From Escherichia coli (lineage in GTDB: Bacteria; Pseudomonadota; Gammaproteobacteria; Enterobacterales; Enterobacteriaceae): a stretch of 64,000 nt of DNA. Below, piece after piece: positions 1-64,000 of this stretch. Under the pieces are notes generated by a model. It had not been told where the DNA came from, ran no database searches, and was given only the letters and a program-made list of their open reading frames with translations. Positions within the stretch are counted from its first letter, which is position 1. Every line of letters starts with the position of its first letter. The position numbers were made by a program, and so were the translations under genes. The DNA lies in the NCBI RefSeq assembly GCF_013315695.1, contig NZ_CP054353.1; one strand, written 5' to 3'.

Positions 1-1423
1 CTTCATACGATTTTTTCAGTATCACATCAGTGTGTTTGGTTAGGTCTTTGAAAATGCCTTTATTCATCGCGTCGTAGCGTTTGGCGTTGCTCTCAACAGG
101 CATAAAGATATCTTTCACGCGAACCATTTTGTCGACAGCCGTTGCGTAATCCGGATACAGACCAAGCCCTACCGCCGTATTAATCGCCGCCCCCAGACTT
201 GCACAACCATTAATGGCGTTACGGCGTGCCGGAAGGTTGAACACGTCGGCAAAAATCTGCATAAACAGATCGCTGTTCGAACCGCCGCCAGTAATGATCA
301 CATGCTTTGCAAAGTGATTCATTTCATTACACATATTGTCGTAATTGTTCTTCAGCGTCAGCGCCACGCTTTCCAGTATCGAACGATATATCCATGCGTA
401 ATCCATGCTGGAATCAAAGCCGATCATAATCCCGCGTTTGTATGGTTCCCACGGATTGGTCAGCCAGTCCAGCACCGTCATCAGACCATTACAGCCAGGT
501 GGCACACAAGACGCTTTTTTGTTGAGCAAATCTTCCGGTGAAAGATCCTGTGCTTTGGCATCCTGAATTAACGACTCGCCTAGCATGTCGCGTAGCCAGC
601 TCACCGTCCACATGCCTTTGCGAATACCGTAACCTTCATACAGCAAGGTTTGCGGAATAGAAGACATAATCGGCCAGTACGCTACCGGATCTTTCGGCAG
701 TGCTTTACCGTTCATCATCAGCGCGATGTAGGTGCCAAGAGAAATCACCGCCGTTTCATCATCCAGTAATCCGGCTCCCAGAGCTTCTACCGGTTTATCA
801 CTGGTGGTACAAACAACCGGCAGCCCAGCTGGGAAATGTGTCGCCAGCGCGGCTTGAGGAGTGATATGCCCAAGAACAGTGCCCGGCATTTGCACATCAA
901 ACAGCATATGACGGGGGATATTAAACTTCTCCATGACTGCGGCATCTTCACTCCATGCCCAGCTCTTATAATCCACCGGCCACTGACCAAAATAGTTGGC
1001 GATATTGTCTTTAAACTCGCCGGTTAAGCGATGCGTCAGATAACCCGAAAAAGAGGTGACATATGCCACGTCAGGATTCGTATGTTCGTAAGGGCGTGTA
1101 ACGCGTGCATCCTGCCAGCTAATCAACGGCGCAGCTGGCGTGCCATCGGCTTTCAATAACGCACGGCAGCAACGGATGGATCCCAGACCAATACCGACAA
1201 TATCTTCTTTATTTCCGGCAAACTGACTCATCAAATCGTGACCGGCAAAACATAATGATGCCCATAAATCGTCGTCAGGATGTTCTGCGGTATCGGCATC
1301 TGGCGTGTGCATCGGCTGCAATAAGCCTTTGCCTTCGCAAACCACATTACCTTCCAGATCATACATCACCACTTTTGTGCTCTGACTTCCGCCATCAATC
1401 CCTATGATGTATTTTTTCGACAT
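1..1423 (-). CDS. ygcE: FGGY-family sugar kinase, C-terminal end cut off by the window edge
   Basis: Minus-strand ORF starting at ATG (1423-1421) with a GGAG RBS upstream; hand translation MSKKYIIGIDGGSQSTKVV... shows the FGGY kinase N-terminal glycine-rich motif; runs off the left edge so it is absent from the ORF track. Symbol by synteny. Confidence 0.75.
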   Translation of the reverse strand, partial: MSKKYIIGIDGGSQSTKVVMYDLEGNVVCEGKGLLQPMHTPDADTAEHPDDDLWASLCFAGHDLMSQFAGNKEDIVGIGLGSIRCCRALLKADGTPAAPLISWQDARVTRPYEHTNPDVAYVTSFSGYLTHRLTGEFKDNIANYFGQWPVDYKSWAWSEDAAVMEKFNIPRHMLFDVQMPGTVLGHITPQAALATHFPAGLPVVCTTSDKPVEALGAGLLDDETAVISLGTYIALMMNGKALPKDPVAYWPIMSSIPQTLLYEGYGIRKGMWTVSWLRDMLGESLIQDAKAQDLSPEDLLNKKASCVPPGCNGLMTVLDWLTNPWEPYKRGIMIGFDSSMDYAWIYRSILESVALTLKNNYDNMCNEMNHFAKHVIITGGGSNSDLFMQIFADVFNLPARRNAINGCASLGAAINTAVGLGLYPDYATAVDKMVRVKDIFMPVESNAKRYDAMNKGIFKDLTKHTDVILKKSYE

Positions 1424-1449
1424 GATTTTTCTCCTGTAATTTTCTGGAC

Positions 1450-2727
1450 TTACTTGCTGCTAGCCATAGCAGGGGCGCTATCAGCAGTACGAATTTTTTG
1501 GAACAGCAAAAAGGTAAAGACGATCACCATGGCAAGCGCCGCCATGCCCATCAGCCACATATTGCGGTAGGCTTCTGCAGCGGGCAGGGTGTCTTGCCAG
1601 TAGCCGATAATCGGGTAAACGAAGACATCCGGCAGGAATCCAATCACCGAACAAATACCTACCGTGGTGCCCATAATGTAAGACGGTGTTCTCGCTTCGC
1701 CAGGGCAGGCCCAGTACAGCCCGCGTGAGGCGTAACAGGTGAATCCCAGCAGTAAAATCAGGCCAATCCCCATCGCGACCGATTGCGGGTTAGAGTTCGT
1801 GACGAGCAGGGCAGTTAACGCCAGCAAGCCGAGTACGGAAAGGATTTGGATCACGCGGGTAGGGGATTTCACTTTACTGTAGGTGGTGATAATGCCGCCA
1901 AGTGGACCACACAGCGCGCGGAATATTTTGTTGATCACAATCCCCATGTAGCTCGCCGCCACCAGCGACATGCCGTACATTTCGGTGAGATAGTTGGTGG
2001 AGTAACTCAGAATGGCGTAGATGGTGAAGACACCAAAAATCACCATGCTGCAATACCAGGTGGTGCTGATGCGCAAAACGGCCAGGATGTCGCTAAGCTG
2101 GAATGACTGTTTTTCTTCGTTATTGGTATTGCGCAGGTTGTTGTTATCGCTAACAAAAAACCAGCACAGAATCCCCAATAAAATGTAGACCACACTGTAG
2201 ATGATAATGACCGTTTTCAGGCTGGCGCTGTCATCCGGTGCAAAGCGAGAAAAGACCCACATGGTAAACACCGCCAGCGACATTACACCGACGCCGCGCA
2301 GCCCTTCCATCCAGCCCATAATTTTCCCTTGCTCGCTATGATCGCCCAGCAACGATGCGGCTTTAATCGACACCGACCACAGCATTAAAATCGTCGTTAT
2401 CGCAAAGGCGACCTGAATACAGAGCATTACCCACAGCGGTGGATAAGTTGCCATTAACAGACCCAGTAATCCGGTAATGATCATCGCGGAAGTAATCATT
2501 TTGCGATGTGAGAATTTATCGGCAATAACGCCACTGGGCGCATAAAGAATAATAGCTGCAATACCAAAGGTACTCATTATTAAACCTATCTCGGTATTGC
2601 TGAATCCCATAAATTTTGCTATGGGAATTTGATAAATATAACGTAAATAAGCCAGGTCGAAACTAACGCCGCCGCTAAAACTAATTATCGCGAGGGTTAT
2701 CCAACGGCGATATGAGTTGTGTTGCAT
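1450..2727 (-). CDS. yqcE: MFS-family transporter (425 aa)
   Basis: 425-aa ORF, highly hydrophobic with multiple predicted transmembrane segments; position between the sugar kinase and ygcW matches K-12 synteny. Confidence 0.8.
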   Translation of the reverse strand: MQHNSYRRWITLAIISFSGGVSFDLAYLRYIYQIPIAKFMGFSNTEIGLIMSTFGIAAIILYAPSGVIADKFSHRKMITSAMIITGLLGLLMATYPPLWVMLCIQVAFAITTILMLWSVSIKAASLLGDHSEQGKIMGWMEGLRGVGVMSLAVFTMWVFSRFAPDDSASLKTVIIIYSVVYILLGILCWFFVSDNNNLRNTNNEEKQSFQLSDILAVLRISTTWYCSMVIFGVFTIYAILSYSTNYLTEMYGMSLVAASYMGIVINKIFRALCGPLGGIITTYSKVKSPTRVIQILSVLGLLALTALLVTNSNPQSVAMGIGLILLLGFTCYASRGLYWACPGEARTPSYIMGTTVGICSVIGFLPDVFVYPIIGYWQDTLPAAEAYRNMWLMGMAALAMVIVFTFLLFQKIRTADSAPAMASSK

Positions 2728-2905
2728 ATCGTATTCCCATTTGTAATAGACAAAAAAAAGAGAAAAGTAAGCCGCCCTTTCAGGTGGATTACTTTTCTCA
2801 GGTCTCTAGTAATTGCAATAAGAAATAACATGGAAAGCAGTGGTGTTGTGTGAGAGTAGTCACGCTTCTGCTTTTTAAAATTATTTGATAATACGAATAT
2901 CACAC

Positions 2906-2921
2906 TGTGATTACGATCACA
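2906..2921. promoter_or_regulatory. Consensus cAMP-CRP binding site in the yqcE/ygcW divergent intergenic region
   Basis: TGTGATTACGATCACA reads as TGTGA-N6-TCACA, a perfect match to both CRP consensus half-sites. Confidence 0.55.
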
Positions 2922-2974
2922 TTAGCGCTTATGCCCTTATGCTAAAAATTATATCCAGTTACCAGAGATAATGA

Positions 2975-3022
2975 GAAAGGTAACTTCCCTCTCGCGGGGG
3001 AAGTTACCTTTCTTTTTTTTTT
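2975..3022 (+). terminator. Strong intrinsic terminator/attenuator hairpin 25 nt upstream of the ygcW start codon
   Basis: Perfect 15-bp stem GAAAGGTAACTTCCC / GGGAAGTTACCTTTC (2975-2989 and 2998-3012) with an 8-nt loop, followed by a run of 10 T (3013-3022). Upstream AGTTACC (2957-2963) could pair with GGTAACT in the 5' arm as an antiterminator. Confidence 0.5.
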
Positions 3023-3046
3023 GCCTTACGGAAATTGGAGCTAACT

Positions 3047-3832
3047 ATGTCAATCGAATCTCTCAATGCGTTCTCAATGGATTTTTTCTCCCTGAAAGGT
3101 AAAACAGCAATTGTTACCGGCGGGAATAGCGGTTTAGGCCAGGCATTTGCCATGGCGTTGGCCAAAGCTGGCGCAAATGTCTTTATCCCTAGCTTCGTCA
3201 AAGATAACGGCGAAACAAAGGAAATGATTGAAAAACAGGGTGTCGAAGTTGATTTTATGCAGGTGGATATCACCGCAGAAGGCGCGCCGCAGAAGATTAT
3301 CGCTGCCTGCTGTGAGCGCTTCGGTACCGTAGATATTCTGGTTAACAATGCCGGTATTTGTAAGCTGAATAAGGTGCTGGACTTCGGTCGTGCCGACTGG
3401 GACCCGATGATTGATGTGAACCTGACCGCCGCATTCGAGTTAAGCTACGAAGCGGCAAAAATTATGATCCCGCAGAAAAGCGGTAAAATTATTAATATCT
3501 GTTCATTGTTCTCTTACTTAGGTGGACAATGGTCACCTGCATATTCTGCAACTAAACATGCTCTTGCCGGATTCACCAAAGCTTATTGTGATGAACTAGG
3601 TCAATATAATATTCAGGTAAATGGTATTGCCCCTGGATATTACGCTACCGATATCACCCTGGCGACACGCAGTAATCCAGAAACCAATCAGCGCGTTCTT
3701 GATCATATTCCAGCAAACCGTTGGGGCGATACTCAGGATTTAATGGGCACAGCCATATTTCTCGCAAGTCCGGCATCGAATTATGTCAACGGACATTTAT
3801 TAGTGGTTGATGGCGGTTATTTAGTGCGCTAA
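3047..3832 (+). CDS. ygcW: Short-chain dehydrogenase/reductase (SDR), 261 aa
   Basis: ORF with TGGNSGLG Rossmann motif and YxxxK-type active-site region; start taken at the ATG preceded by a GGAG RBS (MSIESLNAF...). Confidence 0.85.
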   Translation: MSIESLNAFSMDFFSLKGKTAIVTGGNSGLGQAFAMALAKAGANVFIPSFVKDNGETKEMIEKQGVEVDFMQVDITAEGAPQKIIAACCERFGTVDILVNNAGICKLNKVLDFGRADWDPMIDVNLTAAFELSYEAAKIMIPQKSGKIINICSLFSYLGGQWSPAYSATKHALAGFTKAYCDELGQYNIQVNGIAPGYYATDITLATRSNPETNQRVLDHIPANRWGDTQDLMGTAIFLASPASNYVNGHLLVVDGGYLVR

Positions 3833-3901
3833 TCCATAACGGTGGTTTCTGTTTTCTCTTATTAATGATTATTCCATTTTTATTATCAGGAAGGAATTAC
3901 T

Positions 3902-5356
3902 ATGTCTTTATCTCGCGCAGCGATTGTCGACCAGCTAAAGGAAATTGTTGGTGCAGATCGCGTAATTACCGATGAAACAGTATTAAAGAAAAACAGTATT
4001 GACCGTTTTCGCAAATTTCCGGATATTCATGGCATTTATACTTTGCCTATTCCGGCAGCGGTCGTAAAACTCGGTTCCACAGAGCAAGTGTCCCGTGTGC
4101 TGAATTTTATGAATGCGCACAAAATTAACGGTGTGCCGCGTACCGGTGCTTCCGCTACCGAAGGTGGACTGGAAACCGTTGTGGAAAACTCGGTAGTGCT
4201 TGATGGCTCTGCAATGAATCAAATCATTAATATTGATATAGAGAATATGCAGGCGACGGCGCAATGTGGTGTTCCGCTGGAGGTGCTGGAAAACGCGTTG
4301 CGTGAAAAAGGTTACACCACGGGGCATTCACCGCAATCAAAACCGCTGGCGCAGATGGGCGGCCTGGTAGCAACCCGCAGTATCGGGCAGTTCTCCACAC
4401 TCTACGGCGCAATCGAAGATATGGTCGTTGGTCTGGAAGCAGTATTGGCTGATGGCACCGTAACACGTATTAAAAACGTGCCACGCCGCGCGGCTGGCCC
4501 GGACATTCGTCACATTATCATCGGCAACGAAGGTGCATTGTGCTATATCACTGAAGTAACAGTGAAAATCTTTAAGTTCACCCCGGAAAACAACCTCTTC
4601 TACGGCTATATCCTGGAAGATATGAAAACCGGCTTCAACATCCTGCGTGAAATCATGGTGGAAGGGTATCGTCCGTCGATTGCTCGTTTGTATGATGCTG
4701 AAGATGGCACCCAACACTTCACCCATTTTGCCGACGGCAAATGCGTGCTGATCTTTATGGCTGAAGGTAACCTTCGCATTGCGAAGGCGACGGGCGAAGG
4801 GATTGCTGAAATCGTGGCACGTTACCCGCAATGCCAGAGCGTGGACAGCAAGCTGATCGAAACCTGGTTTAACAACCTGAACTGGGGACCGGATAAAGTG
4901 GCTGCCGAACGTGTGCAGATCCTCAAAACCGGCAACATGGGCTTTACCACCGAAGTGTCCGGCTGCTGGAGCTGCATTCACGAAATCTACGAAAGCGTTA
5001 TTAACCGTATTCGTACCGAGTTCCCGCACGCCGACGACATCACCATGCTGGGCGGTCACTCCTCTCATAGCTATCAGAACGGCACCAACATGTACTTCGT
5101 CTACGACTACAACGTCGTTGACTGTAAGCCGGAAGAGGAAATCGACAAGTACCACAATCCGCTCAACAAAATCATCTGCGAAGAAACCATTCGCCTCGGC
5201 GGTTCGATGGTGCACCACCACGGTATTGGTAAACATCGCGTTCACTGGAGCAAACTGGAACACGGCAGCGCGTGGACGTTGCTGGAAGGGCTGAAAAAAC
5301 AGTTCGATCCTAACGGCATTATGAATACGGGTACTATCTATCCGATTGAAAAATAA
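3902..5356 (+). CDS. ygcU: FAD-linked oxidase/dehydrogenase (484 aa)
   Basis: 484-aa ORF with an FAD-binding PCMH-type N-terminal region; RBS AGGAAGG upstream. Confidence 0.85.
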   Translation: MSLSRAAIVDQLKEIVGADRVITDETVLKKNSIDRFRKFPDIHGIYTLPIPAAVVKLGSTEQVSRVLNFMNAHKINGVPRTGASATEGGLETVVENSVVLDGSAMNQIINIDIENMQATAQCGVPLEVLENALREKGYTTGHSPQSKPLAQMGGLVATRSIGQFSTLYGAIEDMVVGLEAVLADGTVTRIKNVPRRAAGPDIRHIIIGNEGALCYITEVTVKIFKFTPENNLFYGYILEDMKTGFNILREIMVEGYRPSIARLYDAEDGTQHFTHFADGKCVLIFMAEGNLRIAKATGEGIAEIVARYPQCQSVDSKLIETWFNNLNWGPDKVAAERVQILKTGNMGFTTEVSGCWSCIHEIYESVINRIRTEFPHADDITMLGGHSSHSYQNGTNMYFVYDYNVVDCKPEEEIDKYHNPLNKIICEETIRLGGSMVHHHGIGKHRVHWSKLEHGSAWTLLEGLKKQFDPNGIMNTGTIYPIEK

Positions 5357-5397
5357 TGTGTGAGGCAGCGTTCCGCGATGACGGGGCGTTGCCTTTT

Positions 5398-5419
5398 CGG
5401 CTTCTCAGGCGAGAAGCCG
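5398..5419 (+). terminator. Intercistronic hairpin between ygcU and ygcS (possible partial terminator)
   Basis: CGGCTTCTC-AGGC-GAGAAGCCG, a 9-bp GC-rich stem followed by TTCTTATT. Confidence 0.3.
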
Positions 5420-5449
5420 TTCTTATTACCGGACAATGAAGGGGTAAAG

Positions 5450-6787
5450 ATGAACACTTCACCGGTGCGAATGGATGATTTACCGCTTAACCGTTTTCAC
5501 TGTCGAATTGCTGCGCTCACTTTCGGCGCGCACCTGACCGACGGTTATGTTCTCGGCGTCATTGGTTACGCCATTATTCAGCTTACGCCCGCCATGCAAC
5601 TGACGCCGTTAATGGCGGGAATGATCGGCGGCTCGGCGCTCCTTGGTTTGTTTCTTGGCAGCCTGGTTCTTGGGTGGATCTCCGACCATATTGGTCGGCA
5701 AAAAATCTTCACCTTCAGCTTTTTGCTGATTACGCTCGCTTCGCTCTTGCAATTTTTTGCCACCACGCCAGAGCATCTTATTGGATTGCGCATTTTGATC
5801 GGCATTGGTCTGGGAGGCGATTACTCAGTCGGTCACACCTTGCTGGCTGAATTTTCCCCGCGCCGCCATCGCGGTATTTTGCTGGGCGCATTCAGTGTGG
5901 TGTGGACCGTAGGCTATGTGCTGGCAAGTATTGCCGGACATCACTTTATTACCGAAAGCCCGGAGGCCTGGCGCTGGCTGCTGGCATCAGCGGCGTTACC
6001 AGCCTTGCTGATTACGCTGCTACGTTGGGGCACGCCGGAATCGCCACGCTGGCTACTGCGCCAGGGGCGTTTTGCAGAAGCTCACGCTATCGTTCATCGC
6101 TATTTTGGCCCGCATGTTTTACTGGGCGATGAAGTGGCAACGGCGACCCATAAACACATCAAAACCTTGTTCTCTTCGCGCTACTGGCGGCGCACAGCGT
6201 TTAACAGCGTCTTCTTTGTCTGCCTCGTAATCCCATGGTTTGTGATTTATACCTGGCTGCCAACTATCGCCCAGACTATTGGACTGGAAGATGCGCTGAC
6301 TGCCAGCCTGATGCTTAATGCGTTGTTAATTGTTGGCGCGCTGCTGGGATTAGTTCTGACGCACCTGCTGGCACATCGCAAGTTTTTGCTGGGAAGTTTT
6401 TTGTTGCTGGCGGCAACGCTGGTAGTGATGGCCTGTTTGCCTTCCGGCAGTTCATTAACGCTGCTGCTTTTTGTTCTCTTCAGCACCACCATTTCGGCAG
6501 TCAGTAATCTGGTGGGCATTTTGCCTGCGGAAAGTTTTCCTACTGACATTCGCTCGCTGGGCGTCGGTTTTGCCACCGCCATGAGTCGGTTGGGGGCGGC
6601 GGTAAGTACTGGCCTGCTGCCGTGGGTGCTGGCGCAGTGGGGAATGCAAGCCACCTTATTGCTCCTGGCGGCAGTGTTGTTGGTTGGTTTTGTTGTGACC
6701 TGGCTATGGGCACCAGAAACCAAAGCACTCCCGCTGGTGGCGGCGGGAAATGTAGGAGGTGCGAATGAACATTCTGTTAGCGTTTAA
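5450..6787 (+). CDS. ygcS: MFS transporter (445 aa)
   Basis: ORF track frame 5360-6787; start placed at the ATG (MNTSPVRMDD...) with a GAAGGGG RBS, downstream of the hairpin; hydrophobic multi-pass protein. Confidence 0.8.
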   Translation: MNTSPVRMDDLPLNRFHCRIAALTFGAHLTDGYVLGVIGYAIIQLTPAMQLTPLMAGMIGGSALLGLFLGSLVLGWISDHIGRQKIFTFSFLLITLASLLQFFATTPEHLIGLRILIGIGLGGDYSVGHTLLAEFSPRRHRGILLGAFSVVWTVGYVLASIAGHHFITESPEAWRWLLASAALPALLITLLRWGTPESPRWLLRQGRFAEAHAIVHRYFGPHVLLGDEVATATHKHIKTLFSSRYWRRTAFNSVFFVCLVIPWFVIYTWLPTIAQTIGLEDALTASLMLNALLIVGALLGLVLTHLLAHRKFLLGSFLLLAATLVVMACLPSGSSLTLLLFVLFSTTISAVSNLVGILPAESFPTDIRSLGVGFATAMSRLGAAVSTGLLPWVLAQWGMQATLLLLAAVLLVGFVVTWLWAPETKALPLVAAGNVGGANEHSVSV

Positions 6788-7544
6788 AGCCGAACCGGAT
6801 GCCGGAATGCTGGCGGAAAAAGAGTGGCAGGCGGCGGCTCAGGGTAATATTGGACCAGATGTTTCGCTACTGCGAAGTTTACTCGGTGCTGATGAACAGG
6901 CTGCCGCCGCGCTGCTGTTGGCGCAGAGAAAAAACGGTACGTCGATGTCTTTAACCGCGTTGAGCATGGGGGATGAACGGGCGTTGCACTGGCTGCGCTA
7001 TCTCATGGCTCTTGGGTTTGAGGACGCTGTATTGCTGGAGACGGTGGCAGATCTGCGCTTTGCGCCGGAATTTGTCGCTCGCCATATTGCCGAATGGCAG
7101 CGTCAGAATCCGCTGGATCTGATAATTACCGGCTGCCAAAGCAGCGAAGGGCAGAATGGGCAAACGCCATTTTTGCTGGCGGAAATGCTGGGCTGGCCCT
7201 GCTTCACCCTGGTGGAGCGTTTTACTCTCGACGCGCCGTTTATCACCCTTGAACAGCGTACTGAACATGGGCTGCGCTGTTACCGGGTTCGCTTGCCTGC
7301 GGTGATTGCCGTGCGCCAGTGTGGTGAAGTGGCCTTGCCAGTACCGGGAATGCGCCAGCGAATGGCTGCGGGGAAAGCAGAAATTATCCGTAAAACTGTT
7401 GCTGTCGAATTGCCAGCGATGCAGTGTCTGCAACTGGCAAGAGCAGAGCAACGACGCGGAGCGACGCTGATTGATGGGCAAACGGTAGCAGAAAAAGCGC
7501 AAAAGCTATGGCAGAACTATTTACGCCAAAGGATGCAGCCATGA
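6765..7544 (+). CDS. ygcR: Electron-transfer flavoprotein beta subunit-like (FixA-like)
   Basis: ORF MNILLAFKAEPD...; overlaps the ygcS stop and the ygcQ start, consistent with translational coupling. Confidence 0.8.
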   Translation: MNILLAFKAEPDAGMLAEKEWQAAAQGNIGPDVSLLRSLLGADEQAAAALLLAQRKNGTSMSLTALSMGDERALHWLRYLMALGFEDAVLLETVADLRFAPEFVARHIAEWQRQNPLDLIITGCQSSEGQNGQTPFLLAEMLGWPCFTLVERFTLDAPFITLEQRTEHGLRCYRVRLPAVIAVRQCGEVALPVPGMRQRMAAGKAEIIRKTVAVELPAMQCLQLARAEQRRGATLIDGQTVAEKAQKLWQNYLRQRMQP

Positions 7545-8401
7545 ATATCGCAATTGTGACAATAAATCAGGAGAATGCCGCAATAGCGAGCTGGCTGGCA
7601 GAACAGGATTTCAGCGGTTGTACCCTGGCACACTGGCAGATTGAACCTCAGCCCGTAGTGGCGGAACAGGTGCTGGATGCGCTGGTGGAACAGTGGCAGC
7701 GAACGCCAGCGGACGTTGTTCTCTTTCCGCCGGGAACGTTTGGTGATGAACTGTCGACACGGCTGGCCTGGCGTTTACATGGTGCAAGCATCTGCCAGGT
7801 GACTTCGTTAGATATTTCAACCGTAAGCGTGCGCAAATCCCACTGGGGAAATGCGCTAACGGCGACGCTGCAAACAGAAAAACGCCCGCTATGCCTTTCC
7901 CTTGCCCGCCAGGCGGGAGCAGTGAAAAACGCCACATTGCCCTCTGGTATGCAGCAACTGAACATTGTCCCCGGCGCACTTCCCGACTGGCTGGTTAGCA
8001 CAGAGGATCTGAAAAATGTTACCCGTGACCCATTAGCTGAGGCCAGACGGGTGCTGGTGGTGGGGCAGGGCGGAGAGGCAGATAACCAGGAAATCGCTAT
8101 GCTGGCAGAAAAGCTGGGAGCCGAAGTGGGCTACAGTCGGGCGCGAGTAATGAACGGTGGCGTTGATGCCGAAAAAGTGATTGGTATTTCCGGACATCTG
8201 CTGGCACCTGAGGTGTGTATTGTTGTTGGCGCTTCTGGCGCAGCAGCGTTAATGGCGGGCGTATGCAATAGCAAGTTTGTGGTGGCGATTAATCATGACG
8301 CCAGCGCAGCGGTATTTTCACAGGCAGATGTTGGCGTGGTTGATGACTGGAAAGTGGTGCTGGAGGCAATGGTGACAAACATTCACGCAGATTGCCAATA
8401 A
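7541..8401 (+). CDS. ygcQ: Electron-transfer flavoprotein alpha subunit-like (FixB-like)
   Basis: ORF MNIAIVTINQ... with a C-terminal ETF-alpha FAD-binding region (GISGHLLAPEVCIVVGASGA). Confidence 0.8.
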   Translation: MNIAIVTINQENAAIASWLAEQDFSGCTLAHWQIEPQPVVAEQVLDALVEQWQRTPADVVLFPPGTFGDELSTRLAWRLHGASICQVTSLDISTVSVRKSHWGNALTATLQTEKRPLCLSLARQAGAVKNATLPSGMQQLNIVPGALPDWLVSTEDLKNVTRDPLAEARRVLVVGQGGEADNQEIAMLAEKLGAEVGYSRARVMNGGVDAEKVIGISGHLLAPEVCIVVGASGAAALMAGVCNSKFVVAINHDASAAVFSQADVGVVDDWKVVLEAMVTNIHADCQ

Positions 8402-8439
8402 CGTGTTGCTGGATGATCCTGCCTACGGTTCTGGCCTGG

Positions 8440-8490
8440 GGACTTGTAGGCCTGATAAGACGCGTCAAGCGTCGCATCAGGCGCTGAATG
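8440..8490. repeat. REP (repetitive extragenic palindromic) element between convergent ygcQ and ygcP
   Basis: GTAGGCCTGATAAGACGCGTCAAGCGTCGCATCAGGCG is the classic enterobacterial REP palindrome. Confidence 0.6.
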
Positions 8491-8547
8491 TCCGATGTGG
8501 CGTACAGCCTACAAATCACACAAATTCAATTCGTTACGATTATCCCG

Positions 8548-9123
8548 TCAAAGCAATTTTTTCGCTAGCGTCCAGACCCCGGTATTCGTGGTGGAAAGCG
8601 CCACGACACCTGCGTTAATCGCATTACGCGCATCTTCTTCATCGCACACCAGCCCGCCAGCAATCAGCGGTTGGCGGATTTTCTCCGTCACCCAGCCCAG
8701 CACTTTGGGCATACAGCCAGGCAGGATCTCAATACAATCCGGATTCGATTGCGCAACTTGCTTATCAATGTTGTGAAACGAAATCGAATCAACAATAAAC
8801 AGGCGATGAATACAGAAAAAACCTTCCGCTCTTGCTGCTTTCAGCATTGAGGCTTTGGTACTGATAATGCCGTCCGCCTCGGTCACCAGTTTCAGAAACT
8901 GAATCACCACTTCTTTGTTCGATGCGCCTTCCAGCAAATCGACATGAATAAAGGCATATTTCCCGGCACTTTTAATCTTTTTGACGATATGACTGATGGT
9001 GCAGATATTGCCGTACAACACGGAAATAAACTGGCATTCAGAGTCGATTGCCAGTTGCAGGCTGGCATTATCTTTAACGGCAGCAATCACCGGATTCTGG
9101 CGGAGCAGGTGTAAGAGGGGCAT
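8548..9123 (-). CDS. ygcP: GlpP-family (glycerol-3-phosphate-responsive type) transcription antiterminator-like protein
   Basis: 191-aa ORF with the conserved SAGKxxFxHVDL region of the GlpP antiterminator family. Confidence 0.8.
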   Translation of the reverse strand: MPLLHLLRQNPVIAAVKDNASLQLAIDSECQFISVLYGNICTISHIVKKIKSAGKYAFIHVDLLEGASNKEVVIQFLKLVTEADGIISTKASMLKAARAEGFFCIHRLFIVDSISFHNIDKQVAQSNPDCIEILPGCMPKVLGWVTEKIRQPLIAGGLVCDEEDARNAINAGVVALSTTNTGVWTLAKKLL

Positions 9124-9139
9124 AAATTATCCTTATTAT

Positions 9140-9400
9140 TTATCCAAAACGGTAGGTGATGCCGAATCCGGAAGGCGGATAGCGCCACTGTTGTAGTGTT
9201 GATTCGTCGCACAGCAAACGGCAGGTGCCACACTCCAGGCAGCCGCGATAATCAACGCGTAAGTCACCTTCCGGTGTGAGCGAAAAAAGACCAGCCGGAC
9301 AAGCGTTAATCAACCGTTGTACCGTCTGGCGCTCAACGGAGTCAGCCGGAACAATGTGCGGCGCATCGGCAACGCGCCAGAGATTACGGGCTACAGACAT
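9140..9400 (-). CDS. ygcO: Ferredoxin-like protein (FixX-like), 86 aa
   Basis: ORF MSVARNLW... with a CxxCxxC cysteine cluster; overlaps the ygcN 3' end. Confidence 0.75.
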   Translation of the reverse strand: MSVARNLWRVADAPHIVPADSVERQTVQRLINACPAGLFSLTPEGDLRVDYRGCLECGTCRLLCDESTLQQWRYPPSGFGITYRFG

Positions 9401-10662
9401 CGAATACTCCTGACAACATCGCCCGCCAGATGCCACAGGCCGTGACGACGTAAATGACGCCAGAGCAACTGGCGCAGCGGCGGAACAGGTTTATCACCCT
9501 GATCCCATAAATCGCGGGAAATATCCTGCATTAACGCAGGCCACGCACGGTACCATCCAGGGCGTTGCAAAAGCGCCGGAACATGCTGATAACGTTGTAG
9601 AACATCCCATAGCAGGCTGCGCTCGACGTTGTGATGATAAAGCGCAAACAGATTTTGCGGCTCGCGGTGCTGGCAGGCGCTTATCAGCGTTTGTGCCGCC
9701 GCCTGCGCGCCAGTCAGCGCCATATCCATGCCGCGCACGGAAATTCCGGTATTGACGCAACTGCGCAACGCATCGCCCACCAGCAGCCAGCCGTTACCGG
9801 CGTATTGCACCGGCATACTGTGCAAGCCACCTTCTGGCACCAGATGCGCACCATACTCCAGTGATTCCGTGTTTTTGATAAGCGGGCGCACTGCCGGATG
9901 CGTTTTAAAGCGAGCCAGCAGCTCGCTTGCCGGAACACGACTTTGCGTAAGGGAAGAGAGCGGGCAAACAATCCCTAACGAGAGCGTTTGTTGATTAGTA
10001 TAAAGAAATGCGCCGCCGGGTAAGTCATCACAGATCCCGCCGCTGAACAGCAACGCTGCGCCTTCGTTATTCTCCAGATGAAAACGTTCTTCAATAGCGG
10101 ATGTTTCCAGCGACAGCACTTCTTTGATCCCCAACGCCATCGCTTCGCCAGCAGGACGAGTCACTAACCCGTGACGCTCAGCCAGGACGCTGTTGGCACC
10201 TTCTGCCAGCACCACATAACGGGCGCGGAGAATATCGTCACCACAAATGACACCACACACCCTGCCGTTTTCTTCATACAGCGCATCTACCGTCGCACCA
10301 GGGATGCATTCGACACCTTCTTTTTCGGCTTCGGCAACCAGCCACGGATCGAACCGTGCACGTAATACGCTCCAGGATTCACCGCCGGGCTGTAAGCTGG
10401 AAAACGTCGTTGCGCCATCCGGCGTTAGCAGAGAAAGACTTTCGTGAGTGATGCGTCGTTCAAGAGGCGCGGTCAGGTGAAACTGAGGGAGGAGTTCCGC
10501 GAGCGCCTGGGTATATAAACGCCCGCCGGAAAGGTTTTTACTGCCGGGAATTTCAGCGCGTTCCAGTAACAGAACGGATAAACCTGCCCGCGCGCAGCGT
10601 AAAGCACAAGCGGTGCCTGCTATACCGGCACCAATAATAATAATGTCGCAGTCGTCTTCCAT
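9391..10662 (-). CDS. ygcN: FAD-dependent oxidoreductase (FixC-like), 423 aa
   Basis: ORF MEDDCDIIIIGAGIAGTACA... carrying the GxGxxG dinucleotide-binding motif. Confidence 0.8.
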   Translation of the reverse strand: MEDDCDIIIIGAGIAGTACALRCARAGLSVLLLERAEIPGSKNLSGGRLYTQALAELLPQFHLTAPLERRITHESLSLLTPDGATTFSSLQPGGESWSVLRARFDPWLVAEAEKEGVECIPGATVDALYEENGRVCGVICGDDILRARYVVLAEGANSVLAERHGLVTRPAGEAMALGIKEVLSLETSAIEERFHLENNEGAALLFSGGICDDLPGGAFLYTNQQTLSLGIVCPLSSLTQSRVPASELLARFKTHPAVRPLIKNTESLEYGAHLVPEGGLHSMPVQYAGNGWLLVGDALRSCVNTGISVRGMDMALTGAQAAAQTLISACQHREPQNLFALYHHNVERSLLWDVLQRYQHVPALLQRPGWYRAWPALMQDISRDLWDQGDKPVPPLRQLLWRHLRRHGLWHLAGDVVRSIRCL

Positions 10663-10739
10663 GTCATGCCCCAGATATCCAGAGCGCAACACCCTAACAT
10701 AGCGTTACTTAAGGGAAATTGACCGCCGACACACTCTTA

Positions 10740-11105
10740 TCATTCGCCGCGATAGATGCAACCTGCGGTGCAGGTTTCTTTCACCATCACCGCACTTAAC
10801 AGCGGAACAACCGGTTTAACCTGATCCCAAATCCATTTTGCTAAAACCTCGCTGGTCGGGTTTTCCAGGCCAGGAATATCATTGAGATAATAGTGATCGA
10901 GGCGATCATAGGTTGGTTTAAACGCTGCTTTCAGTTCAGCGAAATCGATAATCCAGCCCGTATGCGGATCGACTTCCCCGGTAATTTCCAGTCGCACCAT
11001 AAAGGAATGCCCGTGCAGGCGACCACATTTATGTCCTTCCGGGACGTGTGGTAAGCGGTGAGCGGCTTCGAAGGTGAAATCTTTAAATAACGTGGTGGAC
11101 ATCAT
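10740..11105 (-). CDS. queD: 6-carboxy-5,6,7,8-tetrahydropterin synthase (queuosine biosynthesis)
   Basis: 121-aa [21 protein letters not shown]...CGRLHGHSF..., the PTPS family zinc-binding signature. Confidence 0.85.
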
Positions 11106-11420
11106 AATTTCTCTACAGGACGATAAAACCGCCGTAGAGTACCGGAAAGGCTGTTTTTTCGCATTATCTAAAACGACTTTGTTGCGCAAAATCGCTGATT
11201 TATCTTAATGATTGGCTAAATTCACTTGTTTTTCATTGGGTTGAGTAATCTATTTTGTTGTTAAAGACTATTGCTAAAACAGGTTAGTCGATTTGGTTAT
11301 TAGTTATCGCTATCCCGTCTTTAATCCACACCGTTCACCCCGTTAACCTTACCTTCTCTTCTGTTTTATGGGCGCTGACAGGGCGCAGAAACAGCTTTGC
11401 TTACTGGAACATAACGACGC
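11106..11420. promoter_or_regulatory. Divergent queD / cysJIH promoter region (expected CysB-dependent cysJ promoter)
   Basis: 315-bp AT-rich intergenic region upstream of cysJ; CysB control of cysJIH is established knowledge, but individual sites were not mapped here. Confidence 0.4.
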
Positions 11421-13220
11421 ATGACGACACAGGTCTCACCTTCCGCGTTGCTTCCGTTGAACCCGGAGCAACTGGCACGCCTTCAGGCGGCCACGACCGA
11501 TTTAACTCCCACCCAGCTTGCCTGGGTTTCTGGCTATTTCTGGGGCGTGCTCAACCAGCAGCCTGCTGCGCTTGCAGCGACGCCAGCGCCCGCCGCAGAA
11601 ATGCCGGGTATAACTATTATCTCCGCCTCGCAAACCGGCAATGCGCGCCGGGTTGCTGAAGCATTACGCGATGATTTATTGGCAGCAAAACTGAACGTTA
11701 AGCTGGTGAACGCGGGCGACTATAAATTCAAACAAATCGCCAGCGAAAAACTGCTTATCGTGGTGACGTCAACGCAAGGAGAAGGGGAACCGCCGGAAGA
11801 AGCCGTCGCGCTGCATAAGTTCCTGTTCTCCAAAAAAGCGCCAAAGCTGGAAAACACCGCGTTTGCCGTGTTTAGCCTCGGCGATAGCTCTTATGAATTT
11901 TTCTGCCAGTCCGGGAAAGATTTTGACAGTAAGCTGGCGGAACTGGGCGGTGAACGCCTGCTTGACCGTGTCGATGCCGATGTTGAATATCAGGCCGCTG
12001 CCAGCGAGTGGCGCGCCCGCGTGGTTGATGCGCTTAAATCGCGTGCGCCTGTCGCGGCACCTTCGCAATCCGTCGCTACTGGCGCGGTAAATGAAATCCA
12101 CACCAGCCCGTACAGCAAAGACGCGCCGCTGGTGGCGAGCCTCTCTGTTAACCAGAAAATTACCGGGCGTAACTCTGAAAAAGACGTTCGCCATATCGAA
12201 ATTGACTTAGGTGACTCGGGCCTGCGTTACCAGCCGGGTGACGCGCTGGGTGTCTGGTATCAGAACGATCCGGCACTGGTGAAAGAACTTGTCGAACTGC
12301 TGTGGCTGAAAGGCGATGAACCTGTCACCGTCGAGGGCAAAACGTTGCCTCTGAACGAAGCGCTACAGTGGCACTTCGAACTGACCGTCAACACCGCCAA
12401 CATTGTTGAGAACTATGCCACGCTTACCCGCAGCGAAACGCTGCTGCCGCTGGTGGGCGATAAAGCGAAGTTACAGCATTACGCCGCGACCACGCCGATT
12501 GTCGACATGGTGCGTTTCTCTCCGGCGCAACTGGATGCCGAAGCGCTGATTAATCTGCTGCGCCCGCTGACCCCGCGCCTGTATTCCATCGCCTCCTCGC
12601 AGGCGGAAGTCGAGAACGAAGTACACGTCACCGTTGGCGTGGTGCGTTACGACGTGGAAGGCCGCGCCCGTGCCGGTGGTGCCTCCAGCTTCCTCGCGGA
12701 CCGCGTGGAAGAAGAGGGCGAAGTCCGCGTATTTATCGAACATAACGACAACTTCCGCCTGCCAGCCAACCCAGAAACCCCGGTGATTATGATTGGCCCA
12801 GGCACCGGCATCGCGCCGTTTCGCGCCTTTATGCAGCAGCGCGCCGCTGACGAAGCGCCGGGTAAAAACTGGTTGTTCTTTGGCAACCCGCACTTTACGG
12901 AAGATTTCCTCTACCAGGTGGAGTGGCAGCGCTACGTCAAAGAGGGCGTGCTGACGCGTATCGATCTTGCCTGGTCGCGCGACCAAAAAGAAAAAGTTTA
13001 TGTACAAGACAAACTGCGCGAACAGGGCGCAGAGCTGTGGCGCTGGATCAATGACGGTGCCCACATTTATGTCTGCGGCGACGCTAATCGCATGGCGAAA
13101 GACGTTGAACAGGCACTTCTGGAAGTGATTGCCGAATTTGGTGGCATGGACACCGAAGCGGCGGATGAATTTTTAAGTGAGCTGCGCGTAGAGCGCCGTT
13201 ATCAGCGAGATGTCTACTAA
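11421..13220 (+). CDS. cysJ: Sulfite reductase [NADPH] flavoprotein alpha component
   Basis: 599-aa [21 protein letters not shown]... with flavodoxin and FAD/NADPH-binding domains; operon with cysI and cysH. Confidence 0.95.
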
Positions 13221-14932
13221 TGAGCGAAAAACATCCAGGGCCTTTAGTGGTCGAAGGAAAACTGACAGACGCCGAGCGCATGAAGCTTGAAAGCAACTAC
13301 CTGCGCGGCACCATTGCGGAAGATTTAAACGACGGTCTGACCGGCGGCTTTAAGGGCGACAACTTCCTGCTGATCCGCTTCCACGGCATGTATCAGCAGG
13401 ATGACCGCGACATCCGCGCCGAACGTGCTGAACAGAAGCTGGAGCCGCGCCACGCGATGCTGTTGCGCTGTCGTCTGCCGGGTGGGGTGATTACCACCAA
13501 ACAGTGGCAGGCGATCGATAAATTTGCCGGTGAAAACACCATCTATGGCAGCATTCGCCTGACCAACCGCCAGACGTTTCAGTTCCACGGCATTCTGAAA
13601 AAGAACGTCAAACCGGTGCACCAGATGCTGCACTCGGTCGGTCTTGATGCGCTGGCGACTGCTAACGACATGAACCGTAACGTACTCTGCACCTCGAACC
13701 CTTACGAGTCGCAGCTGCACGCGGAAGCCTATGAATGGGCTAAGAAAATATCTGAACATCTGCTGCCGCGTACCCGCGCGTATGCGGAGATCTGGCTCGA
13801 TCAGGAAAAAGTCGCCACCACCGATGAAGAACCGATCCTCGGTCAGACTTATTTGCCGCGTAAGTTCAAAACCACGGTAGTGATCCCGCCGCAGAACGAT
13901 ATCGATCTGCACGCCAACGACATGAACTTCGTGGCGATCGCCGAAAACGGCAAGCTGGTGGGCTTTAACCTGCTGGTGGGCGGTGGGCTTTCCATCGAGC
14001 ACGGCAACAAGAAAACCTACGCCCGCACGGCGAGTGAGTTTGGTTATCTGCCGCTGGAGCATACGCTGGCGGTGGCAGAAGCCGTCGTGACGACTCAGCG
14101 CGACTGGGGTAACCGAACCGATCGTAAAAATGCCAAAACCAAATACACGCTGGAGCGCGTGGGGGTTGAGACGTTTAAAGCGGAAGTGGAGCGTCGCGCG
14201 GGGATCAAATTTGAACCGATCCGTCCGTATGAGTTCACCGGACGCGGCGATCGTATTGGTTGGGTTAAGGGCATTGATGATAACTGGCACCTGACGCTAT
14301 TTATCGAAAATGGTCGCATCCTTGATTATCCGGGGCGTCCGCTGAAAACTGGCCTGCTGGAGATCGCGAAGATCCACAAAGGTGATTTCCGCATTACGGC
14401 GAACCAGAATCTGATCATCGCCGGTGTGCCGGAAAGCGAGAAAGCGAAGATCGAGAAGATCGCCAAAGAGAGCGGGTTAATGAATGCCGTCACGCCGCAG
14501 CGTGAAAACTCAATGGCCTGCGTGTCATTCCCGACTTGCCCGCTGGCGATGGCGGAAGCGGAGCGTTTCCTGCCGTCTTTTATCGACAACATCGATAATT
14601 TAATGGCGAAACATGGTGTCAGCGATGAGCATATCGTGATGCGTGTAACAGGCTGCCCGAACGGTTGTGGTCGCGCGATGCTGGCGGAAGTGGGCCTGGT
14701 GGGGAAAGCGCCGGGTCGCTACAACCTGCATCTTGGCGGCAACCGCATTGGGACACGTATCCCACGGATGTATAAAGAAAACATCACCGAGCCGGAAATC
14801 CTGGCGTCGCTTGATGAACTGATAGGGCGCTGGGCGAAAGAGCGCGAAGCGGGTGAAGGCTTCGGCGACTTTACGGTGCGTGCGGGCATCATTCGCCCGG
14901 TGCTCGATCCGGCGCGCGATTTGTGGGATTAA
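13220..14932 (+). CDS. cysI: Sulfite reductase hemoprotein beta component
   Basis: 570-aa ORF; start overlaps the cysJ stop; siroheme/4Fe-4S cysteine motifs (CTSNPY..., CPNGC). Confidence 0.95.
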
Positions 14933-14945
14933 CCATCAGCCCGGT

Positions 14946-14984
14946 CTTGTAGGCCTGATAAGACGCGTGAGCGTCGCATCAGGC
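14946..14984. repeat. REP element between cysI and cysH
   Basis: CTTGTAGGCCTGATAAGACGCGTGAGCGTCGCATCAGGC, the same REP family as at 8440-8490. Confidence 0.6.
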
Positions 14985-15005
14985 AAGGCAAACAGTGAGG
15001 AACTT

Positions 15006-15740
15006 ATGTCCAAACTCGATCTAAACGCCCTGAACGAACTGCCAAAGGTAGACCGGATTCTGGCGCTGGCGGAAACTAACGCCCAACTGGAAAAACTGGA
15101 CGCTGAAGGCCGCGTAGCCTGGGCGCTGGATAATCTGCCCGGTGAATATGTACTTTCTTCCAGCTTTGGCATTCAGGCGGCGGTGAGCCTGCATCTGGTG
15201 AATCAGATTCACCCGGATATTCCAGTGATCCTCACCGATACCGGTTATCTGTTCCCGGAAACCTACCGCTTTATTGACGAGTTAACGGACAAACTCAAAC
15301 TCAACCTGAAAGTGTACCGTGCTACCGAAAGCGCTGCCTGGCAGGAAGCGCGCTACGGCAAACTGTGGGAACAGGGCGTTGAAGGTATTGAAAAGTACAA
15401 CGATATCAACAAAGTCGAACCGATGAACCGGGCGCTAAAAGAACTGAACGCGCAAACCTGGTTTGCCGGCCTGCGCCGTGAACAATCCGGCAGTCGTGCC
15501 AATTTACCGGTGCTGGCAATTCAGCGTGGCGTATTTAAAGTGCTGCCGATTATCGACTGGGATAACCGAACTATTTATCAGTACCTGCAAAAACATGGCC
15601 TGAAATATCACCCATTATGGGATGAAGGATATTTATCGGTCGGTGATACCCATACAACCCGTAAATGGGAACCCGGCATGGCGGAAGAAGAAACGCGTTT
15701 CTTTGGCTTAAAAAGAGAATGTGGGTTACACGAAGGGTAA
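15006..15740 (+). CDS. cysH: Phosphoadenosine phosphosulfate (PAPS) reductase
   Basis: 244-aa product [14 protein letters not shown]... ending ...ECGLHEG; the track ORF starting at 14853 is a 5' over-extension through the REP element. Confidence 0.9.
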
Positions 15741-15757
15741 ATATTGCCGGATAAATT

Positions 15758-15796
15758 AAACGCCTCTGTCAGAAATGATGGGGGCGTTTTTATTTT
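15758..15796 (+). terminator. Candidate terminator downstream of cysH
   Basis: AAACGCC...GGCGTTTTTATTTT: short GC stem plus T-run immediately after the cysH stop; the loop is long, so the call is weak. Confidence 0.35.
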
Positions 15797-15906
15797 GCGA
15801 GCAGCATTCCTGATTTTAAACGTGAACGTCGTTGGAAGAATTAACAGGTATAGAATGGCGTTGGGTGCTTGAGGCTGTCTGGCGTTAAGCATTCGCGAGG
15901 TTCCAG

Positions 15907-16008
15907 ATGGACAAAAGCCCCAGGCGATATTTCTATCAACCTGAGGCCAGCGTTCGAACCCAAACAATTCGAATGTTAGTCTCTTCTTTGCAGGGAGGCA
16001 AGACATGC
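15907..16008 (+). CDS. mok-like upstream reading frame, translationally coupled to hok
   Basis: 33-codon ORF ([15 protein letters not shown]...GGKTC) with a GAGG RBS; its TGA stop overlaps the hok ATG (ATGCTGA), the arrangement typical of hok/mok loci. Confidence 0.35.
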
Positions 16009-16157
16009 TGACAAAATATGCCCTTGTGGCAATCATAGTGCTGTGTTTTACAGTACTGGGATTCACGCTGATGGTAGGCGACTCGTTGTGTGAGTTGAGT
16101 ATCAGAGAACGTGGTATGGAGTTTAAGGCGGTTCTCGCTTACGAATCGAAGAAGTAG
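16005..16157 (+). CDS. hokX: Hok/Gef-family type I toxin (50 aa), apparently intact
   Basis: [50 protein letters not shown]: single TM helix followed by the conserved SLCE...AYES motif of Hok/Gef; GGAGG RBS; a GC hairpin (CGCGGGG-GTAAAA-CCCCGCG, 16164-16183) lies just downstream. Symbol by position between cysH and cas3. Confidence 0.7.
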
Positions 16158-16199
16158 CCACCACGCGGGGGTAAAACCCCGCGTACTGAATTGTGATGG

Positions 16200-16351
16200 T
16201 TTGGTCTCCTGCACCCTTTTTTAATTTATATTGTTTATGTGAATATTATGCCTATGTTTATTATTCATATATATTACGGATGAAAATTATTTGATTATTC
16301 ATAATGTAAATATTTTATTGAACGATATATATCACAGATAATTTTTAATAT
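16200..16351 (+). promoter_or_regulatory. AT-rich cas3 upstream/promoter region
   Basis: About 150 bp of very AT-rich DNA immediately upstream of cas3; in K-12 the cas promoters are H-NS silenced (established knowledge, not verified for this sequence). Confidence 0.4.
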
Positions 16352-19051
16352 ATGCGTAAATATCCTTTAAGTTTACTGAAGGATAAAAATATTGTGACTT
16401 TTTTTGATTTCTGGGGAAAAACCCGACGCGGCGAGAAAGACGGGGGCGACGACTATCACCTTCTTTGCTGGCATTCGCTGGATGTAGCCGCGATGGGCTA
16501 TTTAATGGTTAAAAGCAATTGCTTCGGACTGGCTGACTATTTTCGTCAATTAGGTTTCGCTGACACGGAGCTGGCAGCACAATTTTTCGCCTGGCTGCTG
16601 TGCTGGCACGATATTGGAAAATTTGCCCGCTCTTTTCAGCAACTTTACCTGCACCCACAACTCAAGGTTCCGGAAGGCGCAAGAAAGAATTACGAAAAGA
16701 TCTCTCATTCAACGCTGGGCTACTGGTTGTGGAACCATTATTTAAGTGAATGTCAGGAGTTGCTTCCTTCATCTTCACTCTCTCCGCGCAAACTTAAACG
16801 GGTGATGGAGATGTGGATGCCCATGACTACCGGGCATCATGGTCGACCCCCTGAGCGTATGGATGAACTGGATAATTTTCTGCCTGAAGACAAAGGTGCC
16901 GCACGAGATTTTCTCCTTGCAATCAAGGTACTGTTTCCGCTCATAGAGATCCCCACATTCTGGGATGATGACGAGGGCGTTGAACTTATAAAACAACTTT
17001 CCTGGTATATCTCTGCAACCGTCGTACTTGCAGACTGGACGGGATCGTCAACGCGATATTTTCCACGCGTCGCACAGACAATGGATATTGAAGATTACTG
17101 GCAGAAAACTTTAGTTCAGGCTCAAAACGCCTTAACCGTCTTTCCTCCAAAAGCAGAAAGCGCGCCTTTCACCGGAATTAATACGCTGTTTCCTTTTATT
17201 GAGAATCCGACACCGCTACAGCAAAAGGTGCTGGATCTGGATATCAGCCAGCCGGGACCACAGTTATTTATTCTGGAGGATGTAACCGGCGCAGGTAAAA
17301 CAGAAGCGGCGCTTATCCTGGCGCACAGGTTGATGGCTGCGGGGAAAGCGCAGGGTTTGTTTTTTGGCCTGCCAACAATGGCAACGGCCAATGCCATGTA
17401 CGATCGACTGGTCAAAACCTGGCTTGCTTTCTATTCGCCAGAGTCCCGCCCCAGCCTGGTGCTGGCACACAGTGCCCGAACATTAATGGACCGCTTTAAT
17501 GAATCACTCTGGTCCGGTGATTTAGTCGGGTCAGAAGAACCGGATGAACAAACGTTCAGTCAGGGATGTGCGGCCTGGTTTGCCGACAGTAACAAGAAGG
17601 CGCTACTGGCTGAAATTGGCGTCGGCACGCTGGATCAGGCGATGATGGCTGTGATGCCGTTCAAACATAATAATCTGCGGCTTCTGGGACTGAGTAACAA
17701 AATCCTGCTGGCTGATGAGATCCATGCCTGTGACGCTTACATGTCATGCATTCTTGAAGGGCTGATCGAGCGGCAGGCGCGTGGCGGAAACAGCGTCATT
17801 TTGCTTTCTGCCACGTTATCTCAACAGCAGCGCGACAAACTCGTTGCTGCCTTTGCGCGTGGTATAGAGGGCCAGCAAGAAGCTCCGTTCCTGGAAAAGG
17901 ATGATTACCCCTGGCTGACGCACGTTACGAAATCCGATGTGCATTCACACCGGGTAGCGACGCGCAAAGACGTTGAGCGCAGCGTGAGTGTGGGTTGGCT
18001 TCATAGCGAACAAGAGTGTATTGCGCGTATCGAATCGGCGGTAAGTCAGGGGAAATGTATCGCCTGGATCCGAAATTCTGTCGATGACGCCATCCAGGTT
18101 CATCGTCAGTTACTTGCCCGCGGCGTCATTCCTGCTTCCAGCCTTTCACTTTTTCATAGCCGCTTTGCTTTTAGCGATCGCCAGCGAATTGAAACGGAGA
18201 CGCTGGCACGCTTTGGTAAAGAAGACTGTTCACAGCGTGCCGGAAAAGTCCTCATTTGTACTCAAGTCCTGGAGCAGAGCGTTGACTGCGACCTGGACGA
18301 AATGATTTCCGACCTTGCCCCTGTTGATTTACTGATCCAGCGAGCAGGGCGATTACAGCGACATATCCGCGATATGAATGGCCAGTTAAAGCGTGACGGT
18401 AAAGACGAGCGTCACCCTCCTGAATTGCTGATTCTGGCCCCCGTCTGGGACGACTCTCCGGGTGACGAATGGTTTGGCAGTGCCATGCGTAACAGTGCAT
18501 TTGTCTATCCCGATCATGGGCGAATCTGGCTGACGCAGCGTGTGCTGCGTGAGCAAGGTGCTATTCAGATGCCACACTCAGCCCGGCTTCTGATTGAATC
18601 AGTCTACGGTGAGGACGTAGTAATGCCGGAAGGGTTTGCCCGCAGCGAGCAGGAGCAAGTGGGCAAATATTACTGCGATCGCGCAATGGCTAAAAAGTTT
18701 GTACTGAACTTCAGGCCCGGCTATGCCGCCAATATCAACGATTACCTCCCGGAAAAACTGTCGACACGTCTGGCTGAAGAGTCTGTTTCCCTGTGGCTGG
18801 CTACCTGTATTGACGGTGTGGTGAAGCCTTATGCCACAGGTGCACACGCATGGGAAATGAGCGTTGTCAGAGTGCGCCGAAGCTGGTGGAAAAAACATCG
18901 GGATGAGTTTGCTTTACTGGAAGGGGATGCGTTCAGGCAGTGGTGCGTTGAACAGCGGCATGATCCGGAGATGGCAAACGTGATTTTAGTCACCGATGAC
19001 GAAAGTTGTGGGTATTCGGCTACGGAGGGATTGATTGGCAAGGTTGGTTGA
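16352..19051 (+). CDS. cas3: Type I-E Cas3 HD-nuclease/helicase
   Basis: 899-aa ORF with an N-terminal HD region (HSLDVAA...HDIGKF), Walker A GAGKTEAA and DExH box LLADEIHACD; start could instead be the GTG 14 codons downstream. Confidence 0.9.
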   Translation: MRKYPLSLLKDKNIVTFFDFWGKTRRGEKDGGDDYHLLCWHSLDVAAMGYLMVKSNCFGLADYFRQLGFADTELAAQFFAWLLCWHDIGKFARSFQQLYLHPQLKVPEGARKNYEKISHSTLGYWLWNHYLSECQELLPSSSLSPRKLKRVMEMWMPMTTGHHGRPPERMDELDNFLPEDKGAARDFLLAIKVLFPLIEIPTFWDDDEGVELIKQLSWYISATVVLADWTGSSTRYFPRVAQTMDIEDYWQKTLVQAQNALTVFPPKAESAPFTGINTLFPFIENPTPLQQKVLDLDISQPGPQLFILEDVTGAGKTEAALILAHRLMAAGKAQGLFFGLPTMATANAMYDRLVKTWLAFYSPESRPSLVLAHSARTLMDRFNESLWSGDLVGSEEPDEQTFSQGCAAWFADSNKKALLAEIGVGTLDQAMMAVMPFKHNNLRLLGLSNKILLADEIHACDAYMSCILEGLIERQARGGNSVILLSATLSQQQRDKLVAAFARGIEGQQEAPFLEKDDYPWLTHVTKSDVHSHRVATRKDVERSVSVGWLHSEQECIARIESAVSQGKCIAWIRNSVDDAIQVHRQLLARGVIPASSLSLFHSRFAFSDRQRIETETLARFGKEDCSQRAGKVLICTQVLEQSVDCDLDEMISDLAPVDLLIQRAGRLQRHIRDMNGQLKRDGKDERHPPELLILAPVWDDSPGDEWFGSAMRNSAFVYPDHGRIWLTQRVLREQGAIQMPHSARLLIESVYGEDVVMPEGFARSEQEQVGKYYCDRAMAKKFVLNFRPGYAANINDYLPEKLSTRLAEESVSLWLATCIDGVVKPYATGAHAWEMSVVRVRRSWWKKHRDEFALLEGDAFRQWCVEQRHDPEMANVILVTDDESCGYSATEGLIGKVG

Positions 19052-19140
19052 GATGTCTGCGACAGGATTCTCTGAATAGTTGATACACAAAAAAGGATGG
19101 ACAACCGACCAGGGATGGTCTTTTTTACGAGAGGATGCGT

Positions 19141-20703
19141 ATGAACTCGTTTTCACTTCTGACAACCCCGTGGTTGCCTGTTCGTTTCAAAGACGGAACG
19201 ACAGGCAAGCTGGCATCAGTCGATCTGGCTGATGAGAATGTTGTCGATATCGCCGCACCGCGAGCAGATTTACAAGGTGCGGCCTGGCAGTTTTTGCTGG
19301 GACTACTACAAACCAGCTTCGCGCCAAAAGATCATCGTCGTTGGGATGATATCTGGGAAGACGGACTGGAAGCTGAAAAGCTACGAGAAGCATTGCTGTC
19401 TTTAGAACATGCTTTCCAGTTTGGGCCTGATTCATCTTCATTTATGCAGGATTTTGAGGCGCTCACGGGAGATAAAGTTCCGGTCGCTTCGCTACTGCCT
19501 GAGATTCCCGGCTCTCAAACGACGAAGTTTAATAAAGACCATTTTATCAAGCGGGGTGTAACGGAATATCTGTGCCCCCATTGCTTAGCATTGGCCTTGT
19601 TCTCTTTACAGTTGAATGCACCCGCGGGCGGCAAAGGCTATCGCACCGGTTTACGCGGCGGTGGGCCGATGACGACTCTCATTGAATTACAGGAATATCA
19701 GGGCAATCAACAAACACCCTTGTGGCGCAAACTGTGGCTCAACGTGATGCCGCAGGATGAAGCCGACTTACCGCTACCCAAAAAATTTGACGATCTGATT
19801 TTCCCCTGGCTAGGCCCGACGCGTACCAGCGAACTGGCCGGTGCGGTGGTAACCCATGATCAGGTCAATAAACTCCAGGCGTACTGGGGAATGCCGCGGC
19901 GTATACGTATTGATTTTAATACCACGACAGTCGGCAACTGCGATATTTGCGACGAGCAGAACGACGCGCTCCTGAGCCTGATGACGACCAAAAATTATGG
20001 TGCCAATTATGCCATGTGGCAGCATCCCTTAACGCCTTACCGTGTACCACTTAAAGAGGGTGGCGAGTTTTACTCCGTTAAACCACAACCGGGCGGTTTA
20101 ATCTGGCGCGACTGGTTAGGCCTTATCGAAACGGGTAAATCAGAAAACAATACGGAACTTCCCGCGCTGGTGGTGAAACTCTTTAATGCCAGCAGTCTGA
20201 AACAGGCAAAAGTGGGCCTATGGGGATTTGGTTATGATTTTGACAACATGAAAGCGCGCTGTTGGTACGAACACCATTTCCCGCTACTGCTCAATAAAAA
20301 AGAAGGCCAGATACCGAAGCTGCGGCTGGCTGCGCAAACGGCTTCACGGATTCTGAGTCTGTTACGGAGTGCATTGAAAGAAGCATGGTTCTCCGATCCA
20401 AAAGGTGCAAGGGGTGATTTCAGTTTTGTGGATATCGACTTCTGGAACAAAACTCAGCATCGCTTCCTGAGGTTAGTGCGCCAAATTGAAGAAGGTCAGG
20501 ATGCGGATGAATTACTCGGCAAATGGCAAAAGGAAATTTGGTTATTCGCGCGTCAGGATTTTGACGAGCGTGTATTCACTAATCCTTATGAGCCCGTTGA
20601 TTTGAAACGCGTCATGACCGCGCGCAAGAAATATTTTACAACATCGGCGGAGAAGCAAAGTGCTAAAGCCGCCAGGGAGAAAAAGCAGGAGGCTGCTGAA
20701 TGA
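19141..20703 (+). CDS. casA: Cascade large subunit Cse1/CasA
   Basis: First gene after cas3 in a canonical I-E order; about 520 aa; start chosen at the second ATG, 6 nt after a GAGAGG RBS (the track ORF starts 2 codons earlier). Confidence 0.85.
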   Translation: MNSFSLLTTPWLPVRFKDGTTGKLASVDLADENVVDIAAPRADLQGAAWQFLLGLLQTSFAPKDHRRWDDIWEDGLEAEKLREALLSLEHAFQFGPDSSSFMQDFEALTGDKVPVASLLPEIPGSQTTKFNKDHFIKRGVTEYLCPHCLALALFSLQLNAPAGGKGYRTGLRGGGPMTTLIELQEYQGNQQTPLWRKLWLNVMPQDEADLPLPKKFDDLIFPWLGPTRTSELAGAVVTHDQVNKLQAYWGMPRRIRIDFNTTTVGNCDICDEQNDALLSLMTTKNYGANYAMWQHPLTPYRVPLKEGGEFYSVKPQPGGLIWRDWLGLIETGKSENNTELPALVVKLFNASSLKQAKVGLWGFGYDFDNMKARCWYEHHFPLLLNKKEGQIPKLRLAAQTASRILSLLRSALKEAWFSDPKGARGDFSFVDIDFWNKTQHRFLRLVRQIEEGQDADELLGKWQKEIWLFARQDFDERVFTNPYEPVDLKRVMTARKKYFTTSAEKQSAKAAREKKQEAAE

Positions 20704-21236
20704 GTATTGTAAAAGAGGAGCACAAAGCCACGCTGCGTAAATGGCACGAAGAGTTGCAGGAAAAACGCGGCAATCGTGCCAGTCTGCGGCGTAGCACAAC
20801 GGTTAATGATGTTTGTCTGTCAGAAGGTTTTCGTTCTCTGCTGATGCAGACCCACACGTTGTGGAAAATTGAATCACAGGAGTGGCGTTTTACCGCACTG
20901 GCGCTGGTTGCCGCCGTTGCCGCCAATGTAAAAGCCATTGATGAACGGCAGCCTTTTGCCGCGCAGTTGGCGGCGGTAATGTCTGAGGGGCGTTTTACTC
21001 GCCTGTCGGCAGTCAAAACGCCGGATGAATTACTGCGCCAGTTACGTCGCGCGGTCAAATTATTAAATGGTTCCGTCAATCTTATCTCTTTGGCAGACGA
21101 TATTTTCCGCTGGTGCCAGGAGAGTGACGACCTGCTCAATCATCACCGCCGCCAGCAGCGGCCAACAGAATTTATCCGTATCCGCTGGGCGCTGGAATAT
21201 TACCAGGCTGGCGACGCCGATAACGAACAAAATTAA
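20700..21236 (+). CDS. casB: Cascade small subunit Cse2/CasB
   Basis: 178-aa basic protein; ATGA start/stop overlap with casA. Confidence 0.85.
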   Translation: MSIVKEEHKATLRKWHEELQEKRGNRASLRRSTTVNDVCLSEGFRSLLMQTHTLWKIESQEWRFTALALVAAVAANVKAIDERQPFAAQLAAVMSEGRFTRLSAVKTPDELLRQLRRAVKLLNGSVNLISLADDIFRWCQESDDLLNHHRRQQRPTEFIRIRWALEYYQAGDADNEQN

Positions 21237-21250
21237 TAAAGGACTATCTC

Positions 21251-22306
21251 ATGACGACATTTATTCAGCTTCATTTGTTAACCGCTTACCCTGCTGCCAA
21301 CCTTAACCGTGATGACACCGGTGCGCCAAAAACTGTGGTACTGGGTGGAGCAACGCGTCTGCGCGTTTCCTCGCAAAGTCTGAAACGTGCGTGGCGCACT
21401 TCTGCACTTTTTGAACAGGCGCTGGCGGGCCATATTGGTATTCGTAGTGGGCGTATCGCGCGCGAGGCAGCAACTATCATGATTGAGAAAGGAATCGAAG
21501 AAAAAAAAGCCATCGAATGGGCGGCAGATATTGCCGATTATCTTGGTAAAGCCAAAAAAGACAAAAAACCAAAAGATCCGCTCACTAACGCTGAAACTGA
21601 ACAGCTCGTCCATATCAGCCCGGCAGAATTTGACGCCGTAAAAGCGCTGGCCCATCAACTGGCAGAAGAAAAGCGCGCGCCAAAAGAGGACGATCTCGCT
21701 TTGTTACGTAAAGATCGTATGGCGGTAGATATCGCCATGTTTGGTCGTATGCTGGCGAATAAACCCGAGTTTAATGTTGAAGCCGCCTGTCAGGTCGCGC
21801 ACGCGTTTGGTGTCAGTGAAACGATTGTCGAAGATGATTTTTTCACCGCCGTTGATGATTTGCGCCAGGCCTCTGAAGATGCTGGTGCAGGGCATCTTGG
21901 TGAAACTGGATTTGGTTCTGCGCTGTTCTACACCTATATCTGCATTGATAAAGATCTGCTGGTCGAAAACCTCGGCGGTGACGAAGCATTAGCTAATCAG
22001 ACCCTGCGCGCCTTTACGGAAGCAGCGTTTAAAGTTTCCCCAACCGGTAAACAAAACAGCTTTGCCAGCCGTGCCTACGCCTCCTGGGCGCTGGCAGAAA
22101 AAGGCACCGAACAACCGCGTTCTCTGGCGGCGGCTTTCTATGAACCCATTAATGGCACACGTCAGTTAGATGTGGCGGTGCAGCGTATTACAACGCTTCG
22201 CGAAAACATGAATACGGTTTACGAACAGAAGACCGAATGCGCAAGTTTTGACGTGATGAACAAACAGGGAAGCATGAAGGACGTGCTGGACTTTATCTGC
22301 GCGTAA
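21251..22306 (+). CDS. casC: Cascade backbone Cas7e/CasC
   Basis: 351-aa ORF MTTFIQLHLLTAYPAANLNRDDTGAPK..., typical Cas7e N-terminus. Confidence 0.9.
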   Translation: MTTFIQLHLLTAYPAANLNRDDTGAPKTVVLGGATRLRVSSQSLKRAWRTSALFEQALAGHIGIRSGRIAREAATIMIEKGIEEKKAIEWAADIADYLGKAKKDKKPKDPLTNAETEQLVHISPAEFDAVKALAHQLAEEKRAPKEDDLALLRKDRMAVDIAMFGRMLANKPEFNVEAACQVAHAFGVSETIVEDDFFTAVDDLRQASEDAGAGHLGETGFGSALFYTYICIDKDLLVENLGGDEALANQTLRAFTEAAFKVSPTGKQNSFASRAYASWALAEKGTEQPRSLAAAFYEPINGTRQLDVAVQRITTLRENMNTVYEQKTECASFDVMNKQGSMKDVLDFICA

Positions 22307-22316
22307 GGGGCGGCTT

Positions 22317-23063
22317 ATGAGCCAATATCTGATTTTTCAGCTTCATGGGCCAATGGCATCCTGGGGCGTTGATGCACCCGGTGAGGTGCGTCATACCCAT
22401 GAACTGCCTTCGCGTTCAGCATTGCTGGGGCTGCTGGCTGCCGGGGTAGGGATACGGCGTGATGACACCGAATGCTTAAACGCGTTTAATCGCCACTATT
22501 CACTGGTGGTTTGCGCCAGCCGTAACCCGCGCTGGGCACGGGATTATCACACGGTCCAGATGCCAAAAGAGGTGCGTAAAGCGCGTTATTTCAGCCGTCG
22601 CGAAGAGTTGAGCGACCCTGATCTTCTAAGCGCGATTATCTCCCGGCGCGACTACTACACCGATGCCTGGTGGATGGTGGCCGTGGCAACAACAGCTGAT
22701 GCGCCTTACAGCCTCGAACAGTTGCAGGAAGGTTTACGCCATCCGGCTTTTCCGCTTTATCTGGGGCGAAAAAGCCATCCGCTGGCATTACCCCTTGCGC
22801 CGTTACTGCTTGAAGGTAACGCGTCTGATGCCTTACGTAACGCATACCAACAGTATCAGGATCGTTTCCACGAACTGAAAGTCTCACTCCCGAAACTTCA
22901 GGATGAATGCTGGTGGGAAGGGGAGCACGATGGCCTGGTCTCGAGCAAAATATTACGCCGCCGGGATGTTCCTTTAAATCGTCAGCAGTGGCTGTTTGGG
23001 GAACGCACCGTCAATCAGGGGCCGTGGCTCAGCAAGGAGGAACCATGTACCTCTCAAGAATAA
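22317..23063 (+). CDS. casD: Cascade Cas5e/CasD
   Basis: 248-aa ORF MSQYLIFQLHGPMASWG..., Cas5e signature. Confidence 0.9.
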   Translation: MSQYLIFQLHGPMASWGVDAPGEVRHTHELPSRSALLGLLAAGVGIRRDDTECLNAFNRHYSLVVCASRNPRWARDYHTVQMPKEVRKARYFSRREELSDPDLLSAIISRRDYYTDAWWMVAVATTADAPYSLEQLQEGLRHPAFPLYLGRKSHPLALPLAPLLLEGNASDALRNAYQQYQDRFHELKVSLPKLQDECWWEGEHDGLVSSKILRRRDVPLNRQQWLFGERTVNQGPWLSKEEPCTSQE

Positions 23064-23691
23064 CCTTACATACCGGTCAGCTTTCGCCTGCGCAGTTGCT
23101 GCATTTGGTGGATCGCGGTGAATATGTGATGCATCAGTGGCTGTGGGATCTTTTTCCTGGCGGCAAAGAAAGGCAATTTCTTTATCGTCGGGAAGAACTC
23201 CAGGGCGCGTTTCGCTTTTTTGTCCTGTCGCAGGAACGCCCGGCGGAAAGTGAAACGTTCACCATCGAATGCCGGTCATTTGCGCCTGAACTGCATACCG
23301 GACAATCCCTTTGTTTCAACCTGCGGGCGAATCCAACAGTCTGTAAAGCGGGTAAGCGCCACGATCTGCTGATGGAGGCGAAACGGCAGGTGAGGGGGCA
23401 GGCGGAAGGAAGAAATGTCTGGTTGCATCAACAACAGGCGGCGCTGGACTGGCTGGCAGCGCAGGGGGAGAGAAGCGGTTTTACACTGCTGGATACCTCG
23501 GTCGATGCCTACCGACAACAGCAACTGCGGCGGGAAAACTCCCGGCAACTGATCCAGTTCAGTAGCGTGGATTATACGGGGATGCTTACGGTCACCGATC
23601 CTGGGTTATTTCTGCAACGTCTGAGCCAGGGGTATGGCAAAAGCCGGGCGTTCGGTTGTGGTCTGATGCTGATCAAACCTGGAGCAGAGGC

Positions 23692-23695
<4 letters not shown>
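23045..23695 (+). CDS. casE: Cas6e/CasE crRNA endoribonuclease
   Basis: Start at ATG 23045 after an AGGAGG RBS (MYLSRITLHTGQ...); overlaps the casD 3' end by 19 nt; the track ORF from 22907 is a 5' over-extension. Confidence 0.85.
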
Positions 23696-24905
<1,210 letters not shown>

Positions 24906-25001
24906 GTTACCCGTTCTTTAAAAATAAGGAAAAGTTTGAATTTAGTTGGTAGATTGTTGTTGTGGAATAAAATTGTTTAAAAACAGATACGTATGCTTAG
25001 T
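24906..25001 (+). promoter_or_regulatory. CRISPR leader
   Basis: 96-bp AT-rich sequence between the cas2 stop and the first repeat. Confidence 0.6.
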
Positions 25002-25213
25002 GTGTTCCCCGCGCCAGCGGGGATAAACCGGCTGGGTACTAGCCAGGGTGAAAGGAAGTCACGTGTTCCCCGCGCCAGCGGGGATAAACCGTCGACAATG
25101 GATAAGTTGACTTCAGGTCTGGGGAGTTCCCCGCGCTAGCGGGAATAAACCGTGCAGTACGCCTGATGACAAACCAGGCATCGGGAGTTCCCCCGCGTCA
25201 GCGGGGAACTCCC
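25002..25213 (+). CRISPR. Type I-E CRISPR array: 4 repeats (29 bp) and 3 spacers (32 bp)
   Basis: Repeats at 25002, 25063, 25124 and 25185 (61-bp period): GTGTTCCCCGCGCCAGCGGGGATAAACCG twice, then GAGTTCCCCGCGCTAGCGGGAATAAACCG, then a degenerate terminal repeat GAGTTCCCCCGCGTCAGCGGGGAACTCCC. Spacers: gctgggtactagccagggtgaaaggaagtcac; tcgacaatggataagttgacttcaggtctggg; tgcagtacgcctgatgacaaaccaggcatcgg. Confidence 0.9.
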
Positions 25214-25233
25214 AGCTCCCATTTTCAAACCCA

Positions 25234-26271
25234 TCAAGACGCCTTCGCCAGCTCCTTCACCAGCGGTAGCATTATCCGCATAACGTCACGGCAGCGACGT
25301 TCTATTCTTCCAGGAAGCGCCTTATCAATATGCTGTTGATTATCAAGCCTTACATCATGCCAGCTATTTCCTGCAGGGAATGCGGTTGTTTTTGCGCGTT
25401 GCTGATAACCATCCTTATTCCCAAGATCCCAGTTAGTCGCTTCCACCGAAAGTACAGCAATGCCCGCTTTGTCGAATATTTCTGCGTCATTACAACACCC
25501 AGTGCCTTTCGGATAATTTTTATTCAAACCCGGATTGGTCGTTGCGGCAATTCCATGACTACGCGCAATTGCCAGCGCCCTGTCGCGCGTTAATTTCCTT
25601 ACTGCTTCAGGGGTTTTTACACCGCTGTTGAAATACAATTTATCGCCAACAATTAAGTTATCGAGATTAATCACCAGCAGTGTATTTTTCTTTTCGGAGT
25701 CACTCATCCGCTTGAGTAAATTCTCAGCGCCTAATTTCCCTTCCTCTTCGCCGCTGGTCGCCACAAATCGAATACCATACTCGGTAGGCGTATTTTTCAG
25801 GCGTTCTGCCAATTCCAGCATGACACCTAAACCTGCGGCGTTATCATCCATTCCTTGTAACGTCAGCCCGCCGAGATTGGCATCGGCGTCAGCATCGCTC
25901 AGCGGGGCGTAAGTATCCAGATGCGCCATAATGATGATCTGCTGCGGCGCTTTGCCTTCATGAGCGGCAATCACCGTACTTCCCGTCACGTTATGCCAGC
26001 TCTTGCGATTATCGCGGGCGGTATAAATATACCGACTATTAAATGTCCGAATATCACTGCGATAACCCATTTGCTGAAACTGTTGGCGAATATAATCGGC
26101 AGATAACATTTCTGCAGGAGTTCCGGTCATGCGTCCCGGAAAGAAAGTAGCAATATGTCGTGCCTGGGTATTAGCAAAATCGCCAGGTTTAGGTGACGAG
26201 GCGTGTACGGGGAGAATAAAGCATACGCCGAGCGCCAGGGCAGCGGTACGGTGGCGCAATGCGGAAAACAT
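25234..26271 (-). CDS. iap: Alkaline phosphatase isozyme conversion aminopeptidase (M28 family), secreted
   Basis: 345-aa ORF with an N-terminal signal peptide (MFSALRHRTAALALGVCFILPVHA); convergent with the CRISPR array as in K-12. Confidence 0.85.
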   Translation of the reverse strand: MFSALRHRTAALALGVCFILPVHASSPKPGDFANTQARHIATFFPGRMTGTPAEMLSADYIRQQFQQMGYRSDIRTFNSRYIYTARDNRKSWHNVTGSTVIAAHEGKAPQQIIIMAHLDTYAPLSDADADANLGGLTLQGMDDNAAGLGVMLELAERLKNTPTEYGIRFVATSGEEEGKLGAENLLKRMSDSEKKNTLLVINLDNLIVGDKLYFNSGVKTPEAVRKLTRDRALAIARSHGIAATTNPGLNKNYPKGTGCCNDAEIFDKAGIAVLSVEATNWDLGNKDGYQQRAKTTAFPAGNSWHDVRLDNQQHIDKALPGRIERRCRDVMRIMLPLVKELAKAS

Positions 26272-26522
26272 AGTGAGTCCTTAAATACCATGCAAATTTT
26301 TTTACCGCCATAGTATGAAACTGCCGCTGCGCTAAAACAATTTCAAATCTTCCTAAACGCCCGAAATCCGGTGCCTTAAGCACTTTTTGATATTAGCTTT
26401 GCCAAATCGTTATTCCGTTAAGGAACTACTCATTCTAATTGGTAATTTCATTCGTTCTCTTACGCTCCCTATAGTCGAAACATCTGATGGCAAGAAAATA
26501 GCGGTATTGCAAAGGAACGGTT
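26272..26522. promoter_or_regulatory. Divergent iap / cysDNC promoter region
   Basis: 250-bp intergenic region upstream of cysD; CysB activation of cysDNC is established knowledge, sites not mapped here. Confidence 0.4.
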
Positions 26523-27431
26523 ATGGATCAAAAACGACTTACTCACCTGCGGCAACTGGAGGCGGAAAGCATCCACATTATTCGCGAGGTGGCGGCAGAA
26601 TTCTCAAATCCGGTGATGCTCTACTCTATCGGTAAAGATTCCAGCGTCATGTTGCATCTGGCGCGCAAGGCGTTTTATCCAGGTACGCTGCCTTTCCCGT
26701 TGCTGCATGTCGATACCGGCTGGAAATTCCGCGAGATGTATGAGTTCCGCGATCGTACGGCGAAAGCCTACGGCTGCGAGCTGCTGGTGCATAAAAACCC
26801 GGAAGGCGTGGCGATGGGGATTAATCCATTCGTACACGGCAGCGCGAAACATACCGATATTATGAAAACTGAAGGCCTGAAACAGGCGCTGAACAAATAC
26901 GGTTTTGATGCCGCCTTCGGTGGTGCGCGCCGTGACGAAGAGAAATCCCGCGCTAAAGAGCGAATCTACTCTTTCCGTGACCGCTTCCATCGCTGGGATC
27001 CGAAAAATCAGCGCCCGGAGCTGTGGCACAACTACAACGGGCAAATTAACAAAGGCGAAAGCATCCGCGTCTTCCCGCTCTCTAACTGGACCGAGCAGGA
27101 TATCTGGCAATACATCTGGCTGGAAAATATCGACATTGTGCCGCTGTATCTCGCTGCGGAACGTCCGGTTCTGGAACGCGACGGTATGTTGATGATGATT
27201 GATGACAACCGTATCGACCTGCAACCGGGCGAAGTGATTAAAAAACGGATGGTGCGTTTCCGTACGCTGGGCTGCTGGCCGCTGACCGGTGCGGTGGAGT
27301 CAAATGCACAAACACTGCCGGAGATCATCGAAGAGATGCTGGTTTCCACCACCAGTGAACGTCAGGGCCGCGTGATTGACCGCGACCAGGCGGGGTCTAT
27401 GGAGCTGAAAAAACGTCAGGGGTATTTTTAA
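26523..27431 (+). CDS. cysD: Sulfate adenylyltransferase subunit 2
   Basis: 302-aa [30 protein letters not shown]..., PAPS-reductase-like fold. Confidence 0.95.
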
Positions 27432-27432
27432 G

Positions 27433-28860
27433 ATGAACACCGCACTTGCACAACAAATCGCCAATGAAGGCGGCGTCGAAGCCTGGATGATTGCGCAACA
27501 ACATAAAAGCCTGCTGCGTTTTCTGACCTGTGGTAGCGTCGATGACGGCAAAAGTACCCTGATTGGTCGCCTGCTGCACGATACCCGCCAAATCTACGAA
27601 GATCAGCTCTCATCGCTGCATAACGACAGTAAGCGTCACGGCACCCAGGGCGAAAAGCTGGATCTGGCGCTTCTGGTGGATGGTCTGCAAGCCGAGCGTG
27701 AACAGGGCATTACTATTGATGTGGCCTACCGCTATTTCTCTACCGAGAAGCGTAAATTTATTATCGCCGACACACCTGGGCACGAGCAGTACACCCGCAA
27801 TATGGCGACCGGCGCATCGACATGCGAACTGGCGATCTTACTGATCGACGCCCGTAAAGGCGTGCTCGATCAAACCCGTCGTCACAGTTTTATCTCCACA
27901 CTGTTGGGGATCAAACATCTGGTCGTGGCGATCAACAAAATGGATCTGGTGGATTACAGTGAAGAGACGTTCACCCGTATTCGTGAAGATTATCTGACTT
28001 TTGCCGGGCAGCTGCCGGGTAATCTGGATATCCGCTTTGTGCCGCTCTCTGCACTGGAAGGCGACAACGTGGCTTCGCAAAGTGAAAGTATGCCGTGGTA
28101 CAGCGGTCCGACACTGCTCGAAGTGCTGGAAACCGTGGAGATCCAGCGAGTGGTGGATGCCCAGCCAATGCGCTTCCCGGTGCAGTACGTTAATCGCCCG
28201 AATCTCGATTTTCGTGGCTACGCCGGAACGCTGGCATCCGGTCGCGTGGAAGTCGGGCAACGTGTCAAAGTGCTGCCCTCTGGTGTGGAATCAAACGTCG
28301 CGCGGATCGTGACCTTTGATGGCGATCGCGAAGAAGCCTTTGCCGGAGAAGCGATCACCCTGGTGCTGACGGATGAAATCGACATCAGCCGTGGCGATCT
28401 GCTGCTGGCGGCAGACGAAGCGTTACCGGCTGTGCAGAGCGCGTCGGTGGATGTGGTATGGATGGCGGAACAGCCGCTTTCCCCGGGCCAGAGTTACGAC
28501 ATCAAAATTGCCGGTAAGAAGACGCGTGCTCGTGTTGATGGCATTCGTTATCAGGTTGATATCAATAACCTTACCCAACGCGAAGTTGAAAACCTGCCGC
28601 TGAACGGCATCGGCCTGGTAGATCTCACCTTTGACGAGCCACTGGTGTTAGATCGTTATCAGCAAAACCCGGTTACCGGTGGGCTGATTTTTATCGATCG
28701 CCTGAGTAATGTGACCGTAGGTGCCGGTATGGTGCACGAACCAGTTAGCCAGGCAACTGCTGCACCATCTGAATTCAGTGCATTCGAACTGGAATTGAAT
28801 GCCCTGGTTCGCCGCCATTTCCCTCATTGGGGTGCGCGCGATTTACTGGGAGATAAATAA
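27433..28860 (+). CDS. cysN: Sulfate adenylyltransferase subunit 1 (GTPase)
   Basis: 475-aa ORF with GTP-binding motifs ([18 protein letters not shown]). Confidence 0.95.
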
Positions 28861-29465
28861 TGGCTCTGCATGACGAAAACGTCGTCTGGCATAGCCACCC
28901 AGTAACTCCGCAACAACGCGAACAGCACCACGGTCATCGTGGTGTTGTGCTGTGGTTTACCGGCCTCTCTGGTTCCGGTAAATCAACCGTCGCGGGGGCG
29001 CTGGAGGAGGCGTTACATAAACTTGGCGTCAGTACGTATCTGCTGGATGGCGACAATGTTCGCCACGGATTATGCAGCGATCTCGGTTTTAGCGATGCCG
29101 ATCGTAAAGAAAATATCCGTCGCGTCGGTGAAGTGGCGAATTTGATGGTTGAAGCCGGACTGGTGGTGCTGACCGCATTTATCTCGCCACACCGCGCCGA
29201 ACGCCAGATGGTTCGCGAACGCGTAGGAGAAGGGCGCTTTATCGAAGTGTTTGTCGATACACCGCTGGCGATTTGCGAAGCCCGCGATCCAAAAGGCTTA
29301 TATAAGAAAGCGCGTGCCGGTGAACTGCGCAACTTTACGGGAATAGATTCCGTTTACGAAGCGCCTGAATCGGCAGAAATTCATCTCAATGGTGAACAAT
29401 TAGTAACAAATTTGGTACAGCAATTATTAGATCTGTTGAGACAGAACGATATTATCAGATCCTGA
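28860..29465 (+). CDS. cysC: Adenylylsulfate (APS) kinase
   Basis: 201-aa ORF with P-loop GLSGSGKST; start overlaps the cysN stop. Confidence 0.95.
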
Positions 29466-29514
29466 GACACCACCGGGTTTCCATGCCCGGTTCGTCAAAG
29501 TAACAGGATCAAAT

Positions 29515-29838
29515 ATGCGTAATAGCCATAACATTACACTAACAAATAACGACAGCCTTACTGAGGATGAAGAAACCACATGGTCACTGCCTGGTGCCGT
29601 GGTCGGTTTTATCTCATGGTTATTTGCGCTGGCGATGCCGATGTTGATTTATGGCTCTAACACGCTGTTCTTCTTTATCTACACCTGGCCTTTCTTTCTG
29701 GCACTGATGCCTGTCGCGGTAGTGGTGGGGATTGCGCTGCATTCATTGATGGACGGAAAGCTACGCTACAGTATTGTTTTCACCCTGGTGACAGTAGGCA
29801 TTATGTTTGGCGCACTGTTTATGTGGCTACTGGGCTAA
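29515..29838 (+). CDS. ygbE: Small inner-membrane protein (DUF3561-like)
   Basis: 107-aa hydrophobic ORF at the K-12 syntenic position between cysC and ftsB. Confidence 0.75.
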   Translation: MRNSHNITLTNNDSLTEDEETTWSLPGAVVGFISWLFALAMPMLIYGSNTLFFFIYTWPFFLALMPVAVVVGIALHSLMDGKLRYSIVFTLVTVGIMFGALFMWLLG

Positions 29839-30031
29839 TTTGTACTTTCTTGTCTCCTCTGTTCATAATTCAAACCGTAACTAATAATGAGATTATGTTC
29901 TGCACGCCCTGGGTATACGTAACAATGGACAAATGTGGTACATTTGCCCGCGTTGTCGCGGTATCCCCAACAGAGGATGTAGAGTCGTCTTCGGATGCAT
30001 GGGATGATGATGCCGTTTTTCAGGGGGCAGG

Positions 30032-30343
30032 ATGGGTAAACTAACGCTGCTGTTGCTGGCTATTCTGGTCTGGCTACAGTATTCGCTGTGGTTCGGTAAG
30101 AACGGTATACATGACTATACCCGCGTCAATGATGATGTGGCGGCACAGCAAGCTACAAACGCGAAACTTAAAGCGCGAAACGATCAACTTTTTGCCGAAA
30201 TTGACGATCTCAATGGCGGCCAGGAGGCGCTCGAAGAGCGTGCGCGTAATGAACTCAGCATGACCAGGCCGGGCGAAACTTTTTATCGTCTGGTGCCTGA
30301 CGCGTCGAAGCGCGCACAGTCTGCGGGGCAAAACAATCGATAA
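30032..30343 (+). CDS. ftsB: Cell division protein FtsB
   Basis: 103-aa [28 protein letters not shown]... with TM anchor plus coiled coil. Confidence 0.9.
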
Positions 30344-30361
30344 ATCAGCCCAGGAATTAAC

Positions 30362-31072
30362 ATGGCAACCACTCATTTGGATGTTTGCGCCGTGGTTCCG
30401 GCGGCCGGATTTGGCCGTCGAATGCAAACGGAATGTCCTAAGCAATATCTCTCAATCGGTAATCAAACCATTCTTGAACACTCGGTGCATGCGCTGCTGG
30501 CGCATCCCCGGGTGAAACATGTCGTCATTGCCATAAGTCCTGGCGATAGCCGTTTTGCACAACTTCCTCTGGCGAATCATCCACAAATCACGGTTGTTGA
30601 TGGTGGTGAAGAGCGTGCCGATTCCGTGCTGGCAGGTCTGAAAGCCGCTGGCGACGCGCAGTGGGTATTGGTGCATGACGCCGCTCGTCCTTGTCTGCAT
30701 CAGGATGACCTCGCGCGATTGTTGGCGTTGAGCGAAACCAGCCGCACGGGGGGGATCCTCGCCGCACCAGTGCGCGATACGATGAAACGTGCCGAACCGG
30801 GCAAAAATGCCATTGCTCATACCGTTGATCGCAACGGCTTATGGCACGCGCTGACGCCGCAATTTTTCCCTCGTGAGCTGTTACATGACTGCCTGACGCG
30901 CGCTCTAAATGAAGGCGCTACCATTACCGACGAAGCCTCGGCGCTGGAATATTGCGGATTTCATCCGCAGTTGGTCGAAGGCCGCGCGGATAACATTAAA
31001 GTCACGCGCCCGGAAGATTTGGCACTGGCCGAGTTTTACCTCACCCGAACCATCCATCAGGAGAATACATAA
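30362..31072 (+). CDS. ispD: 2-C-methyl-D-erythritol 4-phosphate cytidylyltransferase
   Basis: 236-aa ORF; [11 protein letters not shown] motif; forms an operon with ispF. Confidence 0.9.
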
Positions 31073-31551
31073 TGCGAATTGGACACGGTTTTGACGTACA
31101 CGCCTTTGGCGGTGAAGGCCCAATTATCATTGGTGGCGTACGCATTCCTTACGAAAAAGGATTGCTGGCGCATTCTGATGGCGATGTGGCGCTCCATGCG
31201 TTGACCGATGCATTGCTTGGCGCGGCGGCGCTGGGGGATATCGGCAAACTGTTCCCGGATACCGATCCGGCATTTAAAGGTGCCGACAGCCGCGAGCTGC
31301 TACGCGAAGCCTGGCGTCGTATTCAGGCGAAGGGTTATACCCTTGGCAACGTCGATGTCACTATCATCGCTCAGGCACCGAAGATGTTGCCGCACATTCC
31401 ACAAATGCGCGTGTTTATTGCCGAAGATCTCGGCTGCCATATGGACGATGTTAACGTGAAAGCCACTACTACGGAAAAACTTGGATTTACCGGACGTGGG
31501 GAAGGGATTGCCTGTGAAGCGGTGGCGCTACTCATTAAGGCAACAAAATGA
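31072..31551 (+). CDS. ispF: 2-C-methyl-D-erythritol 2,4-cyclodiphosphate synthase
   Basis: 159-aa [16 protein letters not shown]...; start overlaps the ispD stop. Confidence 0.9.
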
Positions 31552-32577
31552 TTGAGTTTGATAATCTCACTTACCTCCACGGTAAACCGCAAGGCACCGG
31601 GCTGCTGAAAGCCAATCCGGAAGACTTTGTGGTGGTGGAAGATTTGGGCTTTGAGCCTGATGGTGAAGGTGAGCATATTCTGGTTAGAATCCTCAAAAAC
31701 GGCTGCAATACCCGTTTTGTGGCGGATGCACTGGCGAAATTCCTGAAAATTCATTCCCGTGAAGTCAGCTTCGCTGGGCAAAAAGACAAACATGCTGTTA
31801 CGGAACAGTGGTTATGCGCTCGCGTGCCGGGCAAAGAGATGCCCGATCTGAGCGCCTTTCAACTGGAAGGCTGCCAGGTGCTGGAGTATGCGCGGCACAA
31901 GCGCAAGCTGCGTTTAGGCGCGCTGAAAGGTAACGCCTTTACCCTGGTTCTGCGCGAAGTGAGCAATCGCGATGACGTTGAACAACGTCTGATCGATATT
32001 TGCGTAAAAGGTGTACCGAACTACTTCGGTGCCCAACGTTTTGGGATTGGCGGTAGCAACTTGCAGGGCGCGCTGCGCTGGGCGCAAACCAATACTCCGG
32101 TGCGCGATCGCAATAAACGGAGTTTTTGGTTGTCGGCAGCCCGCAGTGCGTTGTTTAATCAGATTGTTGCTGAGCGCCTCAAAAAAGCAGACGTTAATCA
32201 AGTTGTTGACGGCGATGCGCTACAATTAGCCGGACGTGGTAGCTGGTTTGTCGCAACCACCGAAGAACTGGTGGAATTACAGCGTCGCGTCAACGATAAA
32301 GAGCTGATGATAACCGCCGCATTGCCGGGCAGTGGCGAATGGGGAACTCAGCGTGAAGCGCTGGCATTCGAACAAGCAGCTGTCGCCGCAGAAACTGACT
32401 TACAAGCCTTACTGGTGCGCGAAAAAGTTGAAGCCGCGCGCAGAGCGATGCTGCTGTATCCGCAACAATTAAGCTGGAACTGGTGGGATGACGTCACCGT
32501 AGAAATCCGTTTCTGGCTTCCGGCGGGTAGTTTTGCAACCAGCGTTGTCAGGGAACTTATCAACACAACAGGTGATT

Positions 32578-32597
<20 letters not shown>
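31548..32597 (+). CDS. truD: tRNA pseudouridine(13) synthase
   Basis: 349-aa ORF; overlaps the ispF stop and the surE start. Confidence 0.9.
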
Positions 32598-33959
<1,362 letters not shown>

Positions 33960-34098
33960 AACGTGAGGAAATACCTGGATTTTTCCTGGTTATTTTGCCG
34001 CAGGTCAGCGTATCGTGAACATCTTTTCCAGTGTTCAGTATGGTGCCTTGCACGGTAATTATGTCACTGGTTATTAACCAATTTTTCCTGGGGGATAA

Positions 34099-35238
34099 AT
34101 GAGCGCGGGAAGCCCAAAATTCACCGTTCGCCGCATTGCGGCTTTGTCACTGGTTTCGCTATGGCTGGCAGGCTGTTCTGACACTTCAAATCCACCGGCC
34201 CCGGTCAGCTCCGTTAATGGCAATGCGCCTGCAAATACCAATTCTGGTATGTTGATTACGCCGCCGCCGAAAATGGGGACGACGTCTACAGCGCAGCAAC
34301 CGCAAATTCAGCCGGTACAGCAGCCACAAATTCAGGCCACTCAACAACCGCAAATCCAGCCGGTGCAGCCAGTAGCTCAGCAGCCGGTACAGATGGAAAA
34401 CGGACGCATCGTCTATAACCGTCAGTATGGGAACATTCCGAAAGGCAGTTATAGCGGCAGTACCTATACAGTGAAAAAAGGCGACACACTTTTCTATATC
34501 GCCTGGATTACTGGCAACGATTTCCGTGACCTTGCTCAGCGCAACAATATTCAGGCACCATACGCGCTGAACGTCGGTCAGACCTTACAGGTGGGGAATG
34601 CTTCCGGTACGCCAATCACTGGCGGAAATGCCATTACCCAGGCCGACGCAGCAGAGCAAGGAGTTGTGATCAAGCCTGCACAAAATTCCACCGTTGCTGT
34701 TGCTTCGCAACCGACAATTACGTATTCTGAGTCTTCGGGTGAACAGAGTGCTAACAAAATGTTGCCGAACAACAAGCCAACTGCGACCACGGTCACAGCG
34801 CCTGTAACGGTACCAACAGCAAGCACAACCGAGCCGACTGTCAGCAGTACATCAACCAGTACGCCTATCTCCACCTGGCGCTGGCCGACTGAGGGCAAAG
34901 TGATCGAAACCTTTGGCGCTTCTGAGGGGGGCAACAAGGGGATTGATATCGCAGGCAGCAAAGGACAGGCAATTATCGCGACTGCAGATGGCCGCGTTGT
35001 TTATGCCGGTAACGCGCTGCGCGGCTACGGTAATCTGATTATCATCAAACATAATGATGATTACCTGAGTGCCTACGCCCATAACGACACAATGCTGGTC
35101 CGGGAACAACAAGAAGTGAAGGCGGGGCAAAAAATAGCAACCATGGGTAGCACCGGAACCAGTTCAACACGCTTGCATTTTGAAATTCGTTACAAGGGGA
35201 AATCCGTAAACCCGCTGCGTTATTTGCCGCAGCGATAA
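34099..35238 (+). CDS. nlpD: Murein hydrolase activator lipoprotein NlpD (LysM plus M23 domains)
   Basis: 379-aa ORF with lipoprotein signal (LAGCS), a Q/P-rich repeat region, a LysM segment and a C-terminal M23 peptidase-like domain. Confidence 0.9.
34285..34395 (+). repeat. In-frame tandem repeat inside nlpD encoding QQPQIQP(V/A) units
   Basis: About 3.5 near-identical 24-nt units (cagcaaccgcaaattcagccggta...) visible directly in the sequence. Confidence 0.5.
34700..34735 (+). promoter_or_regulatory. Major rpoS promoter located inside nlpD
   Basis: TTGCTT-N17-TATTCT (34700-34705 and 34723-34728) places the transcription start about 566 nt upstream of the rpoS ATG, matching the known long rpoS 5' UTR. 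Confidence 0.6.
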
Positions 35239-35300
35239 ATCGGCGGAACCAGGCTTTTGCTTGAATGTTCCGTCAAGGGATCACGGGTAGGAGCCACCTT

Positions 35301-36293
35301 ATGAGTCAGAATACGCTGAAAGTTCATGATTTAAATGAAGATGCGGAATTTGATGAGAACGGAGTTGAGGTTTTTGACGAAAAGGCCTTAGTAGAAGAGG
35401 AACCCAGTGATAACGATTTGGCCGAAGAGGAACTGTTATCGCAGGGAGCCACACAGCGTGTGCTGGACGCGACTCAGCTTTACCTTGGTGAGATTGGTTA
35501 TTCACCACTGTTAACGGCCGAAGAAGAAGTTTATTTTGCGCGTCGCGCACTGCGTGGAGATGTTGCCTCTCGCCGCCGGATGATCGAGAGTAACTTGCGT
35601 CTGGTGGTAAAAATTGCCCGCCGTTATGGCAATCGTGGTCTGGCGTTGCTGGATCTTATCGAAGAGGGCAACCTGGGGCTGATCCGCGCGGTAGAGAAGT
35701 TTGACCCGGAACGTGGTTTCCGCTTCTCAACATACGCAACCTGGTGGATTCGCCAGACGATCGAACGGGCGATTATGAACCAAACCCGTACTATTCGTTT
35801 GCCGATTCACATCGTAAAGGAGCTGAACGTTTACCTGCGAACCGCACGCGAGTTGTCCCATAAACTGGACCATGAACCAAGTGCGGAAGAGATCGCAGAG
35901 CAACTGGATAAGCCAGTTGATGACGTCAGCCGTATGCTTCGTCTTAACGAGCGCATTACCTCGGTAGACACCCCGCTGGGTGGTGATTCCGAAAAAGCGT
36001 TGCTGGACATCCTGGCCGATGAAAAAGAGAACGGTCCGGAAGATACCACGCAAGATGACGATATGAAGCAGAGCATCGTCAAATGGCTGTTCGAGCTGAA
36101 CGCCAAACAGCGTGAAGTGCTGGCACGTCGATTCGGTTTGCTGGGGTACGAAGCGGCAACACTGGAAGATGTAGGTCGTGAAATTGGCCTCACCCGTGAA
36201 CGTGTTCGCCAGATTCAGGTTGAAGGCCTGCGCCGTTTGCGCGAAATCCTGCAAACGCAGGGGCTGAATATCGAAGCGCTGTTCCGCGAGTAA
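35301..36293 (+). CDS. rpoS: RNA polymerase sigma factor RpoS (sigma-S/sigma-38)
   Basis: 330 aa starting [21 protein letters not shown]...; sigma-70 family regions 2-4; the track ORF from 35265 is over-extended. Confidence 0.95.
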
Positions 36294-36310
36294 GTAAGCA
36301 TCTGTCATAA

Positions 36311-36345
36311 AGGCCAGTCTCTTATGAGGCTGGCCTTTTTCTTTT
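36311..36345. terminator. rpoS intrinsic terminator (possibly bidirectional)
   Basis: AGGCCAGTCT-CTTATG-AGGCTGGCCT hairpin followed by TTTTTCTTTT. Confidence 0.6.
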
Positions 36346-36413
36346 GTATGGGGAGTTGGTGTGTTTCGTCGCCTGGATAAGACACGTCAGCGTCCCATCC
36401 GGCAATCAACATC

Positions 36414-36821
36414 CTATTTGCTCATCATCTTGCGCACCAGCTGCATAAACAGCTCCTGCTCTTCTCCACTCAAACGCCCCAAAAATTCCTCATCCACACT
36501 GTCGCCAATCGGTATCGCCGCAGCAAGTACCTTTTCTCCTTCGGCAGTCAGCCAGACAAAGCGTCGCCGCTTATCAGCGGCGTCATGTTCACGTCTGACT
36601 AAGCCACGATTTTCCATTCTTGCCAACATTTCTGCCAGCGTTGCTTTGGTGCTGACTGCTGCTTCTATCAGTGCCACCTGTTCGATACCAGGCTTATCAG
36701 CAATGGCGCGCATCACCGCGTACTGTGGTTTGGTCAGGTCAGGTAACTCGTGCTGCCAGCGGGCCGTATGCTGCTGAAAAAGCTGTCGTAACTGATGGAA
36801 CGCTTTATTTCGTAACGCCAT
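36414..36821 (-). CDS. hosA: MarR/SlyA-family transcriptional regulator
   Basis: 135-aa ORF with a winged-helix MarR fold (TKPQYAVMRAIADKPGIEQVALIEAAVSTKATLAEMLARMENRGLV); divergent from the decarboxylase genes. Symbol from memory of the E. coli rpoS-mutS variable region. Confidence 0.75.
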   Translation of the reverse strand: MALRNKAFHQLRQLFQQHTARWQHELPDLTKPQYAVMRAIADKPGIEQVALIEAAVSTKATLAEMLARMENRGLVRREHDAADKRRRFVWLTAEGEKVLAAAIPIGDSVDEEFLGRLSGEEQELFMQLVRKMMSK

Positions 36822-36936
36822 GTAAACTCCGGGCTAATTCTCTGTCGCTATCATAGCGGTTTTTCAGTGACGAAGAAGATGTTGTTACTTTTCAATCCTT
36901 GCCGCTGTGGAAATGAAGGAGTATGTTAATAATAAC

Positions 36937-36950
36937 GTTCGTATACGAAC
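36937..36950. promoter_or_regulatory. Perfect 14-bp palindrome, candidate MarR-family operator
   Basis: GTTCGTATACGAAC lies 18 bp upstream of the ecdB start codon in the hosA/ecdB divergent region. Confidence 0.4.
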
Positions 36951-36967
36951 AATTAAGAGAGTAAGCA

Positions 36968-37561
36968 ATGAAACTGATCGTCGGGATGACAGGGGCTACC
37001 GGTGCGCCTCTTGGTGTGGCATTACTGCAAGCGCTGCGGGAGATGCCGAATGTCGAGACTCATCTGGTGATGTCGACGTGGGCGAAAACCACCATTGAAC
37101 TGGAAACGCCTTACAGCGCTCGCGATGTTGCTGCCCTCGCAGACTTCAGCCATAACTCGGCGGATCAGGCGGCGACCATCTCCTCAGGTTCCTTTCGTAC
37201 CGACGGCATGATCGTTATTCCGTGCAGTATGAAAACGCTCGCCGGTATCCGTGCCGGTTACGCCGATGGCCTGGTAGGGCGCGCGGCGGACGTCGTGCTC
37301 AAAGAAGGCCGCAAACTGGTGCTGGTGCCGCGTGAAATGCCGCTTAGCACCATCCATCTCGAAAATATGCTCGCACTTTCGCGCATGGGCGTGGCGATGG
37401 TGCCGCCGATGCCTGCCTTTTATAACCATCCCGAAACGGTAGATGACATTGTCCAGCACGTGGTAGCCCGCGTGCTGGATCAATTTGGCCTCGAACATCC
37501 TCACGCCAGGCGCTGGCAAGGATTGTCGCAGACCCGGAATTTTTCTCAGGAGAATGAATAA
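36968..37561 (+). CDS. ecdB: UbiX-like flavin prenyltransferase (prenyl-FMN synthase), decarboxylase subunit B
   Basis: 197-aa ORF MKLIVGMTGATGAPLGV... with UbiX/Pad1 flavoprotein signature. Confidence 0.85.
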   Translation: MKLIVGMTGATGAPLGVALLQALREMPNVETHLVMSTWAKTTIELETPYSARDVAALADFSHNSADQAATISSGSFRTDGMIVIPCSMKTLAGIRAGYADGLVGRAADVVLKEGRKLVLVPREMPLSTIHLENMLALSRMGVAMVPPMPAFYNHPETVDDIVQHVVARVLDQFGLEHPHARRWQGLSQTRNFSQENE

Positions 37562-38988
37562 TGGCATTTGATGATTTACGCAGCTTTTTACAGGCGCTCG
37601 ACGACCATGGGCAATTGCTGAAAATCAGCGAAGAGGTGAACGCAGAACCGGATCTGGCAGCCGCAGCCAACGCCACCGGGCGTATCGGCGACGGCGCGCC
37701 AGCGCTGTGGTTTGATAATATTCGCGGCTTTACCGATGCCCGCGTGGCGATGAACACCATCGGTTCCTGGCAGAACCACGCGATTTCCCTCGGCCTGCCG
37801 CCAAATACCCCGGTTAAAAAACAGATCGATGAGTTTATCCGCCGCTGGGACAACTTCCCGATTGCCCCGGAACGCCGAGCCAATCCAGCCTGGGCGCAGA
37901 ACACCGTCGATGGAGACGAGATCAACCTGTTCGATATCCTGCCGCTGTTTCGTTTAAACGATGGCGATGGCGGTTTCTATCTCGACAAAGCGTGCGTGGT
38001 TTCCCGCGATCCGCTTGATCCGGATAACTTCGGCAAGCAGAACGTCGGTATCTACCGCATGGAAGTGAAGGGCAAACGTAAGCTCGGCCTGCAACCGGTG
38101 CCGATGCACGATATCGCCCTGCATCTGCATAAAGCGGAAGAGCGCGGTGAAGATCTGCCGATTGCGATCACCCTCGGTAACGATCCGATCATCACGCTGA
38201 TGGGGGCCACGCCGCTGAAATATGATCAGTCCGAGTACGAAATGGCAGGCGCGCTGCGTGAAAGCCCGTACCCGATCGCCACCGCCCCGCTGACTGGTTT
38301 TGATGTGCCGTGGGGTTCAGAAGTGATCCTCGAAGGGGTTATCGAAAGTCGTAAACGTGAGATCGAAGGGCCGTTCGGTGAGTTTACCGGCCACTACTCC
38401 GGTGGGCGCAACATGACCGTGGTGCGCATCGATAAAGTCTCTTACCGCACGAAACCGATTTTCGAATCGCTGTACCTCGGCATGCCGTGGACGGAAATCG
38501 ACTATCTGATGGGGCCAGCCACCTGCGTGCCGCTGTATCAGCAACTGAAAGCCGAGTTCCCGGAAGTGCAGGCGGTGAACGCCATGTACACCCACGGCCT
38601 GCTGGCGATTATCTCCACCAAAAAACGCTACGGTGGCTTTGCCCGCGCGGTGGGCCTGCGTGCGATGACCACGCCGCACGGTCTGGGCTATGTGAAGATG
38701 GTGATTATGGTCGATGAAGACGTTGATCCGTTCAACCTGCCGCAGGTGATGTGGGCGCTCTCCTCGAAAGTGAACCCGGCAGGGGATTTGGTGCAGTTGC
38801 CGAATATGTCCGTGCTGGAACTCGACCCAGGCTCAAGCCCGGCGGGGATCACCGACAAGCTGATTATCGACGCCACCACGCCTGTCGCCCCGGACAACCG
38901 TGGTCACTACAGTCAGCCGGTGGTGGATTTACCGGAAACCAAAGCCTGGGCTGAAAAACTGACCGCTATGCTGGCCGCACGTCAATAA
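37561..38988 (+). CDS. ecdC: UbiD-family (prenyl-FMN-dependent) aromatic acid decarboxylase subunit C
   Basis: 475-aa UbiD-family ORF; start overlaps the ecdB stop. Confidence 0.85.
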   Translation: MAFDDLRSFLQALDDHGQLLKISEEVNAEPDLAAAANATGRIGDGAPALWFDNIRGFTDARVAMNTIGSWQNHAISLGLPPNTPVKKQIDEFIRRWDNFPIAPERRANPAWAQNTVDGDEINLFDILPLFRLNDGDGGFYLDKACVVSRDPLDPDNFGKQNVGIYRMEVKGKRKLGLQPVPMHDIALHLHKAEERGEDLPIAITLGNDPIITLMGATPLKYDQSEYEMAGALRESPYPIATAPLTGFDVPWGSEVILEGVIESRKREIEGPFGEFTGHYSGGRNMTVVRIDKVSYRTKPIFESLYLGMPWTEIDYLMGPATCVPLYQQLKAEFPEVQAVNAMYTHGLLAIISTKKRYGGFARAVGLRAMTTPHGLGYVKMVIMVDEDVDPFNLPQVMWALSSKVNPAGDLVQLPNMSVLELDPGSSPAGITDKLIIDATTPVAPDNRGHYSQPVVDLPETKAWAEKLTAMLAARQ

Positions 38989-38998
38989 GGAGAACAAG

Positions 38999-39235
38999 AT
39001 GATTTGTCCACGTTGTGCTGATGAACAGATTGAAGTGATGGCGAAATCGCCGGTAAAAGATGTCTGGACGGTCTACCAGTGCCAGCATTGCCTCTATACC
39101 TGGCGCGATACCGAACCGCTGCGCCGCACCAGCCGCGAACATTATCCCGAAGCGTTCCGCATGACGCAGAAAGATATTGATGACGCGCCGATGGTGCCGA
39201 GCATCCCGCCGCTGCTGGCGGAAGGTAAGCGCTAA
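38999..39235 (+). CDS. ecdD: Small zinc-ribbon decarboxylase subunit D
   Basis: 78-aa ORF with CPRC...CQHC cysteine pairs; last gene of the ecdBCD-type operon. Confidence 0.75.
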   Translation: MICPRCADEQIEVMAKSPVKDVWTVYQCQHCLYTWRDTEPLRRTSREHYPEAFRMTQKDIDDAPMVPSIPPLLAEGKR

Positions 39236-39240
39236 ATAAA

Positions 39241-39268
39241 AGGTCCGATGCCCATCGGACCTTTTTAT
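39241..39268. terminator. Bidirectional terminator between convergent ecdD and ygbN
   Basis: AAAA-GGTCCGATG-cc-CATCGGACC-TTTTT: 9-bp stem flanked by A and T runs. Confidence 0.6.
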
Positions 39269-39273
39269 TAAGG

Positions 39274-40638
39274 TCAAATTACCGCCCATACGCACCAGGT
39301 AATTAAGAATCCGGTAAAACCGAGAATGGTCGTTAACACTGTCCAGGTTTTCAGACCGTCTGCTACCGACAACCCCAGATATTTGGTCACAATCCAGAAC
39401 CCTGAGTCATTAATATGTGACGCGCCAAGCCCACCAAAGCAGGCTGCCAGCGTCACCAATACGCACTGAATCGGATTCAATCCCATCACCGCTTCTGAGA
39501 GTAACCCGCCGGTTGTCAGGATTGCTACGGTTGCTGACCCCTGCGATGCACGCAGCGCCAGTGAAATAATAAATGCGGCTGGTAACAGAGGCAGGTCAAT
39601 CATTTGTAGCATGTTGGCAAGGGCTTTGCCGACGCCCGATTCCACCAGCACTTTGCCAAATACCCCTCCAGCACCAGTAACCAAAATCACTACCGCCGCG
39701 GTGGGAAGGGCTGAGCCCATAATGTCGCTGGTGTGTTGTAAGCTCCAGCCGCGACGTAAAGCCAATAACCAGAATGCCAGCACCAGCGCAATCATTAGAG
39801 CTACCATTGGTGAGCCGATCAGCTGTAGCGTACCAAGCAGGGGATGCGAAGGCGGCATCAGTGTTGCGGAAACCGTACCCGCCATGATAATCGCGATAGG
39901 AATAACAATTAGCGAGGTGACCAGCGCGACGCCCGGTGGATTTATTTTATCGCTTAATTTTGTCGCGCCTTCCTCACTGGCCGGAGCCAGTTGCATCTGT
40001 TCCAGTACTTCCACCGACATCGCATATTGGCGCTTATTGATTATTTTCGCTGCAAAGTAGCCAACAATCCCTACGGGAATAGAAATCGCAATACCGATGA
40101 TGGTTAGCCAGCCGATGTCTGCGTGGAGTAACCCCGCTGCGGCGACAGGGCCTGGATGCGGCGGTACCGCCACATGAACAGTTAGCATGATTCCAGCGAC
40201 AGGCAGGCCAAATTTGAGTGGCGATATTTTGGCAACCTTGGCAAAACCGTAAATGATTGGCGCAAGAATAATAAAGCCGACATCAAAGAAGACGGGGATA
40301 CCGAGGAAGAACGCTGCCAGAGTCAGCGCAGCGATAGTTCGTTTGTCACCTAACTTGCGACTGAAATAATTAGCCAGTGACTCTGCACCACCAGAGTGTT
40401 CGATCATACGCCCCAGCATAGCGCCCAGACCAATAATAATAGTGACGGAACCAAGCACACCGCCCATCCCGGCGATCATCACTTTACCCACTTCGCCCGC
40501 CGGTATACCCGCCGCAAGTGCGACTAACAGGCTGACGAGGAGCAGAGCAACGAATGGTTGTACCTTTGCCTTGATGACCAGCAGCAACAGCATGATTACG
40601 CCAGTTAACGCAATGCATAACAATGTAATTGTGGACAT
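39274..40638 (-). CDS. ygbN: GntP-family permease
   Basis: 454-aa hydrophobic ORF with GntP-family topology; first gene of the minus-strand ygbJKLMN cluster. Confidence 0.85.
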   Translation of the reverse strand: MSTITLLCIALTGVIMLLLLVIKAKVQPFVALLLVSLLVALAAGIPAGEVGKVMIAGMGGVLGSVTIIIGLGAMLGRMIEHSGGAESLANYFSRKLGDKRTIAALTLAAFFLGIPVFFDVGFIILAPIIYGFAKVAKISPLKFGLPVAGIMLTVHVAVPPHPGPVAAAGLLHADIGWLTIIGIAISIPVGIVGYFAAKIINKRQYAMSVEVLEQMQLAPASEEGATKLSDKINPPGVALVTSLIVIPIAIIMAGTVSATLMPPSHPLLGTLQLIGSPMVALMIALVLAFWLLALRRGWSLQHTSDIMGSALPTAAVVILVTGAGGVFGKVLVESGVGKALANMLQMIDLPLLPAAFIISLALRASQGSATVAILTTGGLLSEAVMGLNPIQCVLVTLAACFGGLGASHINDSGFWIVTKYLGLSVADGLKTWTVLTTILGFTGFLITWCVWAVI

Positions 40639-40726
40639 GGGAAACCCTGTCTGAAAGTTATAGTTAACCTACCCCATCCGTAGATGGGGGGATGTATGGG
40701 TACGTTGTAATTAGGGATTTAACGAA

Positions 40727-41503
40727 TTAGCGCCAGGCGTCAAACCAGCCAAGCCCTTCTTCGGTGAGGCCACGAGGTTTATATTCACAACCGATCCAGC
40801 CCTGATATCCCACCTCATCGAACAGGCGGAACAGCCACGGATAGTTGATTTCTCCATCGTCCGGTTCATGTCGATCAGGTAGTCCGGCAATTTGTACGTG
40901 CGCATATTTCCCGGCGTAGTCGCGGATTAAATGCGTCAGGTTGCCATCTACTTTTTGCGCATGAAAAGTATCTAGTTGAATAAACACGTTATCTCGCGCA
41001 ACTTCTTCAACAATAGCCAGTGCCTGATACTGGCTGGAGAAGAGATAATGAGGCTTAACGCCGGGGCTGAGTGCTTCAACTAATATTCGCTTGCCGTGTG
41101 GCGCAAAGCGGTCGGCAGCGTAGCGGAGATTATCGATAAATACTGCCCTGTACCGTTCAGCATCTTCGCCAGCGGGCACGACGCCTGCCATCACATGGAC
41201 TTGTTCACAATTGAGCGCCAATGCATATTCCAGTGCCAGGTCGATGTCTGCGTGTGCTTCGTGCTCACGTCCGGGAAGGGCGGATAATCCCCATTCCCCC
41301 GCATTAATATCTCCGGGAGCGGTATTGAACAGCGCCAGTGTCAGATGGTTTTGCTCCAGTTGCTTTTGGATTTGCAGGGTGGAGTAGTTATAGGGAAACA
41401 GAAATTCCACAGCATCGAACCCGGCTTTTCGCGCTGCGGCGAAGCGTTCAATAAAAGGCACTTCGGTGAACATCATGGATAAATTAGCTGCAAAACGAGG
41501 CAT
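40727..41503 (-). CDS. ygbM: Hydroxypyruvate isomerase-like TIM-barrel isomerase (2-oxo-tetronate isomerase type)
   Basis: 258-aa [32 protein letters not shown]..., xylose-isomerase-like fold. Confidence 0.8.
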
Positions 41504-41507
41504 TGCA

Positions 41508-42146
41508 TTAACTCCTTAATTCCGCAATTTCACCTGCGGTCAGATAACGGATCGGGCGGTCACCGAGAATAAAAATCAGCTTTGCCGTTTCCTCCAGCTC
41601 TTCCATATTGTTGGCGGCTTCTTGCAGGCTTTCACCGCAAACCACTGGGCCATGATTTGCCAGTAAAAAAGCCTGATTGTCTGCTGCCAGTTCCGCCAGA
41701 TCCTGTGCGATGCGTTTATCGCCCGGTCGGTAATAAGGCACCAGCGGGATATTTCCCATCCGCATCACCACGTATGGTGTGAACGGACGAATAACGTTGC
41801 TGCTGTCCAGCCCTTGCAGGCAGGAAAGCGCCGTCGACCATGTGCTGTGCAAATGCACCACCGCTTTACAGCGCGGATTGTTGCGATACAGCGCCAGATG
41901 AAAGAGCACCTCTTTCGAGGGTTTGTCACCACTTAACCATTCGCCATCCGCGGCGACTTTGGAAAGCCGCTGCGGATCGAGATTGCCCAGGCATGAACCT
42001 GTCGGTGTCGCCAGTAAATTCCCGTCAGGTAAAAGCAGCGACAGATTGCCAGCCGAACCGGTTGCATAGCCGCGCTGAAAGAATGAACTGGCAATCCGCG
42101 TCATCTCCTCTCGCAAAGACTGCTCTACTTTTGCGAAATCGCTCAT
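41508..42146 (-). CDS. ygbL: Class II aldolase/adducin-family protein (3-oxo-tetronate 4-phosphate decarboxylase type)
   Basis: 212-aa ORF in the class II aldolase family; overlaps the ygbK stop. Confidence 0.8.
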
Positions 42147-43405
42147 GATAAAAACTCTCTTTGGGCTCGTGAAAAAAAGGCTTCATCACCGAAGTTGCCA
42201 GATTTAAGGGCGAGTGAGACAGGCTTATCCAGTGCGTTTACCCACGGCACGCCAGGGGAAATGGTTGGGCCAATATGAAACCCTTTTATTCCCAGGCTCT
42301 GTGTGACTACGCCGGAGGTCTCACCGCCTGCGACAATAAAGCGTGTCACGCCTTCCGCTGCTAACCGCGCCGCTAGTTGAGAAAACAGTGTTTCTACTGC
42401 CTGACTGGCTTTTTGTGCACCGTATTGCTGTTGAATTGCTGCCAATGCGTCAGTGCTTGCGGTGGCAAAAACCAGTGGAGCAAGTACACTTTCCTGGCCC
42501 AGAACCCACTCTGCCAGTTCGTGTGCATAAGCGGCCAGAGTTTCAATTGAGAGGCAGCGTGCCACATCAACTTCACGGGCTGGTGCAATTTGACGGTAAT
42601 GTGCTACCTGGCGGTTGGTCATTTGAGAGCATGAACCGGAGAGCACTACGCCGCGCCCAGCGAGCGGATGCCCTGCTTTGCGAGCCTGGTTACCGTTTTC
42701 TTGCGCCCACTGCCGGGCAAGGCCAATCGCCAGACCAGAACCGCCCGTTACCAGTGGGGCATCGCGCAAGGCTTCTCCCTGAATTTCCAGATGGTATTCG
42801 GTCAGCGCATCAAGCACCGCGTAGCGGTAGCCCTCTTGCTGTAAGCGAGCCAGCTCTTGACGAACGGCATCCACACCTTGTTCGAAAACATGTGCCGAAA
42901 CGACGCCGCAGCGCCCTGTGGATTGCGCTTCAACCAGACGGGGAAGATAGCTGTCGGTCATGGGATTTACCGGGTGATGGCGCATCCCGGATTCGGCCAG
43001 CAGTTGATTCATTACGAACAAATACCCCTGATAAACCGTACGTCCGTTGACCGGCAGGGCCGGAGAGAAGACCGTAAACGGCGTGTCGAGAGCATCCATT
43101 AATGCATCGGTAACCGGGCCGATATTACCTTTCGCCGTACTGTCGAAAGTAGAGCAGTATTTGAAATAGATCTGTTTGCAACCTTGCTGTTGCAACCAGC
43201 TCAGAGCCGCCAGCGATTGCTGTGTGGCTTCAACCACCGGACAGGAACGCGTTTTCAGGCTGATCACCAGTGCGTCGATTGCTTCCGGCATTTTACCTGT
43301 TGGAACACCGTTAATTTGTACCGTTGGTAGACCGTTTTCCACCAGAAAACTGGCGATATCCGTCGCGCCGGTAAAATCATCGGCGATAACGCCAATCTTG
43401 ATCAT
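42143..43405 (-). CDS. ygbK: Four-carbon acid sugar kinase (3-oxo-tetronate kinase type)
   Basis: 420-aa ORF MIKIGVIADDFTGATD... (DUF1537/DUF2090-type kinase); ATGA overlap with ygbJ. Confidence 0.8.
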   Translation of the reverse strand: MIKIGVIADDFTGATDIASFLVENGLPTVQINGVPTGKMPEAIDALVISLKTRSCPVVEATQQSLAALSWLQQQGCKQIYFKYCSTFDSTAKGNIGPVTDALMDALDTPFTVFSPALPVNGRTVYQGYLFVMNQLLAESGMRHHPVNPMTDSYLPRLVEAQSTGRCGVVSAHVFEQGVDAVRQELARLQQEGYRYAVLDALTEYHLEIQGEALRDAPLVTGGSGLAIGLARQWAQENGNQARKAGHPLAGRGVVLSGSCSQMTNRQVAHYRQIAPAREVDVARCLSIETLAAYAHELAEWVLGQESVLAPLVFATASTDALAAIQQQYGAQKASQAVETLFSQLAARLAAEGVTRFIVAGGETSGVVTQSLGIKGFHIGPTISPGVPWVNALDKPVSLALKSGNFGDEAFFSRAQREFLS

Positions 43406-44310
43406 GATTTCGCTCCCGGTAGAGTGATGCCAGAGAAAATCTTGATAACTGCGCTATCGTCTTCTTTCCCGTAACCCGCGTTACTGGCGCTGGTGAACAT
43501 ATTCAATGCTGTTGAGGCCAATGGCAGCGGGAAGTGCAGGGCTTTGGCTGTATCGGCAACCAGACCAAGATCCTTAACAAAAATATCGACGGCTGAATGC
43601 GGGGTGTAATCGCCATCCACCACATGACGCATCCGGTTTTCGAACATCCAGGAATTTCCGGCGGCATTGGTCACGACGTCATACATCACATCCAGCGGGA
43701 TCCCCGCACGGGCTGCAAGTGCCATCGCTTCGGCTCCGGCAGCAATATGTACGCCCGCTAACAACTGGTGAATAATTTTTACGGTCGAACCTGGTCCCGG
43801 TTCTGCACCTATGCGATAAACTTTTCCGGCAACGGCTTCCAGCACGGGTGCCAGTCGTTCAAAGGCAATATCGCTACCGGAGGCCATGACAGTCATTTCA
43901 CCGTTAGCGGCTTTTACTGCACCACCAGAAACTGGCGCATCCAGCATTTCCAGATCGAATCCAGCCAGAGCGGTAGCAATTTCTTGCGCATCAGCACTAG
44001 CGATAGTGGAAGAAACCATTACTGCCGTACCGGGTTTCAGATGTTGTGCAACGCCTGTTTCACCAAACAGCACCTGTTTAACCTGGGCCGCATTGACCAC
44101 CAGCACCAGCAGAGCGTCCAGTTTTTCGGCAAACGTCGCGGCGTTATCAGAAACCCCGCAAGCACCTGCCTCTTTCAACGTAGCGCAGGCATTGCTGTTC
44201 AGGTCTGCGCCCCAGGTAGAAAGACCTGCGCGGACACATGACAGTGCTGCTCCCATTCCCATTGACCCTAAGCCAACGATACCGACATGAAACTCAGATC
44301 CCGTTTTCAT
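43402..44310 (-). CDS. ygbJ: NAD-dependent 3-hydroxyisobutyrate dehydrogenase-family enzyme (L-threonate dehydrogenase type)
   Basis: 302-aa ORF with N-terminal Rossmann motif VGIVGLGSMGMGAA. Confidence 0.85.
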   Translation of the reverse strand: MKTGSEFHVGIVGLGSMGMGAALSCVRAGLSTWGADLNSNACATLKEAGACGVSDNAATFAEKLDALLVLVVNAAQVKQVLFGETGVAQHLKPGTAVMVSSTIASADAQEIATALAGFDLEMLDAPVSGGAVKAANGEMTVMASGSDIAFERLAPVLEAVAGKVYRIGAEPGPGSTVKIIHQLLAGVHIAAGAEAMALAARAGIPLDVMYDVVTNAAGNSWMFENRMRHVVDGDYTPHSAVDIFVKDLGLVADTAKALHFPLPLASTALNMFTSASNAGYGKEDDSAVIKIFSGITLPGAKS

Positions 44311-44381
44311 CTGCTCTCCTTGTTAATTTAAGTGATATTTTGTTTGATATTGTGAATATAAGCGCTGGAAGATAACGATAT

Positions 44382-44397
44382 GGTGAGCTGATTCACA
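44382..44397. promoter_or_regulatory. CRP-like site in the ygbJ/ygbI divergent region
   Basis: GGTGAGCTGATTCACA matches TGTGA-N6-TCACA with one mismatch; additional TGTGAA motifs at 44351 and 44423 may be DeoR-type operator repeats. Confidence 0.3.
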
Positions 44398-44475
44398 AAA
44401 ATTAACATTGTGTGTTATTTTATGTGAACTAAGCGTTAGTTGCGCCGCGCACGTTTCGCAGGCAAATAGCGTAGA

Positions 44476-45273
44476 ATGTCAGCAGGACAAAGGAAGGAGC
44501 AAAAGTTGATACCCGTAGAGCGTCGCCAAATCATCCTTGAGATGGTAGCTGAAAAAGGCATTGTCAGTATTGCTGAACTAACGGACAGAATGAATGTGTC
44601 ACATATGACCATTCGTCGGGATTTACAAAAACTGGAGCAGCAGGGAGCCGTTGTGCTGGTGTCCGGAGGCGTCCAGTCTCCGGGACGCGTGGCGCATGAA
44701 CCTTCTCATCAGGTAAAAACTGCGCTGGCAATGACGCAAAAAGCGGCTATTGGCAAGCTGGCGGCAAGTCTTGTTCAGCCGGGAAGTTGTATCTATCTGG
44801 ATGCGGGAACGACCACGCTAGCGATAGCACAGCATCTGATTCACATGGAGTCACTGACTGTGGTCACAAACGATTTCGTTATTGCGGACTACTTGCTCGA
44901 CAACAGTAATTGCACAATTATTCACACTGGCGGTGCAGTGTGTCGGGAAAACCGTTCCTGTGTCGGGGAAGCCGCTGCGACCATGCTGCGCAGCCTGATG
45001 ATTGATCAGGCTTTTATTTCTGCATCGTCATGGAGTGTGCGGGGGATTTCTACGCCAGCGGAAGATAAAGTCACGGTGAAACGGGCGATTGCCAGTGCCA
45101 GCCGCCAGCGAGTTTTGGTCTGTGATGCGACGAAATATGGTCAGGTGGCGACATGGCTGGCGTTACCATTAAGCGAGTTTGATCAGATTATTACAGACGA
45201 CGGTTTGCCGGAGAGTGCCAGTCGCGCGCTGGCGAAGCAGGATCTCTCTTTGCTGGTAGCGAAAAATGAATAA
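44476..45273 (+). CDS. ygbI: DeoR-family transcriptional regulator
   Basis: N-terminal HTH (SIAELTDRMNVSHMTIRRDL) plus DeoR C-terminal sensor domain; an alternative TTG start 10 codons downstream (MIPVERRQ...) follows a GGAGG-like RBS. Confidence 0.8.
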   Translation: MSAGQRKEQKLIPVERRQIILEMVAEKGIVSIAELTDRMNVSHMTIRRDLQKLEQQGAVVLVSGGVQSPGRVAHEPSHQVKTALAMTQKAAIGKLAASLVQPGSCIYLDAGTTTLAIAQHLIHMESLTVVTNDFVIADYLLDNSNCTIIHTGGAVCRENRSCVGEAAATMLRSLMIDQAFISASSWSVRGISTPAEDKVTVKRAIASASRQRVLVCDATKYGQVATWLALPLSEFDQIITDDGLPESASRALAKQDLSLLVAKNE

Positions 45274-45295
45274 TGGCCTGCAATAACACCGGGTT

Positions 45296-45321
45296 ACTCA
45301 TGCTTCACAGAAGAAGCATGA
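45296..45321. terminator. Hairpin between convergent ygbI and pphB
   Basis: CTCATGCTTC-ACAGAA-GAAGCATGAG, a 10-bp perfect stem, followed by TTTATTTT. Confidence 0.5.
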
Positions 45322-45323
45322 GA

Positions 45324-45980
45324 CTACTTTATTTTATAAAATGACAGCCGCCCGCTTTTCGGCGATCCGGTATCAATATAAATCTGGTTAGCGAACGTCT
45401 GAGTGTTATCAAACATCATATGACCAAATATAAAGAAGTCGGCACCGTTTATTTTTTGTAATTCGCTATTAAGTGATTTCTGCACACGATCAACAGGCCA
45501 GAGTAATTCGCTCTCCGCTATTTCTTTGCCAAACTGATACTCCTTCCCCGGATAATCTGCATGTGCGATGACATATTTTATGTTGTCGTTAGTGATTTCA
45601 ATAATATGTGGAAGGTGATGAAATTTCAGCAACAGATCTATTGCCGCTTGTTGCTCTGAATCATTTAAATCGAAAAACCAGTCACCACCGCTGGCAAGCC
45701 ACATATTTCCATCGCCAGTTTCGAATGCATCCAACGCCATCGCTTCGTGGTTGCCTTTAACCGACGTAAACCAGGGCTGGTTTAACAGGCGTAGCACGTT
45801 AAGACTCTCCGGCCCACGATCAATGTTGTCGCCGACAGAAATAAGTAAGTCTTTTTCGGGGCAAAAAGAGCGTTGATGTAAGCGGGATTGTAATAATTGA
45901 TAGTCACCATGAATATCACCAACGGCCCATATATGGCGATAGTGATGGGCATTGATTTTTTGATAGCGTGTAGATGGCAT
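45324..45980 (-). CDS. pphB: Serine/threonine protein phosphatase 2 (PPP family metallophosphatase)
   Basis: 218-aa ORF with GDIHGD and GNHE metallophosphatase motifs. Confidence 0.85.
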   Translation of the reverse strand: MPSTRYQKINAHHYRHIWAVGDIHGDYQLLQSRLHQRSFCPEKDLLISVGDNIDRGPESLNVLRLLNQPWFTSVKGNHEAMALDAFETGDGNMWLASGGDWFFDLNDSEQQAAIDLLLKFHHLPHIIEITNDNIKYVIAHADYPGKEYQFGKEIAESELLWPVDRVQKSLNSELQKINGADFFIFGHMMFDNTQTFANQIYIDTGSPKSGRLSFYKIK

Positions 45981-46085
45981 GGTTTTACCCTGTAAAATAA
46001 GATTTCCTATTATACAGGGTATTTTTATTTGATTCGTCAGTTGTCGTTAATATTCCCGATAGCAAAAGACTATCGGGAATTGTTA

Positions 46086-48647
46086 TTACACCAGACTCTT
46101 CAAGCGATAAATCCACTCCAGCGCCTGACGCGGAGTCAGTGAATCCGGGTCGAGGTTTTCCAGTGCCTCGACCGCAGGCGAAGTTTCTTCTGGTACGGAC
46201 AGCAAAGACATCTGCGTGCCATCCACTTGCGTAGCGGCGGCGTTCGGCGAAATGCTTTCCAGCTCACGCAGTTTTTGCCGTGCGCGCTTAATCACCTCTT
46301 TTGGCACGCCCGCCAGAGCAGCAACCGCCAGGCCGTAGCTTTTGCTCGCCGCGCCGTCCTGTACGCTGTGCATAAAGGCGATGGTGTCGCCGTGCTCCAG
46401 CGCATCGAGGTGCACGTTAGCCACGCCTTCCATTTTCTCCGGCAGTTGAGTCAGCTCGAAGTAATGGGTGGCAAACAACGTCAATGCCTTAATCTTATTC
46501 GCCAGATTTTCAGCGCACGCCCACGCCAGCGACAGACCATCGTAAGTGGACGTTCCACGCCCAATCTCATCCATCAACACCAGGCTGTACTCCGTGGCGT
46601 TATGCAGAATATTGGCGGTTTCGGTCATCTCCACCATAAAGGTTGAACGCCCGGATGCCAGATCGTCAGCCGCGCCCACACGGGTAAAGATACGGTCAAT
46701 CGGGCCAATCTCGACTTTTTGCGCCGGTACGTAGCTGCCGATATAGGCCATCAGCGCAATCAGTGCGGTCTGGCGCATATAGGTACTTTTACCGCCCATG
46801 TTCGGACCGGTGATGATCAACATGCGACGCTGCGGCGACAGGTTCAGCGGGTTAGCGATAAACGGCTCATTCAGTACCTGTTCAACTACCGGATGGCGAC
46901 CTTCGGTAATGCGAATACCCGGTTTATCAATGAAGGTCGGGCAGGTGTAGTTCAGGGTATAGGCCCGTTCCGCCAGGTTCACCAGTACGTCGAGTTCTGC
47001 CAGTGCGCTCGCGCTCTGTTGCAACGTTTCCAGATGCGGCAACAGCAGGTCGAACAACTCTTCATAAAGCTGTTTTTCCAGTGCCAGTGCTTTACCTTTC
47101 GAGGTGAGTACTTTGTCTTCATACTCTTTTAGCTCTGGAATAATGTAGCGTTCGGCGTTTTTCAGCGTCTGGCGACGCATATAGTTGATGGGTGCCAGAT
47201 GGCTTTGTCCACGGCTGATCTGAATGTAATAACCATGAACCGCGTTAAAGCCGACTTTCAGCGTGTCCAGGCCAGTACGTTCACGCTCGCGGACTTCCAG
47301 ACGCTCCAGATAATCGGTCGCGCCGTCAGCCAGCGCGCGCCACTCATCCAGCTCTTCGTTATAGCCCGGTGCGATAACACCACCGTCGCGTACCAGCACT
47401 GGCGGTGTGTCGATGATTGCTCGCTCCAGCAGATCGCGCAGCTCGGCAAACTCGCCCATTTTTTCACGCAGCGCCTGTACCGGAGCGCTATCGACATTTT
47501 CTAATAGTGCACGCAGCTCCGGCAGTTGCTGGAAAGCGTGACGCATACGGGCCAGATCGCGTGGGCGAGCAGTTCGTAAAGCCAGACGCGCCAGAATACG
47601 TTCCAGGTCGCCGACCTGACGCAGTACCGGCTGCAGCTCGGCGGTGAAATCCTGCAATGCGCCAATAGTTTGCTGGCGCTCAAGCAACACGCGGGTATCG
47701 CGCACTGGCATATGCAGCCAGCGTTTCAGCATACGGCTGCCCATCGGCGTGACGGTGCAGTCGAGCACAGAAGCCAGCGTATTTTCCGCACCACCCGCCA
47801 GATTCTGGGTGATTTCCAGGTTACGACGCGTCGCGGCATCCATAATGATGCTGTCCTGCTCACGTTCCATAGTGATAGAACGAATATGCGGCAGGGTCGT
47901 GCGTTGGGTATCTTTCGCATATTGCAACAGACAACCGGCGGCACAAAGTCCGCGCGGTGCGTTCTCGACGCCAAAACTGACCAGATCGCGAGTGCCAAAT
48001 TGCAGGTTTAACTGCTGGCGCGCGGTGTCGATTTCAAACTCCCACAGCGGGCGACGACGCAGGCCGCGGCGACCTTCAATCAGCGACATCTCGGCGAAAT
48101 CTTCCGCATACAGTAATTCCGCTGGATTCGTACGTTGCAGTTCTGCCGCCATCGTTTCGCGGTCCGCCGGTTCGCTCAGGCGAAAACGACCGGAACTGAT
48201 ATCCAGCGTTGCGTAGCCGAAACCTTTACTGTCCTGCCAGATAGCCGCCAGCAGGTTGTCCTGACGTTCCTGCAACAGTGCTTCATCGCTGATGGTGCCC
48301 GGCGTAACGATACGGACAACTTTGCGCTCGACCGGCCCTTTGCTGGTCGCTGGATCGCCAATTTGTTCGCAGATGGCAACGGACTCGCCCTGGTTCACCA
48401 GTTTGGCGAGGTAGTTTTCCACCGCATGGTAGGGAATCCCCGCCATCGGGATTGGCTCTCCCGCTGAAGCACCGCGTTTGGTCAGTGAAATATCCAGCAG
48501 TTGCGACGCCCGTTTTGCGTCGTCATAAAACAGTTCATAAAAGTCGCCCATCCGGTAAAACAGCAGGATCTCGGGATGCTGGGCTTTCAGCTTGAGATAT
48601 TGCTGCATCATGGGCGTATGGGCATCGAAATTTTCTATTGCACTCAT
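46086..48647 (-). CDS. mutS: DNA mismatch repair protein MutS
   Basis: 853-aa ORF with Walker [10 protein letters not shown] and the MutS domain series. Confidence 0.95.
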
Positions 48648-48893
48648 GGGGTTATGTCCGGTTCCCTGATATTAAATGGGGTGTGATGGTTTTTATTTTC
48701 GTTGTTATCACATAAGGCGCACATGATACCGGAGTTAATCATTTCAGGGGAAGAAGCGAACGGCGAGTTCTTGATGGTGATTCCGGGAAAGATGCTGTTT
48801 TGCAGCTTTTGCGTGATGCTTATGAAGCAAGTACGCAAAATTGCGTCGGTTGAATAAACCTCCTCCTTCAGAGCCATAGTCCCCTTTCAAATT

Positions 48894-48916
48894 AAGTTGT
48901 AATATAAATACACCTT
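48894..48916. promoter_or_regulatory. NsrR-like inverted repeat upstream of ygbA
   Basis: AAGTTGTAATATAAATACACCTT resembles the 11-1-11 NsrR box (AAGATGCATTT-N-AAATGCATCTT) and sits 18 bp upstream of the ygbA start; ygbA as an NsrR regulon member is established knowledge. Confidence 0.35.
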
Positions 48917-48933
48917 AAGAGTATGGAGGCAGC

Positions 48934-49278
48934 ATGTCCGGCAAGCGTATCTCTCGTGAAAAACTGACGATTAAAAAAATGATCGATCTTTATCAAGCGA
49001 AATGCCCGCAGGCGTCAGCAGAGCCGGAGCATTACGAGGCGTTGTTTGCTTACGCGCAAAAGCGGCTGGATAAATGTGTGTTCGGCGAAGAGAAACCAGC
49101 CTGTAAGCAGTGTCCGGTGCACTGTTACCAGCCAGCAAAGCGTGAAGAGATGAAACAGATTATGCGTTGGGCCGGGCCGCGAATGCTGTGGCGTCATCCG
49201 ATCTTAACCGTGCGTCATCTCATCGATGACAAGCGTCCGGTGCCGGAGTTGCCAGAAAAATATCGTCCAAAGAAATAA
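48934..49278 (+). CDS. ygbA: Nitrous oxide-stimulated promoter family protein (YgbA-like, Cys-rich)
   Basis: 114-aa ORF with GGAGG RBS and CxxC motifs (CKQCPVHCY). Confidence 0.8.
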   Translation: MSGKRISREKLTIKKMIDLYQAKCPQASAEPEHYEALFAYAQKRLDKCVFGEEKPACKQCPVHCYQPAKREEMKQIMRWAGPRMLWRHPILTVRHLIDDKRPVPELPEKYRPKK

Positions 49279-49282
49279 ATCT

Positions 49283-49305
49283 GCCGGAGAGCCATACTCT
49301 CCGGC
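49283..49305 (-). terminator. Terminator hairpin downstream of the molbindin gene (minus strand)
   Basis: GCCGGAGAG-CCATA-CTCTCCGGC; on the minus strand it is followed by a U-rich tract (AGAUUUAUUUCUUU). Confidence 0.45.
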
Positions 49306-49316
49306 AAATAAGGCGT

Positions 49317-49745
49317 TTACGCTTTGGTGGCAATCAGGATGGCTGATGCTTTGATCAATGCAATAACGCGCGAGCCAGTGGTGAGTTTCATTTCATCCTG
49401 ACTTTCATTTGTTACCACTGCCACAATTTCAAAACCCGCATCCGTTTTGATATGGACAGTGGCGTTCACTGCGCCTTCGGTGATTGTCGACACGCTGCCA
49501 GCAAACTGGTTGCGAGCAGAGAATTTCAGTCCACAGTCTTCCGTTGCCAGTGTTACCCACGGGGCTTTAATCAGGGCAATCGCTTCTTTCCCTTTTGCCA
49601 GACCAAGAGCCTGCTGGCTGCTGTGTGTAACAATTGCCACCAGCTTTGCACCACCTGCCAGCGTCAGTTCTACTTCATCATTCACAGCGCCCATTGCTAC
49701 TGCGCTAACTGTTCCGGTTAATTGATTTCTTGCTGAAACTGCCAT
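49317..49745 (-). CDS. Tandem TOBE-domain molybdate/tungstate-binding protein (molbindin, Mop-like), 142 aa
   Basis: Two TOBE repeats each starting with the SARNQ signature (MAVSARNQLTGTVSAV... and KFSARNQFAGSVSTI...); start placed at the ATG 7 nt after AAAGGAGG (the track ORF from 49784 is over-extended); 44 bp downstream of fhlA on the same strand with no intervening terminator. Confidence 0.8.
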   Translation of the reverse strand: MAVSARNQLTGTVSAVAMGAVNDEVELTLAGGAKLVAIVTHSSQQALGLAKGKEAIALIKAPWVTLATEDCGLKFSARNQFAGSVSTITEGAVNATVHIKTDAGFEIVAVVTNESQDEMKLTTGSRVIALIKASAILIATKA

Positions 49746-49789
49746 ACTGCCTCCTTTCATTGAATGTTGATCGAGTATAACCACATCTG

Positions 49790-51868
49790 TTAAATCAATG
49801 CCGATTTATCAATTCCCAGTCGCTTCATCCGTGACAGCAGAGTCGTGCGTTTCAGCCCCAGACGTTGCGCAGCGCCTTTAGGCCCGGCAACCACGCCGTT
49901 TGTTTCTTTCAGCACGCGAACAATCAACTGATATTCATCTTCGCCCTCCTGGGCGACAACCGTTGCGGCAGGCGGCGTTTCAGGTTCTGGTAAAGCAATA
50001 TCTGGCAATGACAGCTGCAGCACGTTGCCGCGTGTTAGCAATACCGCGCGCTCGATGACGTTTTCCAGCTCACGCACGTTGCCCGGCCATTCCATGTTGC
50101 TCAGGATGCGCAGCGTCTCGGCAGGAATGCTGTCGATATTGCGCCCCAGACGACGGGCAATTTTGAAGGTAAAGGCTTTCGCCAGCAGCGGAATATCTTC
50201 CGGACGCTCGCGTAGTGGCGGCAGGTGGATCGGGAATACGTTCAGGCGGTAATAGAGATCACTACGGAACTCTCGGTCGGCGACCATTTTTTTCAGATCG
50301 CGGTTAGTCGCGGCAATTAAACGTACGTCCGTCTGAATGATTTTGTTGCTGCCGAGGCGTTCAAACTCCTGTTCCTGTAATACACGCAGCAACTTCGGCT
50401 GTAACTCCAGCGGCATATCGCCCACTTCGTCGAGGAACAGGGAGCTTTTATCCGCCAGTTCAAAACGACCAATGCGCTGGGCGCTGGCACCGGTAAAAGC
50501 CCCACGCTCATGACCAAACAGATCGCTCTCCAGCAATCCGGCAGGCATCGCCGCGCAGTTCATTTTTACCATGCGGCGATTATTACGCCCACTGAGATTA
50601 TGGATAGCACGGGCAATCAGCTCTTTACCCGTGCCAGTTTCACCGAGGATCAGCACGGTACTGTCACTTTGCGCCACCATTTCAACTTGTTTAAGCACGC
50701 TGTACATGGCTTCGCTGCGGCCAATAATCTCGCCAAATTCACTATCAACATTGTTGAGCTGCTCGGTCAGGGCGAGGTTTTCATCAACCAGCCGTTCTTT
50801 CAGACGATGGATTTCCTGATAGGCGAGGGCGTTATCGACAGCGATTGCCACACGTTCGGCAATCTGGCGCAGTAAATTCAGATTGGTAGTGGTAAACACT
50901 TTCTCTTCGCATTGCGCCAGTTTCAGCACGCCCAGCATGGTGTCGCCAGACATCAGCGGTAACAGGCACAAGGTTTGAATCTGGTTGCCCCAGGTGTCGA
51001 ACAACATGCGTTCATAGGGGGCTAAATCGTCCCGCTCGTGGAGATTAATCAACAGCATCTCTTTACTTTTGAAGACGCGTTCGGTGAGGGTTCCGGCTTC
51101 ATCGACTTCGCTCTGTTCGTGGGCGGGATGCTGTTTATCAAGATAGTGAGTGGAGTAGATGTTGAGTTTGTTTTTACGGTGGCTGCGTAAGACGATGCTG
51201 ATATCGTCAATGTCGAAGTAGTAATGGATTTCTTTGGCGACTTCGCTGACCAGTTCGTCCATATCCAGGCGGGAAAGCACCGCGTTGGTAATGGCAACCA
51301 GGATGCGGAAGTTATCGCGCTCCCGGCATAACAACTCATAGTCGACATTGTTAACGACGCGGCTCTGGATTTGTTCGGTGACGACCGAAACGATCTGCGT
51401 AAATGTTTGCAGACGATTGAACTCTTTTTCGCTCCAGGGGCGATCGTCATAACGAATAAATTCACAGCCACCAAAAATATGCCCTTCCGCCGCCAGTGGC
51501 ATCAGGCAATAGTGACCAAATTTGGGGTATAGTCCACCTGCGGCCAGCTGCGGCCAGGTTTCACAAAATTCTTCGTAACTGCAATGCAGCGTATCAGGGC
51601 GCGACAAAATGCTGCGTACCGGACCGTGTGCCAGAACAGTTTCGTCTTCATATTTAATGGGGGTGTCTTTTTCACGCGACGCGTAATAAGACGCACGTTG
51701 AGTCTGCGCTTGCCACAACACAATAGCCGCGTTGTCGGCGAGCGCAGAACGCTTTACCAGTTGCGAAAGAGCCTCACACAGCGAGGCCAGATCGGGCTGC
51801 TGCAATAGTGTCCGAGTGATGTCGAACAACCCTTGTTGTCCGAGATCACTCATCGGTGTATATGACAT
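49790..51868 (-). CDS. fhlA: Formate hydrogenlyase transcriptional activator (sigma-54 enhancer-binding protein)
   Basis: 692 aa from MSYTPMSDLGQQ...; GAF domains, AAA+ sigma-54 activation domain (GETGTGKE, GAFTGA) and C-terminal HTH. Confidence 0.9.
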   Translation of the reverse strand: MSYTPMSDLGQQGLFDITRTLLQQPDLASLCEALSQLVKRSALADNAAIVLWQAQTQRASYYASREKDTPIKYEDETVLAHGPVRSILSRPDTLHCSYEEFCETWPQLAAGGLYPKFGHYCLMPLAAEGHIFGGCEFIRYDDRPWSEKEFNRLQTFTQIVSVVTEQIQSRVVNNVDYELLCRERDNFRILVAITNAVLSRLDMDELVSEVAKEIHYYFDIDDISIVLRSHRKNKLNIYSTHYLDKQHPAHEQSEVDEAGTLTERVFKSKEMLLINLHERDDLAPYERMLFDTWGNQIQTLCLLPLMSGDTMLGVLKLAQCEEKVFTTTNLNLLRQIAERVAIAVDNALAYQEIHRLKERLVDENLALTEQLNNVDSEFGEIIGRSEAMYSVLKQVEMVAQSDSTVLILGETGTGKELIARAIHNLSGRNNRRMVKMNCAAMPAGLLESDLFGHERGAFTGASAQRIGRFELADKSSLFLDEVGDMPLELQPKLLRVLQEQEFERLGSNKIIQTDVRLIAATNRDLKKMVADREFRSDLYYRLNVFPIHLPPLRERPEDIPLLAKAFTFKIARRLGRNIDSIPAETLRILSNMEWPGNVRELENVIERAVLLTRGNVLQLSLPDIALPEPETPPAATVVAQEGEDEYQLIVRVLKETNGVVAGPKGAAQRLGLKRTTLLSRMKRLGIDKSALI

Positions 51869-51941
51869 TTTGTTCTTCCAGGAAAGCACCGCAAAGCGGT
51901 GCAAAAGGTCATTGACTAACTATAGGAGATTTAGAATTTTA

Positions 51942-52952
51942 TTAGCATATACGCGGAAGCGGTTCGGCGTGTGGTAAATCGAGGGTTCGTTTCACGCCAT
52001 ACAGACCGGCAAGACGAACACCTTTACGTTCCACCACTTCACCAATCAGCGCCGCGTCTTTTCCCAATGGATGGGAATGTAACGCCGCCAGCACTTGCTC
52101 TGCTGCGTTGCGTTCAACGGCGATCACCAGTTTGCCTTCGTTGGCAAAATTAAGGGCGTCCAGTCCCAGCAGTTCGCAAACGCCGCGTACAGCAGGTTTA
52201 ACCGGCAGTGCCGCTTCTGAAATTTCAATACCACAACCGCAGGCTGCCGCGAACTCATGAACTACCGCGTTCACTCCACCACGGGTGGCATCACGCAGCG
52301 CTTTCACGCCGGGAATGTCACGCAGCGTCTGAATAACCGGCGTTAGTACCGCACAGTCGCTTACCAGTTCGCCATCCAGCCCCAGCTGCTCACGCAGGTT
52401 AAGGATAGTCGCCCCGTGGTCGCCGAGAGTTCCACTCACCAGCAGAACATCGCCTGCGGTTAGCGTTTGTGCGCCCCAGTGAATATTCGCCGGAATTGCG
52501 CCCATGCCAGCGGTGTTGATAAACAGTTTATCTGCCGCGCCGCGCTGCACCACTTTAGTATCGCCAGTAACGATGGCAATGCCTGCCGCGCGGGCGGTTT
52601 CTGCCATGCTGGTCACTACGGCTTTCAGTGTCTCCATCGGCAATCCTTCTTCGAGGATAAAGCCACAGGAGAGATAGCGCGGAATAGCGCCACTGACCGC
52701 AACGTCATTCGCGGTGCCGCAAATCGCCAGCTTGCCGATATTACCGCCAGGGAAGAACAGCGGGTCAATAACGTAACTGTCGGTGGAGAACGCCAGACGG
52801 TCGCCTTCCGCCACCAGTTGTGCCAGATCAAGGCGCGCCTGGTCTTCCTGTTCTGCCAGCCACGGATTGGAAAAAGCTTCCATAAACAGGCTGTTGATTA
52901 ATTGCTGCATCGCCTGGCCGCCGCTGCCGTGGGCGAGTTGGATATTATTCAC
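51942..52952 (-). CDS. hypE: [NiFe]-hydrogenase maturation protein HypE
   Basis: 336-aa ORF ending in the ...PRIC C-terminus characteristic of HypE. Confidence 0.9.
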   Translation of the reverse strand: MNNIQLAHGSGGQAMQQLINSLFMEAFSNPWLAEQEDQARLDLAQLVAEGDRLAFSTDSYVIDPLFFPGGNIGKLAICGTANDVAVSGAIPRYLSCGFILEEGLPMETLKAVVTSMAETARAAGIAIVTGDTKVVQRGAADKLFINTAGMGAIPANIHWGAQTLTAGDVLLVSGTLGDHGATILNLREQLGLDGELVSDCAVLTPVIQTLRDIPGVKALRDATRGGVNAVVHEFAAACGCGIEISEAALPVKPAVRGVCELLGLDALNFANEGKLVIAVERNAAEQVLAALHSHPLGKDAALIGEVVERKGVRLAGLYGVKRTLDLPHAEPLPRIC

Positions 52953-54070
52953 GCTTCACTCTCCTGCTGACGATACTGATACCACGCGGCGCATGCTCCT
53001 TCGGAGGAAACCATCAGCGCGCCAAACGCGGTTTGAGGATTACAGGTGTTACCAAACAGCGGGCATTGATGCGGCTTACATTTGCCCGTTAATACTTCGC
53101 CACAACGTGCGCGCGGGTCATCGCAGACCTGCTGCGGTGCCGGGCGGAAATGCGCTTCGGCATCGAATCGTTGATAATCCGGCGTCAGGTGTACACCAGA
53201 AGATTCAATCACGCCTAAGCCGCGCCATTCGCTGTCGCCGTTGACACAGAACACATCGGCAATCGCCTGTTGCGCCAGCAGGTTACCGGCATCCGGCACC
53301 ACCCGACGATACTGATTCTCTACCTTGCTGTGGGCTGCTATTTTCTGCTCCACCAGCATGACCACGCCTTGCAGTAGATCAAGCGGTTCGAAACCAGCCA
53401 CCACCAGCGGACGATGAAAATCGCTGGCGATAAAATTATAGGCGTCGGTGCCGATAACCATACTGACGTGGCCGGGCGCGAGGAACGCGTCGATACCGTT
53501 ATCCGGCTGTTCCAGCAAACTGCGCAGTGTTGGGATGAGCGTAATGTGCTGGCAGAAGAAGTAAAAATTCTGCACATCGCGGGCTTTTGCCTGTTGCAGA
53601 GTGATGGCGGTGGTCGGCATGGTGGTTTCAAAACCTAAGCCGAAGAACACCACTTTGCGGGTTGGATTCTCCTGCGCCAGTTTTAACGCATCCATTGGCG
53701 AGTAAACGATGCGCACATCGGCACCGCGCGCTTTTGCCTGTAACAACGACCCCTGTTTCCCTGGTACGCGCATGGCGTCGCCAAAGGTACAGAAGATGAC
53801 TTCCGGATGGCTGGCAATCTCCACGCAGGTGTCGATTCTTCCCATCGGCAGTACACATACCGGGCAACCCGGACCGTGGATAAACTCAACGTTCTCCGGC
53901 AGCAACTGGTCGAGGCCGAATTTAAAAATGGCGTGGGTATGACCGCCACACACTTCCATAATCCGCAGAGGGCGTTCGGCGGTGTAAGAGAGATGTGAAG
54001 CACGTTCGCGCAGATGCTCAATTAACTGCATCACCTGTTCCGGCGCGCGATATTCATCAACAAAACGCAT
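52949..54070 (-). CDS. hypD: [NiFe]-hydrogenase maturation protein HypD
   Basis: 373-aa ORF with conserved CGxH, GPGCPVC and FPVC motifs. Confidence 0.9.
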   Translation of the reverse strand: MRFVDEYRAPEQVMQLIEHLRERASHLSYTAERPLRIMEVCGGHTHAIFKFGLDQLLPENVEFIHGPGCPVCVLPMGRIDTCVEIASHPEVIFCTFGDAMRVPGKQGSLLQAKARGADVRIVYSPMDALKLAQENPTRKVVFFGLGFETTMPTTAITLQQAKARDVQNFYFFCQHITLIPTLRSLLEQPDNGIDAFLAPGHVSMVIGTDAYNFIASDFHRPLVVAGFEPLDLLQGVVMLVEQKIAAHSKVENQYRRVVPDAGNLLAQQAIADVFCVNGDSEWRGLGVIESSGVHLTPDYQRFDAEAHFRPAPQQVCDDPRARCGEVLTGKCKPHQCPLFGNTCNPQTAFGALMVSSEGACAAWYQYRQQESEA

Positions 54071-54342
54071 TATTTTTCCTCGCCATACAACAGCGCACCG
54101 ACATCCGGCTCAACGTCAAACATGTTTTGTAAGGCGTCGAGAGTGTCGCGCGCTTCGGCTTCATTAATTACGCTCATGGCAAAGCCAACGTGAACCAGTA
54201 CCCACTGGCCCACGCGTGGCTGACCGTTTTCATCGCAGCTGCCGACTAACGTTAAATCGACATCGCGCTGAATGCCGCAGACGTCGACTTTCGCCTGGTT
54301 GCCGTCAATGGTGCGGATCTGGCCGGGAACGCCTATGCACAT
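54070..54342 (-). CDS. hypC: [NiFe]-hydrogenase maturation chaperone HypC
   Basis: 90 aa starting MCIGVPGQI (the N-terminal Cys after Met is diagnostic); the track ORF is over-extended by 9 codons. Confidence 0.85.
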
Positions 54343-55205
54343 CGCTGTGTCTCCAGCCAGTTCAGCCACTGCTCCATCCCTTCGCCGCTGGTGGCGGAAA
54401 TAAGGATGATTTCAATTTCTGGATTGACTTCACGGGCGCAGGCGATGCACTTCTCAACGTCGAAATTGAGATACGGCAGCAAGTCAACTTTGTTGAGCAG
54501 CATCAGCGAGGCGGCGGCAAACATATGCGGATATTTCAGCGGTTTGTCTTCACCTTCGGTAACGGAAAGCACCGCCACTTTGTGTTTTTCACCGAGATCG
54601 AAGCTGGCCGGGCAAACGAGGTTACCAACGTTTTCGATAAACAGAATACCGTTATCGGCCAGTGGCAGGCGCGGTGCGGCGTCGGCAATCATCTGAGCGT
54701 CGAGATGGCAGCCTTTACCGGTATTCACCTGAATCGCTGGTGTGCCGGTAGCACGAATGCGTGCGGCATCGTTCACGGTTTGCTGATCGCCTTCAATAAC
54801 CGCGCACGGAACGCTGTCTTTCAGGCGCATTAAGGTTTCCGTCAGCAGGGTGGTTTTACCGGAACCAGGGCTGGAAACTAGGTTGAGCACCAGTTGCTTG
54901 CGGGCAGCAAAGCGCGCGCGGTTGCGTTCAGCCAGACGGTTATTTTTGTCCAGCACGTCAATTTCGACTTCCAGCATCCGACGCTGGCTCATGCCCGGCG
55001 CGTGAGTGCCCGCTTCGCCATGACCGTAATGCAGGTCGCCTTCTTCAGTCTGGCTGGGGGTAAATTCAGGCGCTTTAATGCCGGTGATTTTCATCTTCGG
55101 GCGTGCCGCCGGGGCAAATGGCGCGCTACGAAACGCGGAATGAGGGTTATGTTCATCACCCTCAATATAGAGGTTGCCTTCACCGCAACCGCATGTTGTA
55201 CACAT
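54333..55205 (-). CDS. hypB: Nickel-insertion GTPase HypB
   Basis: 290-aa ORF with N-terminal [10 protein letters not shown] metal-binding motif and GTPase P-loop GSGKTT. Confidence 0.9.
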
Positions 55206-55208
55206 CGC

Positions 55209-55559
55209 TCACTCCTGGTCTATTTCTATCCGCCGAATCTGTAAACCGTCGTCTGCCACAATCTGTAGCATGTCACCATGACACTGTGGACAGCGGCGGA
55301 CGCGCTGGGTCAGTAGCGTCACATACTGTTGGCATGTTTCACACCAGCATTCGGCCTCTTGTTCTTCGAGGTGCAGTTTACAACCTTCCGCCACGCTGCC
55401 GCGGCAAACCAGATCAAAACAAAAGGCAAGAGAGCTGGTTTCGACACAAGAAAATGCGCCAATTTTGAGCCAGACCCCAGTTACGCGTTTTGCGCCGTGT
55501 TTTGCGGCCTGCTGTTCGATCAATTCCAGTGCCCGTTGGCAGAGGGTTATTTCGTGCAT
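55209..55559 (-). CDS. hypA: Nickel-insertion protein HypA
   Basis: 116 aa starting MHEITLCQ after a GGGAGG RBS; zinc-finger CxxC...CxxC pairs. Confidence 0.9.
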   Translation of the reverse strand: MHEITLCQRALELIEQQAAKHGAKRVTGVWLKIGAFSCVETSSLAFCFDLVCRGSVAEGCKLHLEEQEAECWCETCQQYVTLLTQRVRRCPQCHGDMLQIVADDGLQIRRIEIDQE

Positions 55560-55590
55560 ATCGCCTCCCATTAACTATTGCCAGCTACAA

Positions 55591-55605
55591 GCAATAATTG
55601 TGCCA
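55591..55605 (-). promoter_or_regulatory. Sigma-54 (-24/-12) promoter for the hyp operon
   Basis: Reverse complement reads TGGCAC-AATTA-TTGC, matching the GG-N10-GC sigma-54 consensus. Confidence 0.5.
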
Positions 55606-55630
55606 GTGTTGATTATCCCTGCGGTGAATA

Positions 55631-55665
55631 ATGTCGATGATGTCGAAATGACACGTCGACACGGC
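55631..55665. promoter_or_regulatory. Candidate FhlA upstream activating sequence (hyp/hyc divergent region)
   Basis: ATGTCGATGATGTCGAAATGACACGTCGACA contains repeated TGTCGA/TCGACA units; a near-identical motif recurs at 56282-56338. Confidence 0.45.
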
Positions 55666-55717
55666 GACGAAATTCATCTTTAGCTTAGAAATTGCTTTAA
55701 TAACAATGAATTAAAAG

Positions 55718-55735
55718 TTGGCACAGAAAATGCTT
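55718..55735 (+). promoter_or_regulatory. Sigma-54 (-24/-12) promoter for the hyc operon
   Basis: TTGGCAC-AGAAAA-TGCTT matches the GG-N10-GC consensus about 40 bp upstream of the hycA ATG. Confidence 0.55.
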
Positions 55736-55770
55736 AAAGCTGGCATCTCTGTTAAACGGGTAACCTGACA

Positions 55771-56232
55771 ATGACTATTTGGGAAATAAGCGAGAAAGCC
55801 GATTACATCGCACAGCGGCATCGTCGCCTACAGGACCAGTGGCACATCTACTGCAATTCGCTGGTTCAGGGGATCACGTTATCGAAAGCGCGCCTGCATC
55901 ACGCCATGAGCTGCGCGCCGGACAAAGAACTCTGTTTCGTCCTTTTTGAACATTTTCGCATTTACGTCACCCTGGCGGATGGCTTTAACAGCCACACCAT
56001 CGAGTATTACGTCGAAACAAAAGATGGCGAAGACAAACAGCGGATTGCGCAGGCGCAACTGAGCATTGACGGCATGATTGATGGCAAGGTCAACATCCGC
56101 GATCGCGAACAGGTTCTGGAACACTATCTCGAAAAAATCGCTGGCGTTTACGACAGCTTATATACCGCCATTGAAAACAATGTGCCGGTGAATTTAAGCC
56201 AACTGGTAAAGGGACAAAGCCCGGCAGCATGA
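55771..56232 (+). CDS. hycA: Formate hydrogenlyase regulatory protein HycA
   Basis: 153-aa ORF, first gene after the sigma-54 promoter. Confidence 0.9.
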   Translation: MTIWEISEKADYIAQRHRRLQDQWHIYCNSLVQGITLSKARLHHAMSCAPDKELCFVLFEHFRIYVTLADGFNSHTIEYYVETKDGEDKQRIAQAQLSIDGMIDGKVNIRDREQVLEHYLEKIAGVYDSLYTAIENNVPVNLSQLVKGQSPAA

Positions 56233-56281
56233 GCTGAGGCTTTGCCCGTTTTGCAGGCGTTACGCCTGTTTGGGGATGGGC

Positions 56282-56338
56282 GTGTCGATGAGTGTCGAAA
56301 ATGACATTTCATCGGCATGTTTTCGTCAAAAATGACAA
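56282..56338. promoter_or_regulatory. Second FhlA-UAS-like motif between hycA and hycB
   Basis: TGTCGATGAGTGTCGAAAATGACA... repeats the 55631-55665 motif almost exactly. Confidence 0.4.
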
Positions 56339-56356
56339 TCACCTGAGGAATGCCTG

Positions 56357-56968
56357 GTGAATCGTTTTGTAATTGCTGACTCCACGCTCTGTATCGGCTG
56401 CCACACTTGTGAGGCTGCCTGTTCAGAGACGCATCGCCAGCACGGCCTGCAATCAATGCCGCGCCTGAGAGTGATGCTAAATGAAAAAGAATCTGCGCCG
56501 CAGCTCTGCCACCACTGTGAAGATGCACCCTGCGCAACGGTCTGCCCGGTTAACGCCATCACTCGTGTTGATGGTGCTGTGCAGTTGAATGAAAGTCTGT
56601 GCGTAAGCTGCAAACTGTGTGGCATCGCCTGCCCGTTTGGCGCAATTGAATTTTCCGGCAGCCGTCCGCTGGATATTCCGGCAAACGCCAATACCCCGAA
56701 AGCGCCACCGGCACCGCCTGCTCCGGCGTGTGTCAGCACATTGCTTGACTGGGTGCCAGGTATTCGCGCGATCGCCGTCAAATGTGACCTTTGTAGCTTT
56801 GATGAACAAGGTCCGGCCTGCGTGCGGATGTGCCCGACTAAAGCCCTGCATCTGGTGGATAACACCGATATCGCCCGCGTCAGCAAACGTAAGCGTGAGC
56901 TGACTTTTAACACGGACTTTGGCGATCTCACCTTGTTTCAGCAGGCTCAAAGTGGAGAGGCTAAATGA
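56357..56968 (+). CDS. hycB: Formate hydrogenlyase Fe-S subunit HycB
   Basis: 203-aa ORF with four CxxCxxCxxxCP ferredoxin-type clusters; GTG start after a GAGGAA RBS. Confidence 0.9.
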   Translation: MNRFVIADSTLCIGCHTCEAACSETHRQHGLQSMPRLRVMLNEKESAPQLCHHCEDAPCATVCPVNAITRVDGAVQLNESLCVSCKLCGIACPFGAIEFSGSRPLDIPANANTPKAPPAPPAPACVSTLLDWVPGIRAIAVKCDLCSFDEQGPACVRMCPTKALHLVDNTDIARVSKRKRELTFNTDFGDLTLFQQAQSGEAK

Positions 56969-58791
56969 GCGCAATTTCCCTGATCAATAGCGGCGTGGCG
57001 TGGTTTGTCGCCGTCGCTGTTCTGGCATTTCTCTTTTCTTTTCAAAAAGCGCTAAGTGGCTGGATAGCCGGAATTGGCGGCGCGGTGGGTAGCCTGTATA
57101 CGGCAGCCGCGGGCTTCACTGTGCTGACTGGCGCGGTTGGCGTGAGCGGTGCGCTGTCGCTGGTAAGCTACGATGTGCAAATCTCTCCGCTTAACGCGAT
57201 TTGGCTGATTACGCTCGGTCTGTGCGGTCTGTTTATCAGCCTCTACAACATTGACTGGCATCGCCACGCGCAGGTGAAGTGCAACGGCTTGCAGATCAAT
57301 ATGTTGATGGCTGCCGCCGTCTGTGCCGTCATCGCCAGCAACCTCGGCATGTTCGTGGTAATGGCCGAAATCATGGCCCTGTGTGCGGTGTTCCTCACCA
57401 GCAACAGCAAAGAGGGCAAACTGTGGTTTGCGCTGGGGCGTCTTGGCACTCTGCTGCTGGCGATTGCTTGCTGGCTGCTGTGGCAGCGTTACGGCACGCT
57501 GGATCTGCGCCTGCTGGATATGCGTATGCAACAGCTGCCGCTCGGTTCCGATATCTGGCTGCTCGGTGTGATTGGCTTTGGTCTGCTGGCAGGGATTATT
57601 CCGCTGCACGGCTGGGTGCCGCAGGCACATGCTAACGCCTCTGCGCCAGCTGCCGCGTTGTTTTCTACGGTAGTCATGAAAATTGGCCTGCTGGGCATTT
57701 TAACCCTGTCACTGCTGGGCGGTAACGCACCGCTGTGGTGGGGGATCGCGCTGCTGGTGCTCGGTATGATCACCGCGTTCGTCGGTGGTCTGTATGCGCT
57801 GATGGAGCATAACATCCAGCGCCTGCTGGCTTACCACACCCTGGAAAATATCGGCATTATCCTGCTGGGGCTGGGCGCTGGCGTAACGGGTATCGCGCTC
57901 GAACAACCGGCGCTGATTGCCCTTGGTCTGGTTGGTGGTCTGTACCATCTGCTTAACCATAGCCTGTTCAAAAGCGTGCTTTTCCTCGGGGCGGGGAGCG
58001 TCTGGTTCCGTACCGGTCATCGCGATATCGAAAAACTCGGTGGTATTGGCAAGAAAATGCCGGTTATCTCCATCGCCATGTTAGTCGGGCTGATGGCAAT
58101 GGCTGCGCTGCCGCCGCTGAACGGTTTTGCCGGGGAATGGGTTATCTATCAATCCTTCTTCAAACTGAGCAATAGTGGCGCGTTTGTTGCCCGTCTTCTC
58201 GGGCCGCTGCTCGCCGTGGGGCTGGCAATTACCGGTGCGCTGGCGGTGATGTGTATGGCGAAAGTCTATGGCGTTACTTTCCTCGGCGCGCCGCGTACCA
58301 AAGAAGCCGAAAACGCCACCTGTGCGCCGCTCCTGATGAGCGTAAGCGTAGTGGCACTGGCGATTTGCTGCGTAATTGGCGGTGTTGCTGCGCCGTGGCT
58401 ACTGCCGATGCTCTCTGCTGCTGTACCTCTGCCGCTGGAGCCTGCTAACACCACCGTTTCTCAACCAATGATCACGTTGCTGCTGATTGCCTGCCCGCTG
58501 CTGCCATTCATCATTATGGCGATTTGCAAAGGCGATCGTTTGCCGTCGCGTTCCCGCGGCGCGGCCTGGGTGTGCGGCTACGACCATGAAAAATCAATGG
58601 TGATTACCGCTCACGGTTTTGCCATGCCGGTGAAACAGGCGTTTGCGCCGGTGCTGAAACTGCGCAAATGGCTGAATCCGGTGTCGCTGGTACCGGGCTG
58701 GCAGTGCGAGGGGAGTGCGTTGCTGTTCCGCCGGATGGCGCTGGTTGAACTGGCGGTGCTGGTGGTGATTATTGTTTCACGAGGAGCCTGA
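56965..58791 (+). CDS. hycC: Formate hydrogenlyase membrane subunit HycC (NuoL/ND5-like)
   Basis: 608-aa polytopic membrane ORF; overlaps the hycB stop. Confidence 0.9.
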   Translation: MSAISLINSGVAWFVAVAVLAFLFSFQKALSGWIAGIGGAVGSLYTAAAGFTVLTGAVGVSGALSLVSYDVQISPLNAIWLITLGLCGLFISLYNIDWHRHAQVKCNGLQINMLMAAAVCAVIASNLGMFVVMAEIMALCAVFLTSNSKEGKLWFALGRLGTLLLAIACWLLWQRYGTLDLRLLDMRMQQLPLGSDIWLLGVIGFGLLAGIIPLHGWVPQAHANASAPAAALFSTVVMKIGLLGILTLSLLGGNAPLWWGIALLVLGMITAFVGGLYALMEHNIQRLLAYHTLENIGIILLGLGAGVTGIALEQPALIALGLVGGLYHLLNHSLFKSVLFLGAGSVWFRTGHRDIEKLGGIGKKMPVISIAMLVGLMAMAALPPLNGFAGEWVIYQSFFKLSNSGAFVARLLGPLLAVGLAITGALAVMCMAKVYGVTFLGAPRTKEAENATCAPLLMSVSVVALAICCVIGGVAAPWLLPMLSAAVPLPLEPANTTVSQPMITLLLIACPLLPFIIMAICKGDRLPSRSRGAAWVCGYDHEKSMVITAHGFAMPVKQAFAPVLKLRKWLNPVSLVPGWQCEGSALLFRRMALVELAVLVVIIVSRGA

Positions 58792-58793
58792 GA

Positions 58794-59717
58794 ATGAGTG
58801 TTTTATATCCGTTAATTCAGGCGCTGGTGCTATTTGCCGTTGCGCCGCTGCTCTCCGGTATTACCCGCGTAGCGCGCGCCCGTCTGCATAACCGTCGTGG
58901 GCCGGGTGTGTTGCAGGAGTATCGCGACATTATCAAACTGCTGGGGCGTCAGAGCGTTGGCCCGGATGCCTCCGGCTGGGTGTTCCGCCTGACGCCGTAT
59001 GTGATGGTGGGCGTCATGCTGACTATCGCCACTGCGCTGCCGGTGGTGACCGTCGGTTCTCCGCTGCCGCAACTGGGCGATTTGATCACCTTACTGTATC
59101 TCTTCGCCATCGCGCGTTTCTTCTTTGCCATTTCTGGTCTGGATACCGGTAGCCCGTTTACCGCTATCGGCGCGAGCCGTGAAGCGATGCTTGGCGTGTT
59201 GGTTGAACCGATGCTGCTGCTTGGTCTGTGGGTCGCCGCACAGGTTGCCGGTTCCACCAACATCAGCAACATCACCGACACCGTTTATCACTGGCCACTG
59301 AGCCAGAGCATCCCGCTGGTGCTGGCGCTTTGTGCCTGTGCGTTCGCCACCTTTATCGAAATGGGCAAACTGCCGTTCGACCTGGCGGAAGCCGAGCAGG
59401 AGTTGCAGGAAGGTCCGCTCTCCGAATACAGCGGTAGCGGCTTTGGCGTCATGAAATGGGGTATCAGCCTGAAACAGCTGGTGGTGTTGCAGATGTTCGT
59501 CGGGGTGTTTATTCCGTGGGGACAAATGGAAACCTTCACCGCTGGTGGACTGCTGCTGGCGCTGGTGATTGCCATCATCAAACTGGTGGTTGGCGTCCTG
59601 GTTATCGCGCTGTTCGAAAACAGCATGGCCCGTCTGCGTCTTGATATTACTCCGCGCATTACCTGGGCTGGGTTTGGCTTTGCATTTTTAGCGTTCGTCT
59701 CCTTGCTGGCGGCGTGA
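58794..59717 (+). CDS. hycD: Formate hydrogenlyase membrane subunit HycD (NuoH-like)
   Basis: 307-aa polytopic membrane ORF. Confidence 0.9.
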   Translation: MSVLYPLIQALVLFAVAPLLSGITRVARARLHNRRGPGVLQEYRDIIKLLGRQSVGPDASGWVFRLTPYVMVGVMLTIATALPVVTVGSPLPQLGDLITLLYLFAIARFFFAISGLDTGSPFTAIGASREAMLGVLVEPMLLLGLWVAAQVAGSTNISNITDTVYHWPLSQSIPLVLALCACAFATFIEMGKLPFDLAEAEQELQEGPLSEYSGSGFGVMKWGISLKQLVVLQMFVGVFIPWGQMETFTAGGLLLALVIAIIKLVVGVLVIALFENSMARLRLDITPRITWAGFGFAFLAFVSLLAA

Positions 59718-59734
59718 TTAAAGAGAGTTTGAGC

Positions 59735-61444
59735 ATGTCTGAAGAAAAATTAGGTCAACATTATCTCGCCGCGCTGAATGAGGCATTTCCGGGCGTCGTG
59801 CTGGACCACGCGTGGCAGACCAAAGATCAGCTGACTGTCACCGTAAAGGTGAACTATCTGCCGGAAGTGGTGGAGTTTCTCTACTACAAGCAGGGGGGCT
59901 GGCTGTCGGTGCTGTTTGGTAACGACGAACGCAAACTGAATGGTCATTACGCCGTTTACTACGTGCTGTCGATGGAGAAGGGCACCAAATGCTGGATAAC
60001 CGTGCGCGTTGAAGTTGACGCCAACAAACCGGAATATCCGTCCGTGACACCGCGCGTTCCGGCGGCGGTGTGGGGCGAGCGCGAAGTGCGCGATATGTAC
60101 GGTTTGATTCCGGTTGGTCTGCCAGATGAACGCCGTCTGGTGCTGCCGGATGACTGGCCGGATGAACTTTATCCGCTGCGTAAAGACAGCATGGATTATC
60201 GTCAGCGTCCGGCACCGACTACCGATGCTGAAACCTACGAGTTCATCAACGAACTGGGCGACAAGAAAAACAATGTCGTGCCGATTGGTCCGCTGCACGT
60301 CACTTCTGACGAACCGGGTCACTTCCGTCTGTTTGTCGATGGCGAAAACATTATCGACGCCGACTACCGCCTGTTCTACGTTCATCGCGGCATGGAAAAA
60401 CTGGCGGAAACCCGCATGGGTTATAACGAAGTGACCTTCCTCTCTGACCGTGTGTGCGGGATCTGCGGCTTTGCTCACAGCACCGCCTATACCACGTCGG
60501 TGGAAAACGCGATGGGTATTCAGGTGCCAGAACGTGCGCAGATGATCCGCGCCATTCTGCTGGAGGTAGAACGCCTGCACTCGCATCTGCTCAATCTCGG
60601 CCTGGCCTGTCACTTTACCGGCTTCGACTCCGGCTTTATGCAGTTCTTCCGCGTGCGTGAAACCTCCATGAAAATGGCAGAGGTCCTTACCGGTGCACGT
60701 AAAACCTACGGCCTGAACCTGATCGGCGGGATTCGTCGCGATCTGCTGAAAGACGACATGATCCAGACCCGCCAGCTGGCACAACAGATGCGTCGTGAAG
60801 TGCAGGAGCTGGTGGATGTGCTGCTGAGCACACCGAACATGGAACAACGCACCGTCGGTATTGGTCGTCTGGACCCGGAAATCGCTCGCGACTTCAGTAA
60901 CGTTGGCCCGATGGTCCGTGCCAGCGGTCACGCCCGTGATACCCGTGCCGATCACCCGTTTGTTGGTTATGGCCTGCTGCCAATGGAAGTCCACAGCGAG
61001 CAGGGCTGCGACGTTATTTCCCGTCTGAAAGTGCGTATCAACGAAGTCTATACCGCGCTGAATATGATCGATTACGGTCTGGATAACCTGCCGGGCGGCC
61101 CGCTGATGGTGGAAGGCTTTACCTACATTCCGCACCGTTTCGCGCTGGGCTTTGCCGAAGCGCCGCGCGGCGACGATATCCACTGGAGCATGACCGGCGA
61201 CAACCAGAAGCTGTACCGCTGGCGCTGCCGTGCGGCGACCTACGCAAACTGGCCGACCCTGCGCTACATGCTGCGCGGCAACACCGTTTCCGATGCGCCG
61301 TTGATTATCGGTAGCCTGGACCCTTGCTACTCCTGTACCGACCGCATGACCGTGGTCGATGTACGTAAGAAGAAGAGCAAAGTGGTGCCGTACAAAGAAC
61401 TCGAGCGTTACAGCATTGAGCGTAAAAACTCGCCGCTGAAATAA
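59735..61444 (+). CDS. hycE: Hydrogenase 3 large [NiFe] subunit HycE
   Basis: 569 aa from MSEEKLGQHYL...; N-terminal RVCGICGFAH and C-terminal DPCYSCTDR Ni-binding motifs; the track ORF from 59714 is over-extended. Confidence 0.9.
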   Translation: MSEEKLGQHYLAALNEAFPGVVLDHAWQTKDQLTVTVKVNYLPEVVEFLYYKQGGWLSVLFGNDERKLNGHYAVYYVLSMEKGTKCWITVRVEVDANKPEYPSVTPRVPAAVWGEREVRDMYGLIPVGLPDERRLVLPDDWPDELYPLRKDSMDYRQRPAPTTDAETYEFINELGDKKNNVVPIGPLHVTSDEPGHFRLFVDGENIIDADYRLFYVHRGMEKLAETRMGYNEVTFLSDRVCGICGFAHSTAYTTSVENAMGIQVPERAQMIRAILLEVERLHSHLLNLGLACHFTGFDSGFMQFFRVRETSMKMAEVLTGARKTYGLNLIGGIRRDLLKDDMIQTRQLAQQMRREVQELVDVLLSTPNMEQRTVGIGRLDPEIARDFSNVGPMVRASGHARDTRADHPFVGYGLLPMEVHSEQGCDVISRLKVRINEVYTALNMIDYGLDNLPGGPLMVEGFTYIPHRFALGFAEAPRGDDIHWSMTGDNQKLYRWRCRAATYANWPTLRYMLRGNTVSDAPLIIGSLDPCYSCTDRMTVVDVRKKKSKVVPYKELERYSIERKNSPLK

Positions 61445-61453
61445 GGAATCGCC

Positions 61454-61996
61454 ATGTTTACCTTTATCAAAAAAGTCATTAAAACCGGCACGGCGACCTC
61501 GTCTTACCCGCTGGAGCCGATTGCGGTTGATAAAAACTTCCGTGGTAAGCCAGAGCAGAACCCGCAGCAGTGCATCGGCTGTGCAGCCTGCGTCAATGCC
61601 TGCCCGTCAAACGCCTTAACGGTTGAAACTGACCTCGCCACAGGTGAGCTGGCATGGCAGTTCAATCTCGGTCGCTGCATCTTCTGTGGACGTTGCGAAG
61701 AAGTCTGCCCGACGGCGGCGATCAAACTGTCGCAAGAGTACGAACTGGCGGTGTGGAAGAAAGAAGACTTCCTGCAACAGTCTCGCTTCGCGCTGTGCAA
61801 CTGCCGCGTCTGCAATCGTCCTTTCGCCGTCCAGAAAGAGATCGACTACGCCATTGCGCTGCTTAAGCACAATGGTGACAGCCGCGCGGAAAACCACCGC
61901 GAAAGCTTTGAGACTTGCCCGGAATGTAAGCGCCAGAAATGCCTGGTGCCGTCCGACCGTATTGAACTGACTCGCCATATGAAAGAGGCCATCTGA
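61454..61996 (+). CDS. hycF: Formate hydrogenlyase Fe-S subunit HycF
   Basis: 180-aa ORF with two CxxCxxCxxxCP motifs. Confidence 0.9.
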
Positions 61997-62763
61997 TGAG
62001 CAATTTATTAGGCCCCCGTGACGCCAACGGCATTCCGGTCCCGATGACGGTGGATGAATCCATCGCCAGTATGAAGGCGTCGTTACTGAAAAAAATCAAA
62101 CGTTCTGCCTACGTTTACCGCGTGGACTGCGGCGGCTGCAACGGCTGTGAAATCGAAATTTTCGCCACGCTTTCGCCGCTGTTCGATGCAGAACGCTTCG
62201 GCATTAAAGTCGTCCCGTCACCGCGTCATGCGGATATTTTACTGTTTACCGGCGCGGTCACCCGTGCAATGCGATCCCCTGCGCTGCGTGCGTGGCAGTC
62301 CGCGCCGGACCCGAAAATCTGTATCTCCTACGGTGCCTGCGGTAACAGCGGCGGCATTTTCCACGATCTCTACTGCGTGTGGGGCGGTACGGATAAAATC
62401 GTCCCGGTCGATGTTTACATTCCTGGTTGCCCACCAACGCCTGCCGCCACGCTGTATGGCTTTGCGATGGCGCTCGGCCTGCTGGAGCAGAAAATCCACG
62501 CTCGTGGGCCGGGTGAACTGGATGAACAACCGGCTGAGATTCTGCATGGCGATATGGTGCAGCCGCTGCGTGTAAAAGTAGATCGCGAAGCACGCCGCCT
62601 GGCGGGTTATCGTTACGGTCGCCAGATTGCCGATGATTTCCTGACGCAGTTAGGGCAGGGTGAAGAGCAGGTTGCACGCTGGCTGGAAGCGGAAAACGAT
62701 CCGCGTCTGAACGAGATTGTCAGCCATCTGAATCATGTTGTTGAAGAGGCGCGTATCCGATGA
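61996..62763 (+). CDS. hycG: Hydrogenase 3 small subunit HycG (NuoB-like)
   Basis: 255-aa ORF with CGGCNGC and GCPP motifs. Confidence 0.9.
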
Positions 62764-63170
62764 GTGAAAAGGTGGTGTTCAGTCAACTGAGCCGTAAATT
62801 TATTGATGAGAACGATGCCACGCCCGCCGAGGCGCAGCAGGTGGTCTATTACAGCCTGGCGATTGGTCACCACCTTGGGGTTATCGATTGCCTGGAAGCG
62901 GCGCTCACCTGCCCGTGGGATGAATATCTGGCATGGATTGCCACTCTGGAGGCGGGCAGCGAAGCCCGCCGCAAAATGGAAGGCGTGCCGAAATATGGTG
63001 AGATCGTCATCGACATTAACCATGTGCCGATGCTGGCCAACGCATTCGATAAAGCCCGGGCAGCGCAAACTTCGCAGCAGAAGGAATGGAGTACAATGCT
63101 GTTAAGTATGCTGCATGATATTCATCAGGAAAACGCCATCTATTTGATGGTGAGGAGACTGCGTGACTGA
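62760..63170 (+). CDS. hycH: Formate hydrogenlyase maturation protein HycH
   Basis: 136-aa ORF; overlaps neighbours on both sides. Confidence 0.85.
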
Positions 63171-63630
63171 CGTTTTACTTTGTGTTGGCAATAGCATGAT
63201 GGGCGATGATGGCGCAGGCCCGCTGCTGGCGGAAAAGTGCGCCGCCGCGCCGAAAGGTAACTGGGTGGTGATTGACGGCGGTAGCGCACCGGAAAACGAT
63301 ATCGTCGCCATCCGTGAACTGCGCCCGACACGACTGCTGATTGTCGACGCCACGGATATGGGGCTAAACCCCGGCGAGATCCGCATCATCGACCCGGATG
63401 ACATCGCCGAGATGTTTATGATGACTACCCATAACATGCCGCTGAACTACCTTATCGACCAGTTGAAAGAAGACATTGGCGAAGTGATTTTCCTCGGCAT
63501 CCAGCCGGATATCGTCGGCTTTTACTACCCGATGACCCAGCCGATTAAAGACGCGGTAGAAACCGTTTATCAACGGCTGGAAGGCTGGGAAGGGAATGGC
63601 GGCTTCGCGCAGTTAGCGGTGGAAGAATAA
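63163..63630 (+). CDS. hycI: Hydrogenase 3 maturation endopeptidase HycI
   Basis: 155-aa [28 protein letters not shown]..., HycI/HybD protease family. Confidence 0.9.
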   Translation: MTDVLLCVGNSMMGDDGAGPLLAEKCAAAPKGNWVVIDGGSAPENDIVAIRELRPTRLLIVDATDMGLNPGEIRIIDPDDIAEMFMMTTHNMPLNYLIDQLKEDIGEVIFLGIQPDIVGFYYPMTQPIKDAVETVYQRLEGWEGNGGFAQLAVEE

Positions 63631-64000
63631 TTCTTCATTAGGGAATTCAGGGAATTGAACATCAAAACAGGGATGTGCGCTTTTTATTGAGCTTAGTGCT
63701 GCCTGCACAGGCCACCAGCTTTACCGAATATCTGCCAATGAGTGACAGCGAATACGCGCAAAAGCGGGCGCTGAAACCTCTCTTAAACATGCCTTATGAT
63801 GCCGAGCAAACCTGGCATTTTAGAAAAGTGGGCGTTGCTGGCGTGACGCTTGAAAAGATGCCAAATGATGATAGTGAATGGCAATTGAACGGTAAAGATC
63901 GCGCCGGTAAATCCTGGTCTGTGCCTGTGGGGGGGGCTGCAAAATATGGCGGGTAATGCGCAACTTTACCGTGCCGATCTTGATCGTAACGGCATTCAGG

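Follow-up and report, generated by a model that had tools for sequence, protein, structure and literature searches.

Which protein binds the 14-bp palindrome in the gap between the divergent genes hosA and ecdB of Escherichia coli, and which of the two genes does it control? In the window, the whole 64-kb stretch of E. coli DNA analysed here, these genes follow immediately after rpoS and belong to the variable rpoS-mutS region (Table 1). The regulator encoded beside the palindrome had been assigned to the MarR family by the first-pass annotation. Its MarR domains confirm this, and it is identical in 132 of 134 residues to the crystallised protein deposited as 'Transcriptional regulator HosA' in PDB entry 8aga, next to which there are six further PDB entries. 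The products of the divergent operon score 311 bits (VdcB), 791 bits (VdcC) and 121 bits (VdcD) against NCBIfam models, all above the cut-offs, and an identical E. coli locus carries the same ecdBCD annotation in RefSeq. The hosA-ecdB segment is present in 2,404 of 5,426 complete E. coli genomes and is always chromosomal.

Table 1 Features of the hosA-ecdBCD locus in window coordinates.
Feature	Position	Strand	Description
hosA, MarR-family repressor gene	36414..36821	-	Pfam MarR PF01047 and PF12802; match to PDB 8aga
Predicted hosA -10, TATGAT	36850..36855	-	Inside the 13-bp perfect palindrome CGCTATCATAGCG (36846-36858); core 84-99% conserved
Predicted ecdBCD -35, TTGCCG	36899..36904	+	TTG (36899-36901) 99-100% conserved
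Predicted ecdBCD -10, TATGTT	36922..36927	+	T36922 100%, A36923 99% and T36927 92% conserved
HosA operator (proximal HosA box), GTTCG-TATA-CGAAC	36937..36950	.	Perfect palindrome; arms 96-100% conserved; equals the published site
Probable ecdB ribosome-binding region, AAGAGAG	36955..36961	+	Read from the sequence; the orthologues show GAGG here in the alignment
ecdB-ecdC-ecdD, VdcB/C/D-type non-oxidative hydroxyarylic acid decarboxylase operon	36968..39235	+	NCBIfam; ecdB is 36968-37561

The surroundings of the operon differ among strains. Beyond ecdD, the window contains a gene for a GntP-family transporter on the minus strand (39274-40638; NCBIfam PRK09821, 827 bits). In E. coli AR_0077 (L084), the hosA-ecdB segment is 100% identical to that of the window, but in the compared region (5864-7148) ecdD is followed by pphB and mutS. 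Therefore, the window represents a different rpoS-mutS variant at this site. Among the NCBIfam models, HosA comes closest to BagL/FevM and EcdB to BagM/FevK of the Streptomyces bagremycin/ferroverdin cluster, in both cases under the cut-off. The matches hint that a module of MarR, UbiX and UbiD genes is common to several phyla.

The palindrome GTTCGTATACGAAC spans positions 36937-36950 of the 146-bp gap between hosA and ecdB. It was verified by a script to equal its own reverse complement, as the first-pass annotation had claimed, whereas a repeat search of the gap listed only an overlapping imperfect palindrome. The symmetry stops at 14 bp. Seventeen nucleotides lie between the palindrome and the ecdB ATG (36968), and the earlier description of the palindrome as 18 bp upstream of the start codon is thus correct to one base. 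The palindromy alone is not significant. The window contains four perfect 14-bp palindromes, and 4.0 are expected from its base composition and 5.3 from first-order Markov simulations; palindromy by itself therefore carries no claim. The expectation for the hosA-ecdB gap is 0.011, and the palindrome at 36937-36950 is the sole non-coding one of the four. The other three, TGGTCGCGCGACCA (12972-12985), the 16-bp AAGAAACGCGTTTCTT (15688-15703) and TTAAACGCGTTTAA (22476-22489), are all located within open reading frames of at least 150 amino acids, and their number is that expected by chance. The 64-kb window harbours no further copy of the 14-mer; the next best sequence has three mismatches, which is at chance level. 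The real significance of the palindrome is supplied by its conservation.

The comparative scan used the regulator as the query, with one genome per species. Because the query was the regulator rather than the palindrome, the test was unbiased with respect to the latter. The scan yielded 80 loci that encode HosA, spread over about 20 genera of enterobacteria, with HosA identities from 100% down to 60%. All 80 loci contain GTTCG-N4-CGAAC upstream of hosA, with at most one mismatch in the arms. In 74 of them, ecdB is divergent from hosA; every one of these has the box, 71 with perfect arms, and in three Rahnella loci the GTTCG arm is replaced by ATTCG. The distance from the box to the ecdB ATG is usually 15-21 nt. 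The six loci that lack ecdB, in which hosA faces ecdC, all keep the box (L048, L065, L066, L071, L076 and L080, from Pluralibacter, Superficieibacter, Cedecea and some Rahnella). Within the 492,697 nt of related loci, 75 occurrences of the motif were counted, as compared with 0.54 expected, and in these approximately 493 kb of fetched sequence it was not found outside hosA upstream regions. Only the four central bases vary, as TATA, TGTA, TACA, TATG or CATA.

The conservation is confined to the box rather than spread over the gap. In a MAFFT alignment of 73 distinct hosA-ecdB gaps, scored by identity to the window, the arms are 99.6% identical, the centre 84% and the remaining gap 49%, and the most conserved 14-nt stretch of the gap is the palindrome. 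The recognition helix (TKATLAEM) and the wing (DKRRRF) of HosA are nearly invariant in 73 orthologues. Within the species, the exact 30-mer around the perfect palindrome is present in at least 1,700 E. coli genomes, once per genome, and a variant of the 30-mer in the centre (GTG) occurs in 70. Strains of O157:H7 preserve the palindrome, whereas their flanks differ. This comparative evidence is decisive.

Two of the sampled hosA loci, L001 and L017, come from a single 'Citrobacter sp.' metagenome-assembled genome. The HosA of L001 (DXKH01000072.1, a 5,967-bp contig) is 100% identical to that of the window, and the HosA of L017 is Citrobacter-like (77%). The short L001 contig may be Escherichia DNA that was binned into the Citrobacter genome.

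The box of the window is identical in 14 of 14 positions to the published HosA site. According to later papers, Roy & Ranjan 2016 (Biochemistry 55:1120) recognised the palindrome as the binding site of HosA and placed it downstream of the point where transcription of the operon begins, and two preprints credit the same study with the finding that HosA represses the HAD (decarboxylase) operon and that 4-hydroxybenzoic acid (4-HBA) relieves the repression. A biosensor study of HosA from E. coli UMN026 (PMC6261655, Sci Adv 2018) refers to a palindromic '14-bp TFBS of HosA'. Binding of HosA was demonstrated there by electrophoretic mobility shift assay and biolayer interferometry, 4-HBA caused dissociation, and the KD of HosA for 4-HBA was 4.74 uM. 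Over 35 nt (36926-36960), the oligonucleotide DNA_HosA-F0 of that study agrees with the window in every base, as does oligonucleotide T_H over 27 nt (36930-36956). The 16-mer CGTTCGTATACGAACA, which corresponds to positions 36936-36951, is sufficient when placed in foreign flanks: HosA shifts such DNA, and p-HBA releases it, as a second biosensor study showed (PMC6694116, Nat Commun 2019). Binding, release by 4-HBA and repression of the operon have been shown in the literature for the exact sequence. A full-text literature search with the 14-mer as the query retrieved no paper.

The machine-read Table S1 of PMC6261655 contains a 15-nt version of the site, GTTTCGTATACGAAC, with an extra T, which we regard as a transcription artefact. 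The table has the same 15 letters on each of two complementary oligonucleotides, and a genuine 15-mer could not read alike on both strands. According to the body of the same paper, the site has 14 bp, and both T_H and the oligonucleotides of the Nat Commun study carry the 14-mer. Furthermore, the match to the window extends over 35 nt for the 14-bp version, as opposed to 23 nt for the 15-nt reading.

E. coli UMN026 has the same hosA-ecdBCD order beside rpoS and a near-identical regulator, and its operator shares the 14-bp palindrome and its flanks with the window over the 35 nt of 36926-36960. The two strains differ in the distance from the box to the ATG, which is 16 nt in UMN026 and 17 nt in the window, and in the sequence before the ATG, GAATAAAC versus GAGTAAGCA. 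No functional difference is expected from these deviations in the outer gap and leader. The earlier proposal of an operator for the decarboxylase operon is correct and was already known: the sequence equals the published site, and on the ecdB side the comparison of the loci, with a box at each of the 80, is in independent agreement.

The position of the box relative to the ecdB promoter becomes apparent only through cross-species conservation. A generic sigma-70 scan of positions 36300-37100 gave no match above the threshold, because the hexamers match at just 8 of 12 positions. However, 74 of 75 distinct gaps contain the pattern TTGnnn-N16-18-TAnnnT ahead of the box, in contrast to 5.5% of shuffled sequences. 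The spacer is 17 bp long in 73 of the 74 gaps with the pattern, and the end of the -10 element precedes the box by 9-10 nt (range 7-11), again in 73 of the 74. On the basis of this conserved pattern, transcription of ecdB is predicted to start at approximately 36934. The box would then span roughly +4 to +17, in agreement with the published summary of a site downstream of the transcription start. The first-pass annotation had located the palindrome within the region of the divergent promoters. It does lie within the gap, but not between the two predicted promoters, since it follows the predicted ecdB start.

The gap of L069 (Enterobacteriaceae bacterium LSJC7) is 598 bp long, compared with the usual length of approximately 170 bp. 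Its box has retained the usual distance to ecdB (16 nt), but the TTG-N17-TAnnnT pattern was not found upstream of the box, which suggests that the gap underwent an insertion or rearrangement.

We conclude with high confidence that the palindrome is the operator at which HosA represses the divergent ecdBCD operon and from which it is released by 4-hydroxybenzoic acid. A HosA dimer would occupy the half-sites GTTCG and CGAAC. Counted from the predicted ecdBCD start, the box covers roughly +4 to +17 and would be located within the region that RNA polymerase must occupy. Because the box is inside this footprint, HosA should block the transcription of ecdB. The bound dimer would prevent either open-complex formation or promoter escape and thereby keep the decarboxylase operon off. 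A substrate of the decarboxylase, 4-hydroxybenzoic acid, binds to HosA and causes it to leave the DNA, and the operon would be turned on. We infer the promoter position and the geometry of occlusion from conservation, and the role of the box as the ecdB operator is firm.

Autoregulation from a divergent gap is common among MarR regulators, and the box could accordingly serve chiefly as a bidirectional operator for the autorepression of hosA, occluding an overlapping or adjoining hosA promoter. We consider this unlikely. The gap in Escherichia contains no HosA box other than 36937-36950, and according to two preprints, auto-repression by HosA was among the findings of Roy & Ranjan 2016, so that repression of its own gene is reported only second-hand. 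However, the predicted hosA -10 element is located 28-29 nt from the hosA ATG, and the box lies approximately 81 nt upstream of this element in the window and 104-105 nt upstream in most genera. The spacing of the box is constant relative to the ecdB promoter and not to hosA. The alignment of 73 gaps revealed no conserved minus-strand promoter that overlaps the box. The one hexamer tried as such a -10 element, TATTAT, the reverse complement of 36929-36934, was rejected, as two of its positions are only 18% and 34% conserved.

The predicted -10 element of hosA is part of a conserved block, CTAT(C/G)ATAGC, on the hosA side of the gap (36848-36857). We also considered CTAT(C/G)ATAG as a second symmetric operator. 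Loci that lose the outer symmetry nevertheless retain ATSATA, and a minus-strand -10 element is therefore preferred. The CGCTATCATAGCG block (36846-36858) was also flagged by a pattern scan, which classed it as resembling a plus-strand terminator. In most genera, TTAAAA precedes the hosA -10 element by 17 nt, where Escherichia has CTTCTT; Escherichia is without about 25 nt that are found in other genera, including their TTAAAA -35 element of hosA. On this model, the ecdB and hosA promoters would be positioned back-to-back, and the box overlaps none of the promoter elements predicted for hosA. Direct occlusion of the hosA promoter by the box is not evident, because the box is so far from the -10 element and no minus-strand promoter overlaps it. 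Of the auto-operator originally proposed, the second-hand report of autorepression speaks in favour and the distance to the predicted promoter against.

It is very improbable that the palindrome acts as an RNA hairpin, whether one that affects the stability or translation of the ecdB 5' leader or a weak terminator on the minus strand. Transcription from the ecdB promoter is predicted to include the box, which can form a stem of 5 bp closed by a loop of 4 nt, and a terminator-like site was flagged by a pattern scan on the minus strand at 36951-36936. The fold has an energy of -6.5 kcal/mol, but 124 of 200 shuffled sequences fold equally well (z = +0.43). No Rfam family matched 36937-36950, even at E values up to 1. 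Protein binding to the duplex DNA has been published (PMC6261655, PMC6694116). Among 73 sequences, the arms do not vary and show no compensatory changes, and a related distal box of other genera, described below, is upstream of the -35 element and would lie outside the transcript of the ecdB promoter. As an intrinsic terminator, the site would have a stem of only 5-6 bp with approximately -5 kcal/mol and an interrupted tail, TTATTATT, and no minus-strand gene upstream reads into it.

HosA is a homologue of SlyA, and MarR paralogues can cross-bind. The relevant binder might thus be SlyA or another MarR paralogue, with the binding of HosA incidental, to which we give hardly any credence. The box accompanies hosA in 80 of 80 loci, including those with operons that lack ecdB, and the locus and the box are jointly missing from approximately 56% of E. 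coli genomes. The recognition helix and the wing of HosA are conserved together with the box. Finally, a palindrome that arose by chance and has no function, as the ordinary number of palindromes in the window would permit, is already refuted by the 96-100% conservation of the box across about 20 genera in which its flanks diverge, by the restriction of the motif to hosA upstream regions and by the published binding, and its probability is practically nil.

Repressors of the PcaV and HpaR type are ligand-responsive members of the MarR family that act on aromatic-acid pathways. The substrate of a phenolic-acid pathway releases them from a palindromic operator, which is located at a divergent promoter for catabolic genes. 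PcaV of Streptomyces coelicolor (PDB 4fht/4g9y) is the nearest solved relative after HosA itself (E = 7e-16), with which it shares the winged-helix MarR fold. The model of HpaR also matches HosA of the window. Sequence similarity to these repressors is remote, with scores under all NCBIfam cut-offs. PcaV and HpaR differ from HosA in operator sequence and ligand, and the target of HosA is a decarboxylase of the UbiX/UbiD type instead of a ring-cleavage pathway. MarR, with its operator marO, and SlyA of E. coli are dimeric proteins that bind short inverted repeats overlapping promoter elements. Against the SlyA equivalog model, HosA of the window scores 28 bits with a cut-off of 120, and against MarR 26 bits with a cut-off of 240. 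The SlyA consensus is TTAGCAAGCTAA, to which the HosA half-site GTTCG is unrelated. Whereas the operators of MarR and SlyA cover the -35 and -10 elements, the HosA box is positioned just downstream of the predicted start.

A second, distal HosA-like box, G[AG][TC]CG-N4-CGAAC, is present in 35 of 75 gaps (L006, L009, L014, L018-L021, L025, L027, L030, L034, L036-L039, L041, L043-L047, L049-L059, L063, L064 and L068). Its right arm is perfect, and its left arm has one or two mismatches. In all 35 gaps, it ends exactly 4 nt before the TTG of the ecdB -35 element, 56-57 bp upstream of the proximal box. Therefore, two boxes bracket the core ecdB promoter in these genera, which are Klebsiella, Enterobacter, Kluyvera, Leclercia, Lelliottia, Pseudocitrobacter and Pluralibacter, about half of the species sampled. 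The distal box has been lost in Escherichia, including the window (aligned positions approximately 36881-36894), Citrobacter and Salmonella. Fifteen of the 35 distal boxes contain the Dam site GATC in the left arm and are followed immediately by a second one, and 11 more have the first site only; the context is GTGATCGTATGCGAACGATCTTGTCA in, for example, L037, L038, L043, L045-L047 and L050. It is purely speculative that these sites may make the distal box sensitive to methylation. We tentatively suggest, while regarding it as doubtful, that the distal box is functional and undescribed; in that case, HosA control has been simplified in Escherichia, and autoregulation there may differ from that in the two-box genera.

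The practical value of the operator is in annotation. The box carries no annotation in the RefSeq records of E. coli, although it has been defined by experiment as an operator and also serves as the sensing element of biosensors for 4-hydroxybenzoate, a breakdown product of parabens. The current understanding of the HosA system is unchanged, and the comparative data add to it a conserved promoter-operator geometry. The box, with the precise consensus GTTCG-N4-CGAAC, travels with hosA over about 20 enterobacterial genera.

Follow-up and report, generated by a model that had tools for sequence, protein, structure and literature searches.

A CRP site and candidate YgbI operators in the divergent ygbI/ygbJ control region of Escherichia coli

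Results

The ygbI/ygbJ locus and the bounds of its spacer

The region studied here separates two divergently transcribed genes of Escherichia coli, and lies within the 64,000-nucleotide stretch of DNA that was analysed as a whole and to which we refer as the window. On the minus strand is ltnD (ygbJ; 43402-44310), assigned from RefSeq and Pfam to L-threonate dehydrogenase, which is the first gene of ygbJKLMN, carries an AGGAG Shine-Dalgarno sequence at 44316-44320 and is followed by otnK, ygbL, ygbM and ygbN. On the plus strand is ygbI (44506-45273), for which RefSeq annotates a TTG start and a product of 255 aa, a repressor of the DeoR family, and which is followed by pphB and mutS. Pfam finds an N-terminal DeoR-type HTH domain (HTH_DeoR, PF08220, 2.8e-16) and a C-terminal DeoRC sensor domain (PF00455, 2.5e-51) in YgbI, and among the cluster products an NAD-binding dehydrogenase, a DUF1537-type kinase and a class II aldolase. 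Such an arrangement, with ygbI divergent from ltnD-otnK-ygbLMN in the window and in 12 other lineages, is that of a DeoR/GlpR system.

An earlier, sequence-only reading of this DNA had ended the region at 44475, on the assumption that ygbI begins at ATG 44476, and here it needs correction, as both RefSeq and 5'-RACE point to TTG 44506. The mapped transcription start of ygbI (~44484/5) follows the -10 element CGTAGAAT and lies 9 nt inside the frame of ATG 44476, with a further 21 nt to the TTG (Mendoza-Vargas et al. 2009). ATG 44476 thus lies upstream of the mapped start, and the ribosome-binding site GGAAGGAG at 44492-44499 serves TTG 44506. With ygbI starting there, the true spacer is 44311-44505 (195 bp). 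Its left part has a GC content of only 31%, no terminator-like site was found in the region scanned around it (44200-44620), and no Rfam family matches the spacer region. Taken as a whole, the spacer is an ordinary control region, that of an operon by which E. coli uses a sugar acid (L-threonate).

The locus is common in the species: sequence with at least 95% identity to 43900-44900 is present in 4587 of 5426 complete E. coli genomes, all of the matching genomes annotate both ltnD (ygbJ, L-threonate dehydrogenase) and ygbI (DNA-binding transcriptional repressor YgbI), and the stretch is 100% identical to that of E. coli strain MS 21-1. The other 839 complete genomes (~15%) are without any ygbI/ygbJ spacer. 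Elsewhere in the same neighbourhood, the rpoS-ygbN interval of the window (~36400-39240) holds genes for a MarR-family regulator and for subunits B, C and D of hydroxyarylic acid decarboxylase. The mutS-rpoS region varies within E. coli, and both the absence of the spacer and the genes between rpoS and ygbN fit with this.

A CRP-binding site between ygbI and ygbJ

The sequence GGTGAGCTGATTCACA stands at exactly 44382-44397 and, as the sequence-only reading had noticed, departs from the CRP consensus TGTGA-N6-TCACA by a single mismatch, a G in place of the first T, so that the core of GGTGA-gctgat-TCACA agrees with the consensus at 9 of 10 bases. A 16-mer with at most one mismatch is not rare on its own, given that the window holds 5 of them against 1.79 expected; in the 195-bp spacer the expectation is ~0.005. 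We scored the region with a weight matrix built from 20-mers of the other 39 sites that the Footprint-seq table lists at below 10 nM. The window site scores 13.9 bits, within the range of the 39 training sites themselves (9.8-22.5 bits), and ranks second in the 64 kb; about 0.4 sites with this score or a higher one would be expected per 64 kb, and the score is attained by 0.27% of spacer shuffles. The best match in the window, ACTGTGATTACGATCACATT at 2904-2923, is the ygcW/yqcE site, which belongs to the training set and is listed at 1.7 nM in the Footprint-seq table (PMC12871828). A further match with one mismatch, TGTGAGAGTAGTCACG, was observed at 2849-2864, 42 bp from the ygcW/yqcE site.

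The earlier suggestion that CRP binds here is borne out by published in vitro data. Wang, Stringer and Wade (2026; PMC12871828) report taTGTGAatcagaTCACCata as a previously undescribed CRP site of ygbI/ygbJ, footprinted with purified CRP at an estimated Kd of 8.4 nM, a value within the range that the authors deem regulatory. The footprinted sequence is the reverse complement of the GGTGAGCTGATTCACA site in its K-12 form. On the evidence of score, K-12 footprint and conservation (see below) we delimit the CRP binding site as GGTGAgctgatTCACA, at 44382-44397, without strand and with its centre at 44389.5. It is a real CRP binding site of the ygbI/ygbJ spacer, bound in vitro as the K-12 allele. 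Our literature search found no report of crp-dependent expression of ygbJKLMN in vivo, and the cluster is absent from the CRP regulon papers that this search returned.

Natural E. coli alleles of the CRP site

Between the window and K-12 the spacer differs at three positions (44378, 44387 and 44398), all of them in or adjoining the CRP site. The footprint is that of the K-12 allele; the window allele differs from it at a base between the two half-sites (44387) and at a flanking base (44398), and the K-12 form scores 2.8 bits higher, at 16.7 against 13.9. Counting exact matches of the 32-mer 44379-44410 in E. coli genomes, we found the window allele (G/A; 13.9 bits) in 1210 genomes, a G/T allele (14.25 bits) in 1885 and the K-12 allele (T/T; 16.7 bits) in 1038. 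The SNPs of 11 sampled E. coli haplotypes are at positions 44349, 44361, 44366, 44368, 44378, 44387, 44398 and 44411, and the CRP pentamers and the cores of the hexamers described in the next section are free of them. A difference in predicted strength between the natural E. coli alleles of the CRP site is a new and testable proposal.

Four repeat units as candidate YgbI operators

The sequence-only reading had also remarked on recurring TGTGAA motifs, and these are indeed found at 44351-44356 and 44423-44428. A third copy lies on the minus strand (TTCACA, 44392-44397), where it forms the right half-site of the CRP site. Three TGTGAA within 78 bp, compared with 26 per 64 kb, have a Poisson probability of ~5e-6, for a test that was picked post hoc. 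The motifs do not represent additional CRP half-sites; they are members of a conserved family of 16-nt repeats.

A repeat finder resolves this family into four 16-nt units with the consensus TGTTAAtttwWGTGAw, each of them made of two hexamers (TGTKAW) spaced by exactly 10 bp. U1 (TGTTAATTTAAGTGAT, 44321-44336, plus strand) has its hexamers at 44321 and 44331, and U2 (TGTTTGATATTGTGAA, 44341-44356, plus strand) at 44341 and 44351, the latter being the first TGTGAA. U3 (44392-44407) lies on the minus strand, where it reads TGTTAATTTTTGTGAA (TTCACAAAAATTAACA on the plus strand), and U4 (TGTTATTTTATGTGAA, 44413-44428, plus strand) contains the TGTGAA of 44423. U3 and U4 together make a 16-nt inverted repeat with a gap of 5 nt, centred on 44410 and 88% complementary. 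U3 also overlaps the CRP site by 6 bp, the right CRP pentamer TCACA being the outer end of the unit. The centres of U1 and U3, and likewise those of U2 and U4, are 71-72 bp apart, or ~7 helical turns.

WGTKA occurs 7 times in the spacer, compared with 2.15 expected (P=0.002), and same-strand pairs at exactly 10 bp occur 3 times, compared with 0.02 expected, a count attained by 0 of 5000 shuffles. A 15-nt pattern of the unit has 3 copies in the 64 kb window, all of them within the spacer, compared with 0.44 expected. Judged by their sequence and arrangement, U1-U4 are most likely YgbI operators. This candidate operator sequence is a new proposal, none having been published before.

Promoters of ygbJ and ygbI

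On the minus strand we predict a ygbJ (ltnD) promoter with the -10 hexamer TATATT (44355-44360), which matches the -10 consensus at 5 of 6 positions and retains a conserved TAnnnT form; no -35 is recognisable, the best candidate matching at 2 of 6. The predicted start is ~44348, which would give a leader of 38 nt and would put the centre of the CRP site at -41.5. Relative to this predicted start, U2 would cover -8 to +8 and U1 +13 to +28, with U3 at -59 to -44 and U4 at -80 to -65. A usable -10 combined with a poor or absent -35 is characteristic of class II promoters, and from its sequence the ygbJ promoter is predicted to be one of these, with CRP at -41.5 of the predicted start, in AT-rich DNA (31% GC) that offers several other -10-like hexamers. 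A class II promoter for ltnD/ygbJ is again a new and testable proposal. Our literature search did not find a measured ygbJ start: where its mapping had been attempted (Mendoza-Vargas et al. 2009), the supplements give only primers.

The ygbI promoter has been mapped by 5'-RACE (Mendoza-Vargas et al. 2009), with the -10 hexamer TAGAAT at 44472-44477 on the plus strand, and AAATAGCGTAGAAT at this promoter is conserved in Enterobacteriaceae. From its start at ~44484/5 the CRP site lies at -94.5 or -95.5, which does not match the phasing usual for class I. Shimada et al. predict a different ygbJ promoter, TTCACA-16-GTTAAT, which would place the CRP site at about +1. We rejected their predicted ygbJ promoter, together with their second ygbI promoter, as neither is conserved outside those Enterobacteriaceae that carry U4.

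Conservation across Enterobacterales

Orthologous spacers were gathered by protein search, contig look-ups and tblastn against plasmids. There were 13 other sources of a ygbI spacer, namely E. albertii, Entomohabitans, Salmonella, Scandinavium, two further Enterobacteriaceae, a Citrobacter-type locus, Serratia, Pectobacterium, Dickeya, Pantoea, Yersinia massiliensis (where the first divergent gene is a DUF1537-type kinase, not ltnD) and a plasmid-borne copy. The resulting alignment comprises 15 spacers from ~13 lineages, with YgbI identity ranging from 96% down to about 59-60%.

Conservation in these 15 spacers is concentrated on the elements described above. Invariant are TGT.A, AGT, TG.T and TG..A, which are the four hexamers of U1 and U2, as well as the TCACA and T.AC of U3; in the left CRP half-site G78 is invariant and G76 and T77 nearly so, and the same is true, invariant or nearly so, of the T, A and T of TAnnnT on the minus strand. 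The stretch between the -10 and the CRP site consists of 21 unconserved bp, yet it contains zero indels, and a TAnnnT (TATATT, TACATT, TAAATT or TAATAT) stands at the fixed distance that gives CRP -41.5 in 14 of the 15 orthologues. The left CRP half-site is within the top 1-10% of half-site scores of its own spacer in 13 of 13 lineages, with a Fisher combination of 5e-10 that is overstated because the lineages are related. Whole-site scores of the orthologues range from 8.0 to 16.9 bits, and some are weak (8.0-9.5).

Other elements vary between lineages. The second hexamer of U2 is TGTTAA instead of TGTGAA in the more distant genera, and U4 is kept only in closer Enterobacteriaceae, being absent in Serratia, Pectobacterium, Dickeya, Pantoea and Yersinia. 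The spacer is longer, at 270-360 bp, in Serratia, Dickeya, Pectobacterium and the Citrobacter-type locus, and carries an extra unit, TGATAAnnAnTGTGA, beside the ygbI promoter. Finding the same unit close to both the ygbJ-proximal and the ygbI-proximal promoter is what would be expected, from sequence, of an autoregulating YgbI.

A ygbI-ltnD-otnK-aldolase cluster is also present on plasmids from Enterobacter, Klebsiella and Citrobacter, with 26 records at 80-90% identity; in the Enterobacter hormaechei plasmid pEh23_3 (IncFIC), for example, YgbI is 85% identical, the spacer has the same architecture, and the cluster adjoins recombinase and Rpn nuclease genes. In E. coli KFu019, from river water, the spacer is broken at about window position 44380, 2 bp to the left of the CRP site, by an insert which encodes a transposase, an HTH protein and a MerR-like repressor, resembles a transposable prophage of the Mu type and parts ygbI, U3, U4 and the CRP site from ltnD.

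Published YgbI repression and the ChIP-exo interval

Repression of the cluster by YgbI, which had been proposed from the sequence, agrees with published K-12 work, in which YgbI has a ChIP-exo site in the spacer and ygbJKLMN is derepressed in a ygbI knock-out. By ChIP-exo, Gao et al. (2021; PMC8464067) detected just one YgbI site, located in the ygbI/ygbJ spacer, and in their ygbI deletion ygbJ, K, L, M and N were up by 5.6, 5.2, 5.1, 4.6 and 4.0 log2 units, respectively; L-tartrate supported growth of the mutant. Overexpression of the cluster had been reported in earlier published work, in evolved strains mutated in ygbI. Given that only one genomic YgbI site was found (PMC8464067), no YgbI motif has been published.

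The ChIP-exo interval, given as 2859304-2859334 in old K-12 coordinates, converts to about 44428-44460 of the window (+/-3 bp). For this conversion we took the offset between the K-12 genome versions to be ~1977 bp. The converted interval falls in the ygbI/ygbJ spacer, as it does in the paper; it begins where U4 ends on its right side, covers the -35 region of the mapped ygbI promoter and does not overlap U1-U3 or the CRP site. The ChIP-exo border pairs of a large oligomer may report only one of its edges, and the interval neither disproves nor confirms the proposed operators. Beneath it, upstream of the ygbI -10, AACTAAgcgTTAGTT (44427-44441) forms a perfect palindrome. At the corresponding position another perfect palindrome, AACAAAccgTTTGTT, is present in Salmonella, and none in E. 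albertii. We rejected AACTAAgcgTTAGTT as the main YgbI operator, as it is absent in E. albertii, whose YgbI is 96% identical, and in other genera.

Discussion

Both YgbI repression (2021) and the CRP site (2026) were already published, and what our analysis adds is an inferred operator motif and a promoter architecture. We think it probable that the spacer is a divergent control region for ygbJKLMN, an L-threonate/4-carbon acid-sugar operon, and for ygbI, in which CRP acts as a general activator and YgbI as the specific repressor, through the class II and U1-U4 architecture set out above. CRP at -41.5 would activate ygbJ as it does at class II promoters. YgbI on U2 and U1 (-8 to +28) would block RNA polymerase, and U3 and U4 would form an inverted pair at -80 to -44; as the TCACA is common to U3 and the CRP site, bound YgbI would also exclude CRP. 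The spacing of the two arrays by ~7 turns (71-72 bp) implies that an oligomeric repressor could hold both of them and loop the promoter. The inducer is probably a phosphorylated pathway intermediate, which by releasing YgbI would free both the promoter and the CRP site.

A different reading of the CRP-like 16-mer is that it is a by-product of the YgbI operators, bound by CRP with no regulatory effect in vivo. The hexamers of the YgbI type (TGTGAA/TGTTAA) do resemble CRP half-sites, so that the conserved GTG and TCACA could serve YgbI: TCACA is the end of U3, and the distance between the first hexamer and the left half, GGTGAG, is 61 bp, which keeps this half approximately in phase with the array along the helix. 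The lack of in vivo CRP reports in our literature search and the scores of only 8-9.5 bits in several orthologues would also agree with this reading. On the other hand, purified CRP protects the site at nanomolar Kd (8.4 nM; PMC12871828), and the left half faces U3 head-to-head across a 6-bp gap, a geometry unique among the hexamer pairs here. The conserved TAnnnT keeps its -41.5 distance in 14 of 15 orthologues, and carbon-source operons with a DeoR-type repressor are usually activated by CRP too (PMC12632272). On this balance we regard a mere by-product as rather unlikely. Chance resemblance in AT-rich, H-NS-bound intergenic DNA, with the 16-mer and the TGTGAA motifs both functionless, is far less credible. 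About 1.8 matches with at most one mismatch are expected per 64 kb, the left spacer is 31% GC and Shimada et al. flag the spacer as H-NS-associated; against this, the matrix score is reached by 0.27% of spacer shuffles and the 10-bp phasing by none of 5000, the motifs are conserved in ~13 lineages where adjacent bases are not, and binding of both CRP and YgbI in the spacer has been published. The published binding data together with the conservation effectively refute it.

CRP might also control ygbI, or repress ygbJ, rather than activate the latter. Repression would follow from the ygbJ promoter of Shimada et al., with its -35 at 44428-44423, its -10 at 44406-44401 and a start at ~44394, where CRP would sit on the start site. 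Control of ygbI would require a second ygbI promoter, TTCACA-18-TATTTT, with a start at ~44428. This promoter is indeed returned by a consensus scan of the plus strand, and has the TG of an extended -10; both alternative promoters were predicted by Shimada et al., and a ygbI start at ~44428 would put the CRP centre at about -38.5. Both are, though, sequence predictions only, and the -35 of the one and the putative -10 of the other lie inside U4, the unit missing from Serratia, Pectobacterium, Dickeya, Pantoea and Yersinia, where the CRP site and a TATATT/TACATT hexamer are retained. The sole mapped ygbI start (~44484/5), for its part, puts CRP at -94.5/-95.5, off class I phasing. We thus hold either variant to be improbable, more so than the by-product reading, and retain CRP activation of ygbJ combined with YgbI repression as the preferred account.

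A bolder extension of the preferred account is that the TGTGA half-site of the operator mimics a CRP half-site, a single TCACA being recognised by both proteins, that YgbI exerts dual repression in this way across Enterobacterales and that the CRP-site alleles set induced levels; we offer it tentatively, as possible but less probable than not. If true, dual repression would combine a block of RNA polymerase (-8 to +28) with displacement of the activator (-44 to -59), the two arrays being connected by a loop of ~72 bp, and the alleles (13.9, 14.3 and 16.7 bits) would set lineage-specific induced threonate catabolism. Beyond annotation the significance of the region is small, as a repressor combined with CRP is the textbook pattern for a secondary carbon source. 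The three proposals made here bear on the use of L-threonate/erythronate (ascorbate breakdown product) by gut Enterobacteriaceae.

The proposed architecture has close relatives among characterised systems. Like the units described here, the operator half-sites of both DeoR (TGTTAGAA.TTCTAACA) and GlpR (WATGTTCGWT) begin with TGTT. The deoCABD and glp systems of E. coli likewise combine a DeoR-family repressor (DeoR or GlpR) with cAMP-CRP activation of a carbon-source operon (PMC12632272), and they too have several operators, including ones over the -10 and start, and an oligomeric repressor bridging distant operators. They differ in that the ygbJ unit consists of two hexamers in direct orientation at a spacing of 10 bp (TGTTAA-N4-WGTGA) and not of a compact palindrome, in that one of the candidate operators shares 5-6 bp with the CRP site, and in the pathway (L-threonate/D-erythronate) and inducer. 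For the combination of a DeoR-family repressor with CRP at class II sites near -41.5, glpD, deoCABD and MtnR provide precedents (PMC12632272). At the class II promoters galP1 and melR, CRP at -41.5 replaces the -35 and is accompanied by a good -10; at ygbJ the same position is counted from a predicted start.

The MtnR (YjhU)/CRP system of the DHAP-shunt operon (J Bacteriol 2025, PMC12632272) is similar in that a DeoR-family repressor gene adjoins an accessory catabolic operon, that the CRP site has a class II-like placement with overlap of the -35 region, that a putative repressor site lies over the -10 and that not all strains of the species carry the locus. In orientation the two differ, mtnR and its operon being convergent and ygbI divergent, and for MtnR the starts, a crp-deletion phenotype and a CRP gel shift have been measured, compared with an in vitro CRP footprint and a YgbI knock-out for ygbJ. 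Brucella abortus VdtR (PMC10580937) is a DeoR-family repressor of a homologous ltnD/otnK erythronate/threonate cluster and binds the ltnD promoter in gel shifts. That cluster is induced by acid sugars in vivo and VdtR is not released by them in vitro, which points to a downstream intermediate as effector. VdtR differs in coming from an alphaproteobacterium and in having no reported CRP involvement.

A few further observations concern other parts of the window or the database matches. A full-length sok antitoxin RNA (Rfam RF01794, 111 bits) at 15863-16020 on the plus strand indicates a hok/sok-type toxin-antitoxin locus on the chromosome. At ~49790-51904, the gene labelled 'flhA: formate hydrogenlyase transcriptional activator' is marked as frameshifted (a pseudogene) in the identical RefSeq genome. 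Finally, a 99%-identical E. coli ygbI occurs on a contig labelled as an Oscillospiraceae metagenome-assembled genome, most likely through contamination of the bin.

Follow-up and report, generated by a model that had tools for sequence, protein, structure and literature searches.

The 23-bp inverted repeat that precedes ygbA at positions 48894–48916 of the window (the whole stretch of 64,000 nt of Escherichia coli DNA analysed here) is the already published NsrR operator of that gene, and its identification is correct but ordinary. In the reading adopted here, held at a probability of about 0.9, the box is the operator for an NsrR dimer at the ygbA promoter and probably covers the −10 element together with the predicted start of transcription. 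Membership of ygbA in the NsrR regulon has long been recognised, and the box matters little beyond correct annotation. The modest additions made below are not discoveries. They concern the apparent second role of the left half-site as a −10 hexamer, for which a weak −35 candidate lies 17 bp upstream, and a count of three operator alleles common in E. coli.

Read directly, the box is AAGTTGTAATATAAATACACCTT, i.e. two inverted arms of 11 nt around a 1-nt centre (AAGTTGTAATA-T-AAATACACCTT, with no strand assigned to the operator as a whole), mirrored at 8 of 11 positions. The two half-sites are of unequal quality. The left, promoter-proximal one (AAGTTGTAATA, 48894–48904, + strand) matches the NsrR half-site matrix weakly, at 6.7 bits, and 135 positions of the window score at least as high. 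The right one (AAGGTGTATTT, 48906–48916, − strand), which carries an A/G polymorphism at 48910, is a strong match of 13.1 bits, a level reached by only two half-site positions of the whole window. The ATG of ygbA lies at 48934 and thus begins 18 nt past the end of the box, with 17 nt in between, among them the Shine–Dalgarno sequence GGAGG (48925–48929, + strand), which corresponds to a purine-rich block at the same offset in the orthologs. A repeat finder run over the region did not report the inverted repeat and returned only the palindrome CTTAAG (48914–48919), because the repeat is imperfect and contains no exact 6-nt seed; a weight matrix was used for the box in its place. One further half-site candidate upstream (AAGATGCTGTT at 48789, 8.6 bits) is judged a chance match, with 45 window positions scoring equally.

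The weight matrix is symmetric and was built from 25 published 11-1-11 NsrR sites (Table 4 of PMC5320621), with the ygbA site left out. Under this matrix the box scores 21.1 bits and ranks first among the 63,978 positions of the window; under a uniform background it scores 20.0 bits. The score falls in the middle of the range covered by the training sites, which are ChIP-confirmed (12.5–32 bits). According to the exact score distribution, its probability is 4.5e-8 per position, corresponding to ∼0.003 expected occurrences per 64-kb window. None of 200 windows simulated with a first-order Markov model reaches it, the top simulated score being 18.3 bits. The box is therefore far beyond chance.

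The second-best matrix match in the window, at 56299–56321 between hycA and hycB, is not independent evidence because it belonged to the training set. Its sequence (AAATGACATTTCATCGGCATGTT) is identical to the hycB NsrR site listed in Table 4 of PMC5320621. In the ChIP-seq data for strain CFT073 this site underlies one of the two top peaks, with the highest −log10 P (523.77) and a 16-fold enrichment, second to grxD, and hycB expression is down 100-fold with nitrate (PMC5320621). Since the hycB site is present in the window and is published as bound in CFT073, the window contains a second NsrR site, 7.4 kb from ygbA.

Published data on ygbA itself point in the same direction. The NsrR site given for CFT073 ygbA by Mehta et al. 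(2015; Table 4, PMC5320621) is AAGGTGCATTTATATTACAACTT; reverse-complemented, it agrees with the window box at all but one base (G in CFT073, A in the window at 48910). The CFT073 site passes the PatSer filter, with a ln(P) of −16.65 against a threshold of −14.28 (PMC5320621). The ygbA sites of CFT073 and K-12 occupy the same locus, in the same 23-bp register and at the same distance from ygbA as the box of the window. Regulation of E. coli ygbA by NsrR is attributed to Bodenmiller and Spiro (2006), as cited in PMC5320621, and the same paper states that NsrR binding at ygbA was positive by ChIP-chip in K-12. In addition, ygbA is among the genes most strongly induced by NO derived from nitrate (PMC5320621), and its mRNA rises 31.8-fold in a Salmonella nsrR mutant (PMC2884951). 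No peak was detected at ygbA in the CFT073 ChIP-seq experiment, a result that its authors treat as a probable false negative (PMC5320621). The regulator gene, nsrR, lies outside the 64-kb window; of 5426 complete E. coli genomes, 5425 carry it, with at least 99% identity in 5297 records.

The original prediction had described a sequence resembling the 11-1-11 NsrR operator, placed 18 bp upstream of the ygbA ATG and consistent with nitrosative-stress control of the gene, and had proposed a position-weight-matrix scan with known NsrR sites as a check. The resemblance is borne out by the mirrored arms, by the first rank of the box in that scan and by its near-identity to the published site, and the distance is as given. 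Control of ygbA by nitrosative stress finds support in the published operator, in the derepression seen in the Salmonella nsrR mutant and in the K-12 ChIP-chip result.

Conservation was followed in one genome per species; a scan of these genomes yielded 464 stretches encoding YgbA relatives, of which the best 80 were kept. These come mostly from Enterobacteriaceae (e.g. Escherichia, Citrobacter, Salmonella, Enterobacter, Klebsiella, Raoultella, Kluyvera and Leclercia), with the addition of Hafnia and Rahnella. Within the 300 nt upstream of the gene, the best matrix match is situated 12–25 nt before the start codon in 79 of these 80 loci (best 80 of 464); in the Hafnia locus the distance is 41 nt. 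The consensus of the ortholog boxes is AAggtGTAttAT.aATgCA.cTT. When the upstream 100 nt are aligned with MAFFT, the box is the sole long conserved block, and its flanks are unalignable between genera. Conservation in the ortholog sites is in part symmetric, affecting A1A2 and T22T23, G6 and C18, and A8 and T16, as would be expected of a site that accommodates a dimer. A comparison with K-12 gives the same picture on a shorter scale, with 13 differences in the 54 nt before the box and five in the 17 nt after it, versus two in the 23 nt of the box. On a larger scale, ∼20 differences from K-12 are found in the 90 bp next to ygbA (48844–48933) and four in the 200 bp on the mutS side (48640–48843), while YgbA is 99% identical; this seemingly abrupt local shift in divergence perhaps marks a recombination boundary in the mutS region.

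The architecture of the box is that of the operators of E. coli ytfE, hcp and hmp, namely two 11-bp half-sites around one base with a consensus close to AAGATGCATTT-A-AAATGCATCTT. The ytfE site matches the window box at 16 of 23 positions. Departure from the ytfE/hcp/hmp consensus in the left arm of the window box occurs at positions 7, 9 and 11, which read T, A and A in place of C, T and T. Two of these departures, at positions 7 and 11, are shared by virtually all ygbA orthologs: among 67 distinct orthologous sites, T7 and A8 are found in all 67, A11 in 66 and T12 again in 67. The NsrR matrix, on the other hand, prefers C at position 7 (0.61) and T at position 11 (0.80) and has no preference at position 12, and the ortholog sites vary much more at the mirror positions 13 and 17 than at positions 7 and 11. 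The constraint is thus one-sided. Box positions 7–12, inside the left half-site, read TAATAT (48900–48905, + strand), a putative −10 hexamer that agrees with TATAAT at four of six positions, including the key T, A and final T; a strict σ70 scan reports no promoter.

Upstream of the box, an ungapped box-anchored profile retains as its only conserved columns a Y-T-G triad at −17 to −15 from the box, with G in 76 of 82 sequences. This triad corresponds to the first three bases of a hexamer separated from the putative −10 by a 17-bp spacer. In the window that hexamer is TAGTCC (48877–48882, + strand), a weak −35 candidate that agrees with TTGACA at three of six positions. The strict σ70 consensus scan, which covered 48600–49400, found no promoter, and was replaced by a permissive promoter scan combined with the ortholog profile. 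Together, the one-sided constraint on T7, A11 and T12 and the Y-T-G triad point to a weak σ70 promoter, the −10 and start of which would be inside the operator. The comparative data, namely the T-A-n-n-A-T invariance and the triad, support an overlap of the box with the −10 region, and we infer a double role of the left half-site as operator arm and −10 hexamer. The left half-site would then be a poor NsrR match because it also has the shape of a −10 (T7-A8-n-n-A11-T12), and an embedded −10 would account for the one-sided deviation of the ygbA operator from the consensus. A full-text literature search for the ygbA transcription start found none, the Kim 2012 supplements listing ygbA (b2732) in an orthologue table only, nor did a search of the literature turn up a paper that places NsrR sites with respect to the −10 element. 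A scan against Rfam gave no match in or around the box, so that a reading of the box as an RNA element was dropped.

The invariance of T7, A8, A11 and T12 suits a −10 hexamer so well that the whole conserved block might be regarded as the core promoter of ygbA, i.e. a −10 with AT-rich surroundings, its likeness to an NsrR site being coincidental. Such an explanation is extremely improbable, as it leaves unexplained both the invariant right arm (T16, C18, A19, T22 and T23), situated 10–17 bp downstream, and the mirror symmetry of this arm with A1, A2, G6 and A8. Moreover, the high score of the right arm alone is one that only a pair of half-site positions in the window attain, and genetics and ChIP-chip, as reported in PMC5320621 and PMC2884951, link ygbA to NsrR.

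Taken as an operator with an embedded promoter, the box suggests a mode of action. NsrR, an iron–sulfur NO sensor of the Rrf2 family, would bind 48894–48916 at the ygbA promoter as a dimer. Because the operator probably spans both the −10 and the predicted transcription start, near 48912, bound NsrR would exclude RNA polymerase and keep ygbA off. Damage to the iron–sulfur cluster by NO would cause NsrR to leave the DNA, and ygbA would then be transcribed into an mRNA with a short leader of ∼22 nt carrying the GGAGG ribosome-binding site. The −10, the −35 and the start point are predictions from sequence comparison, and the preference for occlusion of the promoter over a roadblock is an assignment of the same kind.

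In the roadblock version, the NsrR box would lie downstream of the true promoter and the bound protein would block elongation or promoter escape. A candidate for such a promoter is provided by the permissive scan, which pairs TTGAAT (48850) with CATAGT (48875), each matching at four of six positions, and places the start near 48887. Its spacer of 19 bp, however, is outside the usual range, and its hexamers are not conserved beyond Escherichia, Citrobacter and Salmonella. What is conserved instead across 82 sequences is the T-A-n-n-A-T of the box and the Y-T-G triad at the 17-bp spacer, and the ‘ATAGT’ of the candidate is better read as part of the −35 position at that spacer. A roadblock is accordingly considered unlikely, and occlusion of the promoter by operator-bound NsrR is retained as the probable mode of repression.

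Structural data available for another NsrR are compatible with a −10 embedded in the operator. In the crystal structure of Streptomyces coelicolor NsrR with the hmpA1 operator, an Rrf2 dimer sits on 23 bp of DNA and its wings contact the outer bases; the central 7 bp of the operator can be changed without measurable effect on binding (PMC9338935). By analogy, a tolerant operator centre fits a ygbA box in which the centre would be free to act as a −10. The analogy is between proteins of different specificity, since S. coelicolor NsrR does not bind E. coli NsrR sites with significant affinity (PMC9338935). A literature search for a structure of E. coli NsrR on DNA found none.

Rrf2 proteins have a common fold, and a different regulator might be thought to act on ygbA instead of or besides NsrR, be it the Rrf2 paralogue IscR or a regulator responding to nitrate/nitrite or oxygen. 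IscR operators are longer than the NsrR-type box and have a different sequence. Other NO-responsive promoters, that of hmp for one, are subject to more than one regulator (PMC2884951). The box nevertheless matches a matrix built solely from NsrR ChIP-seq sites, and the upstream region contains no further conserved block able to hold a second operator. The chance that another regulator accounts for the box is judged minimal, and NsrR is kept as its ligand.

Within E. coli the operator exists in several forms. The box of the window shares 22 of 23 bases with the CFT073 site, the difference being A versus G at box position 17 (ATACA versus ATGCA), and 21 of 23 with the K-12 site, where T4 and C20 of the window (48897 and 48913) are replaced by A4 and T20. 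At the position corresponding to 48910, K-12 has A. The variant positions 4, 17 and 20 also vary among published NsrR sites, and the matrix scores of the three alleles are within 1.5 bits of each other. Counted by three exact 40-mers centred on the box in 5426 complete E. coli genomes, the K-12-type allele (AAGATGTAATATAAATACATCTT) occurs in 2134, the window-type allele in 1336 and the CFT073-type allele, with G at position 17, in 1090; the remaining genomes have other variants of the 40-mer. Across genera, most sequences have G at position 17 (69 of 82). One may speculate, with considerable doubt, that evolution has locked the ygbA operator in a compromise, the left half being fixed as a −10 and the right half carrying the affinity, and that the alleles at positions 4, 17 and 20 might set lineage-specific levels of NsrR occupancy and hence NO thresholds for the induction of ygbA.

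The open reading frame downstream of the box, at 48934–49278 (+ strand; 114 aa plus stop), encodes a protein that matches Pfam family PF11756 (YgbA_NO, E = 4e-41) and shares 113 of its 114 residues with K-12 YgbA; RefSeq genomes annotate it as ygbA. The region is found in 5,419 of 5,426 complete E. coli genomes and is 100% identical over 681 nt to that of E. coli MS 21-1, where the annotation comprises mutS, a small hypothetical protein, ygbA and a TOBE-domain protein. The small protein (48723–48857, + strand), in the mutS–ygbA spacer, is the 44-aa hypothetical protein WP_000611937.1 of the RefSeq annotation of MS 21-1; it has no Pfam match, and its DNA is nearly invariant between the window and K-12.

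Directly after the ygbA stop codon, between the convergent ygbA (+ strand) and TOBE-domain (− strand) genes, a terminator scan reports a G+C-rich hairpin with a stem of 14 pairs (49279–49309, no strand assigned) followed by a T-run on the − strand only. The hairpin probably terminates transcription of the TOBE-domain gene, and possibly that of ygbA as well. The TOBE-domain gene itself (49317–49784, − strand), situated between ygbA and fhlA, encodes a product of 155 aa that contains two TOBE domains (Pfam PF03459, E = 1e-34). The gene occurs in 1892 of 5426 E. coli genomes and is absent from K-12, where the ygbA–fhlA gap measures 36 nt, and is therefore an accessory gene. Elsewhere in the window, and unrelated to the ygbA box, a match to the Rfam sok antitoxin RNA (RF01794, 111 bits) at 15863–16020 (+ strand) indicates a chromosomal toxin–antitoxin locus of the hok/sok type.

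Follow-up and report, generated by a model that had tools for sequence, protein, structure and literature searches.

A probable ModG-type molbindin at the 3′ end of fhlA, ancestral in Enterobacteriaceae and deleted from the K-12 lineage of Escherichia coli

What is the small gene that lies between fhlA and ygbA in some Escherichia coli chromosomes, how did it come to be there, and does its place beside the activator of formate hydrogenlyase (FHL) say anything about its role? The window, by which we mean the whole 64,000-nt stretch of E. coli DNA that was analysed, contains one such gene, here called mop. A paper of 2020 mentioned it in passing as a gene that some Escherichia have between fhlA and ygbA, mislabelling it modE (PMC7232297). 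RefSeq names the product "TOBE domain-containing protein", "molybdopterin-binding protein" is also used in E. coli genomes, and the database names are all automatic. Our literature search found no functional or experimental study of an fhlA-linked molbindin. The gene is thus already annotated, as an uncharacterised member of a known di-TOBE class, and it does not define a new kind of system. Two points give it some interest, namely its attachment to fhlA throughout a bacterial family and its absence from the very strain in which FHL and its regulation by molybdate were worked out.

The features of the locus are collected in Table 1. The fhlA stop codon occupies 49790-49792 and the mop ATG begins at 49745, leaving a gap that reads CAGATGTGGTTATACTCGATCAACATTCAATGAAAGGAGGCAGT on the coding strand and is followed directly by the ATG. 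RefSeq places a CDS of the same extent as the 49317-49745 ORF, WP_000301062.1, in a strain that is 100% identical at this locus. A longer, 155-aa version initiated at an upstream GTG was ruled out, as the ATG has a strong Shine-Dalgarno sequence, the RefSeq annotation and the alignment of homologues on its side. The homologues all start at M-x-x-SARN, and a comparison of upstream regions shows that the block (A/T)GGAGGCA(G/A)T-ATG around the start is kept between genera.

Table 1. Features of the fhlA-mop-ygbA region, in positions of the window
Feature	Position	Strand	Basis and details
modG-like (di-Mop molbindin) CDS	49317..49745	(-)	ORF and translation; 142 aa plus stop, MAVSARNQ...ATKA
fhlA-mop intergenic region	49746..49789	(-)	44 nt; terminator-free by scan
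Shine-Dalgarno AAAGGAGG	49750..49757	(-)	read from sequence; 4 nt before ATG
-10-like hexamer TATACT, candidate own promoter	49774..49779	(-)	28 nt upstream of mop ATG
Bidirectional intrinsic terminator, common to mop (-) and convergent ygbA (+)	49279..49309	.	14-pair stem followed by T-run
fhlA, formate hydrogenlyase transcriptional activator, upstream neighbour	49790..51868	(-)	RefSeq annotation of identical region; 692 aa, MSYTPMSDLG...SALI
ygbA, convergent downstream neighbour	48934..49278	(+)	114 aa here vs 117 aa in K-12
TOBE/Mop domain 1 (residues 4-66)	49548..49736	(-)	PF03459, E 1.6e-17; SARNQ 4-8, GAVN 19-22, T40/S43, K60-A61
TOBE/Mop domain 2 (residues 76-137)	49335..49520	(-)	PF03459, E 6.2e-16; SARNQ 76-80, GAVN 91-94, T112/S115, K132-A133

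The original prediction of a stand-alone tandem-TOBE protein with an SARNQ signature in each domain is borne out by the ORF, by the two motifs and by profile searches. The proposed HMM check recovered both TOBE domains with Pfam and nothing else in the 142 residues, and the NCBIfam model TIGR00638 ("Mop") is matched at 142 bits, its cutoff being 55. The ModE model NF007957 reaches 88 bits against a cutoff of 369, with only profile positions 124-261 matched, and the ModC/WtpC equivalog models reach 47-49 bits against cutoffs of 285-440 bits. A sequence search of the PDB returned Azotobacter vinelandii ModG (1H9J/K/M) as the best match (E 5e-33 over residues 1-140), followed by the di-Mop region of E. 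coli ModE (E about 1e-15) and then by single-domain Mop/Tub proteins. The AlphaFold2 monomer model, built from a 20-sequence alignment, has a mean pLDDT of 96.3 and shows five strands and a short helix per domain. When this model was submitted to Foldseek, the matches were Mop, Tub, ModG and ModE, that is, the OB-like beta-barrel of the Mop domain, with 1H9J/1H9K superposing at TM 0.94-0.95 (rmsd 1.3 Å, 48% identity) and the di-Mop of E. coli ModE following at TM 0.88-0.90.

The residues expected to contact the oxyanion are kept in both halves of the protein. Within the 20-sequence alignment, which includes ModG, S4, R6, N7, G19, V21, T40, S43 and K60 of domain 1 and S76, R78, N79, G91, A92, T112, K132 and A133 of domain 2 are invariant. 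Across a motif alignment of ModG, ModE and orthologues ranging from Escherichia to Burkholderiales and a Fibrobacteres MAG, the residues that are invariant or nearly so are S4, R6, N7, G19-A20-V21-N22, T40, S43 and K60-A61 in the first domain and S76, R78, N79, G91-A92-V93-N94, T112, S115 and K132-A133 in the second. The domain-1 motif residues align to S126/R128/T163/S166/K183/A184 of ModE, which we take from the ModE structures to be its molybdate ligands. Because of the domain content, the best PDB match, the superposition of the model and the preservation of the motifs in both domains, the protein is predicted to be a ModG-type molbindin; it lacks the DNA-binding domain that would make it a ModE and the ATPase domain that would make it a transporter subunit. 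There being no winged-helix DNA-binding domain, it is a misnomer to call the protein "modE" (PMC7232297) or a "molybdate transport system regulatory protein" (JGI), and the label "transporter" is likewise wrong.

The placement of mop on the same strand as fhlA, 44 bp downstream, with no terminator between the two genes and one of its own behind it, had also been described accurately, since the ORF, gap, terminator and folding results agree; this short-gap arrangement, closed by a terminator after the last gene, is the layout of a member of the hyp-fhlA operon. The terminator scan of the gap found no terminator-like site, and RNA that runs from the 3′ end of fhlA through the gap into mop folds no better than its shuffles (z = +0.5). 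On the minus strand, the hairpin 3′ of mop, with its 14-bp stem, has a folding energy of -25.4 kcal/mol (z = -5.2) and is followed by UUUAUUUCUU, and on the plus strand, behind ygbA, the 49279-49309 hairpin reaches -24.0 kcal/mol (z -5.6). An Rfam search of 48600-50200 returned no family at E <= 1, the Moco riboswitch included.

A scan of the fhlA-mop gap with the sigma-70 consensus gave no promoter match, because no acceptable -35 element accompanies TATACT, which a separate promoter scan also reported as a -10-like box without a credible -35. A -10-like hexamer (TATACT or TATAAA, 5/6) is nevertheless found exactly 28 nt before the ATG in Escherichia, Citrobacter, Pseudocitrobacter, Pluralibacter and two other Enterobacteriaceae, this spacing being kept between otherwise diverged flanks. 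Kluyvera, E. soli and Lelliottia have the hexamer 40-43 nt before the ATG, as a TGn extended -10 in the latter two, and Lelliottia additionally has a terminator-like hairpin (a 9-pair stem and then a T-run) between fhlA and mop. The -10-like box and the Lelliottia terminator argue for a transcription of mop that would be at least partly independent of fhlA. The ModE box, whose consensus we take to be TATAT-N7-TAYAT, has no match with up to 2 mismatches in 49283-49900. Two other candidate sites were rejected. The stretch GGTTATAC in the gap resembles a ModE half-site by eye; a ModE operator there was ruled out, as the scan was empty and the second half-site is not conserved across genera. A sigma-54 promoter (GG-N10-GC) near TGGC/TGGT was ruled out by inspection, since both the spacing and the -12 element are a misfit in E. 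coli and Citrobacter.

The word "appended", which the original prediction used of mop and the hyp-fhlA operon, turns out to be wrong, as the gene is ancestral at this position. Homologues that are 77-96% identical occur in E. albertii, E. fergusonii, Citrobacter, some serovars of Salmonella, Klebsiella/Raoultella, Kluyvera, Pluralibacter, Enterobacter, Lelliottia, Yokenella, Kosakonia and Pantoea. For the analysis of synteny we took one genome per GTDB species, which gave 49 loci, and ran the FhlA, HypE, YgbA and MutS proteins of the window against them with tblastn. The order hypE-fhlA-mop was present in 36 of these loci, from about 12 genera of Enterobacteriaceae, with a same-strand fhlA directly upstream that ends 30-110 nt before mop. 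In three more (two Phytobacter and Kosakonia sp. S29) hypE directly precedes mop and fhlA is missing, and the remaining 10 have other contexts. The hyp-fhlA-mop order is seen on E. fergusonii-type and Raoultella contigs too, the mop position is also occupied in E. albertii and in a cryptic Escherichia, and in Raoultella sitABCD has been inserted between mop and ygbA. In some Salmonella a copy of mop lies on an island and adjoins an IS21 fragment; about 60 nt in front of it, homologous to the fhlA-mop gap of Citrobacter, have been carried along.

Pairwise dN/dS values against orthologues are 0.028-0.085 where dS is unsaturated (dS up to >1), and the GC content of mop is 50% vs 52% for fhlA. From the spread of homologues, the synteny with fhlA, the dN/dS values and the GC content it follows that mop is an old, native gene under strong purifying selection, ancestral at fhlA in Enterobacteriaceae, and that its loss from K-12 is secondary. 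Horizontal acquisition was considered as an origin and is ruled out by GC content, synteny and selection.

The predicted absence of mop from the K-12 locus holds, and a presence/absence survey of the species shows the gene to be variable. When 49279-49789 was compared by megablast with 5,426 complete E. coli genomes, the mop segment was found in 1,892 (35%), ST131 among them, always as a single chromosomal copy; query coverage was at least 80% in 1,889 of these carriers and below 80% in 3. The flanks (ygbA and the fhlA 3′ end) are present in 5,419 of the 5,426 genomes, and the interval is 466 bp shorter where mop is missing. In a K-12 derivative, the interval between ygbA and fhlA holds just a related hairpin, and YgbA ends in ...KKPHE vs ...KK here. 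A 70-nt probe over the K-12 junction matches 3,502 genomes at an identity of at least 95%, so that, together with the 1,892 carriers, 5,394 of 5,426 genomes have one of two alleles, either the gene or this specific deletion. Earlier work lists IAI39 as carrying mop, and K-12 and O157:H7 as identical to each other at the locus and without it (PMC7232297). The K-12 state is a secondary loss by one old deletion of ~466 bp. The gene is dispensable, given that 65% of complete E. coli genomes do without it and FHL is nonetheless active in K-12.

How closely mop is bound to fhlA can be judged from the loci in which the two have parted. Five loci have kept mop where fhlA has been deleted. In Raoultella sp. 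BIGb0138, fhlA is gone save for its last ~50 nt while the gap and mop remain, Enterobacter sp. BIGb0383 has mop without fhlA, and the orthologues of Serratia, Cedecea and Edwardsiella (68-73% identity) are found singly in unrelated neighbourhoods. The linkage to FHL is therefore not obligatory. Because of these fhlA-less and stand-alone copies, the conserved -10-like box and the Lelliottia terminator, read-through transcription from fhlA is plausible for mop in this window, a promoter of its own alongside the read-through is plausible as well, and co-transcription with fhlA is not a conserved requirement of the gene. The interval between fhlA and mutS is a hotspot of gene gain and loss (PMC7232297), and the adjacency of fhlA and mop persists despite that turnover.

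We consider it probable that mop encodes a cytoplasmic molbindin of the ModG type that buffers molybdate or tungstate for molybdenum-cofactor synthesis, mop itself being ancestral, conserved and dispensable, and deleted in the K-12 lineage. Of the readings that compete with this one, the notion of a recently acquired accessory gene, or of a functionless remnant decaying in E. coli, could point to the presence of mop in just 35% of the complete genomes and to the island location of some Salmonella copy. It is exceedingly improbable and already refuted by the synteny and selection data: the same position is filled in E. albertii, cryptic Escherichia, E. fergusonii, Citrobacter, Klebsiella/Raoultella, Kluyvera, Enterobacter, Kosakonia and others, the GC content is native with dN/dS at 0.03-0.08, the ORF is intact in 1,889 of the 1,892 carriers, and the mop-less genomes share a single deletion junction (3,502 by probe). 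A role in tungstate handling (as "TudG"), in which the protein would preferentially sequester tungstate, so that FDH-H and other molybdoenzymes would be protected in the gut against mis-metallation, or would pass tungsten on to an enzyme dependent on it, seems very unlikely to us. Mop/TOBE sites do take both oxyanions, the ModE di-Mop having been solved with tungstate (1H9R) and E. limosum Tub with eight tungstates, and di-TOBE storage architectures occur in more predicted W-using than Mo-using species (PMC11980592). The best homologue, however, binds molybdate, no tupABC or tungstoenzyme gene lies nearby in the neighbourhoods inspected, and the sequence holds nothing that tells W from Mo, so a preference for either oxyanion cannot be distinguished from it.

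The persistent neighbourhood of fhlA invites a regulatory reading instead, in which the molbindin would be a molybdate-sensing accessory for FHL, either in protein-protein contact with FhlA or ModE or as a rival of ModE for molybdate that thereby tunes the ModE-dependent activation of hyc/fdhF. Its resemblance to the ModE sensor domain (34-36% identity, TM about 0.9) would suit such a role, although the molbindin has no DNA-binding domain and the intergenic region has no ModE box. The Mop protein of Rhodobacter capsulatus reportedly interacts with the ModE-like regulator MopB, which would favour this reading. FHL needs molybdenum, and maximal hyc/fdhF expression requires ModE-molybdate in addition to FhlA and formate (PMC3149613), a molybdate dependence that favours a partner of this kind but that operates in K-12 without this gene. 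The adjacency to fhlA is likewise tight and evolutionarily persistent inside a turnover hotspot (PMC7232297), yet synteny within one family is explicable by vertical inheritance alone, and mop has outlasted the loss of the adjacent fhlA and stands alone in Serratia, Cedecea and Edwardsiella. On balance we hold a regulatory partnership to be unlikely. A storage or sensing role specific to FHL, as first suggested for this gene, is speculation, and it is weakened by the fhlA-less copies, the stand-alone copies, the -10-like box of mop itself and the Lelliottia terminator. Its broader form, an ancestral Mo/W-sensing part of the enterobacterial FHL regulon that modulates FhlA- or ModE-dependent expression or channels molybdenum to FDH-H maturation, we regard as decidedly unlikely; if it were true, the K-12 model of molybdate control of FHL would describe a derived state from which one player has been lost.

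The most likely function thus appears to be cytoplasmic binding and buffering of molybdate or tungstate, and the ModG crystal structures from A. vinelandii suggest how this could be achieved. By analogy with them, three di-Mop chains would form a pseudo-hexamer of Mop domains, an assembly expected to offer as many as eight sites for molybdate or tungstate oxyanions. Two of the sites would lie on the threefold axis and be formed by backbone amides of the GAVN loops, and the other six would lie at subunit interfaces, built from Ser/Arg of SARNQ, Thr/Ser of VTxxS and Lys-Ala of KAP/KAS. Such a protein would act as an intracellular buffer from which molybdate (or tungstate) could be drawn for the synthesis of molybdenum cofactor. 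In the present strain, mop is probably transcribed at least partly through read-through from fhlA, which would yield more molbindin when the formate regulon, including the Mo-dependent FDH-H, is induced; a weak promoter of its own may contribute too.

Nearly all E. coli work on molybdate control of FHL and on molybdenum homeostasis has used K-12, which is among the ~65% of genomes from which mop has been deleted; a gene for a strongly conserved ModG-type protein has been retained at the 3′ end of fhlA by most other Enterobacteriaceae and, within E. coli, by lineages that include ST131 and IAI39. If a role in Mo/W buffering or delivery is true, it could explain why strains differ in the activity of FDH-H and of the nitrate, DMSO and TMAO reductases when molybdenum is scarce or tungstate is present in the gut or urinary tract. 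The analysis also corrects the misleading database names "transporter", "molybdate transport system regulatory protein" and "modE".

Among known systems, the closest is A. vinelandii ModG (1H9J/1H9K/1H9M), the prototype of the tandem-Mop cytoplasmic molbindins, which is as long as the present protein and consists, like it, solely of two Mop/TOBE domains, the composition of the ModG subclass at about 14-15 kDa. The 48% identity extends over the full length (TM 0.95, rmsd 1.3 Å), and SARN, GAVN, VTxxS and KA(P/S) are found in both domains; the trimer with eight sites is, for the E. coli protein, a prediction from this homology. The two differ in context. Here the neighbours are fhlA/hyp together with ygbA or sitABCD, in a host that is not a nitrogen fixer, whereas A. 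vinelandii modG lies next to mod transport genes. The C-terminal di-Mop of E. coli ModE (1H9R/1H9S, 1O7L, 1B9M) has the same tandem-Mop fold (TM 0.88-0.90, 34-36% identity), and its domain-1 ligand residues pair one to one with domain 1 here. ModE, however, carries an N-terminal winged-helix DNA-binding domain, while the protein described here begins at the first Mop domain. Domain 2 of ModE is degenerate (NADNQ, GAEQ, PVN, NAD), and domain 2 here keeps SARNQ, GAVN, TNES and KAS, as ModG does; judged by these motifs, both domains appear to be ligand-competent, unlike those of ModE.

The single-domain Mop/Tub storage proteins (C. pasteurianum MopII 1GUG, S. ovata Mop 1FR3 and E. limosum Tub 9BEB) match each domain with E 2e-9 to 3e-5, 30-40% identity and TM about 0.9, and the expected oxyanion sites are common to them and to the domains here. 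Their chains, of about 70 aa, assemble into hexamers; as two such domains are fused in each chain here, a trimer would equal the Mop/Tub hexamer. Likeness to the TOBE domain of the ModC/WtpC ATPases is weak and confined to the domain level (the 47-49 bits noted above; 3D31, E 4e-4), and there is no ATPase domain in the present protein. Proteins of the di-TOBE "TudG/ModG" architecture have been recognised as a class of Mo/W storage proteins (PMC11980592). The supplement to that study gives a count of 5,379 TudG/ModG-type proteins in 148 species representatives of gut bacteria, and it also lists TOBE proteins of Citrobacter, Klebsiella and Escherichia species.

The stretch from hypE to mop, the ModG-type tandem-TOBE molbindin gene, has not diverged evenly in two E. 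fergusonii-type contigs (L005 and L006). HypE is 99-100% identical to the window protein, while the FhlA encoded beside it is just 91% identical and mop DNA identity is 76%, with synonymous sites saturated. This step from a near-identical HypE to a divergent FhlA and mop suggests either that recombination had its breakpoint between the hypE and fhlA genes or that fhlA, mop and ygbA together form a divergent haplotype.

The gene also occurs in other settings. Two Phytobacter and Kosakonia sp. S29 lack fhlA and carry the molbindin gene directly after hypE; the intervening gap contains a near-perfect palindrome, CTATACCCAT-N9-ATGGGTATAG, which has no T-run and could be a protein-binding site. In some Salmonella the gene is located on an island, apart from fhlA, where its neighbors are an IS21 IstB fragment, a CaiF/GrlA-family regulator, a fimbrial usher, and a YedY/MsrP-like molybdoenzyme pair. 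This island copy brought along ∼60 nt of the fhlA-mop gap. In Lelliottia sp., a terminator-like hairpin, ACCCTCTCC-GGGG-GGAGAGGGT, with a T-run separates fhlA from the molbindin gene. An extended -10-like element, TGTTATAAA, lies 3' of this hairpin, an arrangement that implies that the gene is transcribed independently in Lelliottia.

Coordinates of the features discussed
Feature	Source	Coordinates	Strand	RefSeq annotation
44-aa ORF between mutS and ygbA (MIPELIISGEEANGEF...)	window	48723-48857	+	hypothetical protein
Two overlapping ORFs, 89-92 aa, antisense to molbindin gene	window	49447-49725	+	
mutS/pphB-rpoS region	window	about 36968-45273		
mutS/pphB-rpoS region	L001 (ECCNB12-2)	1-2004		
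ygbA 3' end and shared terminator	window	49270-49278 and 49279-49309		
ygbA 3' end and shared terminator	L002 (K-12 type)	1836-1890		
hypE-fhlA-mop	L005/L006	2721-6429		
hypE-molbindin gap with palindrome	L041, L046, L053 (Phytobacter, Kosakonia)	about 3880-3960		
Island copy of molbindin gene	L003/L004 (S. enterica)	5940-6429 and flanks		
Terminator-like hairpin	L039 (Lelliottia sp.)	3914-3935		

The antisense ORFs are in all likelihood spurious, a by-product of the conserved coding strand opposite them. The mutS-ygbA ORF is annotated in carrier and K-12-type strains alike. The mutS/pphB-rpoS region of the window is unlike that of ECCNB12-2, though the molbindin locus is 100% identical. In ECCNB12-2, hydroxyarylic acid decarboxylase genes adjoin pphB, whereas the window's candidate counterparts, two ORFs of corresponding size (197 and 475 aa), lie about 6 kb further off, behind six other ORFs.

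The window allele, which has the molbindin gene, also differs from the K-12-type deletion in the 3' end of ygbA and in the shared terminator. YgbA is 114 aa and ends in ...RPKK in the former, versus 117 aa and ...KKPHE in the latter. The terminator hairpin arms are GCCGGAGAG/CTCTCCGGC in the window and GCCGGACAG/CTGTCCGGC in K-12; the stem is preserved by a compensatory G-C to C-G swap.

Follow-up and report, generated by a model that had tools for sequence, protein, structure and literature searches.

The stretch of DNA analysed here (64 kb from Escherichia coli, hereafter the window) contains the known FhlA/sigma-54 control region of hyc and hyp, a region that is well studied and already described. 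The genes that frame this region, together with the gene for its activator, are as follows:

55209-55559, minus strand: hypA, which opens hypABCDE-fhlA (annotated in RefSeq on identical E. coli DNA; NCBIfam HypA, E=9.5e-73)
55771-56232, plus strand: hycA, anti-activator of FhlA (RefSeq annotation; NCBIfam HycA equivalog, E=1.3e-90)
56357-56968, plus strand: hycB, the first structural gene past the second enhancer (RefSeq annotation of identical E. coli DNA)
49790-51868, minus strand: fhlA (NCBIfam formate hydrogenlyase transcriptional activator equivalog, 1548 bits; the profile starts at ORF residue 13)

The order of hypA (leftward), hycA and hycB (both rightward) is invariably kept, the locus being present in 5425 of 5426 complete E. 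coli genomes, and about 1.1 kb around the motif region are 100% identical to several E. coli chromosomes. Between this strain and K-12 there are 7 differences in 55560-56356: the FhlA boxes described below have none, and one falls in the N5 spacer of the hyc promoter (P_hyc). The activator gene fhlA is found in the same window, 3' of hypE and transcribed in the same direction as hyp; mutS follows at 46086-48647 (minus strand), about 1.1 kb past fhlA, which is the K-12 order hyp-fhlA-(ygbA)-mutS. At 15863-16020 (plus strand) lies the sok antitoxin RNA of a chromosomal hok/sok toxin-antitoxin locus (Rfam RF01794, 111 bits), the sole Rfam match at gathering level within the window.

Divergent sigma-54 promoters of hyp and hyc

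Two sigma-54 promoter elements, separated by 113 bp, face outward from the spacer between hypA and hycA:

55590-55605, minus strand: -24/-12 element of the hyp promoter (P_hyp), TGGCACAATTATTGCT; inferred start near 55579
55719-55734, plus strand: -24/-12 element of P_hyc, TGGCACAGAAAATGCT; inferred start near 55745

The element of P_hyp, which lies 31 nt before the hypA start codon, has no mismatches to TGGCAC-N5-TTGCW, and that of P_hyc, 37 nt before the start codon of hycA, has one. With an RpoN matrix built from 186 promoters they score 18.6 and 15.4, respectively, and so rank first and second among the roughly 128,000 positions of the window. Published data agree with this assignment: sigma-54 ChIP-seq in K-12 lists sites at both hypA (OS28) and hycA (OS27), each flagged as confirmed (PMC4591121); in Salmonella, the ChIP-chip targets and microarray data include hyc, up 26-fold, and hyp, up 5.6-fold (PMC3844500); and a gSELEX peak for sigma-54 falls in the hycA/hypA spacer of K-12 (PMC8743547). 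The occupancy by sigma-54 comes from the cited ChIP papers; the sequence elements of the locus, their significance, their conservation and their phasing were observed directly in the present analysis. An initial annotation, made from the sequence, had placed outward-facing sigma-54 elements at 55591-55605 (minus strand) and 55718-55735, and the consensus matches, the first two matrix ranks and the ChIP and SELEX data on K-12 and Salmonella all bear it out. A scan of 55450-56450 for sigma-70 promoters and intrinsic terminators returned nothing above the expectation from shuffled sequence.

The two promoters are near mirror images of each other, with about 11 nt of the initial transcribed sequence included: 55579-55605 and 55719-55745 form a 27-nt inverted repeat (78% complementary) that extends past the -12 element to a common GCTGGCA.

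Further sigma-54-like sequences are found within the hyc genes. The third-best RpoN score in the window (15.0, almost equal to that of P_hyc) belongs to TGGCACATCTACTGCA at 55840-55855 (plus strand), inside hycA; it points in the sense direction, its flanks resemble the hyp promoter (an inverted repeat), and a start near 55866 would give a hycB-I transcript that lacks hycA. The site corresponds to the codons of W24-H25-I-Y27-C28-N29. Elsewhere among the genera, about one quarter of the unique sequences use TGT for the Cys, and His25 is replaced by Arg or Gln; we therefore rejected the site as a conserved third promoter, since it appears to be a side effect of coding for W-H-x-Y-C-N. In the K-12 ChIP-seq data it has no separate entry, but it lies less than 250 bp from two strong peaks (PMC4591121). 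Inside hycC, TGGCGCGTTTGTTGCC at 58176-58191 (plus strand; matrix score 11.2) corresponds to the weak intragenic K-12 ChIP-seq site IS31 (PMC4591121).

Two clusters of FhlA-type repeats flanking hycA

Each side of hycA carries a cluster of TGTCG/CGACA-type repeats, built around a common motif, TGTCGATGA(G)TGTCGAAA(A)TGACA, that occurs at 55632-55653 and again at 56283-56306 (strand is not assigned to these features):

55632-55653: upstream FhlA enhancer, motif copy 1, TGTCGATGA-TGTCGAAA-TGACA
55654-55672: 3' extension of the upstream enhancer, CGTCGACACGGCGACGAAA, with an inverted repeat CGTCG...CGACG and a CGAAAT half-site
56283-56306: box A of the hycA-hycB FhlA enhancer (motif copy 2), TGTCGATGAGTGTCGAAAATGACA
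56320-56337: box B of the hycA-hycB FhlA enhancer, TTTTCGTCAAAAATGACA, 31 bp after box A

Copy 1 consists of a TGTCGA direct repeat 9 bp apart followed by an inverted TGTCG-AAA-TGACA, and box A of a TGTCGA direct repeat 10 bp apart followed by an inverted TGTC-GAAAAT-GACA. An unbiased local alignment between the intergenic regions on the two sides of hycA returned exactly this pair, with 22 of 22 aligned positions identical, two 1-nt gaps and a local score of 17; the scores of 2000 dinucleotide-preserving shuffles had a mean of 8.47 (sd 1.08) and a maximum of 14.5. The only 211-nt chunk of the window that matches the hycA/hycB spacer at this level is the hypA/hycA spacer. The initial annotation, which had claimed a motif on both sides of hycA (55631-55665 and 56282-56338), was by direct reading right to within 1 nt, and the second of these ranges additionally holds the related unit that we term box B.

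Several lines of evidence point to FhlA as the protein that binds these repeats. A 14-nt FhlA matrix, derived from 13 characterised sites (PMC7658346, Table 2), gives its best score in the window at 56293-56306 in box A (17.8) and its second best at 55632-55645 in copy 1 (16.4); the best unrelated score, on both strands of the 64 kb, is 12.65, and box B scores 11.6-12.1 at 56324-56337. The top scores are partly circular, in that these sites are probably in the training set of the matrix, which in turn implies that they are curated FhlA sites. The core of box B (CGTCAAAAATGACA) matches the core upstream of K-12 fdhF (CGTCAAAACTGACG, centred about -103 from the fdhF start) at 12 of 14 positions; the region upstream of fdhF in K-12 also has a repeated TTTCGTCA, and the same TGTCA/TGTCG repeats recur upstream of hydN (TGTCATCACATGTCATCGTCAC...TGTCGATGACA). 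A palindromic 16-mer consensus for FhlA, CATTTCGTACGAAATG, is attributed to Leonhartsberger 2000 and quoted in PMC4987338. Overall it fits poorly: the best match in the region, at 56319, has 5 mismatches. Only half-sites fit: copy 1 contains an exact CGAAATG at 55644-55650, and copy 2 contains CGAAAATG at 56296. With many equal matches elsewhere, a scan for the whole consensus does not discriminate and was set aside. A search of full-text literature, a body that does not extend to the primary footprint papers, returned no passage that places FhlA footprints or names a hycA-hycB site.

Judged from their sequence, we take both clusters to be FhlA enhancers and infer that FhlA occupies each block. 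The proposal that the motifs are FhlA upstream activating sequences (UASs) is upheld in this sense by the two top matrix scores on the copies, by the likeness to fdhF, and by the conservation and phasing in 80 loci presented below. Set against the FhlA UASs of the E. coli formate regulon (fdhF, hyc/hyp and hydN-hypF), this is the same locus in the same organism, with nothing different in kind. The arrangement also resembles the three-site enhancer of NorR at norVW, where likewise several phased inverted repeats lie by a sigma-54 promoter, where multiple repeats are needed to assemble the active oligomer of the enhancer-binding protein, and whose activator shares a GAF-type sensor domain with FhlA (PMC2831303). 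The NorR sites, however, follow the pattern GT-N7-AC and are all grouped directly upstream of a single promoter (PMC2831303), whereas the FhlA sites described here form two clusters about 650 bp apart that flank a gene.

Conservation and helical phasing across the Enterobacteriaceae

A single scan with the HycA alignment over a collection of species-representative genomes provided 80 loci from Escherichia, Salmonella, Citrobacter, Klebsiella, Raoultella, Enterobacter, Lelliottia, Kluyvera, Kosakonia, Pseudocitrobacter and other Enterobacteriaceae. All 80 are arranged as hypA<-|->hycA->hycB, with a hypA/hycA spacer of 188-223 nt and a hycA-hycB spacer that measures 124-146 nt in Escherichia, Salmonella and Citrobacter and 67-97 nt in the rest. 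Across these loci, copies 1 and 2 are on average 84% and 85% identical to their E. coli counterparts; box B, with 93%, is the best-conserved non-coding block of the locus, and the sigma-54 promoters reach 79-81% (P_hyp 81%). The four-fold degenerate sites of hycA, which serve as the neutral comparison, stand at 59%. The 3' extension of the upstream enhancer (CGTCGACACGGCGACGAAA) is weaker and less conserved (53%), the 13 nt between boxes A and B are at 51%, the spacers adjoining copy 1 at 39-40%, and the 5' part of the hycA-hycB spacer at 29%.

Box A was found in every one of the 80 loci, and nearly all genera keep a 10-bp interval between its TGTCGA direct repeats. About 48 loci have boxes A and B 30-31 bp apart and about 21 have them 18-22 bp apart, with no distance in between; since only these two distance classes occur, the spacer changes by whole helical turns, which is a signature of protein assembly on one face of the DNA. 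To our knowledge, no earlier description reports that the hycA-hycB enhancer is the top non-coding block in conservation or that its boxes are spaced by whole turns.

The 5' part of the hycA-hycB spacer holds a structure of its own. Just past the hycA stop codon, at 56244-56281 (plus strand), a stable stem-loop is formed by GCCCGUUUUGCAGGCG-UUA-CGCCUGUUUGGGGAUGGGC (-26.2 kcal/mol for 56225-56282, z=-3.2). In Salmonella and Citrobacter the hairpin is longer, its outer stem being the same and its inner sequence different, and Klebsiella, Enterobacter, Kluyvera and others are without the whole segment of about 50 nt. The hairpin could be a clade-specific mRNA stabiliser, an attenuator, or a palindromic element inserted in the stretch from hycA to the second enhancer.

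These comparisons bear on two other accounts of the repeated motif. That the copies resemble each other by chance, or are a functionless remnant of a recent local duplication, has nothing in its favour beyond the shortness of the motif: chance resemblance is excluded, as none of the 2000 shuffles reached the observed score and both copies are conserved well above neutral sites in the 80 loci, and we rejected recent duplication or gene conversion because a copy resembles its partner in its own species (mean local score 10.85 over 80 loci) no more than copies of two different species resemble each other (10.72), so that the probability left to this account is negligible. One operator architecture occurs here in two separate instances, with no recent duplication, and the unusually close match of the copies in Escherichia reflects the shared specification to which both operators are built. 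The description of the motif as duplicated, as it was first put, is accordingly misleading, although a repeated motif is indeed present. Another account would place the conservation of 56283-56337 at the level of RNA or translation, as an element of the hyc mRNA where hycA and hycB meet (the hycB leader). The block is transcribed within the operon, and the conserved CACCTGAGGA ribosome-binding region follows 2 nt after box B; because box B thus abuts the ribosome-binding site of hycB, part of its conservation could be translational. As an explanation of the whole block this is nevertheless very improbable, since the TGTCG/CGACA palindromes and direct repeats recur in DNA that is not transcribed (the hypA/hycA spacer and the region upstream of fdhF) and since the spacing changes in units of about 10 bp, a constraint of the DNA face; an Rfam scan, moreover, finds no RNA family in the region.

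Probable targets of the two enhancers and their significance

The upstream cluster has the position expected of a sigma-54 enhancer for hyc. Relative to the inferred hyc start, the centre of its motif copy falls at about -98 to -107 (relative to that of hyp, at about -60 to -68), and the upstream enhancer would drive hyc from this canonical distance of about -100, much as the FhlA cluster at fdhF lies about 100 bp before its sigma-54 start. The AT-rich spacer between this enhancer and P_hyc carries one further feature:

55701-55713, plus strand: IHF-like site, TAACAATGAATTA, with one mismatch to WATCAANNNNTTR

Matches to the IHF consensus are as frequent in the window as expected by chance (47 found, 49 expected). 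The CAAT...TTAAAA columns of this site are conserved, a perfect AATCAATnnnTTAAAA being present in many genera; IHF binding at this spacer was reportedly described by Hopper et al. in 1994. The order of enhancer, putative IHF-like bend and sigma-54 promoter is the standard layout and matches that of fdhF.

The hycA-hycB cluster is placed quite differently, at about -721 and -752 from P_hyp and about +540 to +590 from P_hyc. No sigma-54 promoter for hycB follows it (the best RpoN matrix score in 56200-57500 is 9.0), and because there is no such promoter nearby in either orientation, the cluster must act at a distance, by looping; with no sigma-54 promoter about 100 bp away, it qualifies only as a remote enhancer. 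The initial annotation had suggested FhlA input downstream of hycA, which holds insofar as an enhancer is found there and fails insofar as separate control of hycB-I is meant, no sigma-54 promoter following the site. An FhlA site between hycA and hycB was reportedly assigned to the activation of hyp by Schlensog, Lutz & Böck in 1994 and in reviews that the Böck laboratory published later. On the basis of this literature, and of the lack of a nearer promoter, P_hyp is most likely the target of the hycA-hycB enhancer.

Remote action of this kind has precedents. Sigma-54 enhancers may sit inside or beyond a neighbouring gene and loop over hundreds of base pairs, as would be the case here: the NtrC enhancer of glnAp2 still acts by looping when it is moved by up to 3 kb, and the RocR enhancer lies 1.5 kb downstream of rocG (both cited in PMC3844500). 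The activators and motifs in those cases are different, and, unlike them, the remote enhancer described here lies within a divergently transcribed operon of the same regulon.

The same precedents allow for a different target. The hycA-hycB enhancer may act mainly on P_hyc, from its downstream position at about +540 to +590, or on both promoters, with FhlA bridging the two clusters and looping out hycA. Enhancer-binding proteins are indifferent to distance and orientation, downstream enhancers exist (for example, that of B. subtilis rocG, cited in PMC3844500), and the two clusters have a unit architecture in common and are conserved together with hycA in every locus. P_hyc, however, already has the upstream enhancer at the canonical -100, with a putative IHF-like bend site, and the literature reportedly gives the second site to hyp, so that we consider action mainly on P_hyc, or on both promoters, possible if unlikely. 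The more specific proposal that the hycA-hycB enhancer is a shared bidirectional element, which cooperates with the upstream cluster, loops out hycA and serves both P_hyp and P_hyc, we regard as quite doubtful.

We thus favour, with a probability of about 0.88 for the explanation as a whole, the reading that the region is the core of the formate regulon, with divergent sigma-54 promoters and two FhlA enhancers, the second of which acts remotely and most likely on P_hyp. The 113-bp spacer between P_hyp and P_hyc would hold one FhlA enhancer and an AT-rich, IHF-like bend site, and a second and better conserved FhlA enhancer, made up of the phased boxes A and B, would lie between hycA and hycB. 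FhlA activated by formate would bind the TGTCG/CGACA-type repeats on one face of the DNA, oligomerise, loop to the closed complexes of the sigma-54 holoenzyme and open them with the hydrolysis of ATP. The upstream enhancer would serve hyc, and the enhancer between hycA and hycB would serve P_hyp, some 720-750 bp away; through hypABCDE-fhlA, the activation of P_hyp would feed back on fhlA itself.

The initial annotation recovered the textbook regulatory architecture of formate hydrogenlyase from raw sequence, and the main value of the finding is that of a positive control. What the present analysis adds is comparative only: across the Enterobacteriaceae the second enhancer is present throughout, exceeds every other non-coding block of the locus in conservation and is helically phased. 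For the re-engineering of hyc and hyp expression for hydrogen production this is of practical use, as a hycA deletion or a promoter swap in which 56283-56337 is lost would take an FhlA enhancer with it.

Follow-up and report, generated by a model that had tools for sequence, protein, structure and literature searches.

The region downstream of hycI at the right end of the window (i.e., the whole analyzed stretch of 64,000 nucleotides from Escherichia coli) displays an ordinary strain polymorphism: it belongs to an annotated, uncharacterized accessory gene which is deleted in K-12 and frameshifted at a G tract in the present strain. This gene of approximately 753 bp between hycI and ascB is referred to as orfX in the following, and its first ~330 bp, on the same strand as hycI, are likely what positions 63631-64000 hold. 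The first-pass annotation had expected the convergent 3' end of ascB there and left the junction as a puzzle, which is settled insofar as the junction differs because K-12 carries a deletion scar. For this reason, K-12 synteny is a poor guide at hycI-ascB. The understanding of formate hydrogenlyase or asc remains unchanged; the residual novelty lies in an uncharacterized protein family and a variable poly-G tract. A conserved family under purifying selection, predicted to be exported and not covered by any Pfam model, is encoded at the hyc operon end of both Escherichia and Salmonella, and the G7 tract of its gene offers a natural case of a single substitution making a frameshift hotspot.

The left anchor of the junction is hycI, the last known gene of the hyc operon, which ends with TAA at 63628-63630 (Table 1). 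No C-terminus of a family 1 glycoside hydrolase (GH1) abuts it, as had been noted before: stops occur in all three minus-strand frames and none of these resembles a family-1 glycosidase. The minus-strand frame read from 64000 stops at 63794-63796, the one from 63999 stops at 63820-63822, and the one from 63998 opens with a stop and contains another at 63783-63785. The earlier description of one frame open from the window edge was therefore accurate in the position of its stop (63820-63822) and inaccurate in the count, as there are two such frames, both short. They were also considered as a gene and rejected, since in the intact copy of the related isolate AF3 they comprise at most 59 aa and run antisense to a frame under purifying selection. 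The reported plus-strand frame with a GTG start was recovered, and the remark that it lacks a convincing ribosome binding site proved justified: GGGA at 63670-63673, the sole purine-rich stretch, is just 1 nt away from the GTG, and neither GTG 63675 nor ATG 63673 has a good Shine-Dalgarno sequence. The product of this frame would consist of a signal peptide, MRFLLSLVLPAQA (63675-63713), approximately 75 mature residues and the out-of-frame tail AAKYGG. In the shifted frame beyond, the translation LQNMAGNAQLYRADLDRNGIQ... matches the AF3 protein exactly at residues 88-108 and includes the first FG-GAP-like calcium-loop motif, DLDRNGIQ, at 63976-63999. A search of 63400-64000 against Rfam gave no match at E<=1, so that no known small RNA explains the region. 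The spacer itself carries a tandem 9-bp repeat, namely AGGGAATTC at 63640-63648 followed by AGGGAATTG at 63649-63657; around this repeat, K-12 lacks ~15 bp. In GCA_974490385.1 (L022 717-1214), hycI is called with 165 aa versus 155, AGGTAA standing in place of GAATAA at the stop.

Table 1. Features at the hycI junction of the window (positions refer to the whole stretch).
Feature	Position	Strand	Remark
hycI (hydrogenase 3 maturation peptidase)	63163..63630	+	From the ORF list; corresponds to annotated WP_000132960.1 in AF3, MSB1_4I and CFSAN061771
hycI-orfX spacer	63631..63674	+	Short; holds the tandem 9-bp repeat and the probable ancestral orfX start
GGGATGT, left copy of a 7-bp direct repeat	63670..63676	+	Site of the K-12-type 726-bp deletion
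orfX 5' fragment	63675..63956	+	GTG start, 93 aa; TAA 63954-63956
T5 tract	63681..63685	+	T6 in most alleles; T5 common to AF3 and MSB1_4I
G8 homopolymer, frameshift site	63929..63936	+	G7 in the matched complete RefSeq genomes
Shifted-frame orfX continuation, LQNMAGNAQLYRADLDRNGIQ...	63937..64000	+	Translation; cut by the window edge

Comparison with complete genomes places the fragment in an annotated gene. A megablast search with 63400-64000 matched 5425 of 5426 complete E. coli genomes and covered the whole query in 1463 of them; the stretch right of hycI alone was present in 2299 of the 5426 genomes (full-length in 1463). In K-12-like genomes, similarity ends ~20 nt past hycI. Hypothetical proteins are annotated between hycI and the convergent ascB in AF3 and MSB1_4I (WP_001571792.1, 250 aa) and in CFSAN061771 (WP_001330736.1, 251 aa). 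The order in these relatives is hycI, an orfX of 753-756 bp, a spacer of 68 bp and ascB, and in all three strains the end of ascB is found 866 bp past the stop of hycI, at ~0.5 kb beyond the window edge. The expectation of an AscB 3' end within ~160 bp of hycI thus failed, whereas the alternative raised with it, that the junction differs in this strain, was borne out, as a gene of 753-756 bp sits in this lineage where K-12 features a 158-bp spacer. The isolate AF3 is the closest relative, with ~8 SNPs versus the window in 64 kb. The extra G at 63936 is the sole intragenic indel between both, and all other genes align without frameshifts. Over the 370 bp right of hycI, which lies directly upstream, this G is the one difference from AF3. 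Likewise, the gene of WP_001571792.1, which occupies the same position between hycI and ascB, is identical to the window over 63675-64000 save for this one base, the window copy having G8 instead of G7. Because of the resulting frameshift, the window copy cannot encode a full protein of the WP_001571792.1 type; rather than an uninterrupted frame of ~250 codons, a stop is found at 63954-63956, and the remaining gene lies beyond the window. Neither WP_001571792.1 nor WP_001330736.1 carries a name or a family model. A literature search on both and on the hycI-ascB deletion returned nothing relevant, and neither did a search on STM2844, a presumed Salmonella locus tag.

Further differences from AF3 were observed elsewhere in the window. 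A poly-T at 3013-3023, located between ygcW and yqcE according to the AF3 coordinates, comprises T11 in the window and T9 in AF3. At the otnK/otnC junction (42146-42169), the 24-bp unit ATGATAAAAACTCTCTTTGGGCTC is single-copy in the window; AF3 carries 24 extra bases of ATGATAAAAACTCTCTTTGGGCTC there, interpreted as a tandem duplication. At 25002-25214, a small type I-E CRISPR array with 29-nt repeats at a spacing of 61-62 nt holds one repeat-spacer unit more in the window than in AF3 (alignment overlap of 90 nt versus 29 nt).

The plus-strand frame had been doubted, and its poor start-codon context and its length of just 93 codons in the window would suit a normal, longer hycI-ascB spacer with a chance ORF, in which nothing is encoded and the ascB 3' end lies close by. 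The idea that the gap is merely longer is contradicted by the relatives, in which the stretch is a protein-coding gene whose frame is conserved across genera; the frame of 93 codons represents the 5' part of this conserved gene, cut by the frameshift and by the window edge. As a protein of 250-270 aa, the frame is kept in E. coli, E. albertii, Salmonella and Klebsiella. Homologues share 87% identity in E. albertii, 70% in Salmonella (269 aa) and 60% in Klebsiella spallanzanii, and longer ones of 330-380 aa with an extra C-terminal domain occur in Leminorella, Pseudomonas and metagenomes. A profile search against 1.84 billion representatives retrieved 561 members of the family at E<=0.001 and 369 at E<=1e-10. 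The dN/dS ratios (Nei-Gojobori) amount to 0.14-0.18 (~0.16) versus Salmonella and Klebsiella and to 0.23-0.48 within E. coli, which indicates purifying selection on orfX that is relaxed within E. coli. Considering also the confident structure model obtained from the frame (see below) and the position of ascB in the closest relatives, a non-coding spacer is extremely unlikely; a frame conserved over 250-270 codons in three genera at such a dN/dS is, judged by these comparisons, a real gene rather than a chance ORF. Within E. coli, the orfX alleles are themselves divergent: they differ by up to 14% in protein and show a dS of 0.25-0.35, far above typical core genes (AF3 L003 3045-3797 versus L015, L016 and L017). 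The adjacent 3' end of hycI is only ~94% identical to K-12.

The location after hycI is common to Salmonella and K. spallanzanii and is accordingly regarded as ancestral. In Salmonella, the homologue begins 26 nt past hycI and precedes hydN; in K. spallanzanii, the order is hycI, symE, orfX, parDE, symE and ascBFG. The alignment to K-12, which had been proposed as a refutation, did not recover a normal ascB 3' end and spacer, and similarity to K-12 ends at ~63651. In the long allele, GGGATGT occurs twice at a distance of 726 bp (AF3 L003 3040 and 3766), the right copy being located beyond the window. K-12 features a single GGGATGT, next to which come the final 25 nt of orfX with its stop and a shared REP-like palindrome; homology resumes at the last 32 nt of orfX. 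Its spacer of 158 bp accordingly resembles the long allele in the hycI end with the first ~20 nt, in GGGATGT, in the 25 nt of the orfX 3' end and in the REP-like palindrome; it differs by the absence of 726 bp of orfX and of ~15 bp of the leader, and by an additional 35-bp REP copy before ascB. Since the junction of the O157-like strain ERL06-2442 corresponds to that of K-12 with a diverged tail, the 726-bp deletion is old. These alignments show that a deletion of 726 bp between the GGGATGT repeats removed orfX from K-12-like as well as O157-like E. coli. The opposite direction, an insertion of orfX in the lineage of the window, was rejected because Salmonella, Klebsiella and E. albertii possess orfX at this site and K-12 retains its last 32 nt.

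Besides this deletion, the junction was remodeled in several other ways. In some strains, higBA or only the antitoxin gene higA comes after orfX; in one further state, an orfX stump of 61 aa precedes higA and a DUF4259-like gene, and the asc operon is deleted. The junction of E2348/69 carries higBA, DUF4259 and IS elements. Altogether, at least seven configurations were encountered (K-12 scar, O157-like scar, orfX alone, orfX with higBA, orfX with higA, truncated orfX without asc, and an IS-bearing form without orfX), and the hycI-ascB junction is a small integration/deletion hotspot. The higB/higA-like pair or the antitoxin alone was located at L016 2694-3421, L015 2694-3421, L017 2603-3022, L005 3467-4415 and L019 2901-5228, and some of these junctions additionally contain a DUF4259-like gene together with IS200/IS4 elements, the entire asc operon being lost in certain cases.

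Two homopolymers differ among the orfX alleles, the first being the T5 tract. The probable ancestral start of orfX corresponds to TTG 63655-63657 in the window and is ATG in strain 190, giving MNIRTGMCAFLL...; products starting with MNIRTG comprise 254 aa in strain 190 and 257 aa in two further proteins (P0002, P0006). In the window, the frame from TTG 63655 meets a TGA after 11 codons. Both upstream starts (TTG 63655 and ATG 63673) run into TGA since one T is missing in T5. Consequently, annotators use GTG 63675, leading to a protein that begins with MRFLLSLVLPAQA... and to the annotated intact 250-aa CDS of AF3 and MSB1_4I. The exact T5/G7 protein of 250 aa was seen on 755 contigs, and T5 is therefore a real and common allele.

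The second homopolymer difference concerns G8 in the window versus G7 in AF3, MSB1_4I and CFSAN061771. The additional base shifts the frame, and the ORF from GTG 63675 thus ends after 93 codons with AAKYGG and a stop at 63954-63956. The corresponding tract reads GGGGGTG in CEC15 and GGGTATG in strain 190, i.e., G7 arose by T>G. A lineage-specific T>G change would accordingly have created the G7 tract, and one further G would have shifted the orfX frame. The tract probably acts as a slippage hotspot and is demonstrably unstable, as other assemblies show G5, G6 and G8 at the same site. A downstream fragment of 160 aa (MAGNAQLY...NQL), the product of a broken frame, is called on at least 33 contigs, and six representative loci of this fragment feature G5 (T5 or T6 background), G6 and G8 (both on the T6 background). 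Near the 3' end of orfX, a second G run (AF3 L003 3760-3797) seems variable as well, judged by protein sequences only (proteins P0003 and P0014). Some orfX products end with ...KGMFLMG versus ...KGDVLDGVNQL, the ending that a loss of one of the five G in the AAAGGGGGATG run would produce.

Whether the eighth G is present in the strain at all has to be considered, since it might have been introduced by a sequencing or assembly error at the homopolymer, in which case the strain would carry the intact 250-aa T5/G7 allele of AF3 and MSB1_4I. Both small indels versus AF3 over 64 kb are found in homopolymers (3013-3023; 63929-63936), G8 with these flanks occurs in none of the 883 complete RefSeq genomes that a 76-bp query spanning the tract retrieved, and the exact 93-aa product of the window (T5 with G8) was not found among ~15 billion proteins. 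Nevertheless, two homopolymer indels per 64 kb are far below the level of error-prone assemblies from long reads only, and the other genes are not shifted. Moreover, independent short-read assemblies truly vary in the length of this tract (G5, G6, G8), which renders a genuine G8 unremarkable. An error is therefore regarded as rather unlikely, and G8 is probably a real slipped-strand mutation in a dispensable gene, with orfX being an inactive pseudogene in this strain. A transcriptional or ribosomal slippage that would restore the frame at G8 was also considered and set aside, as nothing points to it and poly-G is not a typical slippery site.

A coding homopolymer that differs in length between isolates is also what a phase-variable gene would display, and the range from G5 through G6 and G7 to G8 on T5 and T6 backgrounds, the predicted export of the product and the unusually deep allelic divergence for E. 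coli (dS of 0.25-0.35 between allele classes) are compatible with a contingency switch under which an exported protein would alternate frequently between ON and OFF, G8 being the OFF state. However, G7 is limited to one allele clade and derives from a single T>G change, the others having GGGGGTG or GGGTATG, and, in E. coli proficient in mismatch repair, seven or eight G are few for efficient switching. The off-frame variants appear to be shared inherited states, e.g., G6/T6 on 12 similar contigs, and orfX was lost outright in more than half of the strains, which fits decay rather than regulation. A phase-variation switch is thus very unlikely compared with a slipped-strand mutation in a decaying gene.

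As to whether orfX belongs to the hyc operon, it shares the strand of hycI and is separated from it by 24-44 nt in E. coli and by 26 nt in Salmonella. A scan limited to consensus motifs detected neither a terminator-like nor a promoter-like plus-strand site between both genes in either organism. Co-transcription of orfX with hyc is plausible in view of the short gap and the missing terminator-like site. Across the family, an association with hydrogenase genes was not found, as the homologues of Leminorella, Pseudomonas and metagenomes are located in unrelated contexts. The linkage to hyc may hence be accidental. No conserved neighbor of the distant homologues was found in Leminorella, Pseudomonas or the metagenome bins, and guilt-by-association consequently gives no function.

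Further indications were obtained from the protein itself. As read from the alignment, the E. coli, Salmonella and Klebsiella forms possess hydrophobic N-terminal segments ending with AxA (AQA, ALA), which suggests Sec signal peptides and export to the periplasm. The enterobacterial forms have two conserved Cys residues, and two loops follow the FG-GAP calcium-loop pattern (ADLDRNGIQDL and DLLDLQRNGHTQLLD), with D101, D103, N105 and D109 being invariant in a family alignment of 24 sequences. orfX would therefore encode a protein of ~25 kDa with a putative Sec-type signal peptide (AxA site) and two FG-GAP-like Asp/Asn calcium loops. An AlphaFold2 model based on the alignment of 24 sequences reached a pLDDT of 87.6 and a pTM of 0.85 and is all-beta; the predicted fold resembles an incomplete beta-propeller. 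Foldseek retrieved nothing for the model from the PDB at E<=0.001, and a profile search of PDB sequences had no match at E<=1. Most likely, the product is a periplasmic protein of a binding or inhibitor type, as far as localization and role can be predicted.

Proteins with FG-GAP and FG-GAP_3 repeats (PF01839, PF13517) are among the closest known systems. The E. coli protein itself had no match to Pfam (E<=1), NCBIfam or PADLOC models; among the 24 homologues, Pfam assigned FG-GAP_3 to 12 (best E 5.7e-6) and FG-GAP to eight, with one weak CarG-like match. As regards immunity proteins, no cognate effector gene was found beside orfX, the neighbors being hycI, ascB, hydN, toxin-antitoxin genes or unrelated genes. 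The most far-reaching combination, in which orfX is an unrecognized tenth gene of the hyc unit for a periplasmic FG-GAP-like inhibitor or binder of the PliI / X-Tfi class, toggled by poly-G in one clade and OFF rather than dead at G8, is highly improbable. As a candidate class for the orfX protein, the small periplasmic inhibitors of peptidoglycan hydrolases with a propeller-like topology can be named, i.e., PliI-Ah (3OD9), X-Tfi XAC2610 (4QTQ) and the related CarG (4O7J). The periplasmic export that characterizes PliI, X-Tfi and Tsi1-type proteins is likewise predicted by the N-termini of the orfX family.
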